Virus record (IMG/VR): IMGVR_UViG_3300014613_000055
Span: 1-37,689 of that record
Source of the DNA: a virus
Lineage: Duplodnaviria > Caudoviricetes
Reading direction: 5' to 3' (one strand)
DNA: 37,689 nucleotides
Shown: positions 1 to 37,689 of the stretch, piece by piece
Numbering within the stretch: the first letter of the stretch is position 1
Layout: each line of letters begins with the position of its first letter
The notes under the pieces: generated by a model
Told to the model about the DNA's origin: nothing
The model's input: only the letters and a program-made list of their open reading frames with translations
Database searches by the model: none
Program-made: the position numbers and the translations under genes

Positions 1-129
1 AAGAAAATAAAAAGCTGTTGCGATATACACAATAAAAATAAATGCGGTGTTGTAAATGGTGATGGTCGTGTTTGGAGATGTTGCAACGCTTGTGAAGAAC
101 CAGTCAAGAAAGCAGGTGAACAAGAATGA
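1..129 (+). CDS. C-terminal part of a Cys-rich small protein that wraps the window ends (starts at 37639)
   Basis: Frame 1 open to TGA at 127-129 (KKIKSCCDIH...RCCNACEE...); ATGA overlap with ORF 126. Confidence 0.7.
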   Translation, partial: KKIKSCCDIHNKNKCGVVNGDGRVWRCCNACEEPVKKAGEQE

Positions 130-347
130 GTGCAAATAATGTAATTTATATTAAAAGAGATACTTTTGAGGTTTTCTATCAAGGTTGTGCAGACAATGAC
201 GACCTTGGAACTAAAATAGGTAAGGGTAAGAACCTTGAAGAAGCGGTGGATATTGCCTACGAATATATGGGTGATGACCCGATGTTTATGCTTGAATATG
301 GTATTAATTTTATTCCAAAAAAACTAAATAACAAAGGAGAATTATAG
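126..347 (+). CDS. Hypothetical phage protein (73 aa)
   Basis: ORF track; coupled to upstream stop; GCAGGTG SD-like upstream. Confidence 0.7.
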   Translation: MSANNVIYIKRDTFEVFYQGCADNDDLGTKIGKGKNLEEAVDIAYEYMGDDPMFMLEYGINFIPKKLNNKGEL

Positions 348-413
348 AGAATGATACTTATTACTTTCGAAACATTTATGTCAGGAATTTCGAAACGAGG
401 AGAATTATAGAGA
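336..413 (+). repeat. 15-bp direct repeat GGAGAATTATAGAGA (336-350, 399-413) bracketing a 19-codon mini-ORF
   Basis: Seen directly; TTTCGAAAC also occurs twice between the copies. Confidence 0.85.
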
Positions 414-435
414 TGAAGAAAGAGGGTGATAATAT

Positions 436-786
436 ATGAAAGTAGAAAAACAATTAAAAAAATGGCTGCAAGATATTGTTTGGGGTGGTAAATTAGAAGA
501 TTATATCGTTTTTATCAAGCCCAAAGAACATTTTGATATTCGTGTTCGTTTTTACACCAACAACCATCGCTATAGTATTGTTGCTCATAAAAAGTATTTA
601 GGTTGCACGGCAACAACGAGAAAGCCAAGAGCAGGTGAAGATTGGAATAGAGGGAACGATTTACCAGATGGAAAGTTTAATAGAAAAACATGGGACGCTA
701 TCAAAAATGCCATTATTCGGTATGAATTGGTGAAACTTGAACCAAAACATGAATCTGTAGAAGCCAAATTAAAAGGAGGTGGATAA
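436..786 (+). CDS. Hypothetical phage protein (116 aa)
   Basis: ORF track; GAGGGTG SD upstream. Confidence 0.75.
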   Translation: MKVEKQLKKWLQDIVWGGKLEDYIVFIKPKEHFDIRVRFYTNNHRYSIVAHKKYLGCTATTRKPRAGEDWNRGNDLPDGKFNRKTWDAIKNAIIRYELVKLEPKHESVEAKLKGGG

Positions 787-791
787 GAGGA

Positions 792-911
792 ATGAAGAAA
801 ATTAAAATAATAAGAATTGAATTTAATAATGGGGGATATGTTGAAACAAATGATATTTTATTGGTTGAGAAGATATTCAAAATAATTAAGAAAGCAGAGA
901 AAGCAACTTAA
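792..911 (+). CDS. Small hypothetical protein (39 aa, MKKIKIIRIEFNNGG...)
   Basis: Read manually; GGAGG SD; stop TAA lies inside the CTTAAC repeat end. Confidence 0.55.
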   Translation: MKKIKIIRIEFNNGGYVETNDILLVEKIFKIIKKAEKAT

Positions 912-1252
912 CAAGGGTTTTGGTTGGTCGGGGAGAAACTCAGTAGCTACATAATTCGTTTGAGTCTAAGGACGTTGAAAACATTATGAAAATACGCTGG
1001 ATATAGCTTCCCGCCCATCTAAAGCTCTGGTTGAGGGTTTCTTAGAGCATAGACGGCAGAGTAAGGCAATAAAGTGAGAGCCGTCCCATTGTAGCCTTGC
1101 ACATAATTGGGGTCTCTATGCTCTAACAAGCTCTGGTTATATCAACTTAACAAGGGTTTCTTAGATTGGTGGACGTTGCCCTAATGAAATAAGGCAATGC
1201 CAATTCCTTCGGGGATTGAAATTTACACCTCCACCAATCTGCCAATCTCTTG
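907..1252 (+). repeat. Tandem array of three long-stem elements with conserved ends and variable interiors (914-1028, 1034-1134, 1151-1252)
   Basis: CAACTTAACAAGGGTTT at 904 and 1143; AGGGTTTCTTAGA at 1034 and 1153; AAGCTCTGGTT at 1022 and 1128; each unit closes a ~20-23 bp imperfect stem. Confidence 0.85.
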
Positions 1253-1262
1253 AAAGGAAAAG

Positions 1263-1673
1263 ATGAATAAGATTACAAAACACGCCGGAGGGCGACCAAC
1301 CAAGTACACGCCTGATATATGGCCGAAAATAAAGAAGTATTTATCTATGTGTGGTAGGGAGAACATGGCATTACCAACAGTAGAAGGATTAGCAATTCAC
1401 TTAGATGTTACTAGCGAAACGATAAGACAGTGGGCTACCAAATATAAAGAGTTTTCTTTGACAATAAAAAAACTAGCAGACAAACAGAAGGAGCAATTAA
1501 TGAATGATGGTATGTATGGAGGGAAAGAAATCAATCAGGCAATGGCTATATTTTTACTCAAAGTAAATCACGGAATGAACGAAGGGCCAAACACATTAAT
1601 CCAAGTCAATGTCAAACCAATATTAGGAGGTGCAAGTGTTCAAAGAAGTAACAGCGACCAAGAAACTGCTTAA
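1263..1673 (+). CDS. terS: Terminase small subunit
   Basis: GRPTKY N-terminus, HTH-like PTVEGLAIHLDV..TIRQW, AIFLLK motif; directly upstream of and overlapping terL. Confidence 0.85.
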   Translation: MNKITKHAGGRPTKYTPDIWPKIKKYLSMCGRENMALPTVEGLAIHLDVTSETIRQWATKYKEFSLTIKKLADKQKEQLMNDGMYGGKEINQAMAIFLLKVNHGMNEGPNTLIQVNVKPILGGASVQRSNSDQETA

Positions 1674-2808
1674 ATTAAAAAAGAGAATAAGAGGCATAGC
1701 CGGTGGCACGTCAGCATCTAAAACTGTCTCTATCTTACTTATCTTAATTGACCTAGCACAATCAACTAAGGGTAAATTAATATCGGTAGTATCTGAATCA
1801 TTCCCTCACTTGAAGAGAGGGGCGATTAGAGATTTCCTTAACATAATGGAAGCACACAATTACTTTCAGCCGAAGAGTTGGAACAAGACCGATTATATTT
1901 ATACATTTCCGAAAGGATCAAGGATAGAGTTCTTCTCAGCAGACCAGCCAGGCAAAGTACGAGGGCCAAGAAGAGATGTATTATTCTTGAATGAGGCAAA
2001 CAACATATCTTACGAAACATATACACAGTTGGAAGTTAGAACGAAAGAAATTATATGGCTAGACTGGAATCCAGTGAGTGAATTCTGGTGGTACGAAGAA
2101 GTATTAGGAAAACAAGATTGTGATTTTCTTACATTAACTTACTTAGATAACGAGGAATTGGATCCAAACATAGTCAAAGCTATCGAAGTACGCAAGGGAA
2201 GCAAGAATTGGTGGAAAGTATACGGATTAGGTCAATTAGGGGAAGCAGAAGGGAGAATCTTTACTGATTGGAAGATGATAGACGAAGTACCTCACGAAGC
2301 TCGCTTAGAACGATATGGTATGGACCTTGGCTATTCTAATGACCCTACCTCGATAGTGGCGATATATAAATACAACAACGGAATCATATTAGACGAAATA
2401 GCTCACTTGAAAGGATTATCAAACAAACAAATAGCAGACATATTACTAAATGCACCTAGAGCATTAATCATAGCCGACAGCGCAGAACCTAAAAGTATTG
2501 ACGAAATAAGAATGCACGGACTAAGCATACAGCCATCTCAAAAGGGTCAAGGATCAGTCTTACAAGGCATCCAATGGGTACAACAGCAACGAATAAGCGT
2601 AACCAAGAGAAGTCTTAATATCTTAAAGTCATATCGTAACTATTTATGGGAAACCGACAAAGAAGGTAAAATAATCAACACACCCGAACATATATTTAGC
2701 GATGCTATGGACGCTATAAGGTACGGAATGGAAAGCCTTAGACCACAAGATGACGACAACTACGACATACCAGATGATACTAGAATGTTTGACAAAGGAT
2801 TCTATTGA
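1630..2808 (+). CDS. terL: Terminase large subunit, PBSX-like
   Basis: Walker A GGTSASKT, Walker B LFLNEAN, DWNP, nuclease motifs GMDLGYSNDP, DSAEP, DAMDAIRY. Confidence 0.95.
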   Translation: MQVFKEVTATKKLLKLKKRIRGIAGGTSASKTVSILLILIDLAQSTKGKLISVVSESFPHLKRGAIRDFLNIMEAHNYFQPKSWNKTDYIYTFPKGSRIEFFSADQPGKVRGPRRDVLFLNEANNISYETYTQLEVRTKEIIWLDWNPVSEFWWYEEVLGKQDCDFLTLTYLDNEELDPNIVKAIEVRKGSKNWWKVYGLGQLGEAEGRIFTDWKMIDEVPHEARLERYGMDLGYSNDPTSIVAIYKYNNGIILDEIAHLKGLSNKQIADILLNAPRALIIADSAEPKSIDEIRMHGLSIQPSQKGQGSVLQGIQWVQQQRISVTKRSLNILKSYRNYLWETDKEGKIINTPEHIFSDAMDAIRYGMESLRPQDDDNYDIPDDTRMFDKGFY

Positions 2809-3035
2809 TGAAATATGAACTGTCCATTTCAGACCACAACAAACAAGCCCACATTGACCTTGAAGACGATATTAAATCAAGAAAGAATGGGCTACTTACT
2901 TTTACCTTACGAGTTAATAAAGGAAACATTGTTGATTACAACTTAACAGAATATGTCAACGCCAAACAAAAATACCTTAGCCTTAAACGAGTTATTGTCA
3001 GCGAATTTGTCGTTACACGCAATCGTGGAGAATGA
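2805..3035 (+). CDS. Small protein with DUF2292/YezD-like pattern
   Basis: GLLTFTLRVNKGNIVD beta-hairpin pattern; similar to the next ORF. Confidence 0.6.
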   Translation: MMKYELSISDHNKQAHIDLEDDIKSRKNGLLTFTLRVNKGNIVDYNLTEYVNAKQKYLSLKRVIVSEFVVTRNRGE

Positions 3036-3150
3036 AGTAAGACAGACCCCCTTTGGTCAAATAACATTTACGGTGTCTTTAGTAGACGGTGTTGCGTTAA
3101 TAGACACTCTTAATATAGTAAAGAATAGAAGGAGAAGGTATAAGGGTTGA
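2953..3150 (+). CDS. Small basic protein with DUF2292/YezD-like pattern
   Basis: FGQITFTVSLVDGVALID pattern, RRRRYK tail. Confidence 0.6.
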   Translation: MSTPNKNTLALNELLSANLSLHAIVENEVRQTPFGQITFTVSLVDGVALIDTLNIVKNRRRRYKG

Positions 3151-3174
3151 CAAACGCTAATTGGCCTATATAAT
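3147..3174 (+). promoter_or_regulatory. Sigma70-type promoter upstream of the head operon
   Basis: TTGACA(3147)-16 bp-TATAAT(3169). Confidence 0.75.
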
Positions 3175-3221
3175 TAGCAATAGGTAAGGTAGAGTGCCGA
3201 TGCCGCTATAATGCGGGTTAC

Positions 3222-3247
3222 AGCACACCCATTGGGTGTGTTTTTTT
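3222..3247 (+). terminator. Intrinsic terminator between the promoter and the portal gene
   Basis: AGCACACCCA-T-TGGGTGTGTT hairpin followed by a T-run. Confidence 0.8.
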
Positions 3248-3290
3248 ATGGCTTCAGGAATTGATAGGTAACAGGAAACTATTTATTAAT

Positions 3291-5105
3291 ATGTCCAAAC
3301 TTCGAGATGAAATACTAGATAGGCAAGATGTTGCTGAGAAATACCTTAGTGAGAAGCGTGATCTTTGGGATAATGCTGAAAAACTATTCCACAACAAACT
3401 AAACGATAACATTTCAACTGGTACTAAGTCCCAAGTATTTGACCCCAAACTAGCAACTCTGACCCTTGAGCGAGGGTATCGAGTAATGTCTCAACTTCCT
3501 GTTGGCAAGGTGAAAGGTGTTTCTAAGAACGATGTCGGTGCTTCTCAGTTAATGAATCTAATCCTTGAGAAATATGTTATCCCTAATGCTAATGCTCAAT
3601 TCGACTTCCTAACCAAGCTCCGAATGGTTGACATTTACTCTAATATTTACGGAAACTTCTTTACTTTGACTGATTGGGATGTGAGAAAGAATGGATATAT
3701 AGGTCCTGATATATGGTTACTTAATATTAGAGATGTATTCCCACAAGTAGGAGCAGTATCTTTAGACGATTCAGATTATGTGATTGTCAGAACCTGGAAA
3801 CCACTGTCTTACTTCGAGGGATTAAAAGGGCAAAAAGGATTCAAGAATGTAGACAAAATCATCACTGCACTCAAAGACAAGGGCGGTTCTAAGCAAACCA
3901 GAGAATCAAAGGCTAAGTCTCAGAGAGAATCAGACCAATATACTGACACCCTAGCGGCCAAGAAAGCAGGATACTACGAAGTCTTAACTCAATTCGAGAA
4001 AGACAGGTGGGTTGATATGTGTGTAGATGCAGACTTGGAGTTCAGAGACATAGCAAACCCTCACGAAAATGGAGAACTCCCCGTAGATTGCAAATACTCA
4101 ATTCCCCTATTAGATGACTTTATGGGTATGGGGGACTTTGAGAGGGGTGGGTCAATGCAACAAGTGGTCAATTCTACCTGGAATCTTTACTTAGACGCTG
4201 TAAAGATGTCCATTTTCCCTCCAGTTCTGATAAATAAGGACAACGTGGCCGCAATGAGTTCATTCAAGCTAGGTGCAGCCGAGAAATGGTTGGCAAGAGG
4301 AAATTTGGACAACGTAGCCAAGACACTACAATTAAGCCCACAAGGCATCAATCAATTCAACAACACTTATCAGGTGGCTAATGCAGCTATTCTTAATCTT
4401 TTCGGTACTTCAGATACAACCACCACCCAACAGACTGATCCTGGTATGGGCAAAACCCCTAGAGCTTTAAGTATGCAAAAGGAAAGAGAAAACACACGAG
4501 ATAATGCTGATAGGTTCTATATGGAGCAATATTTGAAGAAAATAATGAAAAAGATGGTAAACCTGGTCTCTAAGAAGCAATCTAAGGCCATCACAATGCG
4601 ATTGTTTGATGAGGATATAGCAGAGATGGAGAGAAGTTACCCCGAAATTAAGGATATGTACGATGAAAAGTCCGGCAAGGTAACAATAGGCAAATCTCAA
4701 ACGGGGTCAATTTTATACGATTACGAGATTGTATCCGGTTCTACCTACGCAGTTGACCAGAAGTCTCAACAAGAGAACCTAACGATGTTAATGCAGTTGT
4801 TCCTTGAGGCTCAATCTCCCAATGGCAACTTGCTGGAAATGAGGCTCAAAGAGGAAGGATTTAACCTTAAGTTTGGTGAAATCTTCAAGAGAGTTGTCTC
4901 AAATTCAGGTATTCAGGATTGGGACAAGATACTAGAAGAAATGACCGAAGAAGAGAAAACAGACAATGTTCTGAAGGTAGCTGAACAACAATTCCAACAA
5001 ATGATGATGCAAATGCAGGGACAGCAAAACATGAACCAAATACCACCTGAGCAAGCCGGACAGCCTATGCAGGGTCAATCTATGCCAGAAGGGCCAATTA
5101 TATGA
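3291..5105 (+). CDS. Portal protein (P22/podovirus-like)
   Basis: ~600 aa right after terL; YGNFF-like segment; Q/M/P-rich C-terminal barrel-like tail; ATG 3291 preferred over TTG 3261. Confidence 0.85.
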   Translation: MSKLRDEILDRQDVAEKYLSEKRDLWDNAEKLFHNKLNDNISTGTKSQVFDPKLATLTLERGYRVMSQLPVGKVKGVSKNDVGASQLMNLILEKYVIPNANAQFDFLTKLRMVDIYSNIYGNFFTLTDWDVRKNGYIGPDIWLLNIRDVFPQVGAVSLDDSDYVIVRTWKPLSYFEGLKGQKGFKNVDKIITALKDKGGSKQTRESKAKSQRESDQYTDTLAAKKAGYYEVLTQFEKDRWVDMCVDADLEFRDIANPHENGELPVDCKYSIPLLDDFMGMGDFERGGSMQQVVNSTWNLYLDAVKMSIFPPVLINKDNVAAMSSFKLGAAEKWLARGNLDNVAKTLQLSPQGINQFNNTYQVANAAILNLFGTSDTTTTQQTDPGMGKTPRALSMQKERENTRDNADRFYMEQYLKKIMKKMVNLVSKKQSKAITMRLFDEDIAEMERSYPEIKDMYDEKSGKVTIGKSQTGSILYDYEIVSGSTYAVDQKSQQENLTMLMQLFLEAQSPNGNLLEMRLKEEGFNLKFGEIFKRVVSNSGIQDWDKILEEMTEEEKTDNVLKVAEQQFQQMMMQMQGQQNMNQIPPEQAGQPMQGQSMPEGPII

Positions 5106-5434
5106 AGAGTGCATTAAAGCCAGATTTCTTTGTATCTAATATGCCTTCGATAAAGAAGGATCAGGATGCTGAGAAGAAGGGAGCGACAGACGAAGATAGA
5201 TACCTATATTCGTTGTCAAGAACCGCAGGTTGGAGGGTTTTAGGCGAGTTTTTAGAGAATATGTCTAACGACTTAGACAACCTTAACGAAGTCGCCCTAG
5301 CTCAAGGGATGAGCTTTGAAGAGATAGGCAGAAACTCAGTAGTTATCACACAGACTAAAACAATGATTAAAAGAATATTTAACAAGGTTAATGACGCAGT
5401 TGAGGTTTGCGAAAAACCTGATGAAAAAGAATGA
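5102..5434 (+). CDS. Hypothetical head-module protein
   Basis: ORF track; TAGWRVL motif of the kind seen in small helical proteins after portals. Confidence 0.7.
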   Translation: MKSALKPDFFVSNMPSIKKDQDAEKKGATDEDRYLYSLSRTAGWRVLGEFLENMSNDLDNLNEVALAQGMSFEEIGRNSVVITQTKTMIKRIFNKVNDAVEVCEKPDEKE

Positions 5435-5636
5435 AACAAACGGCAAATTATCAGAAACGCTTGATTTCAATAAGCCAAGCTTTGTCTTTAATCCGAACGA
5501 GAATCATGAGTGGAGGCAAAAAGGCCCTTACCTGGTGTGCAAGAGTTGTGAACTGGAACACGCAATATGGATTGGGATGAAAAAGCAGATGGTCGGTATT
5601 AATGACAAAGGCCAACCGATACTTAAAAAGATTTAA
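5391..5636 (+). CDS. Small putative Zn-binding protein
   Basis: HEW...CKSC..EH pattern; true start probably ATG 5421. Confidence 0.65.
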   Translation: MTQLRFAKNLMKKNETNGKLSETLDFNKPSFVFNPNENHEWRQKGPYLVCKSCELEHAIWIGMKKQMVGINDKGQPILKKI

Positions 5637-5684
5637 GAGTTTTTGGGGGAAATTCTAGACAAATTCCCCCCATGAGCCCTTAAA
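5632..5684 (+). promoter_or_regulatory. Long intergenic hairpin, possible RNase III/processing site
   Basis: TTTAAGAGTTTTTGGGGG pairs with CCCCCATGAGCCCTTAAA; starts at the upstream stop; no U-tail. Confidence 0.55.
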
Positions 5685-5752
5685 AGCTCAGAGTGTAAGC
5701 TCGTGCCGACACTATAATCTCGTGCATGATTCACAGGAAGGGGGTGAATAAT

Positions 5753-6568
5753 ATGAATAAGAAACAAATGGCGTTAAACGAACAGGTTGAGGAAGAAAAC
5801 AACCTTGATACTACGCCGGTAACAGAAGAAAAAGCATCTGAGGAGGTTAGAGAACCTGAAGTGGAAGCCGAACCGACGGAGGAGGCAGAAACAGAAGAAG
5901 AAGTAACCGAAACAGAGGAATCCCGAAAGGGATATTCCAAAAGGGTTAGAGAGCTTAATGCTAAAGCGAAAGCCGAAGCAGAAGGCAGAAAGAAGGCAGA
6001 GGAAGAAGCCAAATCATTAGCAGACAGGGTAGCGGAGCTTACAGGTTCAGTAGAACCACAGGCTGGTTATCAGCCACAATCACCGCAATCCGAGCAACCA
6101 TTAGTTGCACCTGGGGAGGAAATTGATGCCCTCGAACTTGATCGTAGATTAAGAGATCGGGAGCAAAGGTCAATCCGAAGAACCGACGCTCTAATACAGC
6201 TTAGGGGAAAACAACAGGAGGCAATTAATAGAATGACTCAAGAATCTAATGATGCGGTTAGGGAATATCCTCAACTCGACCCTGAGAGTGAGTCTTTCGA
6301 TAAAGACCTCTCCGAAACTGTTACCGAGGCGGTAGAAGCGCTAATACGCTCCAATCCGTACAACGCATCAGTTAAGACTTTTGTGGGCAAACTGATGAAA
6401 CCTTACCAAAGGTCGGTAACGAAAGAAGTTGGCAAGGTTACGGAGGACTTAGCAAAGCAATCTTCGCAATCCGCTCTAAAGCCAACCTCTATCCGCAAAG
6501 GTGAGAAATCGGCGGAGGATAAAACTCCTGAAGAACTAGAAAAAGAGTTGGGTGTAGTTCAAGGATAA
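5753..6568 (+). CDS. Capsid scaffolding protein
   Basis: Acidic N-terminus, KRVREL coiled coil, YPQLDP motif; just before the capsid gene; GGGGGTG SD before ATG 5753. Confidence 0.8.
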   Translation: MNKKQMALNEQVEEENNLDTTPVTEEKASEEVREPEVEAEPTEEAETEEEVTETEESRKGYSKRVRELNAKAKAEAEGRKKAEEEAKSLADRVAELTGSVEPQAGYQPQSPQSEQPLVAPGEEIDALELDRRLRDREQRSIRRTDALIQLRGKQQEAINRMTQESNDAVREYPQLDPESESFDKDLSETVTEAVEALIRSNPYNASVKTFVGKLMKPYQRSVTKEVGKVTEDLAKQSSQSALKPTSIRKGEKSAEDKTPEELEKELGVVQG

Positions 6569-6608
6569 ACCTCTGTCTAGGCTTTGCTTAGAAGGAGGTG
6601 AATAGATT

Positions 6609-7568
6609 ATGGCAGTAGTTGGACAAGGAATAAGCGGCGCAGCAAACGCAAACATCACGACAGGTGCACATATCTCAGCAGAGGTAAGTACCTATTATGA
6701 GAAAGTGTTTCTAGCCAGAGCGGAGTATGAGACCATCTTAGATGAAGGTGCTCAGAAAAGAACTCACCCTGTAAATGAAGGTAGGACTGTCAACTTTACT
6801 CGTTATGAGCCGTTGACAATCATTACTACCCCATTAGGTGAGGCTTCAAACCCCACAACTTGTGCTATTACAGCTTGTACCATATCAATGACTTTGTCAG
6901 AGTATGGTCTGACTGTAAACACATCTAGAATGTTGACGTTGGTTTCGATCGACAGCAATATGAAGGAGAAGGTGGAGCTTGTAGGCCAAAACATGGGTGA
7001 AACTCTAAATCAACTCGTAAGAGACGAATTACTTAACGGTACTTCTTATTACGGGAATGACCACGCCGTAACATCACTCGCAGCAGGAGATACTCTTGAT
7101 GCTTGTGATATTAGGATGGTTGTTAGGGACTTAGAGTTGGCTAAGGCGATGAAGTATAAAGACGGATTTTACATCGGTAAAACCGACCCTTACTCAAAGA
7201 TAAACCTTATGGCAGATACAGCTTGGCTTAACGCTAAGACATATTCTGACGTAAAGGATTTGTATAAGGGAGAAATGGGTGAATTGTTAGGAGTCAGGTG
7301 GCTTCTAAACAAAAATGTTTCTTCTGGGACAGAAGCAACGTCAGTAGCAGCTTCCGCAGTTGTACGTTTCTATACGTACATCCACGGAGATAATGCTTTC
7401 GGATGTTACGATCTCTCGAAAGATAAACCCAAGCTTTATATACTACCCAACGTAGTAGACTCAAACTCACCAGCCGGAAGGATTTCAATAATCACTTGGG
7501 CGGGAAGTTATGCAACCAAAGTACTGAACGATACATGGGTTCAGACTTGTAGGTTCACCGCAACATAA
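6609..7568 (+). CDS. Major capsid protein, N4-gp56-like family
   Basis: GRTVNFTRY, LSEYG, GEMGELLGVRW motifs; strong AGGAGGTG SD; position after scaffold. Confidence 0.88.
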   Translation: MAVVGQGISGAANANITTGAHISAEVSTYYEKVFLARAEYETILDEGAQKRTHPVNEGRTVNFTRYEPLTIITTPLGEASNPTTCAITACTISMTLSEYGLTVNTSRMLTLVSIDSNMKEKVELVGQNMGETLNQLVRDELLNGTSYYGNDHAVTSLAAGDTLDACDIRMVVRDLELAKAMKYKDGFYIGKTDPYSKINLMADTAWLNAKTYSDVKDLYKGEMGELLGVRWLLNKNVSSGTEATSVAASAVVRFYTYIHGDNAFGCYDLSKDKPKLYILPNVVDSNSPAGRISIITWAGSYATKVLNDTWVQTCRFTAT

Positions 7569-7629
7569 GCGGTATGGGTTGTTGGAGCGGATTCTCTTTG
7601 TTTCCGCTCCAAACAAAGGGAACAACTCT

Positions 7630-7908
7630 ATGGACGAAGGAAGAAAACACGATCTAAAAGAATTAGACAAGGCACGCAAAACGGCTCCCGACAAGGAGAC
7701 GCTACATAACATTGGAAAAGTAGAAAGAACTATCAAAAACGAACAACACGATGGTTTTAGGAGAAGTGCCAGAGAAGCATTAGTAAAAGCAGGCAAGTCG
7801 GGTAGACCAGGAAATATACAAGACGTACAGGAAAGAATAAAGAAAAGCGAAAGCAAGGGAATAGGCAAATCAACTTTCCTTATTTCCTTGCCAAAAGGAA
7901 TGAGATAG
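7630..7908 (+). CDS. Basic hypothetical protein
   Basis: ORF track 7579-7908; ATG 7630 more plausible because 7576-7628 is structured RNA. Confidence 0.6.
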   Translation: MDEGRKHDLKELDKARKTAPDKETLHNIGKVERTIKNEQHDGFRRSAREALVKAGKSGRPGNIQDVQERIKKSESKGIGKSTFLISLPKGMR

Positions 7909-7916
7909 TGTATAAT
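7888..7916 (+). promoter_or_regulatory. Sigma70-type promoter of the modification cluster
   Basis: TTGCCA-17 bp-TATAAT. Confidence 0.75.
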
Positions 7917-7958
7917 TCGCAGGTTAGGCTTTGAAGACTGAAATTGATTGTTCTTTTA

Positions 7959-7988
7959 GCCACGCCATTGGGGCGTGGTATTTTTGTT
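7959..7988 (+). terminator. Intrinsic terminator-like hairpin in the leader
   Basis: GCCACGCC-ATTGG-GGCGTGGT then ATTTTTGTT. Confidence 0.7.
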
Positions 7989-8000
7989 GGCTAAAAAGGC

Positions 8001-8768
8001 ATGAAAGCATACATAACAGGATCGAACGGATTTATAGGAACACACCTCAAAAAGAGGTTGGATAACTTCGTTGCTATTCCCCACAAAGAGATTAGATCAA
8101 TCAAACTAGAACCCTACGACAATTTTTACTTCTTATCAGCTTATGGGAACATGGCTTTCCACGATGAAGACGAAAAGATACTCCAAGCAAACATCCTCGA
8201 CCTAATCAGTATCCTCAAACAGCACAAGAAATTTAAGTCATTCGTCTACGTTAGCACTTCAAGCGTTAGATTGCCAAGACAGACAATGTATTCAAGAACC
8301 AAGAAAGCAGCCGAGGAAATTTTATTGTCATTTATGGAGAAATATGACGTTCCTATCTGCATAGTTAGACCATTTTCGGTTACTGGTGTAGGTGAACAGA
8401 AAGAACACTTAATTCCCTCACTGATACGTTCCTGTATTGACGGAGATCAGATGAATTTTGTACCAGGGCCAGTCCACGACTTTATAGATGTAGAAGATGT
8501 GGTTGATGGAATTGTTAATTTATCTTCTCACTCCGCAAGAGGGATATATGACTTAGGAACAGGCAAACAGGTTTCCAATCAAACAATATTAGAAATCGTC
8601 CAAGAAGTTACCGGCAAGACGGCAAATATCAATGTTATCAAAAAAATGAGGGACTACGACACAAACGAGTGGGTTTCACTCAACTACAAAGCAAGAGGGT
8701 ATGGTTGGCTTCCCAAAAAAGGATTACAGCAATCTATTGAAGAAATGGTGAAGGAGTACAAGAAATGA
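8001..8768 (+). CDS. NAD-dependent NDP-sugar epimerase/dehydratase (extended SDR)
   Basis: TGSNGFIG, STSSV, YSRTK, RPFSVTG, DFIDVEDV motifs. Confidence 0.92.
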   Translation: MKAYITGSNGFIGTHLKKRLDNFVAIPHKEIRSIKLEPYDNFYFLSAYGNMAFHDEDEKILQANILDLISILKQHKKFKSFVYVSTSSVRLPRQTMYSRTKKAAEEILLSFMEKYDVPICIVRPFSVTGVGEQKEHLIPSLIRSCIDGDQMNFVPGPVHDFIDVEDVVDGIVNLSSHSARGIYDLGTGKQVSNQTILEIVQEVTGKTANINVIKKMRDYDTNEWVSLNYKARGYGWLPKKGLQQSIEEMVKEYKK

Positions 8769-9379
8769 ATGAGTTAGAAAAAAGAATAATTGAAATTAGT
8801 TATAAACACAAGCTATCCCATCTTAGCTCTTGTTTGACATCGGTTAATTTGATTGATGCGATATATAAGTCCAAGAAAAAGGATGAACCATTCATTCTAA
8901 GTAATGGACACGCAGCTCTCGCCTTATATGTAGTATTAGAAAAGTACGAAGGCAAAGATGCTGAGAAATTATATGATAAACACGGCACGCATCCCAATAG
9001 AAACTTAAAAGATGGTATTTATTGTTCAACTGGATCACTAGGACAAGGACTGACTATTGCTGTGGGTATGGCTTTGGCTGATAAATCAAGAAATGTCTAT
9101 GTAATGAGTTCTGATGGTGAAATGGCCGAGGGAGCTTGTTGGGAGGCACTAAAAATCGCTTCAGGGCTTAGGATTGAGAATTTAAGGCTAACTGTGAACG
9201 CTAATGGCTACACGGCTCTAGGTAGAACAGATTCCGACCTTTTAGACTTGAGGTTGCAGTTCTTTTACCCTTGTTTGGTGATTAAGACTAACCTATTCGG
9301 TTGGCCTGATTGGTTGCAGGGAGTTGATGGACATTATGTAGTTATGGATAAAGAAATGTACGAGGAGGTAATGAAATGA
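8765..9379 (+). CDS. Transketolase-like ThDP enzyme, N-terminal subunit
   Basis: LSNGHA, STGSLGQG, SDGEMAEG...N ThDP motif. Confidence 0.92.
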   Translation: MNELEKRIIEISYKHKLSHLSSCLTSVNLIDAIYKSKKKDEPFILSNGHAALALYVVLEKYEGKDAEKLYDKHGTHPNRNLKDGIYCSTGSLGQGLTIAVGMALADKSRNVYVMSSDGEMAEGACWEALKIASGLRIENLRLTVNANGYTALGRTDSDLLDLRLQFFYPCLVIKTNLFGWPDWLQGVDGHYVVMDKEMYEEVMK

Positions 9380-9528
9380 AAACAATTAGAACCATAATAA
9401 ATCACCTTGAGGCTATGCACTTTGCAAACGCACAGTCTCCGCAAAATGAAAAAGCAGAAGGGTATAAACAAGCCCTTGATGATGTTCTCGCTTGGTTAAA
9501 AGGATATGAAAAAACACAACAGTATTAG
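9376..9528 (+). CDS. Small hypothetical protein (50 aa) between the transketolase halves
   Basis: Read manually; ATGA overlap; GAGGAGG SD; GYKQALDDV helix. Confidence 0.55.
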   Translation: MKTIRTIINHLEAMHFANAQSPQNEKAEGYKQALDDVLAWLKGYEKTQQY

Positions 9529-10006
9529 AGGTTGGTTTGCTTACGAGCTTTACCAACAAATGAAGAAGAATAAGGACATTTACCTTATTACACCAGATTT
9601 GGGGTATAAAATGCTTGACAAAATCAAGGAAGACTATCCCGACAGATTCTTTAATGTGGGAGCGTCAGAACAAGCTGCCGTAGGCATAGCAATAGGGCTA
9701 GCACAAGAGCAAAAAATACCTTTTGTTTATTCGATAACACCATTTCTATTATACAGGCCCGCAGAGTGGATTAGAAATTATCTCCACAAAGAAAATGCCA
9801 ACGTCAAATTAGTAGGAGCAGGAGTTGGAAAGGATTACAAAGAGGACGGATTTACTCATTGGTCGGATGAGCCTTACAACACACTAATAAGCAGATGGCC
9901 GAATATCAGACAGTTTTGTCCTAACGAGAAAGAAGAATTGCCGAAAATAGTTGAAGAAATGGTAAAGAACAATAAACCAAGTTTTTTACATTTGAGGAGG
10001 AGGTGA
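9506..10006 (+). CDS. Transketolase-like enzyme, pyrimidine-binding subunit
   Basis: DLG, RFFNVGASEQ, GLAQE..IPFVYS, GFTHW motifs. Confidence 0.92.
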   Translation: MKKHNSIRGWFAYELYQQMKKNKDIYLITPDLGYKMLDKIKEDYPDRFFNVGASEQAAVGIAIGLAQEQKIPFVYSITPFLLYRPAEWIRNYLHKENANVKLVGAGVGKDYKEDGFTHWSDEPYNTLISRWPNIRQFCPNEKEELPKIVEEMVKNNKPSFLHLRRR

Positions 10007-10012
10007 TGAGAA

Positions 10013-10186
10013 GTGATTAGAAGAAAGAAGATTACAAAAGCGGAAATAGAAGAGTTAAAGAATTTATTGCTACCAGAGACACAGCGAGATGATGCTGGAA
10101 TACTCGAATTAGCAACAGCAGCTCTTGTTAGCGATTTGCACAAAAACAAAATATCAAGAATAAGAGCATTGGTAAATAAACTTTGA
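10013..10186 (+). CDS. Small hypothetical protein (57 aa)
   Basis: Read manually; GTG start after GGAGGTG; fills the gap and overlaps the next start. Confidence 0.5.
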   Translation: MIRRKKITKAEIEELKNLLLPETQRDDAGILELATAALVSDLHKNKISRIRALVNKL

Positions 10187-11046
10187 TGAATAATGAATAC
10201 TTAATGTTTAGGCACACGCTTTCTAAGGACAAGTACAAAGTACCCATAAAGTACGAGGATAAGGTCAAGAGAGTTGACCCTGATGTTATAGAAAGCAAAC
10301 TAAGGAGTAAGGGTAAAGCAATCTTCCTAAGCGGAGGATTGGATAGTTCGTTATTGGCGGCAATTAACAAGCCCGAAAGAGCCTATACAGCACTATTCTT
10401 TGATGAGGATGGCGAAAGGGAGTGGCTTTGGGCAAGAAAGGTCGCAGACCGCTTGGACATTTCCCTCATTCCTGTAGGCATTACAAGAGAAAGATATTTG
10501 TCAACACTAGAATACCTAATTAAACAAAAAGGAGACGGACTTCATCCCAACGAACCCTGTCTTTACCTAATGGCACTTCAGGCCAAGAAAGACGGATTTG
10601 ACACAATTATATCCGGTGAGGGTGCAGACGGGTTGTTTGGAGGCTATACCGACTTACTAATAAACGAAGATAAGATTATGAAGGATGAGCCTACTTTTAG
10701 AAAAAGATACCTACAAATAGATACAGGCGATCCAATTCCCTTTGAGAAGTGGCGAGAATGGGGAATGTATCGATTTTTACTAGAAGTTCACACACCAGGA
10801 TTAATAGATAGAGCGGTCAATGCTTGCAACTCAGCAGGAATGAAAGTAGAGTTTCCTTACCTAGAGAATGGCATACCTCAGTTAATGTGGAACGCTCCAA
10901 TGGGACAGAAGATAGACAAGCCCATTCTAAAAGAGATCGCTAACAAGTATTTACCAAGAGAAATCATTTACAGGAAGAAAGTTGGGTTCCCTGTTCCCTG
11001 GGACACTAAAGAGTTCTTATTCCTAAATAAGGAGATATGCGTGTAG
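10183..11046 (+). CDS. Asparagine-synthase-like N-type ATP pyrophosphatase (no glutaminase domain)
   Basis: LSGGLDSS PP-loop, SGEGADGLFGGY, KKVGFPVP. Confidence 0.9.
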   Translation: MMNNEYLMFRHTLSKDKYKVPIKYEDKVKRVDPDVIESKLRSKGKAIFLSGGLDSSLLAAINKPERAYTALFFDEDGEREWLWARKVADRLDISLIPVGITRERYLSTLEYLIKQKGDGLHPNEPCLYLMALQAKKDGFDTIISGEGADGLFGGYTDLLINEDKIMKDEPTFRKRYLQIDTGDPIPFEKWREWGMYRFLLEVHTPGLIDRAVNACNSAGMKVEFPYLENGIPQLMWNAPMGQKIDKPILKEIANKYLPREIIYRKKVGFPVPWDTKEFLFLNKEICV

Positions 11047-11423
11047 GTTATACAACAGGCGTGTTTGATATGTTTCATATCGGGCACCTTAATATTTTGA
11101 GAAACGCCAAGGCTATGTGCGACAAGCTAATAGTAGGTGTCTCTACTGATGAATTAGTCAAAGAAAAAGGCAAGAAATGCAAGATACCATTTGAACAAAG
11201 AATTGAGATAGTCAGAAACATTAAATTCGTTGACTTGGCAGTTCCCCAAGCAACAACCAACAAACGACATGAGTGGGAGAAATTAAGGTTCAATATCGTA
11301 TTCGTAGGTGATGATTGGTTTGGCAACAAAGAGTGGAATAAATATGAGAGCGAGTTAAGTAAGGTGCAATTTATCTATTTCCCATATACGAAAGGAGTCT
11401 CATCAACAAGTTTACGAAAATAG
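11037..11423 (+). CDS. Cytidylyltransferase, TagD/glycerol-3-phosphate type
   Basis: GVFDMFHIGH (HIGH), GVSTDE, VGDDW, YTKGVSST. Confidence 0.93.
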   Translation: MRVGYTTGVFDMFHIGHLNILRNAKAMCDKLIVGVSTDELVKEKGKKCKIPFEQRIEIVRNIKFVDLAVPQATTNKRHEWEKLRFNIVFVGDDWFGNKEWNKYESELSKVQFIYFPYTKGVSSTSLRK

Positions 11424-11467
11424 AGCAACATTTAATAGACACAACCGAATATCTGAAAAGCATCGGC

Positions 11468-11959
11468 TTGACTACTTTTTTGATTGGATCTACTTTGTTG
11501 CAAATAGTTAGGAATGGAGAATTCAAGGAACGCCATCAGTTTGACAGAGAGATAAACGTGGGCTGCAAAGAAGAGGACTTTACGCCAGCCATGAGAGAGA
11601 GAATTACCAAGGACTTTAAGAGAACTGAGTGGCATGATGGTTTTTGTCTTTTTGGTAATCAAGATGATACCTTTTGGCAGGGCGAAGGGTCATATTTTTC
11701 CCTGCTTGGAAAATTTAAGATATATAAAAACGATAGAGTTGAAAACATGGGGATAGGGAATTATTTAGTTTGGCCGAAAAAACATTTGAAAACACTAAAA
11801 CAGATTAACTATAAGGGTTATACGTTCAATGTTCCTAATTATAGATTTAAGTGGCTAGAACATTATTACGGTAAACATTGGGAGGAAGAAGATTTATCTT
11901 GGAATTGGTCAAATGCTGCAAATCTTAAAAAAGTTTCAGAAAATTCAGATTTGGGGTGA
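11468..11959 (+). CDS. LicD-family phosphotransferase
   Basis: GSTLLQIVRNG..FDREINVG resembles LicD GTLLGAVR..DDDID; YKGYTFNVP..LEHYYG C-terminal motif; next to a cytidylyltransferase. Confidence 0.72.
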   Translation: MTTFLIGSTLLQIVRNGEFKERHQFDREINVGCKEEDFTPAMRERITKDFKRTEWHDGFCLFGNQDDTFWQGEGSYFSLLGKFKIYKNDRVENMGIGNYLVWPKKHLKTLKQINYKGYTFNVPNYRFKWLEHYYGKHWEEEDLSWNWSNAANLKKVSENSDLG

Positions 11960-12630
11960 TTATGATGAAGAAAAAAATAGAGTTAAATGCGTTATTCTAC
12001 CCAGGAGGAAATGTCAAATTTGAAAGTTTGTATATACCGTATATATACAGGGAAATATACTTTGAAGGAATATATCAGAACCTTGTCGATAATTTCAAAG
12101 ATATGGTTGTTGTTGATGTAGGAGCAAACATTGGCATTGTTACTCAATATCTAAGAGACTACGCCAAGAAGTTATATGCCGTTGAGCCTTCAAGTGAACA
12201 TTTCGAAGCTCTCAAGAAGAACAAAGAATTTAACAAGTGGGACAACGTAGAAGTATTTAACGTAGCGATAGCTGATAAAGATGGCGAGATGGACTTTCAT
12301 ATCAATACAACGAATAGAACTTGTCATAGTTTAACTCAAGATATAGGTTTCGGTTATACCGATACTGAAAAAGTTAAAACGATGGCGATGGACTCATTCT
12401 TCAAGGAAAACAAGATTGGGGAAGTGGATTTTATGAAGTTTGATGTGGAGGGAGCAGAAGATATGATTTTACGAAGCGAAGGATTTGCCAAAGTTGCACC
12501 CAAGATTAAGAGAATCATGGTTGAGTTCCATCATCCAACATGGCCTAAATTAGTACAACATATGAGCACATTGGGCTACACAGCAAACAGATATGAAAGT
12601 TCGGCAGTGGTTGTTTTATTTTCAAGATGA
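11956..12630 (+). CDS. FkbM-family SAM methyltransferase
   Basis: VDVGANIG, AVEP, FMKFDVEGAE, VEFH. Confidence 0.93.
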   Translation: MIMMKKKIELNALFYPGGNVKFESLYIPYIYREIYFEGIYQNLVDNFKDMVVVDVGANIGIVTQYLRDYAKKLYAVEPSSEHFEALKKNKEFNKWDNVEVFNVAIADKDGEMDFHINTTNRTCHSLTQDIGFGYTDTEKVKTMAMDSFFKENKIGEVDFMKFDVEGAEDMILRSEGFAKVAPKIKRIMVEFHHPTWPKLVQHMSTLGYTANRYESSAVVVLFSR

Positions 12631-13274
12631 AGTTCAAAAACAAATTAATGTGGTTGAATACTGGTAACGGAACGGCGGGGTATCAACTCAATCTCATGGA
12701 GTATTTGATGACAAAGTTTCGCAAAGACTTTGTTGTTTTGGAAGTGGGAAGTGCCTATGGGGGGGCTGTCGAGATGATGACGCAGGTTGCAAACCATGAA
12801 TTGGGTAGGGAAAACGTGTCTGTTTATGGATACGATACTTTTGAAGGACACCCCAAGGATTTGGCCGATGATCCGAACAGTATGGAAGCAAAAGTCATGG
12901 ATGAATGGTACACAACGGAAGGGTGCGAAAAAGACAAGTTATCTTACGATTATCAAAGAAAGATACTCGATGATTTGGGCTTAACCAACGCTCATCTAGT
13001 TAAGGGTCGTGTAAACAAACACTCATTTGACGATATTAAGAAAGTTCACCTGGCAATGCTGGACATGGATTTAGTAAAACCAACCAAGGTGGCTTACCAC
13101 GCATTAAAAGACAAAATTGTTAGTGGTGGTTTTATGATGTTCCACGATGCCTACCCACCAGAACACCTACCACTTCTTTACGACTTTGTTAAAAATGAAG
13201 TTATAACGGATGAAAGATGGAGACTTGATGAAGTGTCTAGGGAAGGTTATTTTGTAGCATTAGAAAGAAAATGA
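12627..13274 (+). CDS. TylF/MycF-like sugar O-methyltransferase
   Basis: LEVGSAYGG, YGYDTFEG, LVKG, LDMDL, GGFMMFHD. Confidence 0.85.
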   Translation: MKFKNKLMWLNTGNGTAGYQLNLMEYLMTKFRKDFVVLEVGSAYGGAVEMMTQVANHELGRENVSVYGYDTFEGHPKDLADDPNSMEAKVMDEWYTTEGCEKDKLSYDYQRKILDDLGLTNAHLVKGRVNKHSFDDIKKVHLAMLDMDLVKPTKVAYHALKDKIVSGGFMMFHDAYPPEHLPLLYDFVKNEVITDERWRLDEVSREGYFVALERK

Positions 13275-14035
13275 AAGTAGTCTTTTTTACATTGGTTTCA
13301 GACGATTACTATTATCTTTGTGGAACACCACAATTTATCAATTCGTTTAAGTGGTTTCACCCAGATATTGATTTAGTCGTGTTTAGACAAGATATGGTAG
13401 ATAAGGTTTTCAAAAAGAAAGACATTAACTTCTACATGGCTAAACCTACTTTTGCCAAACTATTGACCCCACATTACGACTTAGTGGTCAATATAGATGC
13501 GGACAGCATTATTTTGGGAAGGTTAGATGAAATATTAAAAGGAGATTACGATATAGGTGGAGTTATGAACCTTAACGATTATGAGAACAGGACCATAGAG
13601 AACGTAAGCGAGGAGATGTACTTAAATGCCGGATTGATAGCTTCAACCAACAAGAAGTTTTGGGATATTTGGGAGAAGTCTAACAAAGACGCTATGAATT
13701 ATGTTTGCAAGGAAAACGACAAAATGAACCTTGTCATTTACAATGACCCCGAAGTAAAGAAAATGAAGTTAAAGGTTTTCGACAAAGAAAAAGATTATTA
13801 TGGTTGCAAGAGCCTTAATCGAGAGGGTGAGTTTTATGTAGCAGAAGAAAAAGTCTATGACACACCTACTACGAACGTAATGTGTCGAGATGAAAGAGTA
13901 TTTATTTATCATAACGCCAAGGGAGCGTTATTTCCCAAACTGAATTTTAGCAAGATGGGCTTCCCTCCTGAAGTTGTTAAGCGCATGAATGTTCTATCTA
14001 TGTATGGCAAGTCAGTTAGATATGGAGGATTTTGA
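13271..14035 (+). CDS. GT-A fold glycosyltransferase (GT8-like)
   Basis: NSFKWFHPD, IDADSII (DxD), YLNAGL, END..N, YHNA. Confidence 0.75.
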   Translation: MKVVFFTLVSDDYYYLCGTPQFINSFKWFHPDIDLVVFRQDMVDKVFKKKDINFYMAKPTFAKLLTPHYDLVVNIDADSIILGRLDEILKGDYDIGGVMNLNDYENRTIENVSEEMYLNAGLIASTNKKFWDIWEKSNKDAMNYVCKENDKMNLVIYNDPEVKKMKLKVFDKEKDYYGCKSLNREGEFYVAEEKVYDTPTTNVMCRDERVFIYHNAKGALFPKLNFSKMGFPPEVVKRMNVLSMYGKSVRYGGF

Positions 14036-14793
14036 AACATAGACCTTACAGTATAATGACACCGCCTTTTGAGCCGCTTTCGGGAGGTATTCGTGTCATG
14101 TATGGACTTTATGGGTGGTTGTTGGCAAAAGGGCAACTTGCTTACTTAAACGCTACTTTTGAAAGTCCGAACTTTGTTGCGGTTTATCCTGAGATTTATC
14201 AAGGCAATATCACGGGGTCTAACAACGTAGTTAGGTATATTCTTCAAACTCCTGGTGTTATGAATTTATATGGTGTTCCTGGCGAGACCACCTTCCCCAA
14301 GAATGACAAGATATTTGTTTTTTCAAAGATTTATGACACTTTTGGGGTAGATGATGACCATTTAATGTTCTTACCTATTCTTAACCTTCATTTATTCAAG
14401 GATTATGGGAAGAAACGCAAGAAAACCTGCTATATGGTGGGAAAAGGGGAAAACCAACACAATCACCCAGAACACTCATTTGAATTGACAAGAGAGTTTG
14501 CTTTAGATCAGAGAGCATTAGCAGACAAACTCAACGAGTGCCAAACGCTATATATCTATGATAGGTGTTCGGCAATGATGGAAATTGCTCGATTATGTGG
14601 GTGCAGGGTGAAATACTACGGGAACTTCAAAAAGGAAGATTTAGAAAAGTACGAGCCTGGAATGAACGGTATTACTTACAAAGATGAGGAAGATATACCT
14701 CTTGATGTGGATGCTTTCAATGAACACTATCGAGGAATGATTAAATTATTTGAGAAGAAATTAGACAAATTTATAGAAATAACCCAAAAATGA
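14032..14793 (+). CDS. Putative glycosyltransferase-like protein
   Basis: SGGIRVM start, VYPEI..GN....VVRY, YD..SAMMEIARLCGC; GT-B-like; cluster context. Confidence 0.6.
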   Translation: MKHRPYSIMTPPFEPLSGGIRVMYGLYGWLLAKGQLAYLNATFESPNFVAVYPEIYQGNITGSNNVVRYILQTPGVMNLYGVPGETTFPKNDKIFVFSKIYDTFGVDDDHLMFLPILNLHLFKDYGKKRKKTCYMVGKGENQHNHPEHSFELTREFALDQRALADKLNECQTLYIYDRCSAMMEIARLCGCRVKYYGNFKKEDLEKYEPGMNGITYKDEEDIPLDVDAFNEHYRGMIKLFEKKLDKFIEITQK

Positions 14794-15338
14794 TAATGCT
14801 CAATTTAGGTTGTGGATTAAGGCAGCGAAAAGGATTTATAAATGTAGATAATTATGTGGAAAAATCGGGGAAAGCGAAATTCGTTAAGGCAGATATACGG
14901 AAGTTGCCTTTTGAGAACGATTATGCTGATTATGTTGAAATGATGAGCGTATTAGAACACATACCATTTAATGATGTGTTGAAGGTTCTAGCTGAGATTA
15001 GCAGAGTAATGAAGCCTGGAGCGGAATTGGTTATCCAAACAGAGAACTTTGACGGTATCGCTTTAGATTGGGCAAGAATGTGTATGGAAGGCTGGAACCC
15101 ACAAGAATATATGAATGTTATGGAAACAGTTTATGGCAATCAGAGACACGAAGGGGAATTTCACAAAACGGCTTTTAATCCAAGATTTATGGATGCTTGT
15201 TTAAGGGCAGTAGGATTCAGAATTAAAAGTATGGCAAACTATCCCAAAAACTCACCTATACCTGAATTCGGCACTGTTCCAGCAGACCCCAAAAGATTTC
15301 TAAGAAGCGACCAATTATTAGCAGTAGCAATCAAATGA
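14790..15338 (+). CDS. Class I SAM methyltransferase (Methyltransf_11-like)
   Basis: LNLGCG, DIRKLPF, VLEHI, RVMKPG. Confidence 0.9.
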   Translation: MIMLNLGCGLRQRKGFINVDNYVEKSGKAKFVKADIRKLPFENDYADYVEMMSVLEHIPFNDVLKVLAEISRVMKPGAELVIQTENFDGIALDWARMCMEGWNPQEYMNVMETVYGNQRHEGEFHKTAFNPRFMDACLRAVGFRIKSMANYPKNSPIPEFGTVPADPKRFLRSDQLLAVAIK

Positions 15339-15883
15339 AGAAATATCAAATAATTTATGCAGACCCACCATGGGCTTATAACGACAGGAGGAATAAACAC
15401 ACGAGGTTTTGTGGTGGAGCAATGGTTCATTACTCAGTAATGGATTACAAGAAAATAGGCAAGATTCCTGTTGAAGATATAGCAGATAAAGATTGCGTTC
15501 TGTTTTTATGGGCAACCTACCCCAATTTAATAGAAGCACTTTACACAATGGATGCATGGGGATTTGTTTACAAGACGATTGGGTTCAATTGGGTTAAAAC
15601 AAATAAAAATAATGGCAAACCCTTCTTTGGAATAGGTTATTACACTAAGTCAAATAGCGAGGCTTGTTTGATTGGAGTTAAGGGTAAGCCTAAAGTAAAA
15701 AGCAATTTTGTTTCTCAAGTTGTAATGTCTCCACGAAGAGCGCATAGCCAGAAACCAGACGAGGTTAAAGAGAAGATAGTTGAACTTATGGGAGACATTC
15801 CGAGGGTCGAACTATTCGCAAGACAAAAAACAAATGGTTGGGATGTATGGGGAAATGAAGTGGAAAGTGATGTAAAACTATGA
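15335..15883 (+). CDS. MT-A70-family N6-adenine methyltransferase
   Basis: IYADPPW, LFLWAT, HSQKP, ELFAR, WDVWGNE. Confidence 0.93.
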   Translation: MKKYQIIYADPPWAYNDRRNKHTRFCGGAMVHYSVMDYKKIGKIPVEDIADKDCVLFLWATYPNLIEALYTMDAWGFVYKTIGFNWVKTNKNNGKPFFGIGYYTKSNSEACLIGVKGKPKVKSNFVSQVVMSPRRAHSQKPDEVKEKIVELMGDIPRVELFARQKTNGWDVWGNEVESDVKL

Positions 15884-16971
15884 AGAAAATTAAAATATTT
15901 TGCCTTCCATCTCACCAAACTAAAGAAAGAACCTCCGGCGTAGATATGGTGAGGATAATTCAACCTATGCAACACTTAGACAAACACAAAGATTTCGAGG
16001 TTACAATATTTGACATACACAACAAAGACCACGATGATCCGACCAAAACAAGGTGGGACAACGTAGCTGAAGAACACGACATTATTTACCTTAATTATAT
16101 AGGTAATGCTTGGGCTTTTGCGGCGATGGGGGCAATGGCTCGCAAGTACAATAGGAAGATAGTTTTTGACCTTGATGATGACCTTTGGGGCATAGGAGAA
16201 GACAACCCTGCGTACAAGGTCTATCATACGGGGAGCGAAGCCTTAAAGAACTTTACCTCAATGTGCAACGAAGTAGACTATATGACTACTACCAATTTAT
16301 ACCTTAAACACGTAATCGCTCACAATACTTACAAGAAACACGACAAGATTAAGATATTTCCTAATTATATTGATTTCAAGCTATATAATCACAGACCCAA
16401 GTTCAAAGATACTCCCAAGATACAACTATTACACTTTGGATCAACAACTCATTTCCTTAGCTTACAAAATGAAGAATTTATGAAAGGAATAGACAAGATT
16501 TTCAAAGAATTTCCAAATGTTACTCTAAAGACTGTAGGTGCATTTCTTCCCAAGTACAAGGCCAAATGGGGAGAGAGATACGAGAACGCTCTAGGCCACC
16601 AAGATGTTTATAAGTGGATTAAAGATAAATTCCCAGGATATATGGATGAAGCAGATATTATAGTAGCTCCACTTGAAGACAATTTATATAACCGTTGCAA
16701 GAGTGATATTAAACGTACTGAGAGTGCAAGTGCCAAGAAACCATTTATTGGTCAAGACCTGAGACAATACAAAGAAGTCATAGATGATGGTGTAGATGGG
16801 TTTATTGCCGGAAGCGAAGAAGACTGGTATCAGAAGATTAGAGCGTTAATAGAAGACAAAAAGTTACGAAAGAGTATGGGTGAAGCCGGATTCAAACGAG
16901 TAAGTGAAACGAGGCAAATGAAAGACCACGTACAAGATTATGCGGATTTCTTCAAGGAGATTCTTTCCTAG
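15880..16971 (+). CDS. GT-B fold glycosyltransferase (GT4-like)
   Basis: RIIQP, FDLDDDL, FPNYID, DIIVAPL...NRCKSDIK, DGVDGFIA, LRKSMGE. Confidence 0.88.
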   Translation: MKKIKIFCLPSHQTKERTSGVDMVRIIQPMQHLDKHKDFEVTIFDIHNKDHDDPTKTRWDNVAEEHDIIYLNYIGNAWAFAAMGAMARKYNRKIVFDLDDDLWGIGEDNPAYKVYHTGSEALKNFTSMCNEVDYMTTTNLYLKHVIAHNTYKKHDKIKIFPNYIDFKLYNHRPKFKDTPKIQLLHFGSTTHFLSLQNEEFMKGIDKIFKEFPNVTLKTVGAFLPKYKAKWGERYENALGHQDVYKWIKDKFPGYMDEADIIVAPLEDNLYNRCKSDIKRTESASAKKPFIGQDLRQYKEVIDDGVDGFIAGSEEDWYQKIRALIEDKKLRKSMGEAGFKRVSETRQMKDHVQDYADFFKEILS

Positions 16972-17090
16972 TTCTTTTTCTTAAATTTCTTCACCACTTT
17001 TGCGACAAAAGTAAATAGCGTAGCAAAGACAATGAAAGTTGCCGCTACCATAAACGACCACCAAAGTATTACTACAATCATTCTTCCCAT
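16968..17090 (-). CDS. 40-aa single-TM membrane peptide (MGRMIVVILWWSFMVAATFIVFATLFTFVAKVVKKFKKKN)
   Basis: Read manually; hydrophobic helix plus basic tail; fills the intergenic gap; own promoter. Confidence 0.7.
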   Translation of the reverse strand: MGRMIVVILWWSFMVAATFIVFATLFTFVAKVVKKFKKKN

Positions 17091-17097
17091 AGTAAGT

Positions 17098-17127
17098 ATT
17101 GTAACACATATTACCTTTGGGTGTCAA
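17098..17127 (-). promoter_or_regulatory. Leftward promoter (leaderless transcript) for the membrane peptide
   Basis: Minus strand TTGACA-18 bp-TACAAT with TGn extension, 7 nt before ATG. Confidence 0.7.
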
Positions 17128-17136
17128 TTTTAGTGG

Positions 17137-17165
17137 TTGACAAAGAAAACAGAGAAGCGTATAAG
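17137..17165 (+). promoter_or_regulatory. Rightward promoter of the ejection-protein operon
   Basis: TTGACA-17 bp-TATAAG. Confidence 0.65.
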
Positions 17166-17205
17166 TAAGTTGTAGGTTAATCGACGTACAAGGTTACGAT
17201 CATAA

Positions 17206-17246
17206 CCTCACGAAAACACAATGTGTGTGGACGTGGGGATTTTTTT
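17206..17246 (+). terminator. Terminator-like hairpin in the leader
   Basis: CCTCACG...CGTGGGG then ATTTTTTT. Confidence 0.65.
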
Positions 17247-17256
17247 GTGTAATAAA

Positions 17257-18474
17257 ATGCCAGATTGGAAGACAGCACTATATGGATCAGATCAAACATT
17301 CTTCGGAGTTCCGATAGGTTCGTGGGGAACACCTGAATTTGGTGCAACCGAAGCACTAGCCAATGTCGTTGGTGCGCCAACAGACCCCGTTACAGGAGGT
17401 TCTCAATTATTCTCAGGAGGTACTTCACAACCCAACCTTGTATCAACAGATCCCAATGCAAACCCTTGGGCGGGAAGTGTTCAACCCTATACTGGCAGTC
17501 AGTCATTTGGCGACCCAAGCAATCCCGATCTTTCAAATCCAGTCAAACAAACAGATTGGGAAAACTATCAACAGAGTCAACAGCAACCACAGCAACAGCA
17601 AGCAGACCCCTACGCACAATTAAGAGGCGAAATTTCTTCAGGTTGGGATCAATATATAGCTTCGTTAGACCAAATGCTTAACCAAGGGCTTACCGGACAA
17701 AGAACAGCCCAAGAAGGAATTGCCCAAAGCCAGTATGGTCAAGGTCAGAATGTACTAGGAACACAACTTGGAGAGGGTCAAGCATTACTAGGAACACAAA
17801 GGGAAAGAACTCAACAAAACCAAGCCAAAACACTCAGAGATTTATCGGCCAATATTTCCAATATGTTCAAAACAGGAAATGTCATGCTCGGCTCAATGGG
17901 AGCAGGGGATTCTTCAGCAGCCAATCAATATTCTTACGCACTAACCAAAATGGGTTCAAAGCAACGAGGCGATGTTATGAGTCAGGGTGCAGACATAATG
18001 AAAGAAATTGATGCCAGAGAATCGAGTCTTAAAAACATCTATGACTCAGAAATTAGAAATCTAGGGTTTGAAAGAGACCAAAAGATAGGCCAAATCGCTA
18101 CTTGGTTCTCAGATGCACAAAATCAACTAAGGCAAGCTCAAGCATCGGGCCAACTAGGTAAATCTCAAGACCTAGCGAATGTTTCAAGAGACATTCTTAC
18201 CCAAGCCCAGAACCAACTTGCCCAGATTGACTCAGACTCAAAGAGTAGATACCAAGCACTAGAACAATGGGCAATTAATAGCTCTAATTCAATCGCACAA
18301 CTAAAACAAAATATGCAAGGTATTCAACAATATGCCCCGCAAATGCCTGGCTACTCTCCAATGCAAGGCTCACCACAAGTTGACTCACGAGGCAATCTAA
18401 ATATGCCAGTCGGGTACGGGTCAGCAGAAGAAAAACAACCACTATTTCAGAACCCCAGCTGGCTATCTGGTTAA
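17257..18474 (+). CDS. Q/G/S-rich probable internal virion (DNA ejection) protein
   Basis: Composition and helical Q-rich central part; position before the large protein; ATG 17257 preferred over ATG 17221. Confidence 0.65.
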   Translation: MPDWKTALYGSDQTFFGVPIGSWGTPEFGATEALANVVGAPTDPVTGGSQLFSGGTSQPNLVSTDPNANPWAGSVQPYTGSQSFGDPSNPDLSNPVKQTDWENYQQSQQQPQQQQADPYAQLRGEISSGWDQYIASLDQMLNQGLTGQRTAQEGIAQSQYGQGQNVLGTQLGEGQALLGTQRERTQQNQAKTLRDLSANISNMFKTGNVMLGSMGAGDSSAANQYSYALTKMGSKQRGDVMSQGADIMKEIDARESSLKNIYDSEIRNLGFERDQKIGQIATWFSDAQNQLRQAQASGQLGKSQDLANVSRDILTQAQNQLAQIDSDSKSRYQALEQWAINSSNSIAQLKQNMQGIQQYAPQMPGYSPMQGSPQVDSRGNLNMPVGYGSAEEKQPLFQNPSWLSG

Positions 18475-18489
18475 ATCTAGCCATTAAAC

Positions 18490-19080
18490 ATGGCTAGCAT
18501 ATTAGACTTACCAGAGAGAATAAAAGCATATCTCCAAGAGAGGTGGGATAGTTTTGCTAATCCCGACCCTATTATGATATACGCTGATGATTACCAAAAG
18601 CCTCAACTCCAACAGGAACAACCACCCCAACAACCACAATTTGTTCCACAACAATTTGATGTTAATAGAGCCATAGGTGTATATGGGAACAACTCACCTT
18701 TTCAGCAATTCGCTCCCCAGATACAACAGGCTTACGAGAAGTATCCTTTCTTAAAGAACAATCCCGAACTTATACCATTAATAGGACACTTAGAGACTTC
18801 TTCTGGCAAGAACATAACCCGACCTAATAACTTACTAAATTGGGGAATCAACTTTCCAGGGAACAATGAAATATTTGCAGGTATGAACCAAAGATCAGTA
18901 TTAGACAGGGCACTATCAGGATTAGGAGAAAGAAGCCCTTACTACTCACAATTCAGAACAGGCCAGCCTATGACTGACGAAGAATTAATGCAATTTGCGA
19001 AAGTATATGAACCGGCCAACGATTCCTATGGCCCAAACCTTATTCAAGGAAGAAACTTTATTAGAGGGCAATTAAGATGA
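18490..19080 (+). CDS. Probable virion-associated lysozyme-fold muramidase/glucosaminidase-like protein
   Basis: HLETSSGK...NNLLNWG...YEP pattern; position in the ejection module. Confidence 0.55.
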   Translation: MASILDLPERIKAYLQERWDSFANPDPIMIYADDYQKPQLQQEQPPQQPQFVPQQFDVNRAIGVYGNNSPFQQFAPQIQQAYEKYPFLKNNPELIPLIGHLETSSGKNITRPNNLLNWGINFPGNNEIFAGMNQRSVLDRALSGLGERSPYYSQFRTGQPMTDEELMQFAKVYEPANDSYGPNLIQGRNFIRGQLR

Positions 19081-22000
19081 GTATTCTAGACTTACAAGAA
19101 AAATTAAAGAAGATGTTTCAAACGGGGGCTGGTGTATTACCTCCTGTTCAAGCATATAAGGCAGTTCAAACAATGCGAAGCCCTCAGTACAAGCAACAGG
19201 TACAACAAAGCAGACAAGCTCCCGTTAAAGTAGTAAACAGAGTAGCTACTAAGGTGGGAGGCCCTCAATTTTCCAATTGGTATGAAGATTTAATAGAAGA
19301 CAGAAAGAAACGAGGAATTATACAGGGTATGCAAAGTTCGTTTAACCCTATCTTAATGAATAAACACGTTAGACCGATTGCAGAACCCATTGTAAGCAAG
19401 GCGAGGGTTGGAATGTATGACTTCAAAAATAACTTCCAATATACTCCTTCTCAAAGACGAGGACACGAACAAATAGGGAATGTTTTGAGAAATACGGGAC
19501 AACGAATAAAGCAGGCCGTACCCACTCCCCGAAAAACATTAGAGCAATTACAGGCTATGGGTAAAGAATATGTTGCAGAAGGAAAAAGATTGGGTGGGCA
19601 AAACTTCCCAGGAGAACCAGACGCACAATTTCAACCATTTACCAAAGAACAAGAAACAGGCGTTAAGGCGTATTACTGGATAAAAGATTTATATGCTATG
19701 GAAGCCGGAGGAGTTAATGAGGCTTTTCGTAATGCGACCAATTCTTTATTAGGAGGTATTAAGGCTTCTCCAGCTCTTTCTAATAAAGTAGCTACTGCTC
19801 AAACAGCCCTAGAAGGATTTGCCAATAAACAAATGGCACGATTCTTAAACAAACTTAAACCAACCAATGTAACTTTTGACGACGCCGTAGCAGTAAACAG
19901 AAATGTAGCCACTCCTGACCAATTAACCAGATATAAACAAGCGGTAACTGTCTCAGAAGAAACGGGTATTCCCATTAAAGAGATTATTGCCAAGTCTGAA
20001 CAATCGGGGGTTAGGTCGGGAAAGATTTATGACTTTATTGTAAATGCAACAGACGACCTTAAAAGGGCTATTAAAGCCACTCTTTCTCCCGAAGAACAAA
20101 AGCTATTAATGTCAGGAGTTGATAAGGTAGACGACGTTAAATTACCGCAGATTTCCGCAGAGACTCCCCCACTCTCCCCTATTGTGGACGACGTCGCTAC
20201 TCAGGCACAAAAGACCACTCCCCTATCGACTAAAGTTGACGCACAAGGTAAGTTGTACGACGTAGGAGATGCAGCTTTTATTAAGTCCAGCGGGGAAATT
20301 ATTGCGGGAAAGTCTGGGGAACACGGAAGAATCGCTGCACAGCAATTGGGGGAGAAAGTGCCAGAAGGAAAAGGATTAGTACAAGATTTGGCTTCACAAA
20401 AACAAGTAGCAAGATATCAGGCCGAAATGGGAAGTGTACGAGTAATACCAACAGCCAAAGAGGTCAATGTTAGTTTTGTAAATAGTCCCAACAAACAGCA
20501 GCTTGAGGTTATAAGAGAATTGTCAAAAAACAAGAAAATAGTTTTTGACATTAATGATACAGGTGGAAATGTAATTAAGTCTGGCACTGCTGAAACTTTT
20601 GATGAATTTGTTTCCAACGTCTCACAAGCTGGATTGTACGACGTAAAAGCATTGAAAGCAGAGGCGGACAAATTATTATCCAAACCAAGTATGACGAAAC
20701 AAGAGCTAAAACGCTTTTCAGATATTGGAGAAATTATCCATCAAAACGACAATATAAAATTCTTCACAGAACAAATACAAAAAGCCAGGGCGGAAGGCAA
20801 TATTAAATATGTTAAAGAAACTCAACCTGTATTAGATAAGGCAACTAAAAAGGTAAATGAGTTAGTCGCACAACAGCCATTGTCCGTCAAATCACCAGAA
20901 CCAGGGAAGATTAGATTAAAAGAAATAGAGGATTTTGAAACACAGTTTCTTGAAGAAGCAAGGTCAGAATTTAAGGCAAGTCAACAGGGTGATCCCCAAA
21001 AGCAACTATTTACTAAAATGCGTAATTTCCTAAGATTTGCGGGTGAAAATAAAAGCAAACAAACAGGCGAACTGTTTAGAGAACACATACCGCAAAGTGT
21101 ATTTGGTGAAGCCAGTGATGAATTAGCGACCACTATGGGAATTAGCGAAAACGAATTGATGGCACAACTAACAGACGGGTTGCAAATGAAAGGTGGTACA
21201 AGTCCAAAAATATCACTTCCGAAAGTTCAAAAAACAATAAAAAGTTTGTACGAGAAACTTGATCCTGAATTTTACAAAGTTCAAAAAGATATGTTGGGTA
21301 GAGTAAAAGCTGTTAGTGCAGAACCATCCGCAAAGACAGTGGGCAAGATAAACCTGAGATTGTCAGATGCCGCAGAAAGAACAGCCAAACAAGAATTTGG
21401 CGGTTGGAAGCGAGCAATTATAGAACAAGAAGGACTAAAAACCAGGACAGGTGCAATCCAAGACCTAACTAAACGAATGGGTAAGGCAACCAAGTCCCCA
21501 CTTGCACAAGCACCTGAAGGATTAAAAGACATTTCACCGGTGCAAGCAGGGTTAAGGGATGTGTATAGAAATTTCAAGCAAGTTTATGGGAAAAGATATG
21601 GAGATGTTAAAAGGCTTGTATTAGACCCATTTGACAAGTCCAAGGGAGATTTTGTTAAATATATGGAAGGGTGGGATGCCAAACTAAATAAGGAGGTTGT
21701 GCAAGGATTAGGAATCAAAAAAGGAAGTAAAGAATCAGCCGCAGTTCAACATTATGGCGAAGGAACATTGACCGAAGAAACCTTATTAAAACAATATGGT
21801 AATTTAGACTTAAATAAAATCAAGAAAGCAGACGCTTGGTTTAGAAGTGCCTACGATCAGTTGCTAGGTGAAGTTAATAAAGTAAGGACTTCAATAGGAT
21901 ATGACGCAATTCCCAAGAGACAAGATTATTACCGACATTTTAGAGAAATGCGTCAGGGCGTTGATGCTCTAAGGAACATATTTGAGACAACAGCCGGCAT

Positions 22001-24176
22001 TGACCCCGCACTAGCAGGAATATCAGATTTCACAAAACCTAAATCTAAGTGGTTGTCATTTGCTCAAGAAAGAATAGGCGGCCACACCGACGTTGATGCA
22101 GTTGGTGGTTTTCTTAACTATTTACCCTCAGCTTCGTATTCTATTAATATAGACCCACATATAGGCAAGTTCAGAGCCTTGAGAAATGAATTAGTTGAGG
22201 CAACTTCGGATACTGCTAGTAAAGAATCATACAAAGGATTAAACAACTTTATTGAATATCTGAATGACTTTGCCAATGACTTATCGGGTAAAACAAACCC
22301 CCTAGACAGAACAGTACAAAAATGGATACCAGGAGGCAGGAAGGCATTTAGAGTAATTGACTGGGCAAACAAGAGAGTGAAGGCAAATGTAATTCTAGGA
22401 AATGTAGCTTCTTCAGTAGCACAGATATTCAATGTGCCTCAAGGAATGGCAGAGGCAGGGCCGAGATATTGGGCTTCTGGTGCAGGAGACACCCTTGCCT
22501 CAATGTTCAAGAAAAGCGACGTAATGGATTCTTCTAACTTCCTTAAAGAGAGATTCTTCAGGTCTTTCAATAAATACGATACAGGAATGGTACAGAATAC
22601 CAAGAAGTTCGCAGCTTGGATGATAACGGTACTTGATGAGGTTGGAACTAAATATATATGGAATATGCAATATCGCAAGGCCCTCGCTGAAGCAATAGAT
22701 AACCCAATTCAATACGCAGATGAAATTACAAGAAGAATGGTGGCTGGTAGAGGGATAGGAGAAGTCCCATTGGCGCAAAGTGCAAGAACCTTTCAGCTAA
22801 TAGCACCATTTCAACTAGAAGTACAAAACTTATGGTGGGTAATGAAAGACTTTGTTGACGAAAAAGCCTTCGGAAAGTTGGCAACATTATTTGCACTAGC
22901 CTTTGTATTTAATAAGGCCGCAGAAGAAATTAGAGGTTCAGGTGTAATGCTTGATCCAATTAAAGCAACACTCGATGCACTCGAAACATATCAAGAAGAA
23001 GACGACAAAAAGATAGGTGCAATTAAAGCCGGTGGAAGGCTTGCAGGAGAAGTTTTATCTAACATTCCAGTCGGACAAACAGCCGCTTCAGTTTACCCCG
23101 AATATGGATGGAAGATTCCTGGCACAGAGGAAACCCTCACAAGAGAAGAATTTTTCGGAGAAGAAGACCCAACAAGATTTGGTGGGGGAGCATTGCTTAC
23201 AAAAGGTATCCAAGACCCTCTTTATAAATTAGTACCTCCTTTTGGTGGAGGACAAATTAAAAAAACAATTTCCGGCGGAAAAGCCTATATAGAAGGTGTG
23301 TCCAAGACTAAGGCTGGTAGGGTTCGTTTTCCGATAGCGAAGACGACTGGCAATCTTATTAGAAGCATATTATTTGGTCAATACTCAACACCAGAAGCAA
23401 AGCAATATTTTGAAGCAGGTACAAGCCCACTAGGAGAGAAACAAACTGAGACCTATGAGCAACTAAGCCCAGAGTCGGCAAAGAAATTCTACGATGCCAT
23501 TATCAATAAAAGAAAAAGGGAGAAGGGAAGCGACAAAACTGTAAATTCTCTCATAAGCGGGAGGTCAGGGTCAGTCCAAGGAGTATTGGCAACTTCAGAT
23601 GATTTCTTCGCAGAATCAGCCAAGAGAAGTGAAAAAGTAGGCAAATACAAAGAAATACTAAAGAATCCCGAATTAAGTTACGAGGACAAACAGACGCTTA
23701 TTACAGAGCTTGGTGGCGATCCAGTTGAAGTTGAGTACGAAGTAGCCGCAGGGCTTACAGTTGCGGAAAGAGTGAGATATGTAGAGTGGGCTATATCCGA
23801 TCTAAAAGACGACGAGATACAGGAACTTCTTAGCACATTCAGGACAAAAAAGACAGTTGGGGGTTCAAGAATCCTCACAGATAGTGTGATAGATGCTTTA
23901 GTAGAAAAAGGCACAATTACAAAAGGAGATGGAAATGCTATTAAGGCTATCGGTAAAAAAGGTAAATCAGCAGCCAAAGTAACCATTAAAAGCACCAAAG
24001 CACCAACTATCAAATTTACCAAGAGTACGGCCAAAACACCAACATTTACGATGCCAAAAGCACCCTCAATTAAACTAACAACAAAGAGGGGACAGCCTAG
24101 TTTGAACTTCAAATCAGAAGCCTTACCCACGATTAAGGCTAAACCCTTACCAAAAGTCAGTATTGCAAAGTATTGA
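19077..24176 (+). CDS. Large internal virion/ejection (polyvalent-type) protein, 1699 aa
   Basis: Size, mostly helical, PF/GGGQ-type C-terminal region, K-rich tail; position between head and tail genes. Confidence 0.7.
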   Translation: MSILDLQEKLKKMFQTGAGVLPPVQAYKAVQTMRSPQYKQQVQQSRQAPVKVVNRVATKVGGPQFSNWYEDLIEDRKKRGIIQGMQSSFNPILMNKHVRPIAEPIVSKARVGMYDFKNNFQYTPSQRRGHEQIGNVLRNTGQRIKQAVPTPRKTLEQLQAMGKEYVAEGKRLGGQNFPGEPDAQFQPFTKEQETGVKAYYWIKDLYAMEAGGVNEAFRNATNSLLGGIKASPALSNKVATAQTALEGFANKQMARFLNKLKPTNVTFDDAVAVNRNVATPDQLTRYKQAVTVSEETGIPIKEIIAKSEQSGVRSGKIYDFIVNATDDLKRAIKATLSPEEQKLLMSGVDKVDDVKLPQISAETPPLSPIVDDVATQAQKTTPLSTKVDAQGKLYDVGDAAFIKSSGEIIAGKSGEHGRIAAQQLGEKVPEGKGLVQDLASQKQVARYQAEMGSVRVIPTAKEVNVSFVNSPNKQQLEVIRELSKNKKIVFDINDTGGNVIKSGTAETFDEFVSNVSQAGLYDVKALKAEADKLLSKPSMTKQELKRFSDIGEIIHQNDNIKFFTEQIQKARAEGNIKYVKETQPVLDKATKKVNELVAQQPLSVKSPEPGKIRLKEIEDFETQFLEEARSEFKASQQGDPQKQLFTKMRNFLRFAGENKSKQTGELFREHIPQSVFGEASDELATTMGISENELMAQLTDGLQMKGGTSPKISLPKVQKTIKSLYEKLDPEFYKVQKDMLGRVKAVSAEPSAKTVGKINLRLSDAAERTAKQEFGGWKRAIIEQEGLKTRTGAIQDLTKRMGKATKSPLAQAPEGLKDISPVQAGLRDVYRNFKQVYGKRYGDVKRLVLDPFDKSKGDFVKYMEGWDAKLNKEVVQGLGIKKGSKESAAVQHYGEGTLTEETLLKQYGNLDLNKIKKADAWFRSAYDQLLGEVNKVRTSIGYDAIPKRQDYYRHFREMRQGVDALRNIFETTAGIDPALAGISDFTKPKSKWLSFAQERIGGHTDVDAVGGFLNYLPSASYSINIDPHIGKFRALRNELVEATSDTASKESYKGLNNFIEYLNDFANDLSGKTNPLDRTVQKWIPGGRKAFRVIDWANKRVKANVILGNVASSVAQIFNVPQGMAEAGPRYWASGAGDTLASMFKKSDVMDSSNFLKERFFRSFNKYDTGMVQNTKKFAAWMITVLDEVGTKYIWNMQYRKALAEAIDNPIQYADEITRRMVAGRGIGEVPLAQSARTFQLIAPFQLEVQNLWWVMKDFVDEKAFGKLATLFALAFVFNKAAEEIRGSGVMLDPIKATLDALETYQEEDDKKIGAIKAGGRLAGEVLSNIPVGQTAASVYPEYGWKIPGTEETLTREEFFGEEDPTRFGGGALLTKGIQDPLYKLVPPFGGGQIKKTISGGKAYIEGVSKTKAGRVRFPIAKTTGNLIRSILFGQYSTPEAKQYFEAGTSPLGEKQTETYEQLSPESAKKFYDAIINKRKREKGSDKTVNSLISGRSGSVQGVLATSDDFFAESAKRSEKVGKYKEILKNPELSYEDKQTLITELGGDPVEVEYEVAAGLTVAERVRYVEWAISDLKDDEIQELLSTFRTKKTVGGSRILTDSVIDALVEKGTITKGDGNAIKAIGKKGKSAAKVTIKSTKAPTIKFTKSTAKTPTFTMPKAPSIKLTTKRGQPSLNFKSEALPTIKAKPLPKVSIAKY

Positions 24177-24190
24177 CTTAGTGGTATAAT
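24163..24190 (+). promoter_or_regulatory. Promoter of the tail/lysis operon
   Basis: TTGCAA-16 bp-TATAAT with TGG extended -10. Confidence 0.7.
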
Positions 24191-24222
24191 GAATCAGTCT
24201 TTGCCTACACGAGTGGTAGGTT

Positions 24223-24261
24223 AGACGGGATAACCCTACGGGGCGAACCCGTCTTTTTTTT
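24223..24261 (+). terminator. Intrinsic terminator
   Basis: AGACGGG...CCCGTCT with T8 tail. Confidence 0.85.
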
Positions 24262-24271
24262 ATGTCTAAAA

Positions 24272-24949
24272 ATGGCAAAAGTAATAACAGACCTAGATGA
24301 CGCTATCGATTACATAAACACGCTTTATGAATCTGACAGCACAGCCCCTACATCGGGAGATGAGGATTATGCCGTATGGATGGCACTTTTGAATGTAGCC
24401 ATCAATCTATGGGAGAATGAAGAGGGCGTACTTTGGAATGAGTTATTCGTCAAATTAGACGATGCGGCTACCGGAGACAAAACAGCTTCTGCAGGAGATT
24501 GGTCTTACGATTGCCCTGATGACTTCGCTTTTCCAGCTTCAGGATATGTTTGGATAGGTTCGGGAACGAATAAGATTGCCTATAAGGTAATCAAACAACA
24601 AGAAGTCCAACTTCACGAAAACAACTCAGGAAGGTGGTGTTACTTCTTAATGGATGGTTCTCCAACATTAGAATTTAATCCAAATTGTACAGTATCGGCT
24701 GGAACGATTAGATACAACTATTACAAAATCGCTACTGCGTTGACCACGGGTACAGACGTAATTGAAATGGCTGACCCGATGTTTGCGGTTTATTACGCAT
24801 TATCAGAACTCAAGAAAGAAGAAGGCGATACTTCTTCGCTTGTTATTGCTCAACAAAAACTGGAAGGAATGAAAACAAAAAATATCATGCCTACATGGTT
24901 TCAGTCAGACAATTTGATGGACAAAACAGGTGAAGGATTCGGAACATGA
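24272..24949 (+). CDS. Head-tail adaptor / tail tubular protein A-like
   Basis: 225 aa, LLNVAI..W, YDCPDDF, YNYYK, VYYAL patterns; precedes the nozzle gene. Confidence 0.7.
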   Translation: MAKVITDLDDAIDYINTLYESDSTAPTSGDEDYAVWMALLNVAINLWENEEGVLWNELFVKLDDAATGDKTASAGDWSYDCPDDFAFPASGYVWIGSGTNKIAYKVIKQQEVQLHENNSGRWCYFLMDGSPTLEFNPNCTVSAGTIRYNYYKIATALTTGTDVIEMADPMFAVYYALSELKKEEGDTSSLVIAQQKLEGMKTKNIMPTWFQSDNLMDKTGEGFGT

Positions 24950-26955
24950 AATTTCAAACACAACAAAAAACCAAACCAAAAGAAATTCTATTATCTATCG
25001 ACAAGTTCGATGGCGGTTCTAATTCATTAGTAGATGAGGCAAGAATGGATCCAAAGTTTGCCAAAGAAAGCGTCAATCTAATGCAAGTGCAGGACTCTTT
25101 GTGGAAAACAAGGTGGGGGACTGGATACTATGGAGCGACCCACGCTTCAACAATAGATGGCGCTCAAGAGTTTGTTAAGTCAGACGCTTCTACTGAATTG
25201 ATTACGATTACCAATGGTAAGGCTTACAAATCAACTGACGGAGGAGCTTTGACTGAAATATCGGGAGCAACCTTTACAGCAGGAACACAATGCTACTTCA
25301 TGCAGATTGCCGGATACTTATATATAGCCAATGGGACAGACGCTTTGGCTAGATACAATGGTACGTCTTTAAGTACTTATACAGAAATAGCCGCCCCCGC
25401 TAATTTAACAGCTTCATTAGTAGCTTCAGGACTTGCTAGTGGTGCTTATACTTATTACGCCCAAGTGACTGCTCTTAACGCAGTGGGCGAAACAGTGGGG
25501 TCAACAGAAGCCTCAATAACTTGTTGTGAATTAAGAGATAACTGGACAGCAGGTACAGACAAAGTTCATTGGTCTTGGGATGCGGTTGCCACTGCTGATC
25601 GTTATCAACTATATATATCAGACCAAACAGGATATGAGAATTTATTAACCTCCACAACAGAAATTAACTTTGAAGATGATGGTTCAATCGAGATTAATAC
25701 ATATATAGAAACTCCCGATGCTAACACTACTGGTGCGCCCAAATTTACTTCGATGGCTGTTTCTAATAACAGAATATGGGCCACCAATGACACTAACGAT
25801 AAATACAAGGTTTACTTCTCAGGTACGGGACAATTTATGGGCAATTTCTCAGACTTTTATGGTGGTGGTTGGATCAACCTAGAAAAAGGAGGGAGAGAGT
25901 TGCCAGTTGTGGTTAAACACTATCAAAGTGGTAGCGGAGAAGGAAGAGCAACCGTATTGTGCAGAACGCCTGATGGCAAGGGTTCTGTTTGGCAACTAAC
26001 TATTTCAACAGCGACGGTGGGAGATACTTCATTTTCAATTCCATCGGCGGCTAAAGTGGTGGGGTCATTTGGTACAGAATCGTTGTTGGGAGTGGTAGCA
26101 ACTGAGAACGATATTGCTTTCCCTAATCGAAAAGGTTGGTTTACTTTAGGGCCAGAAAAGAACTACTACGGCATTTTAAGAACTAGCGAGAAAAGCTCGA
26201 ATATACGGCCTTATTGGAGAAGTCTAAGGGGTAGTAAAATAGGTGATATATGTGCTTACTTCTATGACGCTAAAATTATTATTTCAGTTCCCCGCTCTTC
26301 TACTGGTAACGACAGAATGATTGTTTACGACACCGAAAGAAATAACTGGTCGGTTGATTGGTCGATAGGAGCAAAACAGTTCCTAGAATATACCGATACT
26401 AGCAACAACACTAGATTACTTTACATTCCATTATCGGGAACGAGATTAATCGAATTATCCGAAAACTACCTTAACGATTTGGGAACAGTATTTAATCAAT
26501 CTTACATTTCTCCGCTTCTACCGGTATCTAAAAAGAAGACAGATATTTTGAATTTAAGGGAAGCGATAGTTGAACTCGGAAGGCCAAGAGGAGTAGTCAA
26601 GTTTCAGATTTTGGGAATAGGAAAAGGTTCTAGTTTTACTACCCTAGCAACAAGAACAATTACAGACTTTGGCTCAAATACGGGCGTGGGGACTGATTTG
26701 CTAGGAGAGTCTTATTTAAGCGAAACCCAAGCCAGTGCTAAAAAGGTAGCAACGGTTTGGACAGTTTACTTAACAGATTCTCCTTCAACATTCGCTCAGG
26801 CAACGACTAAGGCGGCAATCAAGAAACGAGCCAAAGTTTATGCTTTGCAGTTCAAAGTATTCTCCACAACCGCAGATACGGACTTTACACTTTTATCTTT
26901 ACAGGCAAAAGGAAACCTAATTCCTAGGAGGCTTCCTTCAAGTTGGACAAACTAA
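24946..26955 (+). CDS. Tail nozzle / tubular protein B-like (beta-propeller)
   Basis: FDGG start, KTRWG, NNRIW, VYFS, VYD...W repeats; beta-rich with an Fn3-like insert. Confidence 0.7.
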   Translation: MKFQTQQKTKPKEILLSIDKFDGGSNSLVDEARMDPKFAKESVNLMQVQDSLWKTRWGTGYYGATHASTIDGAQEFVKSDASTELITITNGKAYKSTDGGALTEISGATFTAGTQCYFMQIAGYLYIANGTDALARYNGTSLSTYTEIAAPANLTASLVASGLASGAYTYYAQVTALNAVGETVGSTEASITCCELRDNWTAGTDKVHWSWDAVATADRYQLYISDQTGYENLLTSTTEINFEDDGSIEINTYIETPDANTTGAPKFTSMAVSNNRIWATNDTNDKYKVYFSGTGQFMGNFSDFYGGGWINLEKGGRELPVVVKHYQSGSGEGRATVLCRTPDGKGSVWQLTISTATVGDTSFSIPSAAKVVGSFGTESLLGVVATENDIAFPNRKGWFTLGPEKNYYGILRTSEKSSNIRPYWRSLRGSKIGDICAYFYDAKIIISVPRSSTGNDRMIVYDTERNNWSVDWSIGAKQFLEYTDTSNNTRLLYIPLSGTRLIELSENYLNDLGTVFNQSYISPLLPVSKKKTDILNLREAIVELGRPRGVVKFQILGIGKGSSFTTLATRTITDFGSNTGVGTDLLGESYLSETQASAKKVATVWTVYLTDSPSTFAQATTKAAIKKRAKVYALQFKVFSTTADTDFTLLSLQAKGNLIPRRLPSSWTN

Positions 26956-26993
26956 TATGAAAAATAATTTAACAAGAATGGTGGTGATATAAA

Positions 26994-27983
26994 ATGGCAG
27001 CAAGTAATACAGATTTATTCAAGAAGTGTGCTCGTAAATGGGTTGGTCAAATCGGATCAGGAGGAGTTGCGGATGATTCAACAGCAACGATTCCTTTGGC
27101 CTCAGTTACTAATTTACCGACTGACACAGCTGTTGTGGCGGTTATTGACAGAGTTGATGCCAATGGCACAAAGACTCCAACCACGGAAGAGTCTGTTATC
27201 GGCGTTGTTTCGGGAACTGATTTAGTTACCTGTACCAGAGGGGCGGAGGGGACAGCCCAAGCTCATTCAGCCGGTGCAGTGGTTGAAATTTTAATCACCA
27301 ATCAGGGTTGGGGAGACCTGATTAGTGGAATTTTGGTTGAACACAATCAATTAGGCGGACACACCAACATTACAGCTTCTAACATTACAGCAAGTGCGGT
27401 AATGACAGCCTTGCACGTAGATTTGATAGCAAGCGGAGACTTGAGGGATGCAAATAATAATGAATTATTAAAATTCACTCAGACTGCATCAGCAGTCAAT
27501 GAGTTTACGGTAGCCAACGCAATAACGGGAGGAGGTCCAACAGCGTGCGCAACAGGTTCAGACACAAACATAAGTATTAACCTAGTACCAAAAGGTACAG
27601 GTAGAGTTCAATCAAATTCAGTAACAGTTCCTACGATTTCATCTACGGATACTCTTACTAACAAGAGAATAACCAAAAGACTTGTTACAACAACTGATGA
27701 TGCTACCGCAGAAATTGATACGGATAGTTATGACGAATATGAGTTGTCAGCAGTAGCCAACGCAACGACATTTACTTTAACAGGAACACCAACTGACGGA
27801 CAAACATTGATTGTAAGAGTTAAAGATGCGGGAGTTACTAAAGGACTAACTTGGACTGGTTTTACCGCAGTAGGCGTTACACTCCCCACAGCCACAACTG
27901 CAGGAAAATGGCACTATGTCGGCTGTAAATACAACTTGGGGGATACTGCATGGCACGCAATAGCAGTGACAGAGGAGGCATAA
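26994..27983 (+). CDS. Tail fibre/spike protein
   Basis: TRGAEGT..AHSAGA motif, TDTLTNKRI and PTDGQ motifs; T/A-rich. Confidence 0.75.
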   Translation: MAASNTDLFKKCARKWVGQIGSGGVADDSTATIPLASVTNLPTDTAVVAVIDRVDANGTKTPTTEESVIGVVSGTDLVTCTRGAEGTAQAHSAGAVVEILITNQGWGDLISGILVEHNQLGGHTNITASNITASAVMTALHVDLIASGDLRDANNNELLKFTQTASAVNEFTVANAITGGGPTACATGSDTNISINLVPKGTGRVQSNSVTVPTISSTDTLTNKRITKRLVTTTDDATAEIDTDSYDEYELSAVANATTFTLTGTPTDGQTLIVRVKDAGVTKGLTWTGFTAVGVTLPTATTAGKWHYVGCKYNLGDTAWHAIAVTEEA

Positions 27984-27984
27984 T

Positions 27985-28674
27985 ATGGCAGCAATAGAAC
28001 TTTATTCAACATCTTTGTTTGCGGACGCAGACCTCCAGGCATATTACCGCTTAGAGGATGTAACTGATAGCAAAAATGATTATGACTTAACCAATACTGG
28101 GAGTGTTGCTTTTAATGCTGCTAAATTTAATAATGGTGGCGACTTAGGGGCTTCAAATTCAAGCAAATATCTTAGTGTTGCCAGTAATCTGGGAATCGCT
28201 GGCAATGGAGATTTAACTATTTCTTTGTGGTTAAAACTTCAAACAGAGATAGCCTCTGGTATTCAGTATTTCTGGTTGTGGGGCTCAACAACCACAGACA
28301 ATAGATATATGGGTCTTATTTATGACTACAATGGTGGGACAAGACAGCTAAAGGCAGATAATGGAGGAGCACAGGTTGGGGCTTTTAATGCAACACTTGG
28401 GACATCAACCACCCACCACATAGTTGTTACCAAAGACGAAACAGGAAATTCAATACACATTTGGCTAAACGGGGTTGACTCTGGTAACGGAGTTGTTGGG
28501 ACTGCGGAGGGTGGGGTAAACAAACTTGATTTGGGCAAAAATAACGGTGGTGGAGGATACACTTCGGGAATTTTTGATGATGTAGCTGTTTTTAATAGAG
28601 TTCTAACCGATACTGAAATAGGTAACTTATATAATGGGACTTGGCCGAGTGGCAACTTTTTCGCTTTACTATGA
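27985..28674 (+). CDS. LamG/concanavalin-A-like lectin domain protein (receptor binding)
   Basis: AYYRL, TISLW, HHIVVT, IWLNG, GIFDDVAVFNRVL. Confidence 0.88.
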   Translation: MAAIELYSTSLFADADLQAYYRLEDVTDSKNDYDLTNTGSVAFNAAKFNNGGDLGASNSSKYLSVASNLGIAGNGDLTISLWLKLQTEIASGIQYFWLWGSTTTDNRYMGLIYDYNGGTRQLKADNGGAQVGAFNATLGTSTTHHIVVTKDETGNSIHIWLNGVDSGNGVVGTAEGGVNKLDLGKNNGGGGYTSGIFDDVAVFNRVLTDTEIGNLYNGTWPSGNFFALL

Positions 28675-28895
28675 CAAATATAAACGGAAAGGATTGGCAA
28701 GAAATAACGAATGAAGAAGCATATAGGCTTTCTATGGCCGAATTTAAGGGCAAAACAATGGAGGCCCTGCAATCCTTAGATAAAAGAATCGGAGGCATTG
28801 AAACATACAATCGGGATACTCGCCTTGTTTCTTTGGTAATAAGCGGAATATCGGGGCTTATTGCCGGTTTCTTTGGAATAAAAATAAACCAATGA
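28671..28895 (+). CDS. Small membrane protein, holin/hemolysin-like
   Basis: Coiled coil plus C-terminal TM; ATGA overlap suggests start 28671; just before the endolysin. Confidence 0.6.
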   Translation: MTNINGKDWQEITNEEAYRLSMAEFKGKTMEALQSLDKRIGGIETYNRDTRLVSLVISGISGLIAGFFGIKINQ

Positions 28896-29683
28896 GAAAT
28901 AAATTAAATCAATTCGTATCAAATCTTAATGGTCAATTCGTAGAGGTATCTTACCGACCAGCAGAGTATCAATGCTATGACCTTTTTTATCTTTGGGCGT
29001 TTGTTTGCGATATTCCAAAAGTAGCCATTCAACATGGAAAGGCTTTTGAGATTTGGACGCTAGCATCCGATCTAACTAGGCAATATTTCGACCTTATAGA
29101 GAACAAACTAGAAACCATCCCGGAAGAAGGGGATGTAGTTGTTTGGGGTAGTAAATTTGGGAAATATGGACATGTTGCTATTGTTATCGAAGCAACCCAA
29201 ACCTCAATGAAAGTGTTTGAACAAAACGATCCCCTAGGAACTCATGCACACATACAAGACAGAAAATCTTACAAAAACGTATTAGGCTTTCTAAGGCCGA
29301 AGAATATCATAATTCCAAGTATCCCAAAGTGGTTTGAAACACTATTACAAGAGCAACCTGGTGGTCTGACAATCCAAGATGAATCCAAGATTAGAGATGT
29401 CTTTGAAGATTCCAAAAAAGTAGTCGAGAAGGAGACATTAATCGGCAAACTTAATGAACGCCTAGGCGACTTTAACGAGGCTCTAAGGCGACTTGATGTA
29501 AAAGGCGGGGATAGTAACGAAGAAGCACTTGCAGTATTAGAGAATGCAGTCCAGGAGCTTCTAGATCTAAGAGAAAAACAAAATCCCGAACCTAGAATAA
29601 TAATAGCCGAAAAAGAAATGTCATATATCAAGATTTGGGAACTCTTTATCGGAGTAATAAAGGCAGGTGATAAACATGGCTAA
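28892..29683 (+). CDS. CHAP-domain endolysin with C-terminal coiled coil
   Basis: QCYD, GDVVVW, GHVAIV, EQN, GFLRP. Confidence 0.9.
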   Translation: MRNKLNQFVSNLNGQFVEVSYRPAEYQCYDLFYLWAFVCDIPKVAIQHGKAFEIWTLASDLTRQYFDLIENKLETIPEEGDVVVWGSKFGKYGHVAIVIEATQTSMKVFEQNDPLGTHAHIQDRKSYKNVLGFLRPKNIIIPSIPKWFETLLQEQPGGLTIQDESKIRDVFEDSKKVVEKETLIGKLNERLGDFNEALRRLDVKGGDSNEEALAVLENAVQELLDLREKQNPEPRIIIAEKEMSYIKIWELFIGVIKAGDKHG

Positions 29684-29864
29684 GAAAAGTATTAAAAGTT
29701 TATTTGAATCAAAAACATTCTGGATAGCGGTTGTTCAAGCATTTATAGGTATAGCAGTTGTCGTTGTAACCGAATTGGATTTAGTGGGTTATGTGGCAAT
29801 CGTTAAATCAGTTGGAGACATAATTATCAGACTCTTAACAAAGGATCAAGTAGAAATTAAATGA
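29676..29864 (+). CDS. Holin-like two-TM protein
   Basis: SKTFW..., IIIRLLT motif; after the endolysin; GCAGGTG SD before ATG 29676. Confidence 0.7.
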   Translation: MAKKSIKSLFESKTFWIAVVQAFIGIAVVVVTELDLVGYVAIVKSVGDIIIRLLTKDQVEIK

Positions 29865-29977
29865 AATTACTAATCATCATAATCGTTCTAGCGAACTTGT
29901 GGTGGTTATTTGTAAAAAATTGGGATTCTAAAGGAGACGATAGAAGGGGACTGGAAAAATGGTTAAAGAAAAACTAA
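29861..29977 (+). CDS. Small membrane peptide (38 aa)
   Basis: Read manually: MKLLIIIIVLANLWWLFVK...; ATGA overlap. Confidence 0.5.
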   Translation: MKLLIIIIVLANLWWLFVKNWDSKGDDRRGLEKWLKKN

Positions 29978-30159
29978 CTTGGTTTGATAGCAAAGGACAG
30001 GAATTTTACTTTGATTACAAGATTACAAAAAATAGATATGAGAGCCATACAAAAGAAGAATTACAGGACTTACTTCTAATGGCACAGAGACGAGAAGAAG
30101 AAGGGCTTAGCATGACCGAAACAATAATAAAAATAGAAAATGCTTTAGAAAAAAAATGA
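29959..30159 (+). CDS. Hypothetical protein
   Basis: ORF track. Confidence 0.6.
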   Translation: MVKEKLTWFDSKGQEFYFDYKITKNRYESHTKEELQDLLLMAQRREEEGLSMTETIIKIENALEKK

Positions 30160-30520
30160 CCGAAAGAATAAGTTTTGTTTAGTGGGGTCAAGTTAAGTTT
30201 AGTTTCACCAACTAATTAGAATGGGGGTGATAAGTTATGATACCAGTCAAGAAATTAAAGCGAGTTGAGGGAAAGATTTTAACATTGATAGACTCTGTAC
30301 TCCCAGAGGGACAACAGAATATGTCAACAAAGTCTTTGATAAGTCAGATATTTGGTGAGCTTTACGCTTACGCTGACTTTGGCAAACCAACCTCTGGCTC
30401 AGTAACCGCAACTGAAGAAAAAACTGGCGGAAGATTCAAAACTGCAACAAAGGCAGAAGAAGCAAAGAAATAAGGTGGGCTTGACCCCACCAAAGAGAAC
30501 TTAAAATGACCGAAAGAATA
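30153..30520 (+). mobile_element. Insertion-like cassette: 18-bp direct repeats plus terminal inverted repeats around one ORF
   Basis: AAAATGACCGAAAGAATA at 30153 and 30503; GTGGGGTCAAG (30182) / CTTGACCCCAC (30480) within a ~24 bp imperfect stem. Confidence 0.7.
30237..30473 (+). CDS. Hypothetical protein inside the cassette (78 aa)
   Basis: ORF track; GGGGGTGA SD. Confidence 0.75.
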   Translation: MIPVKKLKRVEGKILTLIDSVLPEGQQNMSTKSLISQIFGELYAYADFGKPTSGSVTATEEKTGGRFKTATKAEEAKK

Positions 30521-30748
30521 GTTTACCGAGCAAAAAGAACAAAGGAAGAAGTTATCAATAAAATGATGGCTAATCAAAGACTTGAGGAAATGATTGATGG
30601 GCCTCAGCAGTTCATATTAGACGAACAAGAAGCCCTTTATAGAGAACTGGAAGAATTAATTGAAGCAGAAGACGAAAGACAACTAGAAGAAGTTAGAGGA
30701 ATTTTAGCAAAGAGAATTGGCTTTGAAAGGCGAACTTCCTGTTTTTGA
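30506..30748 (+). CDS. Hypothetical acidic coiled-coil protein
   Basis: ORF track. Confidence 0.65.
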   Translation: MTERIVYRAKRTKEEVINKMMANQRLEEMIDGPQQFILDEQEALYRELEELIEAEDERQLEEVRGILAKRIGFERRTSCF

Positions 30749-31589
30749 AACCCCCATTCCCGAAAAGAAAGACATTTACTACTGGAATGAAAGAATGGCC
30801 TCACGCCAAGAACAATATCAAGAAACAGTACCCCACAAAGAAAACAATGTTTCGATTTCATTCAAGGATGACATAATAGTAAACTTCATTGGAGATATAC
30901 ACGCTGGTTCTCCTAATACAGACTATAAGCGAGTTGCTCAGGAACTAGAGGTCATTGTAAACACTCCAGAGAGCTATGTAATCCTCGGTGGCGACCTCAT
31001 AGATGGTTTCTTCTTCAATCCGGCACAATTTGAACAAATAGAACAAACTCCAGAACAGATAGCCTATATGCACTCTTTGATTGATTTCCTTGCCGAGAAT
31101 AAAAGGTTATTAGTAGGATTTGGTGGAGACCATGATTTAGACTGGCCAAGCAAGAGTGGTTCTAATCCTTATTATGACTTCCCTCAAAAGACAGGAGCTT
31201 ATTATATGCACGGTATAGGGTTTATTACATTAAATGTAGGAGAAGTGTCTTACAAACTAACAGGAGCTCATAGATTAGCCGGACATTCACTTTACAACAA
31301 CGTTCATCCAGAAATGAGATTAGCCAAAACAGTACAAGGTTCGGATATTTACTTTGGATTACACACTCACCAAAAAGGACACGCCCAACAAGCAACTAAG
31401 ATGTTTGGGAATGAAGATAAATTAGTAACTTATATATCAGTAGGGCCATACAAGTCAGAAGACGGTTATTCAAGGAAGAAAGGTTGGGCCAGACAGACAC
31501 CTAGAGAGATGTATGGTTCAGCTATTAAGTTATCAAGCAAAGACTTCTACATTCAATACTTCGAGGATATCCTAGAGGCAAACTCCTAA
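30717..31589 (+). CDS. Calcineurin-like metallophosphoesterase
   Basis: GDIH, GGDLID, GDHD, GAH, HTH metal-binding motifs. Confidence 0.9.
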   Translation: MALKGELPVFETPIPEKKDIYYWNERMASRQEQYQETVPHKENNVSISFKDDIIVNFIGDIHAGSPNTDYKRVAQELEVIVNTPESYVILGGDLIDGFFFNPAQFEQIEQTPEQIAYMHSLIDFLAENKRLLVGFGGDHDLDWPSKSGSNPYYDFPQKTGAYYMHGIGFITLNVGEVSYKLTGAHRLAGHSLYNNVHPEMRLAKTVQGSDIYFGLHTHQKGHAQQATKMFGNEDKLVTYISVGPYKSEDGYSRKKGWARQTPREMYGSAIKLSSKDFYIQYFEDILEANS

Positions 31590-31603
31590 CAAAGAAAAAG
31601 GCC

Positions 31604-31632
31604 TTGACAAAAATCTTGTAAGGCCTTAATCT
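31604..31632 (+). promoter_or_regulatory. Rightward promoter overlapped by an inverted repeat
   Basis: TTGACA-17 bp-TAATCT; palindrome AAGGCCTT at 31598 and 31620. Confidence 0.65.
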
Positions 31633-31656
31633 ATATTAAGTCTATTAATATGATTT

Positions 31657-31685
31657 ATTCTAACCCCCCAAACTCCATTTGTCAA
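31657..31685 (-). promoter_or_regulatory. Leftward promoter convergent with the 31604 promoter
   Basis: Minus strand TTGACA-17 bp-TAGAAT. Confidence 0.65.
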
Positions 31686-31711
31686 GAATTTCCGCATATT
31701 TTCCGCAATCT

Positions 31712-31940
31712 ACTGACCCGACCTAAACGGCAGTTCCACTAGGGACCGCAATACTAGCGGTATATAAAAGAAGGGTGGAAGCAGGGCAACGCATCGGAAA
31801 CATCAAACGGAGATGCAGGTCATAATGAACCATAGCTGGTATTACGGTGACACTCGAAGCGAAAGAGAAACCCGTTTACAAAAATCATTAACTGCTACTA
31901 GACCAGTCCTATATGGGACGCTTCGTTGCATAAAGCAGAG
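31712..31940 (+). ncRNA. Candidate multi-stem non-coding RNA or origin region
   Basis: ORF-free, GC-richer stretch; stems TTCCACT/GGTGGAA, ACCGC/GCGGT, GCATC/GATGC, TAATGA/TCATTA, GTCCT/GGGAC. Confidence 0.4.
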
Positions 31941-31945
31941 ATAAC

Positions 31946-32095
31946 ATGAATAAAATAGAACAAAAGAAGTATATTATTAAGACTTGGAAAACATCATCCG
32001 GTAAACGTATTACTCAGATGTTAAACAAGTATTGGGAGACAGATAAAAACGGCGGCGACATTATTGCAACAGCAAAACAAATCTTCGATATTTAG
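31946..32095 (+). CDS. Small hypothetical protein (49 aa)
   Basis: Read manually: MNKIEQKKYIIKTW...AKQIFDI. Confidence 0.5.
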   Translation: MNKIEQKKYIIKTWKTSSGKRITQMLNKYWETDKNGGDIIATAKQIFDI

Positions 32096-32110
32096 CCTCA
32101 GAATTGCCAC

Positions 32111-32138
32111 TTGACAACCCCATTACATTTGGTAATAT
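32111..32138 (+). promoter_or_regulatory. Early promoter, probably leaderless
   Basis: TTGACA-16 bp-TAATAT with TGG extension, 6 nt before ATG 32145. Confidence 0.7.
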
Positions 32139-32144
32139 ATAGAT

Positions 32145-32423
32145 ATGAGAACAAGAGGATACGGAAACCCAAACAGTTATAAAGACTACACCCCTACAGA
32201 CCAAACTGTGGGGAGAATAACAACCAAGAGAAAAGTAAAGGCACTAGCGAAGAAATTTAATAAACTGTGCAAAACCGATAAAAACTTTGATAGGGATAAA
32301 GAGTTTGATAATTATTGGAAGAAAGCAGATGAAATGGGCAAAGAGTTTCTTGCTGAAGATGACCAGGCTTCGGTGGCAAACTTTAATCTAGCTACACAGT
32401 GGTTTCGAGATAATTTAGACTAA
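32145..32423 (+). CDS. Hypothetical early protein
   Basis: ORF track; directly after the promoter. Confidence 0.7.
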   Translation: MRTRGYGNPNSYKDYTPTDQTVGRITTKRKVKALAKKFNKLCKTDKNFDRDKEFDNYWKKADEMGKEFLAEDDQASVANFNLATQWFRDNLD

Positions 32424-32424
32424 T

Positions 32425-32580
32425 ATGCCATACACAGTACCAGCCAAAACAGAACGCAACGAGTTAATCATCAAACTTCACAAAGAGGGCAAGTCTTTCA
32501 ACGAGATAGCAAAACAATTCGACATCACTTCACAACGAGTACACCAGATAGTTAAGCGAGCAAGAAACGATGAAAAATAA
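32425..32580 (+). CDS. Small HTH DNA-binding protein (51 aa)
   Basis: Read manually: RNELIIKLHKEGKSFNEIAKQFDITSQRVHQIV. Confidence 0.8.
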   Translation: MPYTVPAKTERNELIIKLHKEGKSFNEIAKQFDITSQRVHQIVKRARNDEK

Positions 32581-32770
32581 AATAGAAGAAATATTTGAAG
32601 AATATAGTGGTGATGCACCTAAAGAGATATTTGAAAGAGACTATCGTTGGCTAATCAACAAATTATTAGAACTATTCAACAAAGAAAAGAAGGAGAATAC
32701 TAATGAATCTTAAAGACACATTACAAGGAATACTAATCGCTTTAGTTATCGTCTGCATACTTTACGGATT

Positions 32771-32950
32771 ATGGATATAAGCTACAAAAACACAATGCAC
32801 AACAATATGCCAGAAGTGGGTAAGCATTTAGCAAAACAGATGAAACCCAAATGTGAGTTTTGTACGAGAATATCAGTAGGAACAGTAACAACAGCAAACG
32901 GAGTAGAACCTGTTTGTAGGTATCACGAAGTTGAATTAACAGATGGATAA
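32771..32950 (+). CDS. Small Cys/His-rich protein (59 aa)
   Basis: Read manually: CEFC...VCRYH. Confidence 0.55.
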   Translation: MDISYKNTMHNNMPEVGKHLAKQMKPKCEFCTRISVGTVTTANGVEPVCRYHEVELTDG

Positions 32951-33245
32951 ATCATACCCAACATACCAATATTCTATTTTCCTAAAAGGAAGCAAGGACG
33001 AGCAATTAGTTATCAGAGCTGACAACTGGGAGGATTTTGTAGAAGCCAAGAAGAAAGCAGATGTGATTATTAAGAAAGTAGAAACCAAACCACAACAACC
33101 ATTACCGATAACCAAACCAGATGCGACTTGTGCTAAGTGTGGAGGAGAGATGGTGTATAGAGAAGGAATAAGCAAAAAGAACAACAAACCATACAAAGGA
33201 TATTTCTGTAAGGATGAAAAGTGCGGAAACATATCATGGCTATAA
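32943..33245 (+). CDS. Protein with C-terminal C4 zinc ribbon
   Basis: CAKCGGEM...KPYKGYFC....C..W. Confidence 0.75.
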   Translation: MDKSYPTYQYSIFLKGSKDEQLVIRADNWEDFVEAKKKADVIIKKVETKPQQPLPITKPDATCAKCGGEMVYREGISKKNNKPYKGYFCKDEKCGNISWL

Positions 33246-33406
33246 GTAAAAAAACAAAAGAAAGACCATCACCGATTAGTAGGAATGCAAAATTAAAGTG
33301 TTTAACTTGTTATACACCGATTGATTACGAAACATACGAGAGGCATTACAGAATGACTTGTGGAAGGTGTGAGGCAAGATTACAACGACAGGAGCACATT
33401 AATTAG
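33221..33406 (+). CDS. Small zinc-finger protein
   Basis: CLTC...CGRC; start probably ATG 33236. Confidence 0.65.
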   Translation: MRKHIMAISKKTKERPSPISRNAKLKCLTCYTPIDYETYERHYRMTCGRCEARLQRQEHIN

Positions 33407-33521
33407 TTTTTTTCCGTAGGCCGATTTGTTATCGATGAGGCACTGCCTGAGATAACTAAGGAGCTGGAAGCCCGACTATCTGCCACTAACAGTTGGGTAG
33501 TCGGCCTTCGCAAGGAAATTA
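33404..33521 (+). ncRNA. Long-stem structured intergenic element
   Basis: TAGTTTTTTTCCGTAGGCCGAT pairs with GTCGGCCTTCGCAAGGAAATTA; inner hairpins GTTATC/GATAAC and CCCGACT/AGTTGGG. Confidence 0.65.
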
Positions 33522-33829
33522 TGTACATAGAAGTAGAAATTAAAAAACCATTATACGGAACAAAAGTCTTTATTCGAGACAAGTACATTAAACAAGCCCA
33601 AAAGGAAGGCAAGAAGTTAAGAATTATATCCGGTGATATGACAGGCATATACGAACCGAGTGAGTGGTTGGAGAAAGCTGAGAAGATGGAGAAGGTATTT
33701 AACTTCCCCGACAGACCAATGATTTTATGGGGGAATTACTTAAAAGAAAAAGATGACGATATAACAATGGAACAGTATAAGAAAAATATAGGCAAATTGG
33801 TTAATATCGCTAGAAGCAAAGGATTATGA
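33521..33829 (+). CDS. Hypothetical protein
   Basis: ORF track; AAGGA SD. Confidence 0.7.
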   Translation: MYIEVEIKKPLYGTKVFIRDKYIKQAQKEGKKLRIISGDMTGIYEPSEWLEKAEKMEKVFNFPDRPMILWGNYLKEKDDDITMEQYKKNIGKLVNIARSKGL

Positions 33830-33996
33830 TTACAACTATAAACATGAACGAGACCGAAGTAAAACCAGTAAAACAAGCAACCTGTCCTTGCGGAAGAAAG
33901 TTTACCAAAAAAACAACAGGGGAATATTGTTTAGATTGCAAAGTATTAAGAATGACACACGAAGGTAGAAAGCATTACGAGGATTTAATAAAATGA
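33826..33996 (+). CDS. Small zinc-finger protein (56 aa)
   Basis: Read manually: CPCGRKF...YCLDC; ATGA overlaps at both ends. Confidence 0.6.
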   Translation: MITTINMNETEVKPVKQATCPCGRKFTKKTTGEYCLDCKVLRMTHEGRKHYEDLIK

Positions 33997-34187
33997 AAGA
34001 ACGATTTCAAAGAAAGAACGAAGAACTAAAGGCAAGGTTAGAAGCTAAAAAGCCTACTCCTAAACAGATTAAGGATGTTGTAGATGCATTTATATCAGAG
34101 GACTTTGAGAAACTAGAACCTTATTTTACGCCTACTAAATTTGATATAGAACAAAAGCAAGAGGTTGTTAAAAGAAAGAAGAGATGA
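33993..34187 (+). CDS. Hypothetical protein
   Basis: ORF track; ATGA coupling. Confidence 0.65.
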   Translation: MKERFQRKNEELKARLEAKKPTPKQIKDVVDAFISEDFEKLEPYFTPTKFDIEQKQEVVKRKKR

Positions 34188-34429
34188 AGAAAATAATTTT
34201 AGGACTAATTGCAATAATAATAATTTGGTTTGTTTCTTACGAAATAAACTTTGTAAAGAGATTTGAGTCAAGACAATGCTTGCCAAAAGAAAAGACACAA
34301 TGTGTTGATTGGCAAAACGAGACTCTGTGTGATGAAGATATTTGTATCGGTTTCGGTAGTTGTCAAGAGTGGAGCTGTATTTACGAAAATAGAGATTTAA
34401 TAGACATTTTACTATTTTGGAGATATTAA
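34184..34429 (+). CDS. Membrane-anchored Cys-rich small protein
   Basis: N-terminal TM, six Cys. Confidence 0.65.
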   Translation: MKKIILGLIAIIIIWFVSYEINFVKRFESRQCLPKEKTQCVDWQNETLCDEDICIGFGSCQEWSCIYENRDLIDILLFWRY

Positions 34430-34457
34430 GACAAAACACTAGAAGGAACCGAGATAA

Positions 34458-34625
34458 ATGAAAAAAGTAAATTTAATAATAATTAGAAGTTATGACGAAG
34501 AATATGAAGATAATTTTGCTAATAGAGTGGCTGAAGAAGTTAAAAAGGTTGTAGCAAAAAATAATGTTAATTTCTGTAACGATGAAATTGAAATAGAGGT
34601 TAATTTAATAAAGGAAGGAATATAA
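34458..34625 (+). CDS. Hypothetical protein (55 aa)
   Basis: Read manually; AAGGA SD; flanked by the ATAAATGAAAAAAG repeat. Confidence 0.55.
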   Translation: MKKVNLIIIRSYDEEYEDNFANRVAEEVKKVVAKNNVNFCNDEIEIEVNLIKEGI

Positions 34626-34734
34626 ATGAAAAAAGCGGAGTTTAGGTTTAAAGCAAATCATAGATAGCTACCCTCCGCTTTTGATTAGCAGAATAACACG
34701 AGGAGTGCCAAGTTGTCAAGTAAAGGCCGAGAAC

Positions 34735-34860
34735 ATGGGAAAACTTAAATGCGAAGTCTGCGGGAAAAAGGAAGGTGGAACGATATATAGCTGTATGACA
34801 AACATAAGATATTGCGGGGAGTGTTACTTAAAAGCAGACTTAAAGGAGAAGATAGAATGA
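34735..34860 (+). CDS. Small zinc-finger protein (41 aa)
   Basis: Read manually: CEVCG...YCGEC. Confidence 0.55.
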   Translation: MGKLKCEVCGKKEGGTIYSCMTNIRYCGECYLKADLKEKIE

Positions 34861-35006
34861 AGAAGATAAAGAAAATAGAAGGTTTTGAAAAAGGTACAAC
34901 ATGGATTGATATTCGGGACTTAGCCGATAGTGCTGTTGAGATAATTGATAAACCTAAAGAAATTATAGACAAAATAAACGAAATTATAGATAAATTAAAT
35001 GAATGA
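34857..35006 (+). CDS. Hypothetical protein
   Basis: ORF track 34812-35006; ATG 34857 after AGGAG SD. Confidence 0.6.
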   Translation: MKKIKKIEGFEKGTTWIDIRDLADSAVEIIDKPKEIIDKINEIIDKLNE

Positions 35007-35199
35007 TAAAGATAGAATGAAGAAGATAAAGCCAAGCGAATACGAAATAGGCAAAGAGTATTTATTAGATAGCCCATCTATGTGGGTTCACTATTGTTGC
35101 GGTTGTAACCTAAGACACAACTTCTTTCTTGAAATAGTCAATGACAAAGAAAATGATTACATTAGGCTAATTGCTTATCCAGAAAACATTAATGAATAA
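34999..35199 (+). CDS. Hypothetical protein with CCGC..H motif
   Basis: ORF track. Confidence 0.6.
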   Translation: MNDKDRMKKIKPSEYEIGKEYLLDSPSMWVHYCCGCNLRHNFFLEIVNDKENDYIRLIAYPENINE

Positions 35200-35392
35200 A
35201 AACTGGCACATACACTTATTGAAGATTGGAAATTTCAATTTAAGAATAGACCCGATGCGAAAAAACAAGGCAATAGGGGTTTTGCTATCAGAGGAAAGTT
35301 TTGGCAAAGGCTGGAGATTTGAGGGGTTATCATTGTACTTTTATTCTTTCGTATTGAGAATCGGAATATATAAAAGGGGGTGGAAAAAATGA
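35171..35392 (+). CDS. Hypothetical protein
   Basis: ORF track; start probably ATG 35192. Confidence 0.5.
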   Translation: MLIQKTLMNKNWHIHLLKIGNFNLRIDPMRKNKAIGVLLSEESFGKGWRFEGLSLYFYSFVLRIGIYKRGWKK

Positions 35393-35504
35393 ACATAAAG
35401 GACTTATTTGATGTATTATTCATAATGGCAAACAACAATTGGATTACAGAAAAGGAAGCCATAAAAATTATAAATGGATATTTTGGATTGAAACTGAAAG
35501 GTAA

Positions 35505-35957
35505 ATGAACAAATACTCACTATTACTTTTAATAACAGCCTTTCTAATACTAGGAATATCACTTAATGTACAACAACACAGAGATAAACAAAATGTTAAA
35601 CCAACACACGAAGAACGGGTTGAAGTGGTTGGAGATGAGGAAATTGAAAAAAGAAGTGAAGAACACATTGATATACGGAATATCTCACCCAGAAGCGATA
35701 ATATGGAAATTACCACCTACATCAAGGAAATATGGGGAGATAATGCGGATTGGGGTATTAGCCTCGCTATGTGTGAGTCAACTCTTAATCCTTTGGCTGT
35801 CAGTCCGTCAGGGAGATATGTTGGTCTTTTTCAATTTGATGAACTTACTTTTGATACTAATTGTGATGGGAATAGGGAAGAATGGAAAGACCAGGTCAGG
35901 TGTACGAAAAAACTAATTGATAGAGGAGAATATTCTAGGTGGCCTAACTGCCCTTAA
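35505..35957 (+). CDS. Membrane-anchored SLT/Rpf-like lytic transglycosylase
   Basis: N-terminal TM; CES.LNP.A....GLFQF...W..C motifs. Confidence 0.85.
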   Translation: MNKYSLLLLITAFLILGISLNVQQHRDKQNVKPTHEERVEVVGDEEIEKRSEEHIDIRNISPRSDNMEITTYIKEIWGDNADWGISLAMCESTLNPLAVSPSGRYVGLFQFDELTFDTNCDGNREEWKDQVRCTKKLIDRGEYSRWPNCP

Positions 35958-35978
35958 CTGGAACTATATAAAAGAAAA

Positions 35979-36347
35979 ATGAGACACAGAATTATAAATT
36001 TTAGAACAGGGTTAGGAAATCCAAGCAAAGAGCTTATGGATAACAATGGAAAGGTAAATAAAAAAATGTTGTTTGAGGCAATCGACTTGTTTTTCAGTAA
36101 ATGGGGCGGATGCGACTTCTCTATTAAAGAGGATGGAATTTTAATTGGTATCGAGCCAGCCTACCAATATGAATATTTAAAAGTTATATTTATTAACACA
36201 AATAAAGATTACAGCTACTTTGAACAAGGTAGGGCTTGGGGTGGTTATGGAAGTGGGATAGCTTCAACTAGAAAATATTATAAAGACTATAAAAACAAAT
36301 CAAAATTCATTAAATTTGTTGATAAATGGTATATAAAAGGAAAATGA
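35979..36347 (+). CDS. Hypothetical protein
   Basis: ORF track. Confidence 0.6.
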   Translation: MRHRIINFRTGLGNPSKELMDNNGKVNKKMLFEAIDLFFSKWGGCDFSIKEDGILIGIEPAYQYEYLKVIFINTNKDYSYFEQGRAWGGYGSGIASTRKYYKDYKNKSKFIKFVDKWYIKGK

Positions 36348-36586
36348 GAAAGAAAATAGAAAAAATATTAAAAGAGGGCTATTTTGGATATGAAAAGGAT
36401 TATGACAGAAAAAGTGTAGATAAAATTCTTAAACTATTCTCCTCCCAAAGAAAAGAGTTGATAGAGGAGATAGAGAAACACATAAAAGGCTTAATTGAAG
36501 TAGACAAAATATTGAAAACCAAAGGAGAAGAATACGAAGTAGTTTTATATTATTTAGACAAACTAAAGAAGAAGGAAGGAGGTTAA
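36344..36586 (+). CDS. Hypothetical K/E-rich protein
   Basis: ORF track 36326-36586; ATGA-coupled start 36344. Confidence 0.6.
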   Translation: MRKKIEKILKEGYFGYEKDYDRKSVDKILKLFSSQRKELIEEIEKHIKGLIEVDKILKTKGEEYEVVLYYLDKLKKKEGG

Positions 36587-36587
36587 G

Positions 36588-36866
36588 ATGAAGAAATTAC
36601 CGACATATCAATCTGATAAACTGATAGCTGAGTTTATTGTTGACAACCCTGACTATGCAAAGAAATATTTGAGAGCAACAATGCGAGAAACTAGACTCAA
36701 AGAGAGAAACATAGAAATTGCGATGCGATATATAACAAGTGACGAGAGCTACAAAGAAGTAGGTGAACATTACGGCTTAACACTAGAAAGAATAAGACAA
36801 ATTACACACAAACTCATGAGAGTGATTGGGGTTTTGTTAAGGAGAATAGAACGTAAGGTAGCTTAA
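36588..36866 (+). CDS. Sigma-70 region 4-like HTH protein
   Basis: SYKEVGEHYGLTLERIRQI closely matches the region 4.2 consensus. Confidence 0.82.
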   Translation: MKKLPTYQSDKLIAEFIVDNPDYAKKYLRATMRETRLKERNIEIAMRYITSDESYKEVGEHYGLTLERIRQITHKLMRVIGVLLRRIERKVA

Positions 36867-36941
36867 CAAGGGTTTTGGACTTGAGGTTATGAATGTCCGA
36901 AAGGAGTTTACGCCTCAAGCCTAAAGCTCTGGTTATATCAA
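36862..36941 (+). repeat. Fourth copy of the conserved-end stem element
   Basis: CTTAACAAGGGTTTTGG identical to 907-923; CTAAAGCTCTGGTT = 1019-1032; AAGCTCTGGTTATATCAA = 1128-1145. Confidence 0.9.
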
Positions 36942-37001
36942 TCTAACGGAAATATTGATATAAGAAAAAAATTATATCAATGGTCTGATATAGCGAGGCT
37001 A

Positions 37002-37273
37002 ATTAGTCGCACAAGCGACATTGTAAGACGGAGGTGAATAAAGATGGTATTAGACAGAAAAGCATATAAAGTAAATTTTGGGAGAGAGACTACTGTTGGT
37101 GATGTTTGTAGTGAAGATTCAAAAGTTGTGATTGCTGAAACAGCCGAAAGAGCTATTGAAATAGCAAAGGATTTATTATCAGCAAAAGAAAAGAAAGTAT
37201 ATTATGTTTCAGAAGTAGAAATGTTAATAAGCAAAATTGACGAAGATTAGTCGCATAACAACATTGTAAGACG
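37002..37273 (+). repeat. Imperfect ~28-bp direct repeat ATTAGTCGCA...ACATTGTAAGACG flanking one gene
   Basis: Copies at 37002-37030 and 37246-37273. Confidence 0.85.
37044..37250 (+). CDS. Hypothetical protein (68 aa)
   Basis: GGAGGTG SD; VIAETAERAIEIA beta-alpha pattern. Confidence 0.75.
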   Translation: MVLDRKAYKVNFGRETTVGDVCSEDSKVVIAETAERAIEIAKDLLSAKEKKVYYVSEVEMLISKIDED

Positions 37274-37279
37274 AATAAT

Positions 37280-37642
37280 ATGAACAAATTAAAAAAGATA
37301 ATAGAGTATGCGGCAGAGAGAGGGTGGAAGAAACCGTATAGAACAATGGATGCCGAAACTGTGATTGAAAGCGGTTGGGTAAAGTACATTCTCTTTGACC
37401 ACGACTTTGCAAAGGCTGTGTTTGGGGAGGGAATGGCTGTTGATTACACCAAATCGTGCCCACATTGTGGAGGAGACCTGAAAATTTCTAATCCTACTGG
37501 AAAATGTAGTCATATTTATTACCCCGAGGCCTGCGATGTTTGTTCTTCCTACTACATAGACTGGATTGACCACCTTCAACAAGCCGTTATTAGTAAAGAC
37601 CCAATAGATTATTATTACAAATATATAAGGAAATTAAAATGA
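37280..37642 (+). CDS. Hypothetical protein with Cys/His insert
   Basis: ILFDHDFAKAVFG; CPHC..C.H...C..C. Confidence 0.75.
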   Translation: MNKLKKIIEYAAERGWKKPYRTMDAETVIESGWVKYILFDHDFAKAVFGEGMAVDYTKSCPHCGGDLKISNPTGKCSHIYYPEACDVCSSYYIDWIDHLQQAVISKDPIDYYYKYIRKLK

Positions 37643-37689
37643 AGAACACAGAGAAGAAGAAATGTGAACTTTGCGAAAGGGAAGTAAAT
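37639..37689 (+). CDS. N-terminal part of the wrap-around Cys-rich protein
   Basis: ATG 37639, exactly 17 codons to the window end (MKNTEKKKCELCEREVN). Confidence 0.7.
   Translation, partial: MKNTEKKKCELCEREVN

Follow-up and report, generated by a model that had tools for sequence, protein, structure and literature searches.

Among described systems, the stable RNAs of phage T5 appear to be the closest to the intergenic hairpin units reported here. T5 RNA III, RNA IV and RNA2H (AY543070.1) combine long closing stems with different branched interiors, as the units do, and T5 RNA1-3 are annotated as tRNA-like (RNA3 as 'putative'), most of them with unknown function. The likeness seems to be one of design without sequence kinship, with no shared frame sequence recognizable by eye. 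The T5 RNAs belong to a tRNA cluster; the units are set among small ORFs in a genome without tRNA genes and, unlike the T5 RNAs, have one fixed frame and recur between unrelated genes.

The intergenic helix of ~20 bp found here also resembles RNase III processing stems, such as the early sites of T7 and SPO1. Judged by the E. coli rules (PMC6212723, PMC1540722), the core of the units (U-A, U-A, U-A, G-C, G-C) coincides with the top-ranked RNase III pairs at D'-A (PMC6212723, Table S4). The units differ in that one frame surrounds many unrelated structured cargos, and their cleavage is only predicted. In the PeSL cassettes of T4-type phages (PMC2839356), small non-essential genes are likewise shuffled at a conserved element in intergenic DNA, and exchange of modules at a conserved element is also seen for the units. 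However, PeSL elements consist of a sigma70 promoter and a terminator hairpin, whereas no promoter-like or terminator-like site was found inside the units. Here, moreover, the shared homology spans only ~10-25 nt and the cargo is the RNA itself. Finally, bacterial Y RNAs (YrlA; PMC4201824) and irregular or allo-tRNAs (PMC5389517) are tRNA-derived or tRNA-mimicking non-coding RNAs, some of them in phages, and PMC4201824 describes the YrlA of M. smegmatis as cut by RNase P and receiving CCA. In contrast, the units have no Rfam match at gathering level and no cloverleaf; no Ro60/TROVE protein was found among the ORFs scanned against PHROGs and Pfam. A literature search, with most subscription papers and older T4/T5 work beyond its scope, returned no paper on this cassette family.

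Hairpin units in a small-gene region

The window, i.e. the whole stretch of 37,689 nt that was analysed, is an entire 37.7-kb virus record. PHROG and Pfam matches to terS, terL, a major head protein and a CHAP endolysin identify a tailed phage; in line with the initial annotation, no integrase was found among the ORFs scanned (61 against PHROGs, 47 against Pfam), and ARAGORN called no tRNA gene in the window. The genome is very likely circular, judging from an ORF that runs in frame from 37639 across into 1-129, and units 4 and 1 would consequently share one small-gene region, with unit 4 ~1.7 kb upstream. The runs containing at least half of the region's words were groundwater metagenomes (n = 4, three of which may be the source of the window). 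The features of the region are as follows, together with ORF 436-786, for which no match was found in the Atlas:

792..911, + strand: 39-aa ORF ending inside the left linker (K-A-T-stop), no PHROG or Pfam match
900..911, + strand: left gene-boundary linker, AAAGCAACTTAA
912..1030, + strand: unit 1 (W1), frame CAAGGGTTT/AAGCTCTGG closing a 20-bp basal helix
929..1017, + strand: tRNA-Pro-like body in unit 1, acceptor CGGGGAG (929-935) / CTTCCCG (1007-1013)
1032..1136, + strand: unit 2 (W2), 5' linker lost, 22-bp basal helix
1137..1150, + strand: spacer between units 2 and 3, TTATATCAACTTAA
1151..1252, + strand: unit 3 (W3), 3' arm AATCTCTTG without GTT
1246..1262, + strand: right linker, TCTCTTGAAAGG, including the putative terS RBS
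1263..1673, + strand: terminase small subunit (phrog_606, E 4.7e-12; PF16677)
36588..36866, + strand: 92-aa ORF with sigma70-region-4 HTH (PF04545, E 9e-8), stop directly before unit 4
36867..36932, + strand: unit 4 (W4), the shortest unit, GAAA-capped
36933..36963, + strand: second hairpin 3' of unit 4, common to L002 and L069

All four stems proposed in the initial annotation are present, as are the complementary inner arms that it quoted, and they fold better on the + strand (RNA fold z of -4.7, -2.9, -5.4 and -5.3 for units 1-4) than on the - strand (0.2, -2.5, -3.1 and -2.0). Units 1 and 4 do start at an upstream stop, right after the TAA of ORFs 792-911 and 36588-36866, respectively. The proposed stem length of 20-23 bp widens to 18-26 bp for the basal helix in MFE folds, and the supposedly conserved ends exist without being universal: CTTAACAAGGGTTT occurs only at 907, 1146 and 36862 and an exact AAGCTCTGGTT only at 1022, 1128 and 36924, unit 2 lacking the 5' CTTAA and beginning with TGAGGGTTTC, and unit 3 ending in its 3' arm without GGTT. 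Two internal segments of unit 2 are complementary over 7 bp, and unit 3 folds into a three-way junction that includes a UUCG hairpin, with TCCACCA in its interior. When the arms were kept and the interior was shuffled, z remained at -2.7 to -5.1 for the window units and -2.4 to -6.8 for all 13 entries, against a mean of -0.27 and a minimum of -2.43 for chance both-arm matches in the same test (40 of 106). No further units were found in the window.

Several side observations concern the surroundings. Repeated TATATCA/TGATATA palindromes stand behind GGTT-ended units (L069 510-580, window 36933-37000) and may be hairpins or protein-binding sites. At 30153-30520, a 78-aa ORF (30237-30473) lies between 24-nt inverted repeats (30169-30192 and 30480-30503), which are in turn flanked by an 18-nt direct repeat (30153 and 30503), and the segment has the look of a small insertion element with target duplication. 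Between the capsid and tail genes, the block 8001-16971 holds epimerase, transketolase halves, asparagine-synthase-like and cytidylyltransferase-like genes along with several methyltransferase and glycosyltransferase genes, possibly for virion or DNA glycosylation.

Frame and interiors across other phages

Collection pattern scans yielded 12 distinct interiors (W1-W4, L002, L055/L070, L072, L075, L077, L079, L088 and L045) within the frame CAAGGGTTT...AAGCTCT(T/G)G, in units of 66-204 nt, and two more (L260a, L260b) in a sibling frame that retains only GGTTT/AAGCC. At the 3' end, CTCTTGAAAG is the commonest sequence; it pairs with CAAGGG and has no GTT. Pairing at frame columns 1 and 3-9 is seen in 11-12 of the 12 units; columns 11-12 alternate between G-C/G-U and U-A, L045 has G-C for G-U, and only five units pair column 13, which is the discriminator position. 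The basal helix measures 18-28 bp in 12 of 13 entries and 44 bp in L077, and most of these helices contain 3-4 G-U pairs. By a lenient measure, 15 of 106 chance matches also reach a basal stem of at least 19 bp, and by a stricter one chance matches attain at most 16, compared with 21 in the true unit. The initial preference for RNA folding on the top strand extends to the whole family, the RNA energy being lower on the + strand in all 12 entries. The interiors are 48-186 nt long and their cores are mutually unalignable with the exception of L055 and L070, which differ by a single change (GTAA/GCAA) within a GNRA-type sequence; GNRA or UUCG loops occur in W3, W4 and L002.

True units accounted for 1 of 2, 1 of 29, 3 of 12, 1 of 107, 1 of 1 and 2 of 48 matches in the scans of viral collections and for 13 of 35 loci in the metagenome scan (among them two from the window's own record and a third identical to the window), and for none of the 25 pattern matches in GTDB genomes; matches with unpaired arms or interiors, or with linkers absent, were dropped and counted as chance. 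The gapped patterns spanned at most ~103 nt, and long units such as that of L045 (204 nt) were consequently missed. A linker search gave three matches, one of them useful, and BLASTN of 880-1270 against 50,697 phage records returned only 10 short chance matches. The Rfam comparison suggested in the initial annotation gave no match over the window at E ≤ 5; by entry, sub-threshold matches were obtained only for units 1-3, L079 and L045, with none for L077. Hammerhead, T-box and tmRNA readings made by eye had no Rfam support. Likewise, a pRNA-like link to the terminase was rejected, as none of 13 terL relatives (63-79% identity, several with little upstream DNA) carries the arms, and the genes that follow units elsewhere include groES, ORFs that by eye are methyltransferase-like or glycosyltransferase-like, and others. 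On L121, a related phage contig, GroES and GroEL (1049-3046) lie directly behind the unit.

Among the sub-threshold matches, unit 3 weakly resembles CRISPR-DR10 (14.3 bits, E 2.6; gathering score 39), as might suit antisense or guide RNAs, C4-like or mimicking CRISPR repeats, with variable targeting loops. Such a role is highly improbable: the interiors pair across their whole length, and the longest complement in the own genome is 9-11 nt in six of six units, the same as in shuffles, although short bipartite targets would escape this measure.

Several interiors appear instead to be remodelled tRNAs, an origin which, like the linker-bounded mosaic described below, was missed earlier. Fourteen interiors were compared with 109 tRNAs called in the fetched loci, which belong to unrelated bacteria and phages and not to the host, and the nulls are per-interior values, uncorrected for the 14 tests. 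The acceptor of unit 1 agrees with that of tRNA-Pro(TGG) at 14/14 positions, including a G-U pair (null 1/500), C occupies the discriminator position and is followed by CCA (1015-1017), and the 5' half aligns to tRNA with a local score of 32 (1/100 shuffles). Similarly, L075, L079, L045 and L260b match the tRNA-Tyr acceptor at 14/14 plus ACCA (null 6-8/500), and L260a, which ends in CAA, matches that of tRNA-Thr at 14/14 (null 8/500), while L072 and L088 reach 13/14 with tRNA-Tyr, which is weak on the acceptor alone (43 and 55/500); both of these can form G3-U70. The combined test of 7-bp acceptor, discriminator and CCA thus gave 14/14 in six of the 14 interiors and 13/14 in two; no tRNA match against the 109 references was found in the other six (W2, W3, W4, L002, L055, L077). 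By-eye assignments of unit 2 to tRNA-Gln and of unit 3 to tRNA-Tyr were abandoned, the former failing the acceptor test (187/500) and the latter showing no significant tRNA match.

Two interiors retain more than the acceptor. L260a keeps acceptor and T arm, with one hairpin replacing the D and anticodon arms (RF00005 22.4 bits, E 0.014), and L088 keeps a T arm and aligns to tRNA-Tyr with a score of 45 (0/100 shuffles; RF00005 18.1 bits, E 0.17); both RF00005 scores are below the gathering score of 29, and units 1-3 gave no RF00005 match. Although tRNA-Tyr is the commonest donor, the six Tyr-ended units probably share one origin, which leaves three independent tRNA origins and not eight, and the case for tRNA ancestry rests on these three isotypes together with the T arms. 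The frame was nowhere found to enclose an intact tRNA, and ARAGORN at default called no cloverleaf in the units, its relaxed calls being unreliable. In W2, W4, L002 and L077, CCA is changed to CTA or CAA. In tRNA-ended units the leader UGG pairs with the CCA, so that the 3' end would be hidden until the helix is cut. The six real tRNAs of L122 (7799-9084) have no such frame by eye; that segment also contains a G+C-rich stretch at ~8020-8175 and an ORF between tRNA-Gly and tRNA-His.

Decaying tRNA pseudogenes that hitch-hike between linkers without a function would account for the silence of ARAGORN and for the gradation among the units, some of which keep acceptor and T arm (L260a, L088), others the acceptor only, and still others no recognizable tRNA. 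This origin is nevertheless unlikely, as new helices replace the lost arms, basal stems stay at 18-28 bp (44 in L077) and the sole L055/L070 change preserves the GNRA type.

Linkers, exchange and the integron question

The arms of the units are extensions of short gene-boundary words, AAAGCAACTTA on the left and GCTCTTGAAAGG on the right, each of which also occurs stemless: the left linker stands without a stem before an RBS in L121, L122 and L088, and the right-linker variant lacks a 5' arm in L002, L069 and L077. The units are preceded by a stop codon and followed by an RBS. Thirteen contexts have the linker TAA, which in seven of them serves as the upstream stop, and the next ATG follows TTG-ended units by 6-18 nt. 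This placement is what would be expected of stems cut by RNase III and/or RNase P only to split or stabilise the message, with a disposable interior. T7 early sites, P1 C4 RNA and mitochondrial t-elements are precedents for cutting in cis. We regard the idea as doubtful, since interiors of 48-186 nt are structured beyond the frame (z -2.4 to -6.8) and mutually unalignable, and three units follow one another in tandem with no gene between. Also drawn from the placement, but very unlikely, is a role as uncut spacers that join the upstream stop to the downstream RBS for translational coupling or regulation of the next gene; the helix does open at the stop and close at the RBS, and empty linkers connect the two directly, yet the tRNA ends, the tandem units and the GGTT-ended units without an ATG in the next 40 nt would be left unexplained.

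Comparison of loci bears out the earlier proposal of a cassette system, in that units recur between unrelated genes. L070 has only a 94-nt unit-plus-linker block in common with L073 and L122 (98.9%), the surrounding genes being unrelated. L069 and L077 are 100% identical over 290 nt upstream and 204 nt downstream, and the small ORF and unit between differ. Unit 4 is identical in L069 but stands there behind a different gene, and L002 places another interior before the same downstream hairpin as unit 4. Small ORFs are shuffled in the same manner as the units: in DNA runs, neighbouring small genes are replaced or skipped between 129 and 900, at joints that rest on sides of 24-27 nt. We infer that the cassette is spread by recombination at short linker homologies; no recombinase for the exchange was identified.

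Further repeated modules were noted nearby. A 62-nt module at 351-413 lies between GGAGAATTATAG repeats, contains two TTTCGAAA palindromes and a 19-aa ORF, is common to L121 and is skipped in run X7. The window and L121, otherwise different phage contigs, begin at the same base and are 99% identical over 129 nt (1-129 in both), and this common start is probably an assembly break at a shared module. Gene-boundary words recur at 37006-37030 and 37249-37273, as well as at 34849 and 35009, and the 279-nt module 37013-37291 between the former pair is 98% identical in L088.

The initial annotation had considered integron attC sites, which PMC5027507 describes in terms that resemble the units: an imperfect palindrome with conserved ends, a variable tip, a stop codon and strand-biased folding. 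According to the same source, attC sites have no stretch common to them all except the AAC triplet, and extrahelical bases and an unpaired central spacer are characteristic. RYYYAAC indeed precedes 11 of 12 entries, and 11 of 12 fold better on the + strand as DNA. However, AAC and GTT are both present in only three of the 12 distinct units (W1, W4 and L002), the R-box pair thus being absent in nine, and GTTRRRY is matched by none of the 12 entries. No unpaired central spacer was found, the region beside AAC/GTT being paired, and the basal stems of the window units contain symmetric mismatches, not extrahelical bases (a single bulged A is present in L045, L075 and L079). Unit-precise change at TAAC/GTT had been anticipated; shared blocks instead have their borders at the edges of linkers, 0-13 nt outside the AAC and after CTTGAA, away from the crossover triplet. 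Considering also the scanned ORFs, among which no integrase was found, and the GTDB genomes, whose 25 pattern matches include no true unit, it is extremely improbable that the units are attC-like single-strand DNA recombination sites for a host integrase, reversed relative to the genes. The G-T pairs cited earlier against attC reflect a real + strand bias, but this does not by itself exclude attC, since a reversed attC would put the G:T-rich bottom strand on +; the rejection is based on the missing R box and not on strand bias.

Predicted processing and possible roles

The stems were scored with in-vivo RNase III pair counts from E. coli at a threshold of -25.5 (PMC6212723, Table S4), the orientation of the table being deduced from the text of that paper and L045 and L260 not being scored. 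Scores of at least -25.5, each the best of its registers, were obtained for 10 of 12 entries and for none of the 106 chance both-arm matches. The register that cuts after frame position 12 and at CC^A was the best in 8 of 12, tied in W1 and among the top three in 12 of 12. Conversely, the score exceeded a same-template null in only two of 12 entries (W3, 21/500; L072, 7/500); the units share one frame, and their scores are consequently not independent, and the matrix derives from E. coli, which need not be the phage's host. The scoring is thus compatible with the predicted cleavage and does not prove it. The processing handle offered as an alternative in the initial annotation accordingly gains ground as far as substrate shape is concerned, the ~20-bp helix expected of an RNase III substrate being present, with cleavage itself as a prediction. 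Contigs of RNA run X6, the only form in which it was used, cover 776-1114 along with dispersed fragments of structural genes, both to a comparable depth; DNA carry-over is therefore possible and no expression signal is specific to the units; the fold-back contig of X6 at unit 2 has a counterpart at 64-119.

In combination, we lean towards the reading that structured small RNAs, some of them of tRNA origin, are released through RNase III-type handles, and that these cassettes are shuffled by recombination at their linkers. At the level of sequence, fold, frame, acceptor matches, UGG:CCA pairing and near-identical units between unrelated genes all support it. The sense strand of each unit folds into a long helix, which the fixed 9-bp frame closes; having no promoter or terminator inside, the unit would be transcribed within the polycistronic small-gene message. 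A host RNase III-type nuclease would then cleave the helix with a stagger, behind frame position 12 and at CC^A, freeing an RNA with an N-C-C end, which a CCA-adding enzyme would complete and RNase P might trim. The units would spread via short-homology recombination at the linkers, as the neighbouring small genes do. Against release stands the predicted mispairing of units 2 and 3 in the array, where the 3' arm of unit 2 alternatively pairs with the 5' arm of unit 3 (p ~0.5 at equilibrium). Once released, the RNAs would act in trans as structured ligands, and the likeliest targets of the tRNA-ended ones would be host tRNA-recognising proteins, since the acceptor ends are fixed and new helices stand in for the D and anticodon arms.

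Some toxins attack the acceptor ends of tRNAs. A tentative extension of the release reading is a library of RNA decoys spread over the phage community, which may sequester tRNA-end-recognising proteins of the host, be they enzymes or defence toxins. It is possible, at the same tentative level, that tRNA genes were captured in a nuclease-released scaffold in which the acceptor stem and CCA were kept and the rest was swapped. Equally tentatively, the cassettes could be traded between unrelated phages in the way of anti-defence protein genes. The commonest donor, tRNA-Tyr, is a documented anti-phage target, of retron-Eco7 (PMC11555353) and of Septu (PMC13096335). In the former, the SP15 tRNA-Tyr no longer gave rescue from retron-Eco7 once its anticodon or stems had been mutated, so that the arm-less RNAs could not act by replenishing translation; as this known counter-measure needs intact anticodon and stems, an arm-less decoy would be a new mode.

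The stable RNAs of T5 are still annotated as of unknown function, and the units offer the same design as a set of modules. Since the frame is fixed, the cut site is predicted and the interiors range from near-tRNA to unrecognizable, processing and function become testable part by part. The family suggests a route by which new non-coding RNAs may arise from tRNA genes in phages and be passed on in cassette form.

What the first reader, a model, noticed from the sequence alone, without database searches (positions are those of the whole stretch)
936..1112. Interiors of units 1 and 2 form three-way junctions with complementary loops
Seen: unit 1 has hairpin ACTCA/TGAGT with CATAAT in its loop, and the exact complement ATTATG lies downstream (about 983). 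Unit 2 has hairpins GACGGC/GCCGTC and CCCA/TGGG whose loops carry GTAAGGC and GCCTTGC. The sequences differ but the topology is the same. Known: a three-way junction with loop-loop pairing is the architecture of purine riboswitches and of phi29 pRNA, where the pairing is intermolecular. Inference: these are folded RNAs, possibly oligomerising or acting as protein decoys. The position next to terminase is suggestive only, since pRNA is not known in terminase-type phages.
Basis: partly seen in the sequence, partly recalled or inferred. Interest (0 to 1): 0.75.

Follow-up and report, generated by a model that had tools for sequence, protein, structure and literature searches.

The report
Stem-framed swappable phage RNA cassettes
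A groundwater phage and four related records carry one constant closing stem around seven unrelated folded interiors; the stem is likely cut by the host enzyme RNase III to release small RNAs of untested function, and only one of the two interiors flagged is predicted to form a real kissing-loop junction.

Summary
Unit 2's two hairpins plus 7-bp loop-loop helix beat 999 of 1000 shuffles; unit 1's arrangement is chance-level (349 of 1000) and its second hairpin is weak. The real shared feature is the frame: a constant 7-pair core (AGGGUUU/AAGCUCU, two G·U pairs) closes four units in the window and one unit in each of four other records. Together they hold seven unrelated interiors, and the helix continues inward by pairing, not by sequence (75 of 84 cells paired). 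The + strand folds better in 8 of 8 copies, which favours RNA over integron attC sites. Outside this array the frame precedes GroES, an endonuclease VII or small genes, in phages with different terminases, so a pRNA role is unsupported. Best reading (0.55): host RNase III cuts the frame, releasing interchangeable small structured RNAs, probably protein decoys. An RNase III-compatible register falls on the invariant core in 7 of 7 units, but that rule is lax. No homologue of interior 1 or 2 was found, so loop covariation is untested, and no usable RNA-end data exist. No Rfam family matched.

The parts
907..1035 (+). Unit 1: frame (left core 914-920, right core 1022-1028) around a 100-nt interior; predicted released RNA 919-1025
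938..965 (+). Unit 1 hairpin ACTCA/TGAGT; loop holds CATAAT (950-955) and an 8-nt palindrome (943-950)
   Evidence: not above chance
970..998 (+). Unit 1 weak second hairpin candidate with ATTATG (983-988) in its loop; in the minimum-energy fold CATAAT/ATTATG is an ordinary nested helix
1030..1137 (+). Unit 2: frame (left core 1034-1040, fused to unit 1's right arm; right core 1128-1134); predicted released RNA 1039-1131
1053..1084 (+). Unit 2 hairpin P2 (5 bp, 1053-1057/1080-1084) with loop segment GTAAGGC 1061-1067
1085..1111 (+). Unit 2 hairpin P3 (1085-1088/1108-1111, extendable) with loop segment GCCTTGC 1094-1100; predicted 7-bp loop-loop helix with P2's loop
   Evidence: 1 of 1000 shuffles
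1146..1258 (+). Unit 3: frame with a degenerate right arm running into the Shine-Dalgarno (1253-1258) of the terminase small subunit; interior is a plain three-way junction without loop pairing; predicted released RNA 1158-1247
36862..36938 (+). Unit 4: same frame (cores 36869-36875 / 36924-36930) around a hairpin interior that recurs unchanged in L032; predicted released RNA 36874-36927
36932..36995 (+). TGATATA-rich hairpins after unit 4: probable remnant of a fifth unit whose left arm is fused to unit 4's right arm (ends in a frame right arm in L032 and G001), or operator sites
   Evidence: inference
792..911 (+). 39-aa ORF whose stop codon lies in unit 1's left arm
36588..36866 (+). 92-aa ORF with a Sigma70 region-4 HTH domain whose stop codon lies in unit 4's left arm
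1263..1673 (+). Terminase small subunit, directly downstream of unit 3
   Evidence: phrog_606
1630..2808 (+). Terminase large subunit
   Evidence: phrog_2

Best explanation
The units are intergenic cassettes in which one constant closing helix encloses an exchangeable folded interior, and the helix is likely cut on both strands by host RNase III, which would release each interior as a 54-155-nt small RNA that likely acts as a decoy or ligand for host RNA-binding proteins. Shown: the constant frame, seven unrelated interiors, identical flanks around different interiors, + strand folding. Inferred: transcription as part of a long rightward polycistron; cutting after U12 and C11' of the frame (918/919 and 1025/1026 for unit 1; 1038/1039 and 1131/1132 for unit 2); exchange by recombination at the constant arms; a decoy role. 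Unit 2's interior is predicted to fold as an intramolecular kissing-loop three-way junction. Unit 1's interior is more likely an irregular rod. Cutting unit 3 would also set the 5' end of the terminase message just upstream of its ribosome-binding site.
For: Frame core (positions 8-14) paired in 48 of 49 cells with one pair type per column; positions 16-27 paired in 75 of 84 cells with 2-5 pair types per column, in ungapped register. Control: of 73 distinct matches to a degenerate frame pattern, the 2 known members have 10-11 of 12 inward pairs and the other 71 have 8 or fewer. Of 21 interior pairs, 1 reached p<0.05 (0.047) by local alignment. + strand folds better in 8 of 8 copies; G·U on + 21 times, on - once (13 of the 21 are the two shared core wobbles). 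One register meets E. coli RNase III preferences (G-C at the centre, no G-C next to it, A-U or pyrimidine mismatch at D/D'; PMC6212723 and PMC3867540) in 7 of 7 units, and D-D' (8-15) spans the invariant core. Exchange: G001 shares unit 4's right flank (87 nt, 93%) and unit 1's left flank (25 nt, 100%) around a different interior; L032 has unit 4's interior with unit 1's left flank. The frame starts with TTAACA, and 7 of 17 pre-16S leader-trailer stems of a small-genome phylum start with TTRRCA against 5.8% of other leader windows (motif picked after looking, host link unproven). RNase III was found in 58 of 61 genomes of that phylum.
Against: No RNA-end data: cutting, transcription and abundance are unshown. 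The register rule is lax (27-46% of order-shuffled helices pass) and the seven frames share ancestry, so it is one observation. The outer half has only 6-10 of 11 pairs (unit 2: 6), below the 22-bp ideal, so single-strand cuts or none are possible; unit 3 has U·U at the centre; units 1 and 2 compete for 1034-1035. The host is unknown: the terminase had no match at E 1e-40 in 401 sampled genomes. No target, partner protein or homologue of any interior except unit 4's was found. The family is small: five records, one of which (G001) occurs in the same run as the window's phage.
Confidence: 0.55

Rival explanations
1. The frames are cis-acting mRNA processing or translation-control sites, as in T7 early RNA. 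The interiors are folded spacers with no role once released; the left arm pairs with the anti-Shine-Dalgarno part of the right arm and so tunes the next gene.
For: In 3 of 8 copies the right arm runs into a Shine-Dalgarno and an ATG 12-17 nt on; in 4 of 8 an ORF of 39 aa or more stops inside the left arm. The right-arm plus SD motif alone precedes start codons in unrelated phages. Most T7 transcripts carry RNase III sites needed for optimal protein yield (PMC3867540 passage).
Against: Units 1 and 2 are followed by another unit, not a gene; three sites in tandem are more than processing needs; interiors of up to about 145 nt are elaborately folded, unit 2 beyond chance; unit 4's interior recurs unchanged in another record.
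Confidence: 0.2
2. The units are integron attC-like single-stranded DNA recombination sites (a cluster without integrase); the interiors are variable terminal structures.
For: Left end matches RYYYAAC in 7 of 8 copies and overlaps a stop codon as in cassettes; GTT at the right end in 5 of 8. Such clusters occur in phages and recombine (PMC9892861, abstract and section 3.4).
Against: Full GTTRRRY in 0 of 8, no GTT in 3 of 8; the top strand folds at least as well as the bottom in 8 of 8 with DNA parameters (unit 2 by only 0.1 kcal/mol), and G·T pairs lie on the top strand, opposite to attC sites (PMC5027507 passages); the would-be central spacer is paired and invariant; no tyrosine recombinase in 4 of 4 records; the frame pattern matched 0 of 401 sampled bacterial genomes, and the 2 hits in the whole genome collection had no closing stem on reading.
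Confidence: 0.1
3. The frame is not cut but is a binding handle for a phage or host double-stranded-RNA-binding protein (Y RNA/Ro60-like or antiterminator-like), or the footprint of a tiny mobile element.
For: The 7-pair core is conserved in sequence including two wobbles, which pairing alone does not require. G-C next to a cut site can turn an RNase III site into a binding-only site (PMC3867540).
Against: No TROVE/Ro60, RNA-binding or transposase family among 69 proteins scanned against Pfam from the window and G001-G003 (not all ORFs were given) or 39 window proteins against PHROGs; no Y RNA match in Rfam.
Confidence: 0.1
4. Units 1 and 2 are pRNA-like RNAs that oligomerise through loop-loop pairing and serve the packaging motor.
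For: Unit 2 has complementary loops on a three-way junction; the array lies directly upstream of terminase; L032's copy lies about 400 nt upstream of a terminase-small-subunit-like ORF (read, not scanned).
Against: The phage has a two-subunit terminase, whereas pRNA is unique to phi29-like phages and large terminase is considered its equivalent (PMC5066667). The frame precedes GroES (G001), endonuclease VII (G003) and a small ORF (G002) in phages with different terminase and portal families. No frame upstream of terminase in 19 loci of close TerS/TerL relatives. Unit 1 is chance-level.
Confidence: 0.03

Closest known systems
Bacterial RNase III double-cleavage stems: pre-rRNA leader-trailer helices (PMC10250234, passages) and T7 transcript sites (PMC3867540, passages)
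   Same: A long helix formed by the two flanks encloses a folded RNA; register preferences are met at one position in all 7 units; the helix starts with the hexamer common at the start of pre-16S stems of one small-genome phylum.
   Different: Cargo is short, unrelated between copies and exchanged between phages; cutting is not shown; outer half is shorter than ideal.
Integron attC sites and phage-borne CALINs (PMC5027507, PMC9892861)
   Same: RYYYAAC start overlapping a stop codon, constant ends with a variable interior, tandem array, no integrase nearby.
   Different: Right core site missing or degenerate, strand bias reversed, central region paired.
phi29 prohead RNA (PMC5066667, passages)
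   Same: Three-way junction with complementary loops (unit 2 only).
   Different: Terminase-type phage, no conserved fold across copies, no fixed link to packaging genes, 7-bp helix between 22- and 19-nt loops.
Purine riboswitch aptamer (features recalled; Rfam searched)
   Same: Two hairpins on a closing stem with loop-loop contact (unit 2).
   Different: No Rfam match; no junction strand between the hairpins; long loops; no expression platform or metabolic gene downstream.
RNA anti-CRISPRs / solitary repeat units (PMC10651486, passages)
   Same: Phage intergenic small RNA proposed as protein decoy; unit 3 ends in a repeat-like hairpin plus 8-nt tail (CRISPR-DR10, E=3).
   Different: Match is not significant; no array match in plasmids; the other interiors show nothing similar.
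Phage T4/T5 small stable RNAs of unknown function (named in earlier scan notes; not read)
   Same: Stem-closed phage small RNAs without known function.
   Different: No tRNA or tRNA-like shell here; no shared sequence tested.

Membership tests
RNase III double-cleavage substrate | About 22-bp helix, 11 bp each side of the dyad | tested here: inconclusive
   Inner side paired to position 22-27; outer side 6-10 of 11 pairs
RNase III double-cleavage substrate | G-C at the centre, no G-C next to the cut, A-U at D/D' | tested here: met
   Register 11/12 in 7 of 7; D' is a pyrimidine mismatch in 3 of 7; 27-46% of shuffled helices also pass
RNase III double-cleavage substrate | RNA ends with 2-nt 3' overhangs, dependent on rnc | not testable with these tools
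   Only contigs, no raw reads
RNase III double-cleavage substrate | Host encodes RNase III | tested here: inconclusive
   58 of 61 genomes of a small-genome phylum have it, but the host is not identified
attC site | RYYYAAC at the start | tested here: met
   7 of 8 copies; unit 2 lacks it
attC site | GTTRRRY at the end | tested here: not met
   0 of 8 full, GTT in 5 of 8
attC site | Bottom strand folds better and carries the G·T pairs | tested here: not met
   Top better in 8 of 8; G·T 21 top, 1 bottom
attC site | Extrahelical bases and unpaired central spacer | tested here: inconclusive
   A shifted register can be drawn by eye for units 2-3 only; spacer paired on the top strand
attC site | Recombined by IntI | not testable with these tools
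   Needs attC x attI assay
phi29-type pRNA | Phi29-like phage with terminal protein and gp16-type ATPase | tested here: not met
   TerS and TerL
phi29-type pRNA | Conserved three-way junction with complementary loops across relatives | tested here: not met
   1 of 5 interiors tested passes; no homologue of unit 2
phi29-type pRNA | Intermolecular ring on the prohead | not testable with these tools
   Needs virion RNA and native gels
Purine riboswitch | Rfam covariance-model match | tested here: not met
   No match at gathering score or to E 10
Racr / solitary CRISPR repeat (unit 3) | High-scoring match to a known CRISPR repeat | tested here: inconclusive
   Rfam CRISPR-DR10 E=3; no plasmid array match; the SRUFinder repeat set was not available
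tRNA-like / Y RNA | tRNA-like module or Ro60 partner | tested here: not met
   ARAGORN 0; no TROVE among 69 proteins

The most novel reading that the evidence does not exclude
These phages carry a mix-and-match library of RNase III-released structured RNAs, built like miniature pre-rRNA stalks, each a decoy for a different host RNA-binding defence protein; unit 2 is a new kissing-loop three-way-junction fold that may also pair between molecules.
Probability: 0.25. Interest if true: 0.85.

Novelty: new variant of a known kind. Interest (0 to 1): 0.55.

Why it matters
If true, phages diversify small structured RNAs the way they diversify small proteins: by swapping cargo inside a fixed processing frame. 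That would give a direct way to find RNA-based counter-defence factors (look inside frames), and supplies short, testable RNAs with predicted ends. Unit 2 adds a candidate compact pseudoknotted fold with no Rfam family. Unreviewed notes of this scan describe the same design with other frame sequences in other phages, so this locus is likely one more, independent-looking instance of an undescribed class, not a one-off. The pRNA link, which drove the first score, does not hold.

Tried and rejected
Homologues of interiors 1-3: none in about 1.04 Mb of held loci by blastn-short and nhmmer, none in INPHARED phages or, for units 2 and 3, plasmids, so covariation of the loop pairing could not be tested. 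Collection scans for the frame: viral contigs (1 real of 3; 0; 1 of 6; 3 of 14; 3 known records among 90 loci; 2 known of 84); metagenome (5 hits: L031 = G001, L032, L035 = the window's own contig, 2 chance); genome contigs (0 real of 2). 'Real' was judged by closing stem and flanks. Relaxed frame scan: 7 exact frames in 231 kb of related loci, none in 985 kb of others, no convincing diverged frame; it misses unit 3. Sampled small-genome phylum: left-arm counts at control level; four loci read were coding or unrelated. RNA run X5: contigs cover 776-1114 (depth 15 and 8.5) but also scattered stretches elsewhere (depth up to 18.6), no listed piece covers unit 4, and contigs cannot show ends, strand or level; DNA carry-over is possible, so this is not used as evidence. 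No sigma-70 promoter or + strand terminator at the units. Rfam: nothing at gathering in the window or at the frames of related records (only tRNAs elsewhere in G003), nothing significant at E 10. Hammerhead, TPP and other ribozyme or riboswitch resemblances were considered by eye from recall and dropped: junction motifs are missing. Cross-unit loop pairing (unit 1 loop with unit 2 loop, 6 bp, 2.3% of shuffles, one of 28 comparisons) and the unit 1 palindrome (7.5%) are not significant. No antisense match to the phage's own genome at E<1. Atlas search of the upstream 116-aa protein gave nothing above the bar. Host naming by TerS homologues failed. One search located only 3 of 30 rRNA loci and was redone as (22 of 30 located, 17 stems counted). 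One search found my register rule met in 20 of 25 pre-16S stems, with several loci mis-oriented and output cut, so it is not relied on. PMC1540722 was seen only in a search listing.

Full report
Setting. The window is a 37.7-kb virus record (G000) with terminase small and large subunits at 1263-1673 and 1630-2808 and a major head protein. Runs holding half or more of the 780-1300 stretch are groundwater metagenomes (5 runs, 3 of them possible sources); run X4 holds long identical contigs. The host is unknown. The finding lies in a 350-nt non-coding gap between a 39-aa ORF (792-911) and TerS.

Checking the observation. Unit 2's hairpins share one base, leaving 5 + 4 pairs and a 7-bp loop-loop helix with one G·U. 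I scored the best hairpin/loop-helix/hairpin arrangement by stacking energy against dinucleotide shuffles of each interior (5 of 7 interiors tested, the two short rods left out). Unit 2: -32.3, 1 of 1000 shuffles as good. Unit 1: -18.2, 349 of 1000. Unit 3 and G001's interior have no such arrangement; G002's is chance-level (127 of 150). Conditional tests agree: for unit 2 the loop helix is matched by 1.2% and the two crossing hairpins by 0.8-0.9% of shuffles; for unit 1 by 30% and 27-30%. Adding the loop helix to the constrained junction gives -45.8 against a nested minimum of -39.4 for unit 2, and -39.5 against -39.7 for unit 1, before any pseudoknot penalty. So unit 2 is a good candidate, even after five tests; unit 1 is more simply a rod in which CATAAT/ATTATG is an ordinary helix. 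No pseudoknot-aware folder was available, and no homologue exists to test covariation.

What is conserved. Units 1-3 fold strongly on the + strand (z -4.7, -3.1, -5.2). They share arms, not interiors: the left arm occurs exactly at 907, 1146 and 36862, the right arm at 1021, 1127 and 36923, which reveals a fourth unit (z -4.4). Collection scans found four more records: G001 (L024), G002 (L039) and G003 (L046), and a metagenome contig L032. All other hits were chance on reading. That makes 8 copies and 7 different interiors; 1 of 21 interior pairs reached p<0.05 by alignment. In ungapped register the 7-pair core is paired in 48 of 49 cells with a single pair type per column, while the next 12 positions are paired in 75 of 84 cells with 2-5 types per column. 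Chance matches to the frame pattern reach at most 8 of 12 inward pairs (71 of 73). Flanks and interiors are reassorted: G001 has unit 1's left flank and unit 4's right flank around its own interior, and L032 has unit 4's interior unchanged. The region is full of repeated inter-gene linkers at which contigs branch, so exchange by recombination at short constant sequences is a reasonable inference.

RNA or DNA. The left end matches the attC inverse core RYYYAAC in 7 of 8 copies and holds a stop codon of a 39-92-aa ORF in 4 of 8, and attC clusters exist in phages (PMC9892861; abstract and section 3.4 read). But the right core GTTRRRY is complete in 0 of 8 and lacks GTT in 3 of 8; the top strand folds better in 8 of 8 with RNA and DNA parameters; G·T pairs lie on the top strand 21 times against 1 (13 are the two shared core wobbles), whereas attC sites carry them on the bottom strand (PMC5027507, passages). 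No tyrosine recombinase was found in 4 of 4 records, three of them incomplete, and the frame was not found in 401 sampled bacterial genomes. The frame therefore works like an RNA helix and fails attC membership.

Packaging. The frame precedes GroES in G001, an endonuclease VII gene in G003 and a small ORF in G002, phages with different terminase and portal families, and is absent upstream of terminase in 19 loci of close TerS/TerL relatives, some with little upstream DNA. pRNA is described as unique to phi29-like phages (PMC5066667, passages). A pRNA role is unlikely.

Mechanism. A helix formed by the two flanks, fixed in sequence over 7-8 central pairs and needing only pairing further in, is the anatomy of an RNase III substrate: about 22 bp, G-C preferred between the cuts, G-C inhibitory next to them, A-U at D/D' (PMC6212723, passages and one results section; PMC3867540, passages and section 7). 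One register satisfies these in 7 of 7 units, and its D-D' span (8-15) coincides with the invariant core. Against: 27-46% of order-shuffled helices also have a register, the frames share ancestry, and the outer half has only 6-10 of 11 pairs. The frame starts with TTAACA; in an unnamed phylum of 0.4-2.1-Mb genomes, 7 of 17 pre-16S leader-trailer stems start with TTRRCA against 5.8% of other leader windows, and 58 of 61 genomes encode RNase III. That motif was picked after seeing the data and the phylum is not shown to be the host, so it is a lead. Predicted products: 919-1025, 1039-1131, 1158-1247, 36874-36927. A tandem array of three, with two units not followed by a gene, suggests that the interiors are the product. 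What they do is inferred: no antisense target in the phage, no riboswitch or ribozyme match, compact varied folds and free exchange fit decoys or ligands for host proteins, as shown for RNA anti-CRISPRs (PMC10651486, passages). I put this at 0.55, cis-processing only at 0.2, attC at 0.1, uncut binding handle at 0.1, pRNA at 0.03. The one RNA run does not decide anything (see Tried and rejected).

Novelty. No Rfam family matches. Ten literature searches returned no description of this frame or of exchangeable RNA cargo in phage RNase III stems; most were seen as listings only, the library lacks most subscription papers, and no supplements were read. Eight unreviewed notes of this scan describe the same design in other genomes; I had this reading before seeing them, did not test their claims, and do not count them as support. 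Interest 0.55.

Noticed in passing
window 36932-36995; G001 898-960; L032: Four alternating TGATATA half-sites follow unit 4; may be a remnant fifth unit or an operator for the adjacent Sigma70_r4 HTH protein.
   Followed up: partly
window 37639-37689 and 1-130: An ORF starting at 37639 runs in frame into position 1, where G001 has the matching open frame: the genome is probably circular, placing unit 4 about 1.7 kb upstream of unit 1 on the same strand.
   Followed up: partly
window 1187-1222: Unit 3 ends in a hairpin plus 8-nt tail resembling a CRISPR repeat (Rfam CRISPR-DR10, E=3).
   Followed up: partly
window 943-956 and 1091-1108: Unit 1's first loop and unit 2's second loop share GTAGC...ACATAATT; not significant against shuffles (p 0.35).
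   Followed up: yes
L054, L076, L086, L094, L140: The right-arm plus Shine-Dalgarno motif precedes start codons in unrelated phages without a left arm; it can fold as a small SD-sequestering hairpin.
   Followed up: no
window 105-430, 37030-37050; G001 100-670; L032: Repeated inter-gene linkers (GGTGAATAAGAATG, GGAGAATTATAGAG) separate small genes; contigs of run X4 branch at them, pointing to module shuffling.
   Followed up: partly
window 37002-37032 and 37247-37277: A second repeated ~30-nt intergenic element (TTAGTCGCA...CATTGTAAGACG), also seen as a loose end in run X4.
   Followed up: no
L004 389-485, L006 947-1043, L011 967-1098, L013 1747-1831, L017 1714-2106: Other long intergenic stem-loops with different closing sequences upstream of related terminase genes.
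   Followed up: no
window 8001-16971: Block of sugar-modification genes (epimerase, split transketolase-like pair, nucleotidyltransferase, methyltransferases, glycosyltransferase) between capsid and tail genes; G002 has a similar block.
   Followed up: no
G001 1049-3043: Phage-encoded GroES and GroEL directly downstream of the frame.
   Followed up: no
window 31590-31940: A 350-nt non-coding stretch with hairpins between the metallophosphoesterase and the small-gene region; not analysed.
   Followed up: no

What the first reader, a model, noticed from the sequence alone, without database searches (positions are those of the whole stretch)
8001..16971. Self-contained ~9 kb glycan biosynthesis and decoration operon directly after the capsid gene
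Seen: about a quarter of the genome encodes an epimerase, split ThDP transketolase-like subunits, a glutaminase-less Asn-synthase-like enzyme, cytidylyltransferase + LicD, FkbM, TylF-like and class I methyltransferases and three GT-like proteins. They sit under a leader of the same design as the structural operons. Known: ThDP enzymes in polysaccharide loci add C2 branches to NDP-keto sugars; CTP transferase + LicD transfers polyol- or choline-phosphate onto glycans; Asn-synthase homologues amidate uronic acids; virion glycosylation by phage GTs is reported for some actinobacteriophages. Inference: a complete pathway to build a complex methylated, phospho-substituted glycan on virion proteins; host-surface or DNA modification are the alternatives.
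Basis: partly seen in the sequence, partly recalled or inferred. Interest (0 to 1): 0.85.

Follow-up and report, generated by a model that had tools for sequence, protein, structure and literature searches.

The report
Phage's own rare-sugar coating pathway
A small uncultured groundwater phage and its relatives keep a fixed block of seven sugar-building and sugar-attaching genes between their head and tail genes, which most likely coat the virus particle with an unusual methylated, probably branched sugar chain, although no glycan or acceptor protein has been shown.

Summary
The window is a complete 37.7-kb podovirus-like genome; its host is probably a Microgenomatia (CPR) bacterium. Seven genes (SDR, split miniature transketolase, FkbM methyltransferase, GT-A, minimal GT-B, GT4) form a core kept in order between capsid and ejection genes. 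The marker GT-B is in 10 of 10 near-complete relatives. The pathway is not self-contained: no NDP-sugar-forming enzyme or 4,6-dehydratase. There are no membrane enzymes, integrase or thymidylate-synthase-type base modifier. In relatives an extra GT2 cassette comes and goes with a Ser-Pro-repeat protein (3 both, 46 neither, 0 discordant of 49). Best reading (0.6): cytoplasmic glycosylation of virion proteins with a transketolase-modified sugar. GT-plus-methyltransferase cassettes beside capsid genes are known, and this scan noted them on other phages. The conserved transketolase-based sugar core was not found in nine literature searches. New variant of a known kind.

The parts
6609..7568 (+). 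Major capsid protein, N4-gp56 family; candidate glycan acceptor (conserved Ser/Ala-rich stretch at residues 238-249)
   Evidence: TIGR04387 E 1e-39; S239 27/30, S245 25/30, S249 26/30 in alignment A5; acceptor role is inference
7579..7908 (+). Small conserved ORF between capsid gene and operon, function unknown
   Evidence: Homologues in 34 hits among the 80 loci; no family
7888..7990 (+). Sigma70-type promoter (11/12) followed by a GC hairpin and U-run; same layout as the portal, ejection-gene and adaptor leaders
   Evidence: the hairpin alone is not unusually stable (z -0.72)
8001..8768 (+). CORE 1: compact NDP-sugar SDR (likely epimerase or reductase)
   Evidence: PF01370 E 2.4e-18; G7/G13, S88, Y97, K101 invariant in 28 sequences; lacks the acidic pair of 4,6-dehydratases (motif recalled)
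8765..9379 (+). CORE 2: transketolase ThDP-binding chain, shortened to 204 aa
   Evidence: PF00456 E 1.7e-14; best PDB hit split transketolase 6yak; H19, H49, H76, S116-D-G, E122, N147, H190 invariant in 26 sequences
9376..9528 (+). 50-aa ORF, no homologue in the loci, possibly a passenger
9506..10006 (+). CORE 3: transketolase pyrimidine-binding chain, no C-terminal domain, altered acceptor site
   Evidence: PF02779 E 4.8e-17; best PDB hit 6yaj; E55, D114, H118 invariant; G106 (His in 6yaj) invariant; residue 35 (Ser in 6yaj) never Ser in 27 sequences
10013..10186 (+). 57-aa ORF, shared only with L004
10183..11046 (+). ACCESSORY: Asn-synthase-like ATP-dependent amide ligase without glutaminase domain
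   Evidence: PF00733 E 1.8e-33; aligns to AsnB synthetase motifs; 2 of 25 relatives
11037..11423 (+). ACCESSORY: TagD-like cytidylyltransferase
   Evidence: PF01467 E 5.9e-20; TIGR01518 95.8 bits, below its 165.4 cut-off; 4 of 25 relatives
11420..11959 (+). ACCESSORY: LicD/FKRP-like nucleotidyltransferase fold, degenerate motif; start uncertain (ATA at 11420 or TTG at 11468)
   Evidence: No Pfam hit; FKRP E 0.55; HHalign 97% to a PF04991-positive protein; frame open from 11363
11956..12630 (+). CORE 4: FkbM-family SAM methyltransferase
   Evidence: PF05050 E 4e-20, TIGR01444 above cut-off; 23 of 25 relatives
12627..13274 (+). ACCESSORY: TylF-like O-methyltransferase
   Evidence: PF05711 E 7.2e-08; 0 of 80 capsid-selected loci, but 29-39% homologues near the transketolase pair in other phage groups
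13271..14035 (+). CORE 5: GT-A glycosyltransferase, GT8/GT77-like, DxD at D76-D78
   Evidence: Profile hit WbbM E 5.9e-08; tied top fold matches PBCV-1 capsid GT 2p6w, GlyE, glycogenin, Skp1 galactosyltransferase
14032..14793 (+). CORE 6: minimal GT-B glycosyltransferase with no Pfam family; marker of the cluster
   Evidence: 735 homologous 90%-clusters; 10 of 10 near-complete relatives
14790..15338 (+). ACCESSORY: class I SAM methyltransferase
   Evidence: PF08241 E 2.2e-11; 0 of 80 loci
15335..15883 (+). PASSENGER: MT-A70 family N6-adenine DNA methyltransferase (DPPW)
   Evidence: PF05063 E 6.5e-31; PHROG 359; the only homologue in the 80 loci lies upstream of the capsid gene in L010, outside the cluster
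15880..16971 (+). CORE 7: GT4-type GT-B glycosyltransferase
   Evidence: PF13692 E 1.3e-09; PHROG 7162; 21 of 25 relatives
24946..27983 (+). Putative nozzle and tail fibre (named from position and layout), S/T-rich alternative acceptors
   Evidence: S+T 0.21 and 0.23; follow the SU10 adaptor; acceptor role is inference

Best explanation
This is a seven-gene core, conserved across a family of podovirus-like phages, that likely builds a rare sugar and attaches a short methylated glycan to the phage's own virion proteins in the cytoplasm. Inferred steps: (1) the host supplies an NDP-sugar, probably already as a keto intermediate; (2) the miniature two-chain transketolase adds a two-carbon hydroxyacetyl unit, giving a C-branched or extended sugar, and the SDR either makes the keto group or reduces the new side chain; (3) the soluble GT4, GT-A and minimal GT-B enzymes prime a Ser/Thr on the capsid, nozzle or fibre and extend it; (4) FkbM O-methylates the chain. 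Strain-specific extras (second methyltransferases, acetyltransferase, amide ligase, CDP-polyol plus LicD-like transferase) vary the coat. Shown: gene identities, folds, conserved catalytic residues, fixed order and position, absence of membrane parts. Not shown: any product, acceptor or timing.
For: Position and conservation: the core lies between capsid and ejection genes in 21 of 25 loci with at least 8 kb downstream; the other 4 are cut by the flank and their full records carry the marker GT-B (some loci are near-copies). Marker in 10 of 10 records at least 90% complete. Of 67 IMG/VR marker loci, 54 have this family's layout and 13 are distant. In the 8 distant ones annotated, it sits beside terminase, portal, capsid or baseplate genes, with either SDR plus transketolase or an acetyltransferase, aminotransferase or GT2 set. 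Natural experiment: of 49 distinct loci spanning capsid to SDR, 3 have both a GT2 cassette and a Ser-Pro-repeat protein, 46 have neither, 0 are discordant (Fisher p 5e-5, not corrected for kinship). With L017, the pairs fall in three separate places of the capsid tree (quick tree). No cluster protein has a hydrophobic stretch (max 19-residue hydropathy 1.45). Host-class copies of the same SDR-transketolase cassette instead lie beside GT2 and, in 3 of 4, PMT-type membrane transferases. The leader matches three structural operons in this genome. Precedent: capsid and tail-tube glycans in mycobacteriophages (Freeman 2023, seen only as cited in PMC12619734); Megavirinae glycogene clusters (abstract).
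Against: No glycan, acceptor or expression timing is shown. Fold matches are tied among protein, lipid and polysaccharide GTs and give no acceptor. The attenuated leader is not conserved at the SDR: promoter plus terminator in 3 of 39 relatives, against a promoter in 18 of 39, so early expression is possible. This genome lacks the Ser-repeat protein, so that correlation speaks directly only for the GT2 cassette. L006 and L075 show Ser-repeat proteins without GT2 in view (truncated contigs). L043 runs from capsid to an adaptor-like gene with no cluster between (record 30% complete). Capsid S+T enrichment is small (0.176 against 0.13-0.15, 3 controls). A 45-75% identical GT block sits in a Levybacteria chromosome, so the enzymes may also work on cellular acceptors. 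Transketolase branching of keto sugars is unproven for any enzyme.
Confidence: 0.6

Rival explanations
1. Host-surface or host-protein conversion during infection: the phage enzymes feed a new sugar into the host's glycosylation machinery, or modify pilin or surface proteins, to block superinfection or change attachment to the partner cell.
For: The SDR has an unattenuated sigma70-type promoter in many relatives (promoter 18 of 39, with terminator 3 of 39). The same SDR-transketolase cassette is in chromosomal glycan loci of 4 of 201 Microgenomatia-class genomes, and a phage-type GT block is in G001. Published work reads nucleotide-sugar genes of CPR phages this way, without experiment (PMC12911398 section 8).
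Against: No membrane, lipid-carrier or export component. No tyrosine integrase in 0 of 35 records while the control rang in 14 of 14. Fixed position inside the morphogenesis block, also in unrelated phage groups. The marker GT-B is in only 1 of 401 host-class genomes.
Confidence: 0.17
2. DNA hypermodification: the GTs put the rare sugar on a base or the backbone to block restriction.
For: An MT-A70 DNA methyltransferase is inside the operon. The GT-B fold is shared with T4 glucosyltransferases (ESM lead 0.83; rank 38). DNA-glycosylating clusters can lie near structural genes (10.1101/2023.12.21.572611 abstract and section 9).
Against: Thymidylate-synthase family 0 of 11 near-complete genomes (control 10 of 14). 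C5 methyltransferase 1 of 11 and not in this genome. No polymerase, primase or helicase hit in the window. MT-A70 is not part of the conserved core.
Confidence: 0.08
3. The cluster makes a soluble glycoside or modifies a host defence molecule or protein rather than a virion surface.
For: All enzymes are soluble. Top GT-B fold matches include small-molecule GTs. Split transketolases are proposed in nucleoside-antibiotic pathways.
Against: Gives no reason for the fixed place among head and tail genes, three core GTs, or the GT2/Ser-repeat pairing.
Confidence: 0.08
4. Metabolic auxiliary genes: the transketolase boosts pentose-phosphate flux and the rest are unrelated passengers.
For: Genuine transketolase catalytic residues.
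Against: No C-terminal domain in 78 of 78 viral homologues examined, and an SDR neighbour in 72 of 78. Two positions recalled as acceptor-phosphate binders are replaced throughout. 156 of 201 host-class genomes already have a match to the N chain.
Confidence: 0.04

Closest known systems
Mycobacteriophage virion glycosylation (Freeman et al. 2023, not held, seen only as cited; cluster J GT/methyltransferase insertion, PMC3706429 passage)
   Same: Several phage GTs plus a SAM methyltransferase inserted after the major capsid gene; soluble enzymes; glycans reported on capsid and tail tube.
   Different: The passages seen list no sugar-remodelling enzymes. Here an SDR plus miniature transketolase is part of a core kept across a family. 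Podovirus with a probable CPR host; no match to either Pfam-less GT among 50,697 GenBank phage records.
Megavirinae and chlorovirus autonomous glycosylation clusters (PMC10117803 abstract; PBCV-1 capsid GT 2p6w)
   Same: Clustered nucleotide-sugar enzymes, GTs and tailoring genes that vary by clade; the GT-A fold ties for top match with the PBCV-1 capsid GT.
   Different: Those are giant eukaryotic viruses with fuller precursor pathways. This is a 38-kb phage spending 24% of its genome and relying on host NDP-sugars.
ThDP-dependent branched-sugar synthesis: YerE/YerF and ErwE/ErwF; split-gene transketolases proposed for miharamycin and amipurimycin (PMC9306805 part 1 of 3; PMC12247030 passages and section 9)
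   Same: ThDP carboligase paired with an NAD(P)-dependent SDR beside glycosyltransferases.
   Different: Transketolase family, not YerE-like. Far smaller (204 + 166 aa, no C-terminal domain). The 13 split transketolases that review mentions are all from streptomycetes and uncharacterised.
Serine-rich-repeat protein glycosylation (streptococcal GtfA/B, Gtf3, GlyE; system recalled, structures listed)
   Same: Cytoplasmic GT-B and GT8-like enzymes; in relatives a Ser-repeat protein travels with its own GT cassette.
   Different: No accessory secretion genes seen; the Ser-repeat gene is optional and absent from this genome.

Membership tests
Phage virion-glycosylation cassette (mycobacteriophage type) | Phage-encoded soluble glycosyltransferases | tested here: met
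   GT4 by Pfam, GT-A and GT-B by fold, no hydrophobic segments
Phage virion-glycosylation cassette (mycobacteriophage type) | Located within the virion structural gene block | tested here: met
Phage virion-glycosylation cassette (mycobacteriophage type) | Glycan on a virion protein, dependent on the GT genes | not testable with these tools
   No cultured member; closest GenBank capsid 31% identical
Autonomous viral glycosylation cluster (Megavirinae type) | Cluster of six or more sugar-synthesis and transfer genes | tested here: met
   Seven-gene core plus extras
Autonomous viral glycosylation cluster (Megavirinae type) | Encodes its own NDP-sugar activation and first dehydratase steps | tested here: not met
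   No sugar-1-phosphate nucleotidyltransferase hit in the window; the SDR scores far below the dehydratase cut-offs and lacks their acidic pair (motif recalled)
YerE-like sugar-branching ThDP enzymes | Single-chain decarboxylase (AHAS-like) family | tested here: not met
   Best hits are transketolases
Split-gene transketolase, sugar-branching type (proposed) | Two genes with intact ThDP and catalytic residues beside an oxidoreductase | tested here: met
Split-gene transketolase, sugar-branching type (proposed) | Transfers C2 to a keto-sugar acceptor | not testable with these tools
   Not shown for any member
Housekeeping transketolase | C-terminal domain and acceptor-phosphate residues present | tested here: not met
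   166-aa chain against 341 aa in 6yaj; Ser replaced and His changed to invariant Gly in 27 of 27 (residue roles recalled)
LicD phosphotransferase | PF04991 match and metal-binding DxD | tested here: inconclusive
   No direct Pfam hit; E44-x-N46 at the motif; transitive HHalign 97%
DNA sugar-hypermodification cluster (Pyle et al.) | Thymidylate-synthase-like enzyme or C5 methyltransferase making the acceptor base | tested here: not met
   0 of 11 and 1 of 11 (not this genome); controls rang
DNA sugar-hypermodification cluster (Pyle et al.) | TET/JBP-type 5-methylpyrimidine dioxygenase | tested here: inconclusive
   0 of 11, but no control genome rang
Gtr-type serotype conversion | Membrane flippase, lipid-carrier GT and GT-C in a temperate phage (features recalled) | tested here: not met
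   No membrane proteins in the cluster; tyrosine integrase 0 of 35; serine recombinases not searched as a family

The most novel reading that the evidence does not exclude
A whole family of small phages of CPR bacteria wears an essential glycan coat containing a C-branched sugar made by a miniature transketolase, a reaction never shown for this enzyme class. It varies that coat, serotype-like, by swapping methyl, acetyl, amide and phospho-polyol tailoring genes, and trades the cassette with host surface-glycan loci, so many 'O-antigen' and 'transketolase' auxiliary genes of groundwater phages are virion-building genes.
Probability: 0.35. Interest if true: 0.8.

Novelty: new variant of a known kind. 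Interest (0 to 1): 0.62.

Why it matters
Virion glycosylation in tailed phages is documented for few phages, with glycosyltransferases alone in the sources seen here. A 38-kb phage family that keeps its own sugar-remodelling core would bring giant-virus-style glycan biosynthesis down to ordinary podoviruses. It would also recast a class of genes now counted as host-boosting metabolic genes. The 204 + 166 aa transketolase pair and the 253-aa GT-B are small soluble enzymes that make the open question of transketolase-catalysed sugar branching directly testable in E. coli or in vitro.

Tried and rejected
A shared 8-mer motif seen in the window's four leaders did not recur in relatives (0 of 9 portal, 0 of 17 ejection-gene, 2 of 18 adaptor, 3 of 18 SDR promoters): rejected. 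The idea that the window's SDR leader was inherited from a deleted head-accessory operon is unsupported: promoter-terminator leaders occur directly before the SDR in several relatives and rarely before the intervening genes. Expression: one groundwater metatranscriptome gave 23 contigs on 3000-22000, 19 at least 99% alike, with listed pieces in both cluster and ejection genes, but contigs show neither strand nor level and DNA carry-over is not excluded: no evidence on timing. Prophage search: the capsid profile gave one weak hit (E 2.3e-4, 43 positions) in 401 host-class genomes, not followed up. The Gracilibacteria-labelled contig L081 is an 8.7-kb phage fragment, and its genome had no capsid match; not used for host assignment. 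PDB sequence searches gave no useful hit for the GT-B marker, LicD-like, GT4 or capsid. GenBank transketolase hits were 24-35% identical and several are bacterial contigs. The Tet_JBP search had no ringing control. The careful capsid tree did not finish; the quick tree was used. No complex prediction was run. Look-alike search in the scan's notes by place was empty.

Full report
The genome. The window is the whole record G000, 37,689 nt. It is rated 100% complete, and a reading frame runs open across its two ends, so it is probably a circularly permuted complete genome. Gene order is podovirus-like: terminase, portal-like gene, scaffold-like gene, N4-gp56 capsid, the cluster, three genes in the position of ejection proteins, SU10 adaptor, putative nozzle and fibre, LamG protein, CHAP lysin (portal, scaffold, ejection, nozzle and fibre are named partly from position). 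No polymerase, primase or helicase was hit, and no tyrosine integrase in 0 of 35 records. All 7 runs holding the stretch are groundwater; 4 may be the source, and one independent run holds 0.62 of its words and laid 41 of 47 contigs at 99% or more.

The observation. The two GT-like ORFs without Pfam hits were modelled: 13271-14035 is GT-A, GT8/GT77-like and 14032-14793 is a minimal GT-B. Their best fold matches are tied and do not name an acceptor. LicD is supported only transitively. The leader claim holds in this genome: the 4 of 7 strong + strand promoter-like sites that are followed by a hairpin and U-run precede portal, SDR, ejection gene 1 and adaptor. In relatives that design recurs at portal (9 of 14), ejection gene 1 (14 of 39) and adaptor (16 of 30) but seldom at the SDR (3 of 39; a promoter in 18 of 39; internal genes 0-3 promoters and none with a terminator). 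The operon is its own transcription unit in many members, and late timing is not shown.

Core and accessories. The capsid protein found 107 relatives in IMG/VR, of which 80 were kept. Of the 25 loci with at least 8 kb downstream, the SDR was in 25, the transketolase chains in 24 and 23, FkbM 23, GT-A 22, minimal GT-B 21 and GT4 21; LicD-like was in 5, CTP-transferase 4, Asn-synthase 2, TylF 0 and class I methyltransferase 0 (some loci are near-copies). The 4 incomplete cases are cut by the 10-kb flank. A search of 34 of the longer records found the GT-B marker in 27, including 10 of 10 at least 90% complete. Relatives insert other tailoring genes at the same places: a second FkbM, acetyltransferase, cupin, nucleotidyltransferase. 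One short record, L043, shows no cluster between capsid and an adaptor-like gene.

The transketolase. Both chains keep the catalytic and ThDP-binding residues and match the split enzyme 6yak/6yaj best. They lack the C-terminal domain, and two positions recalled as acceptor-phosphate binders are replaced in all 27 sequences aligned. This fits a dedicated sugar-remodelling enzyme. PMC12247030 (passages and section 9) says branching by split transketolases is proposed but not demonstrated; PMC9306805 (part 1 of 3) describes the ThDP-enzyme-plus-reductase logic for YerE/YerF and ErwE/ErwF. The window has no enzyme to activate or dehydrate the sugar, so the pathway depends on the host.

Which acceptor. 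Three lines favour virion protein. First, position: 54 of 67 viral marker loci have this family's layout, and the 8 of 13 distant loci that were annotated lie beside terminase, portal, capsid or baseplate genes of other phage types, with different sugar-synthesis partners. Second, an extra GT2 cassette and a Ser-Pro-repeat protein of 840-1190 aa occur together in 3 of 49 fully spanned loci and are both absent in 46. Three further partial loci (L017, L119, L125) show both; L015 shows GT2 only and L006 and L075 show a repeat protein only, all on truncated contigs. The pairs fall in three places on a quick capsid tree, two with close sisters lacking both. Third, the cluster has no membrane component, whereas cellular copies of the SDR-transketolase cassette lie beside GT2 and, in 3 of 4, PMT-type membrane transferases. 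Against DNA: no thymidylate-synthase family in 11 and a C5 methyltransferase in only 1 of 11 near-complete genomes; the TET search was uninformative. The window itself lacks the repeat protein, so its acceptor would be the capsid (conserved Ser at 239, 245, 249), nozzle or fibre. That step is inference.

Host. The GT-B marker hit 2 contigs among the GTDB genomes, both Patescibacteria MAGs. One is a Levybacteria scaffold carrying mreB-like and other cell-wall genes (recognised from their sequences, not scanned), with a glycan locus whose genes are 45-75% identical to this family's core and GT2 genes. It was the only match in 401 genomes of that class, which suggests phage-to-host transfer. Four of 201 genomes of the class carry the phage-type transketolase at 49-66% over the matched part (the tally includes G071, flagged unpublished, on which no other claim rests). 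Only this class was sampled, so Microgenomatia is a likely, not proven, host.

Literature and novelty. Nine searches (listings and abstract starts) found no description of this cassette. PMC12911398 (passages, section 8, and 2 supplementary files with no hit for transketolase, FkbM, LicD or asparagine) and PMC12647753 (passages) treat sugar genes of CPR phages as host-surface auxiliary genes. PMC3706429 (passage) shows GT and methyltransferase insertions after the capsid gene in cluster J mycobacteriophages. Freeman 2023 was not held and is known only through citing passages. The VirGenes preprint (passages) does not mention transketolase; its supplements and those of the Pyle preprint could not be seen and may list related genes. 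Four earlier notes of this scan report GT-plus-FkbM cassettes beside capsid genes on other phages; they are unchecked and the lines shown mention no transketolase.

Verdict. A real, conserved system; most likely virion glycosylation with a phage-remodelled sugar (0.6). The general kind is known. The transketolase-based core, its conservation in a probable CPR phage family and the swappable tailoring set are new in what was searched. New variant of a known kind, interest 0.62.

Noticed in passing
window 3147-3250, 7888-7990, 17137-17250, 24163-24265: Structural operons each start with a near-consensus sigma70 promoter followed about 60-70 nt later by a terminator-like hairpin, a layout conserved across the family. 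It suggests late genes are switched on by antitermination; two small sigma70-region-4-like HTH proteins (32425-32580, 36588-36866) are candidates.
   Followed up: partly
L006, L017, L029, L073, L095, L119, L125: Proteins of about 650-1190 aa with long Ser-Pro repeats in the head operon, mostly paired with their own GT2 and methyltransferase cassette: a probable mucin-like virion fibre.
   Followed up: partly
L082 8665-17140 and L085 14581-18490 (G001): A Levybacteria chromosomal glycan locus contains a block 45-75% identical to this phage family's GT and methyltransferase genes with no phage structural gene in view; likely captured from a phage.
   Followed up: partly
L140, L142, L147, L148, L192, L210, L232 and others: Other phage groups carry the SDR plus miniature transketolase pair, often with TylF, next to a terminase-like gene.
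   Followed up: partly
L144-L146, L151, L152: The same minimal GT-B family paired with GT2s and, in L144-L146 and L152, a hexapeptide acetyltransferase and short DegT aminotransferase, between portal and prohead protease or after baseplate genes.
   Followed up: partly
window 11411-11470: The LicD-like gene lacks the ATG that L004 has; it may start at ATA 11420 overlapping the upstream stop, or be shortened at TTG 11468.
   Followed up: partly
whole window; 31590-32144: A complete genome with no recognisable replication gene; a 550-nt non-coding stretch may hold the origin.
   Followed up: no
L007 16844-18961: The GT4 gene is 705 aa and contains a LAGLIDADG domain, probably an intein.
   Followed up: no
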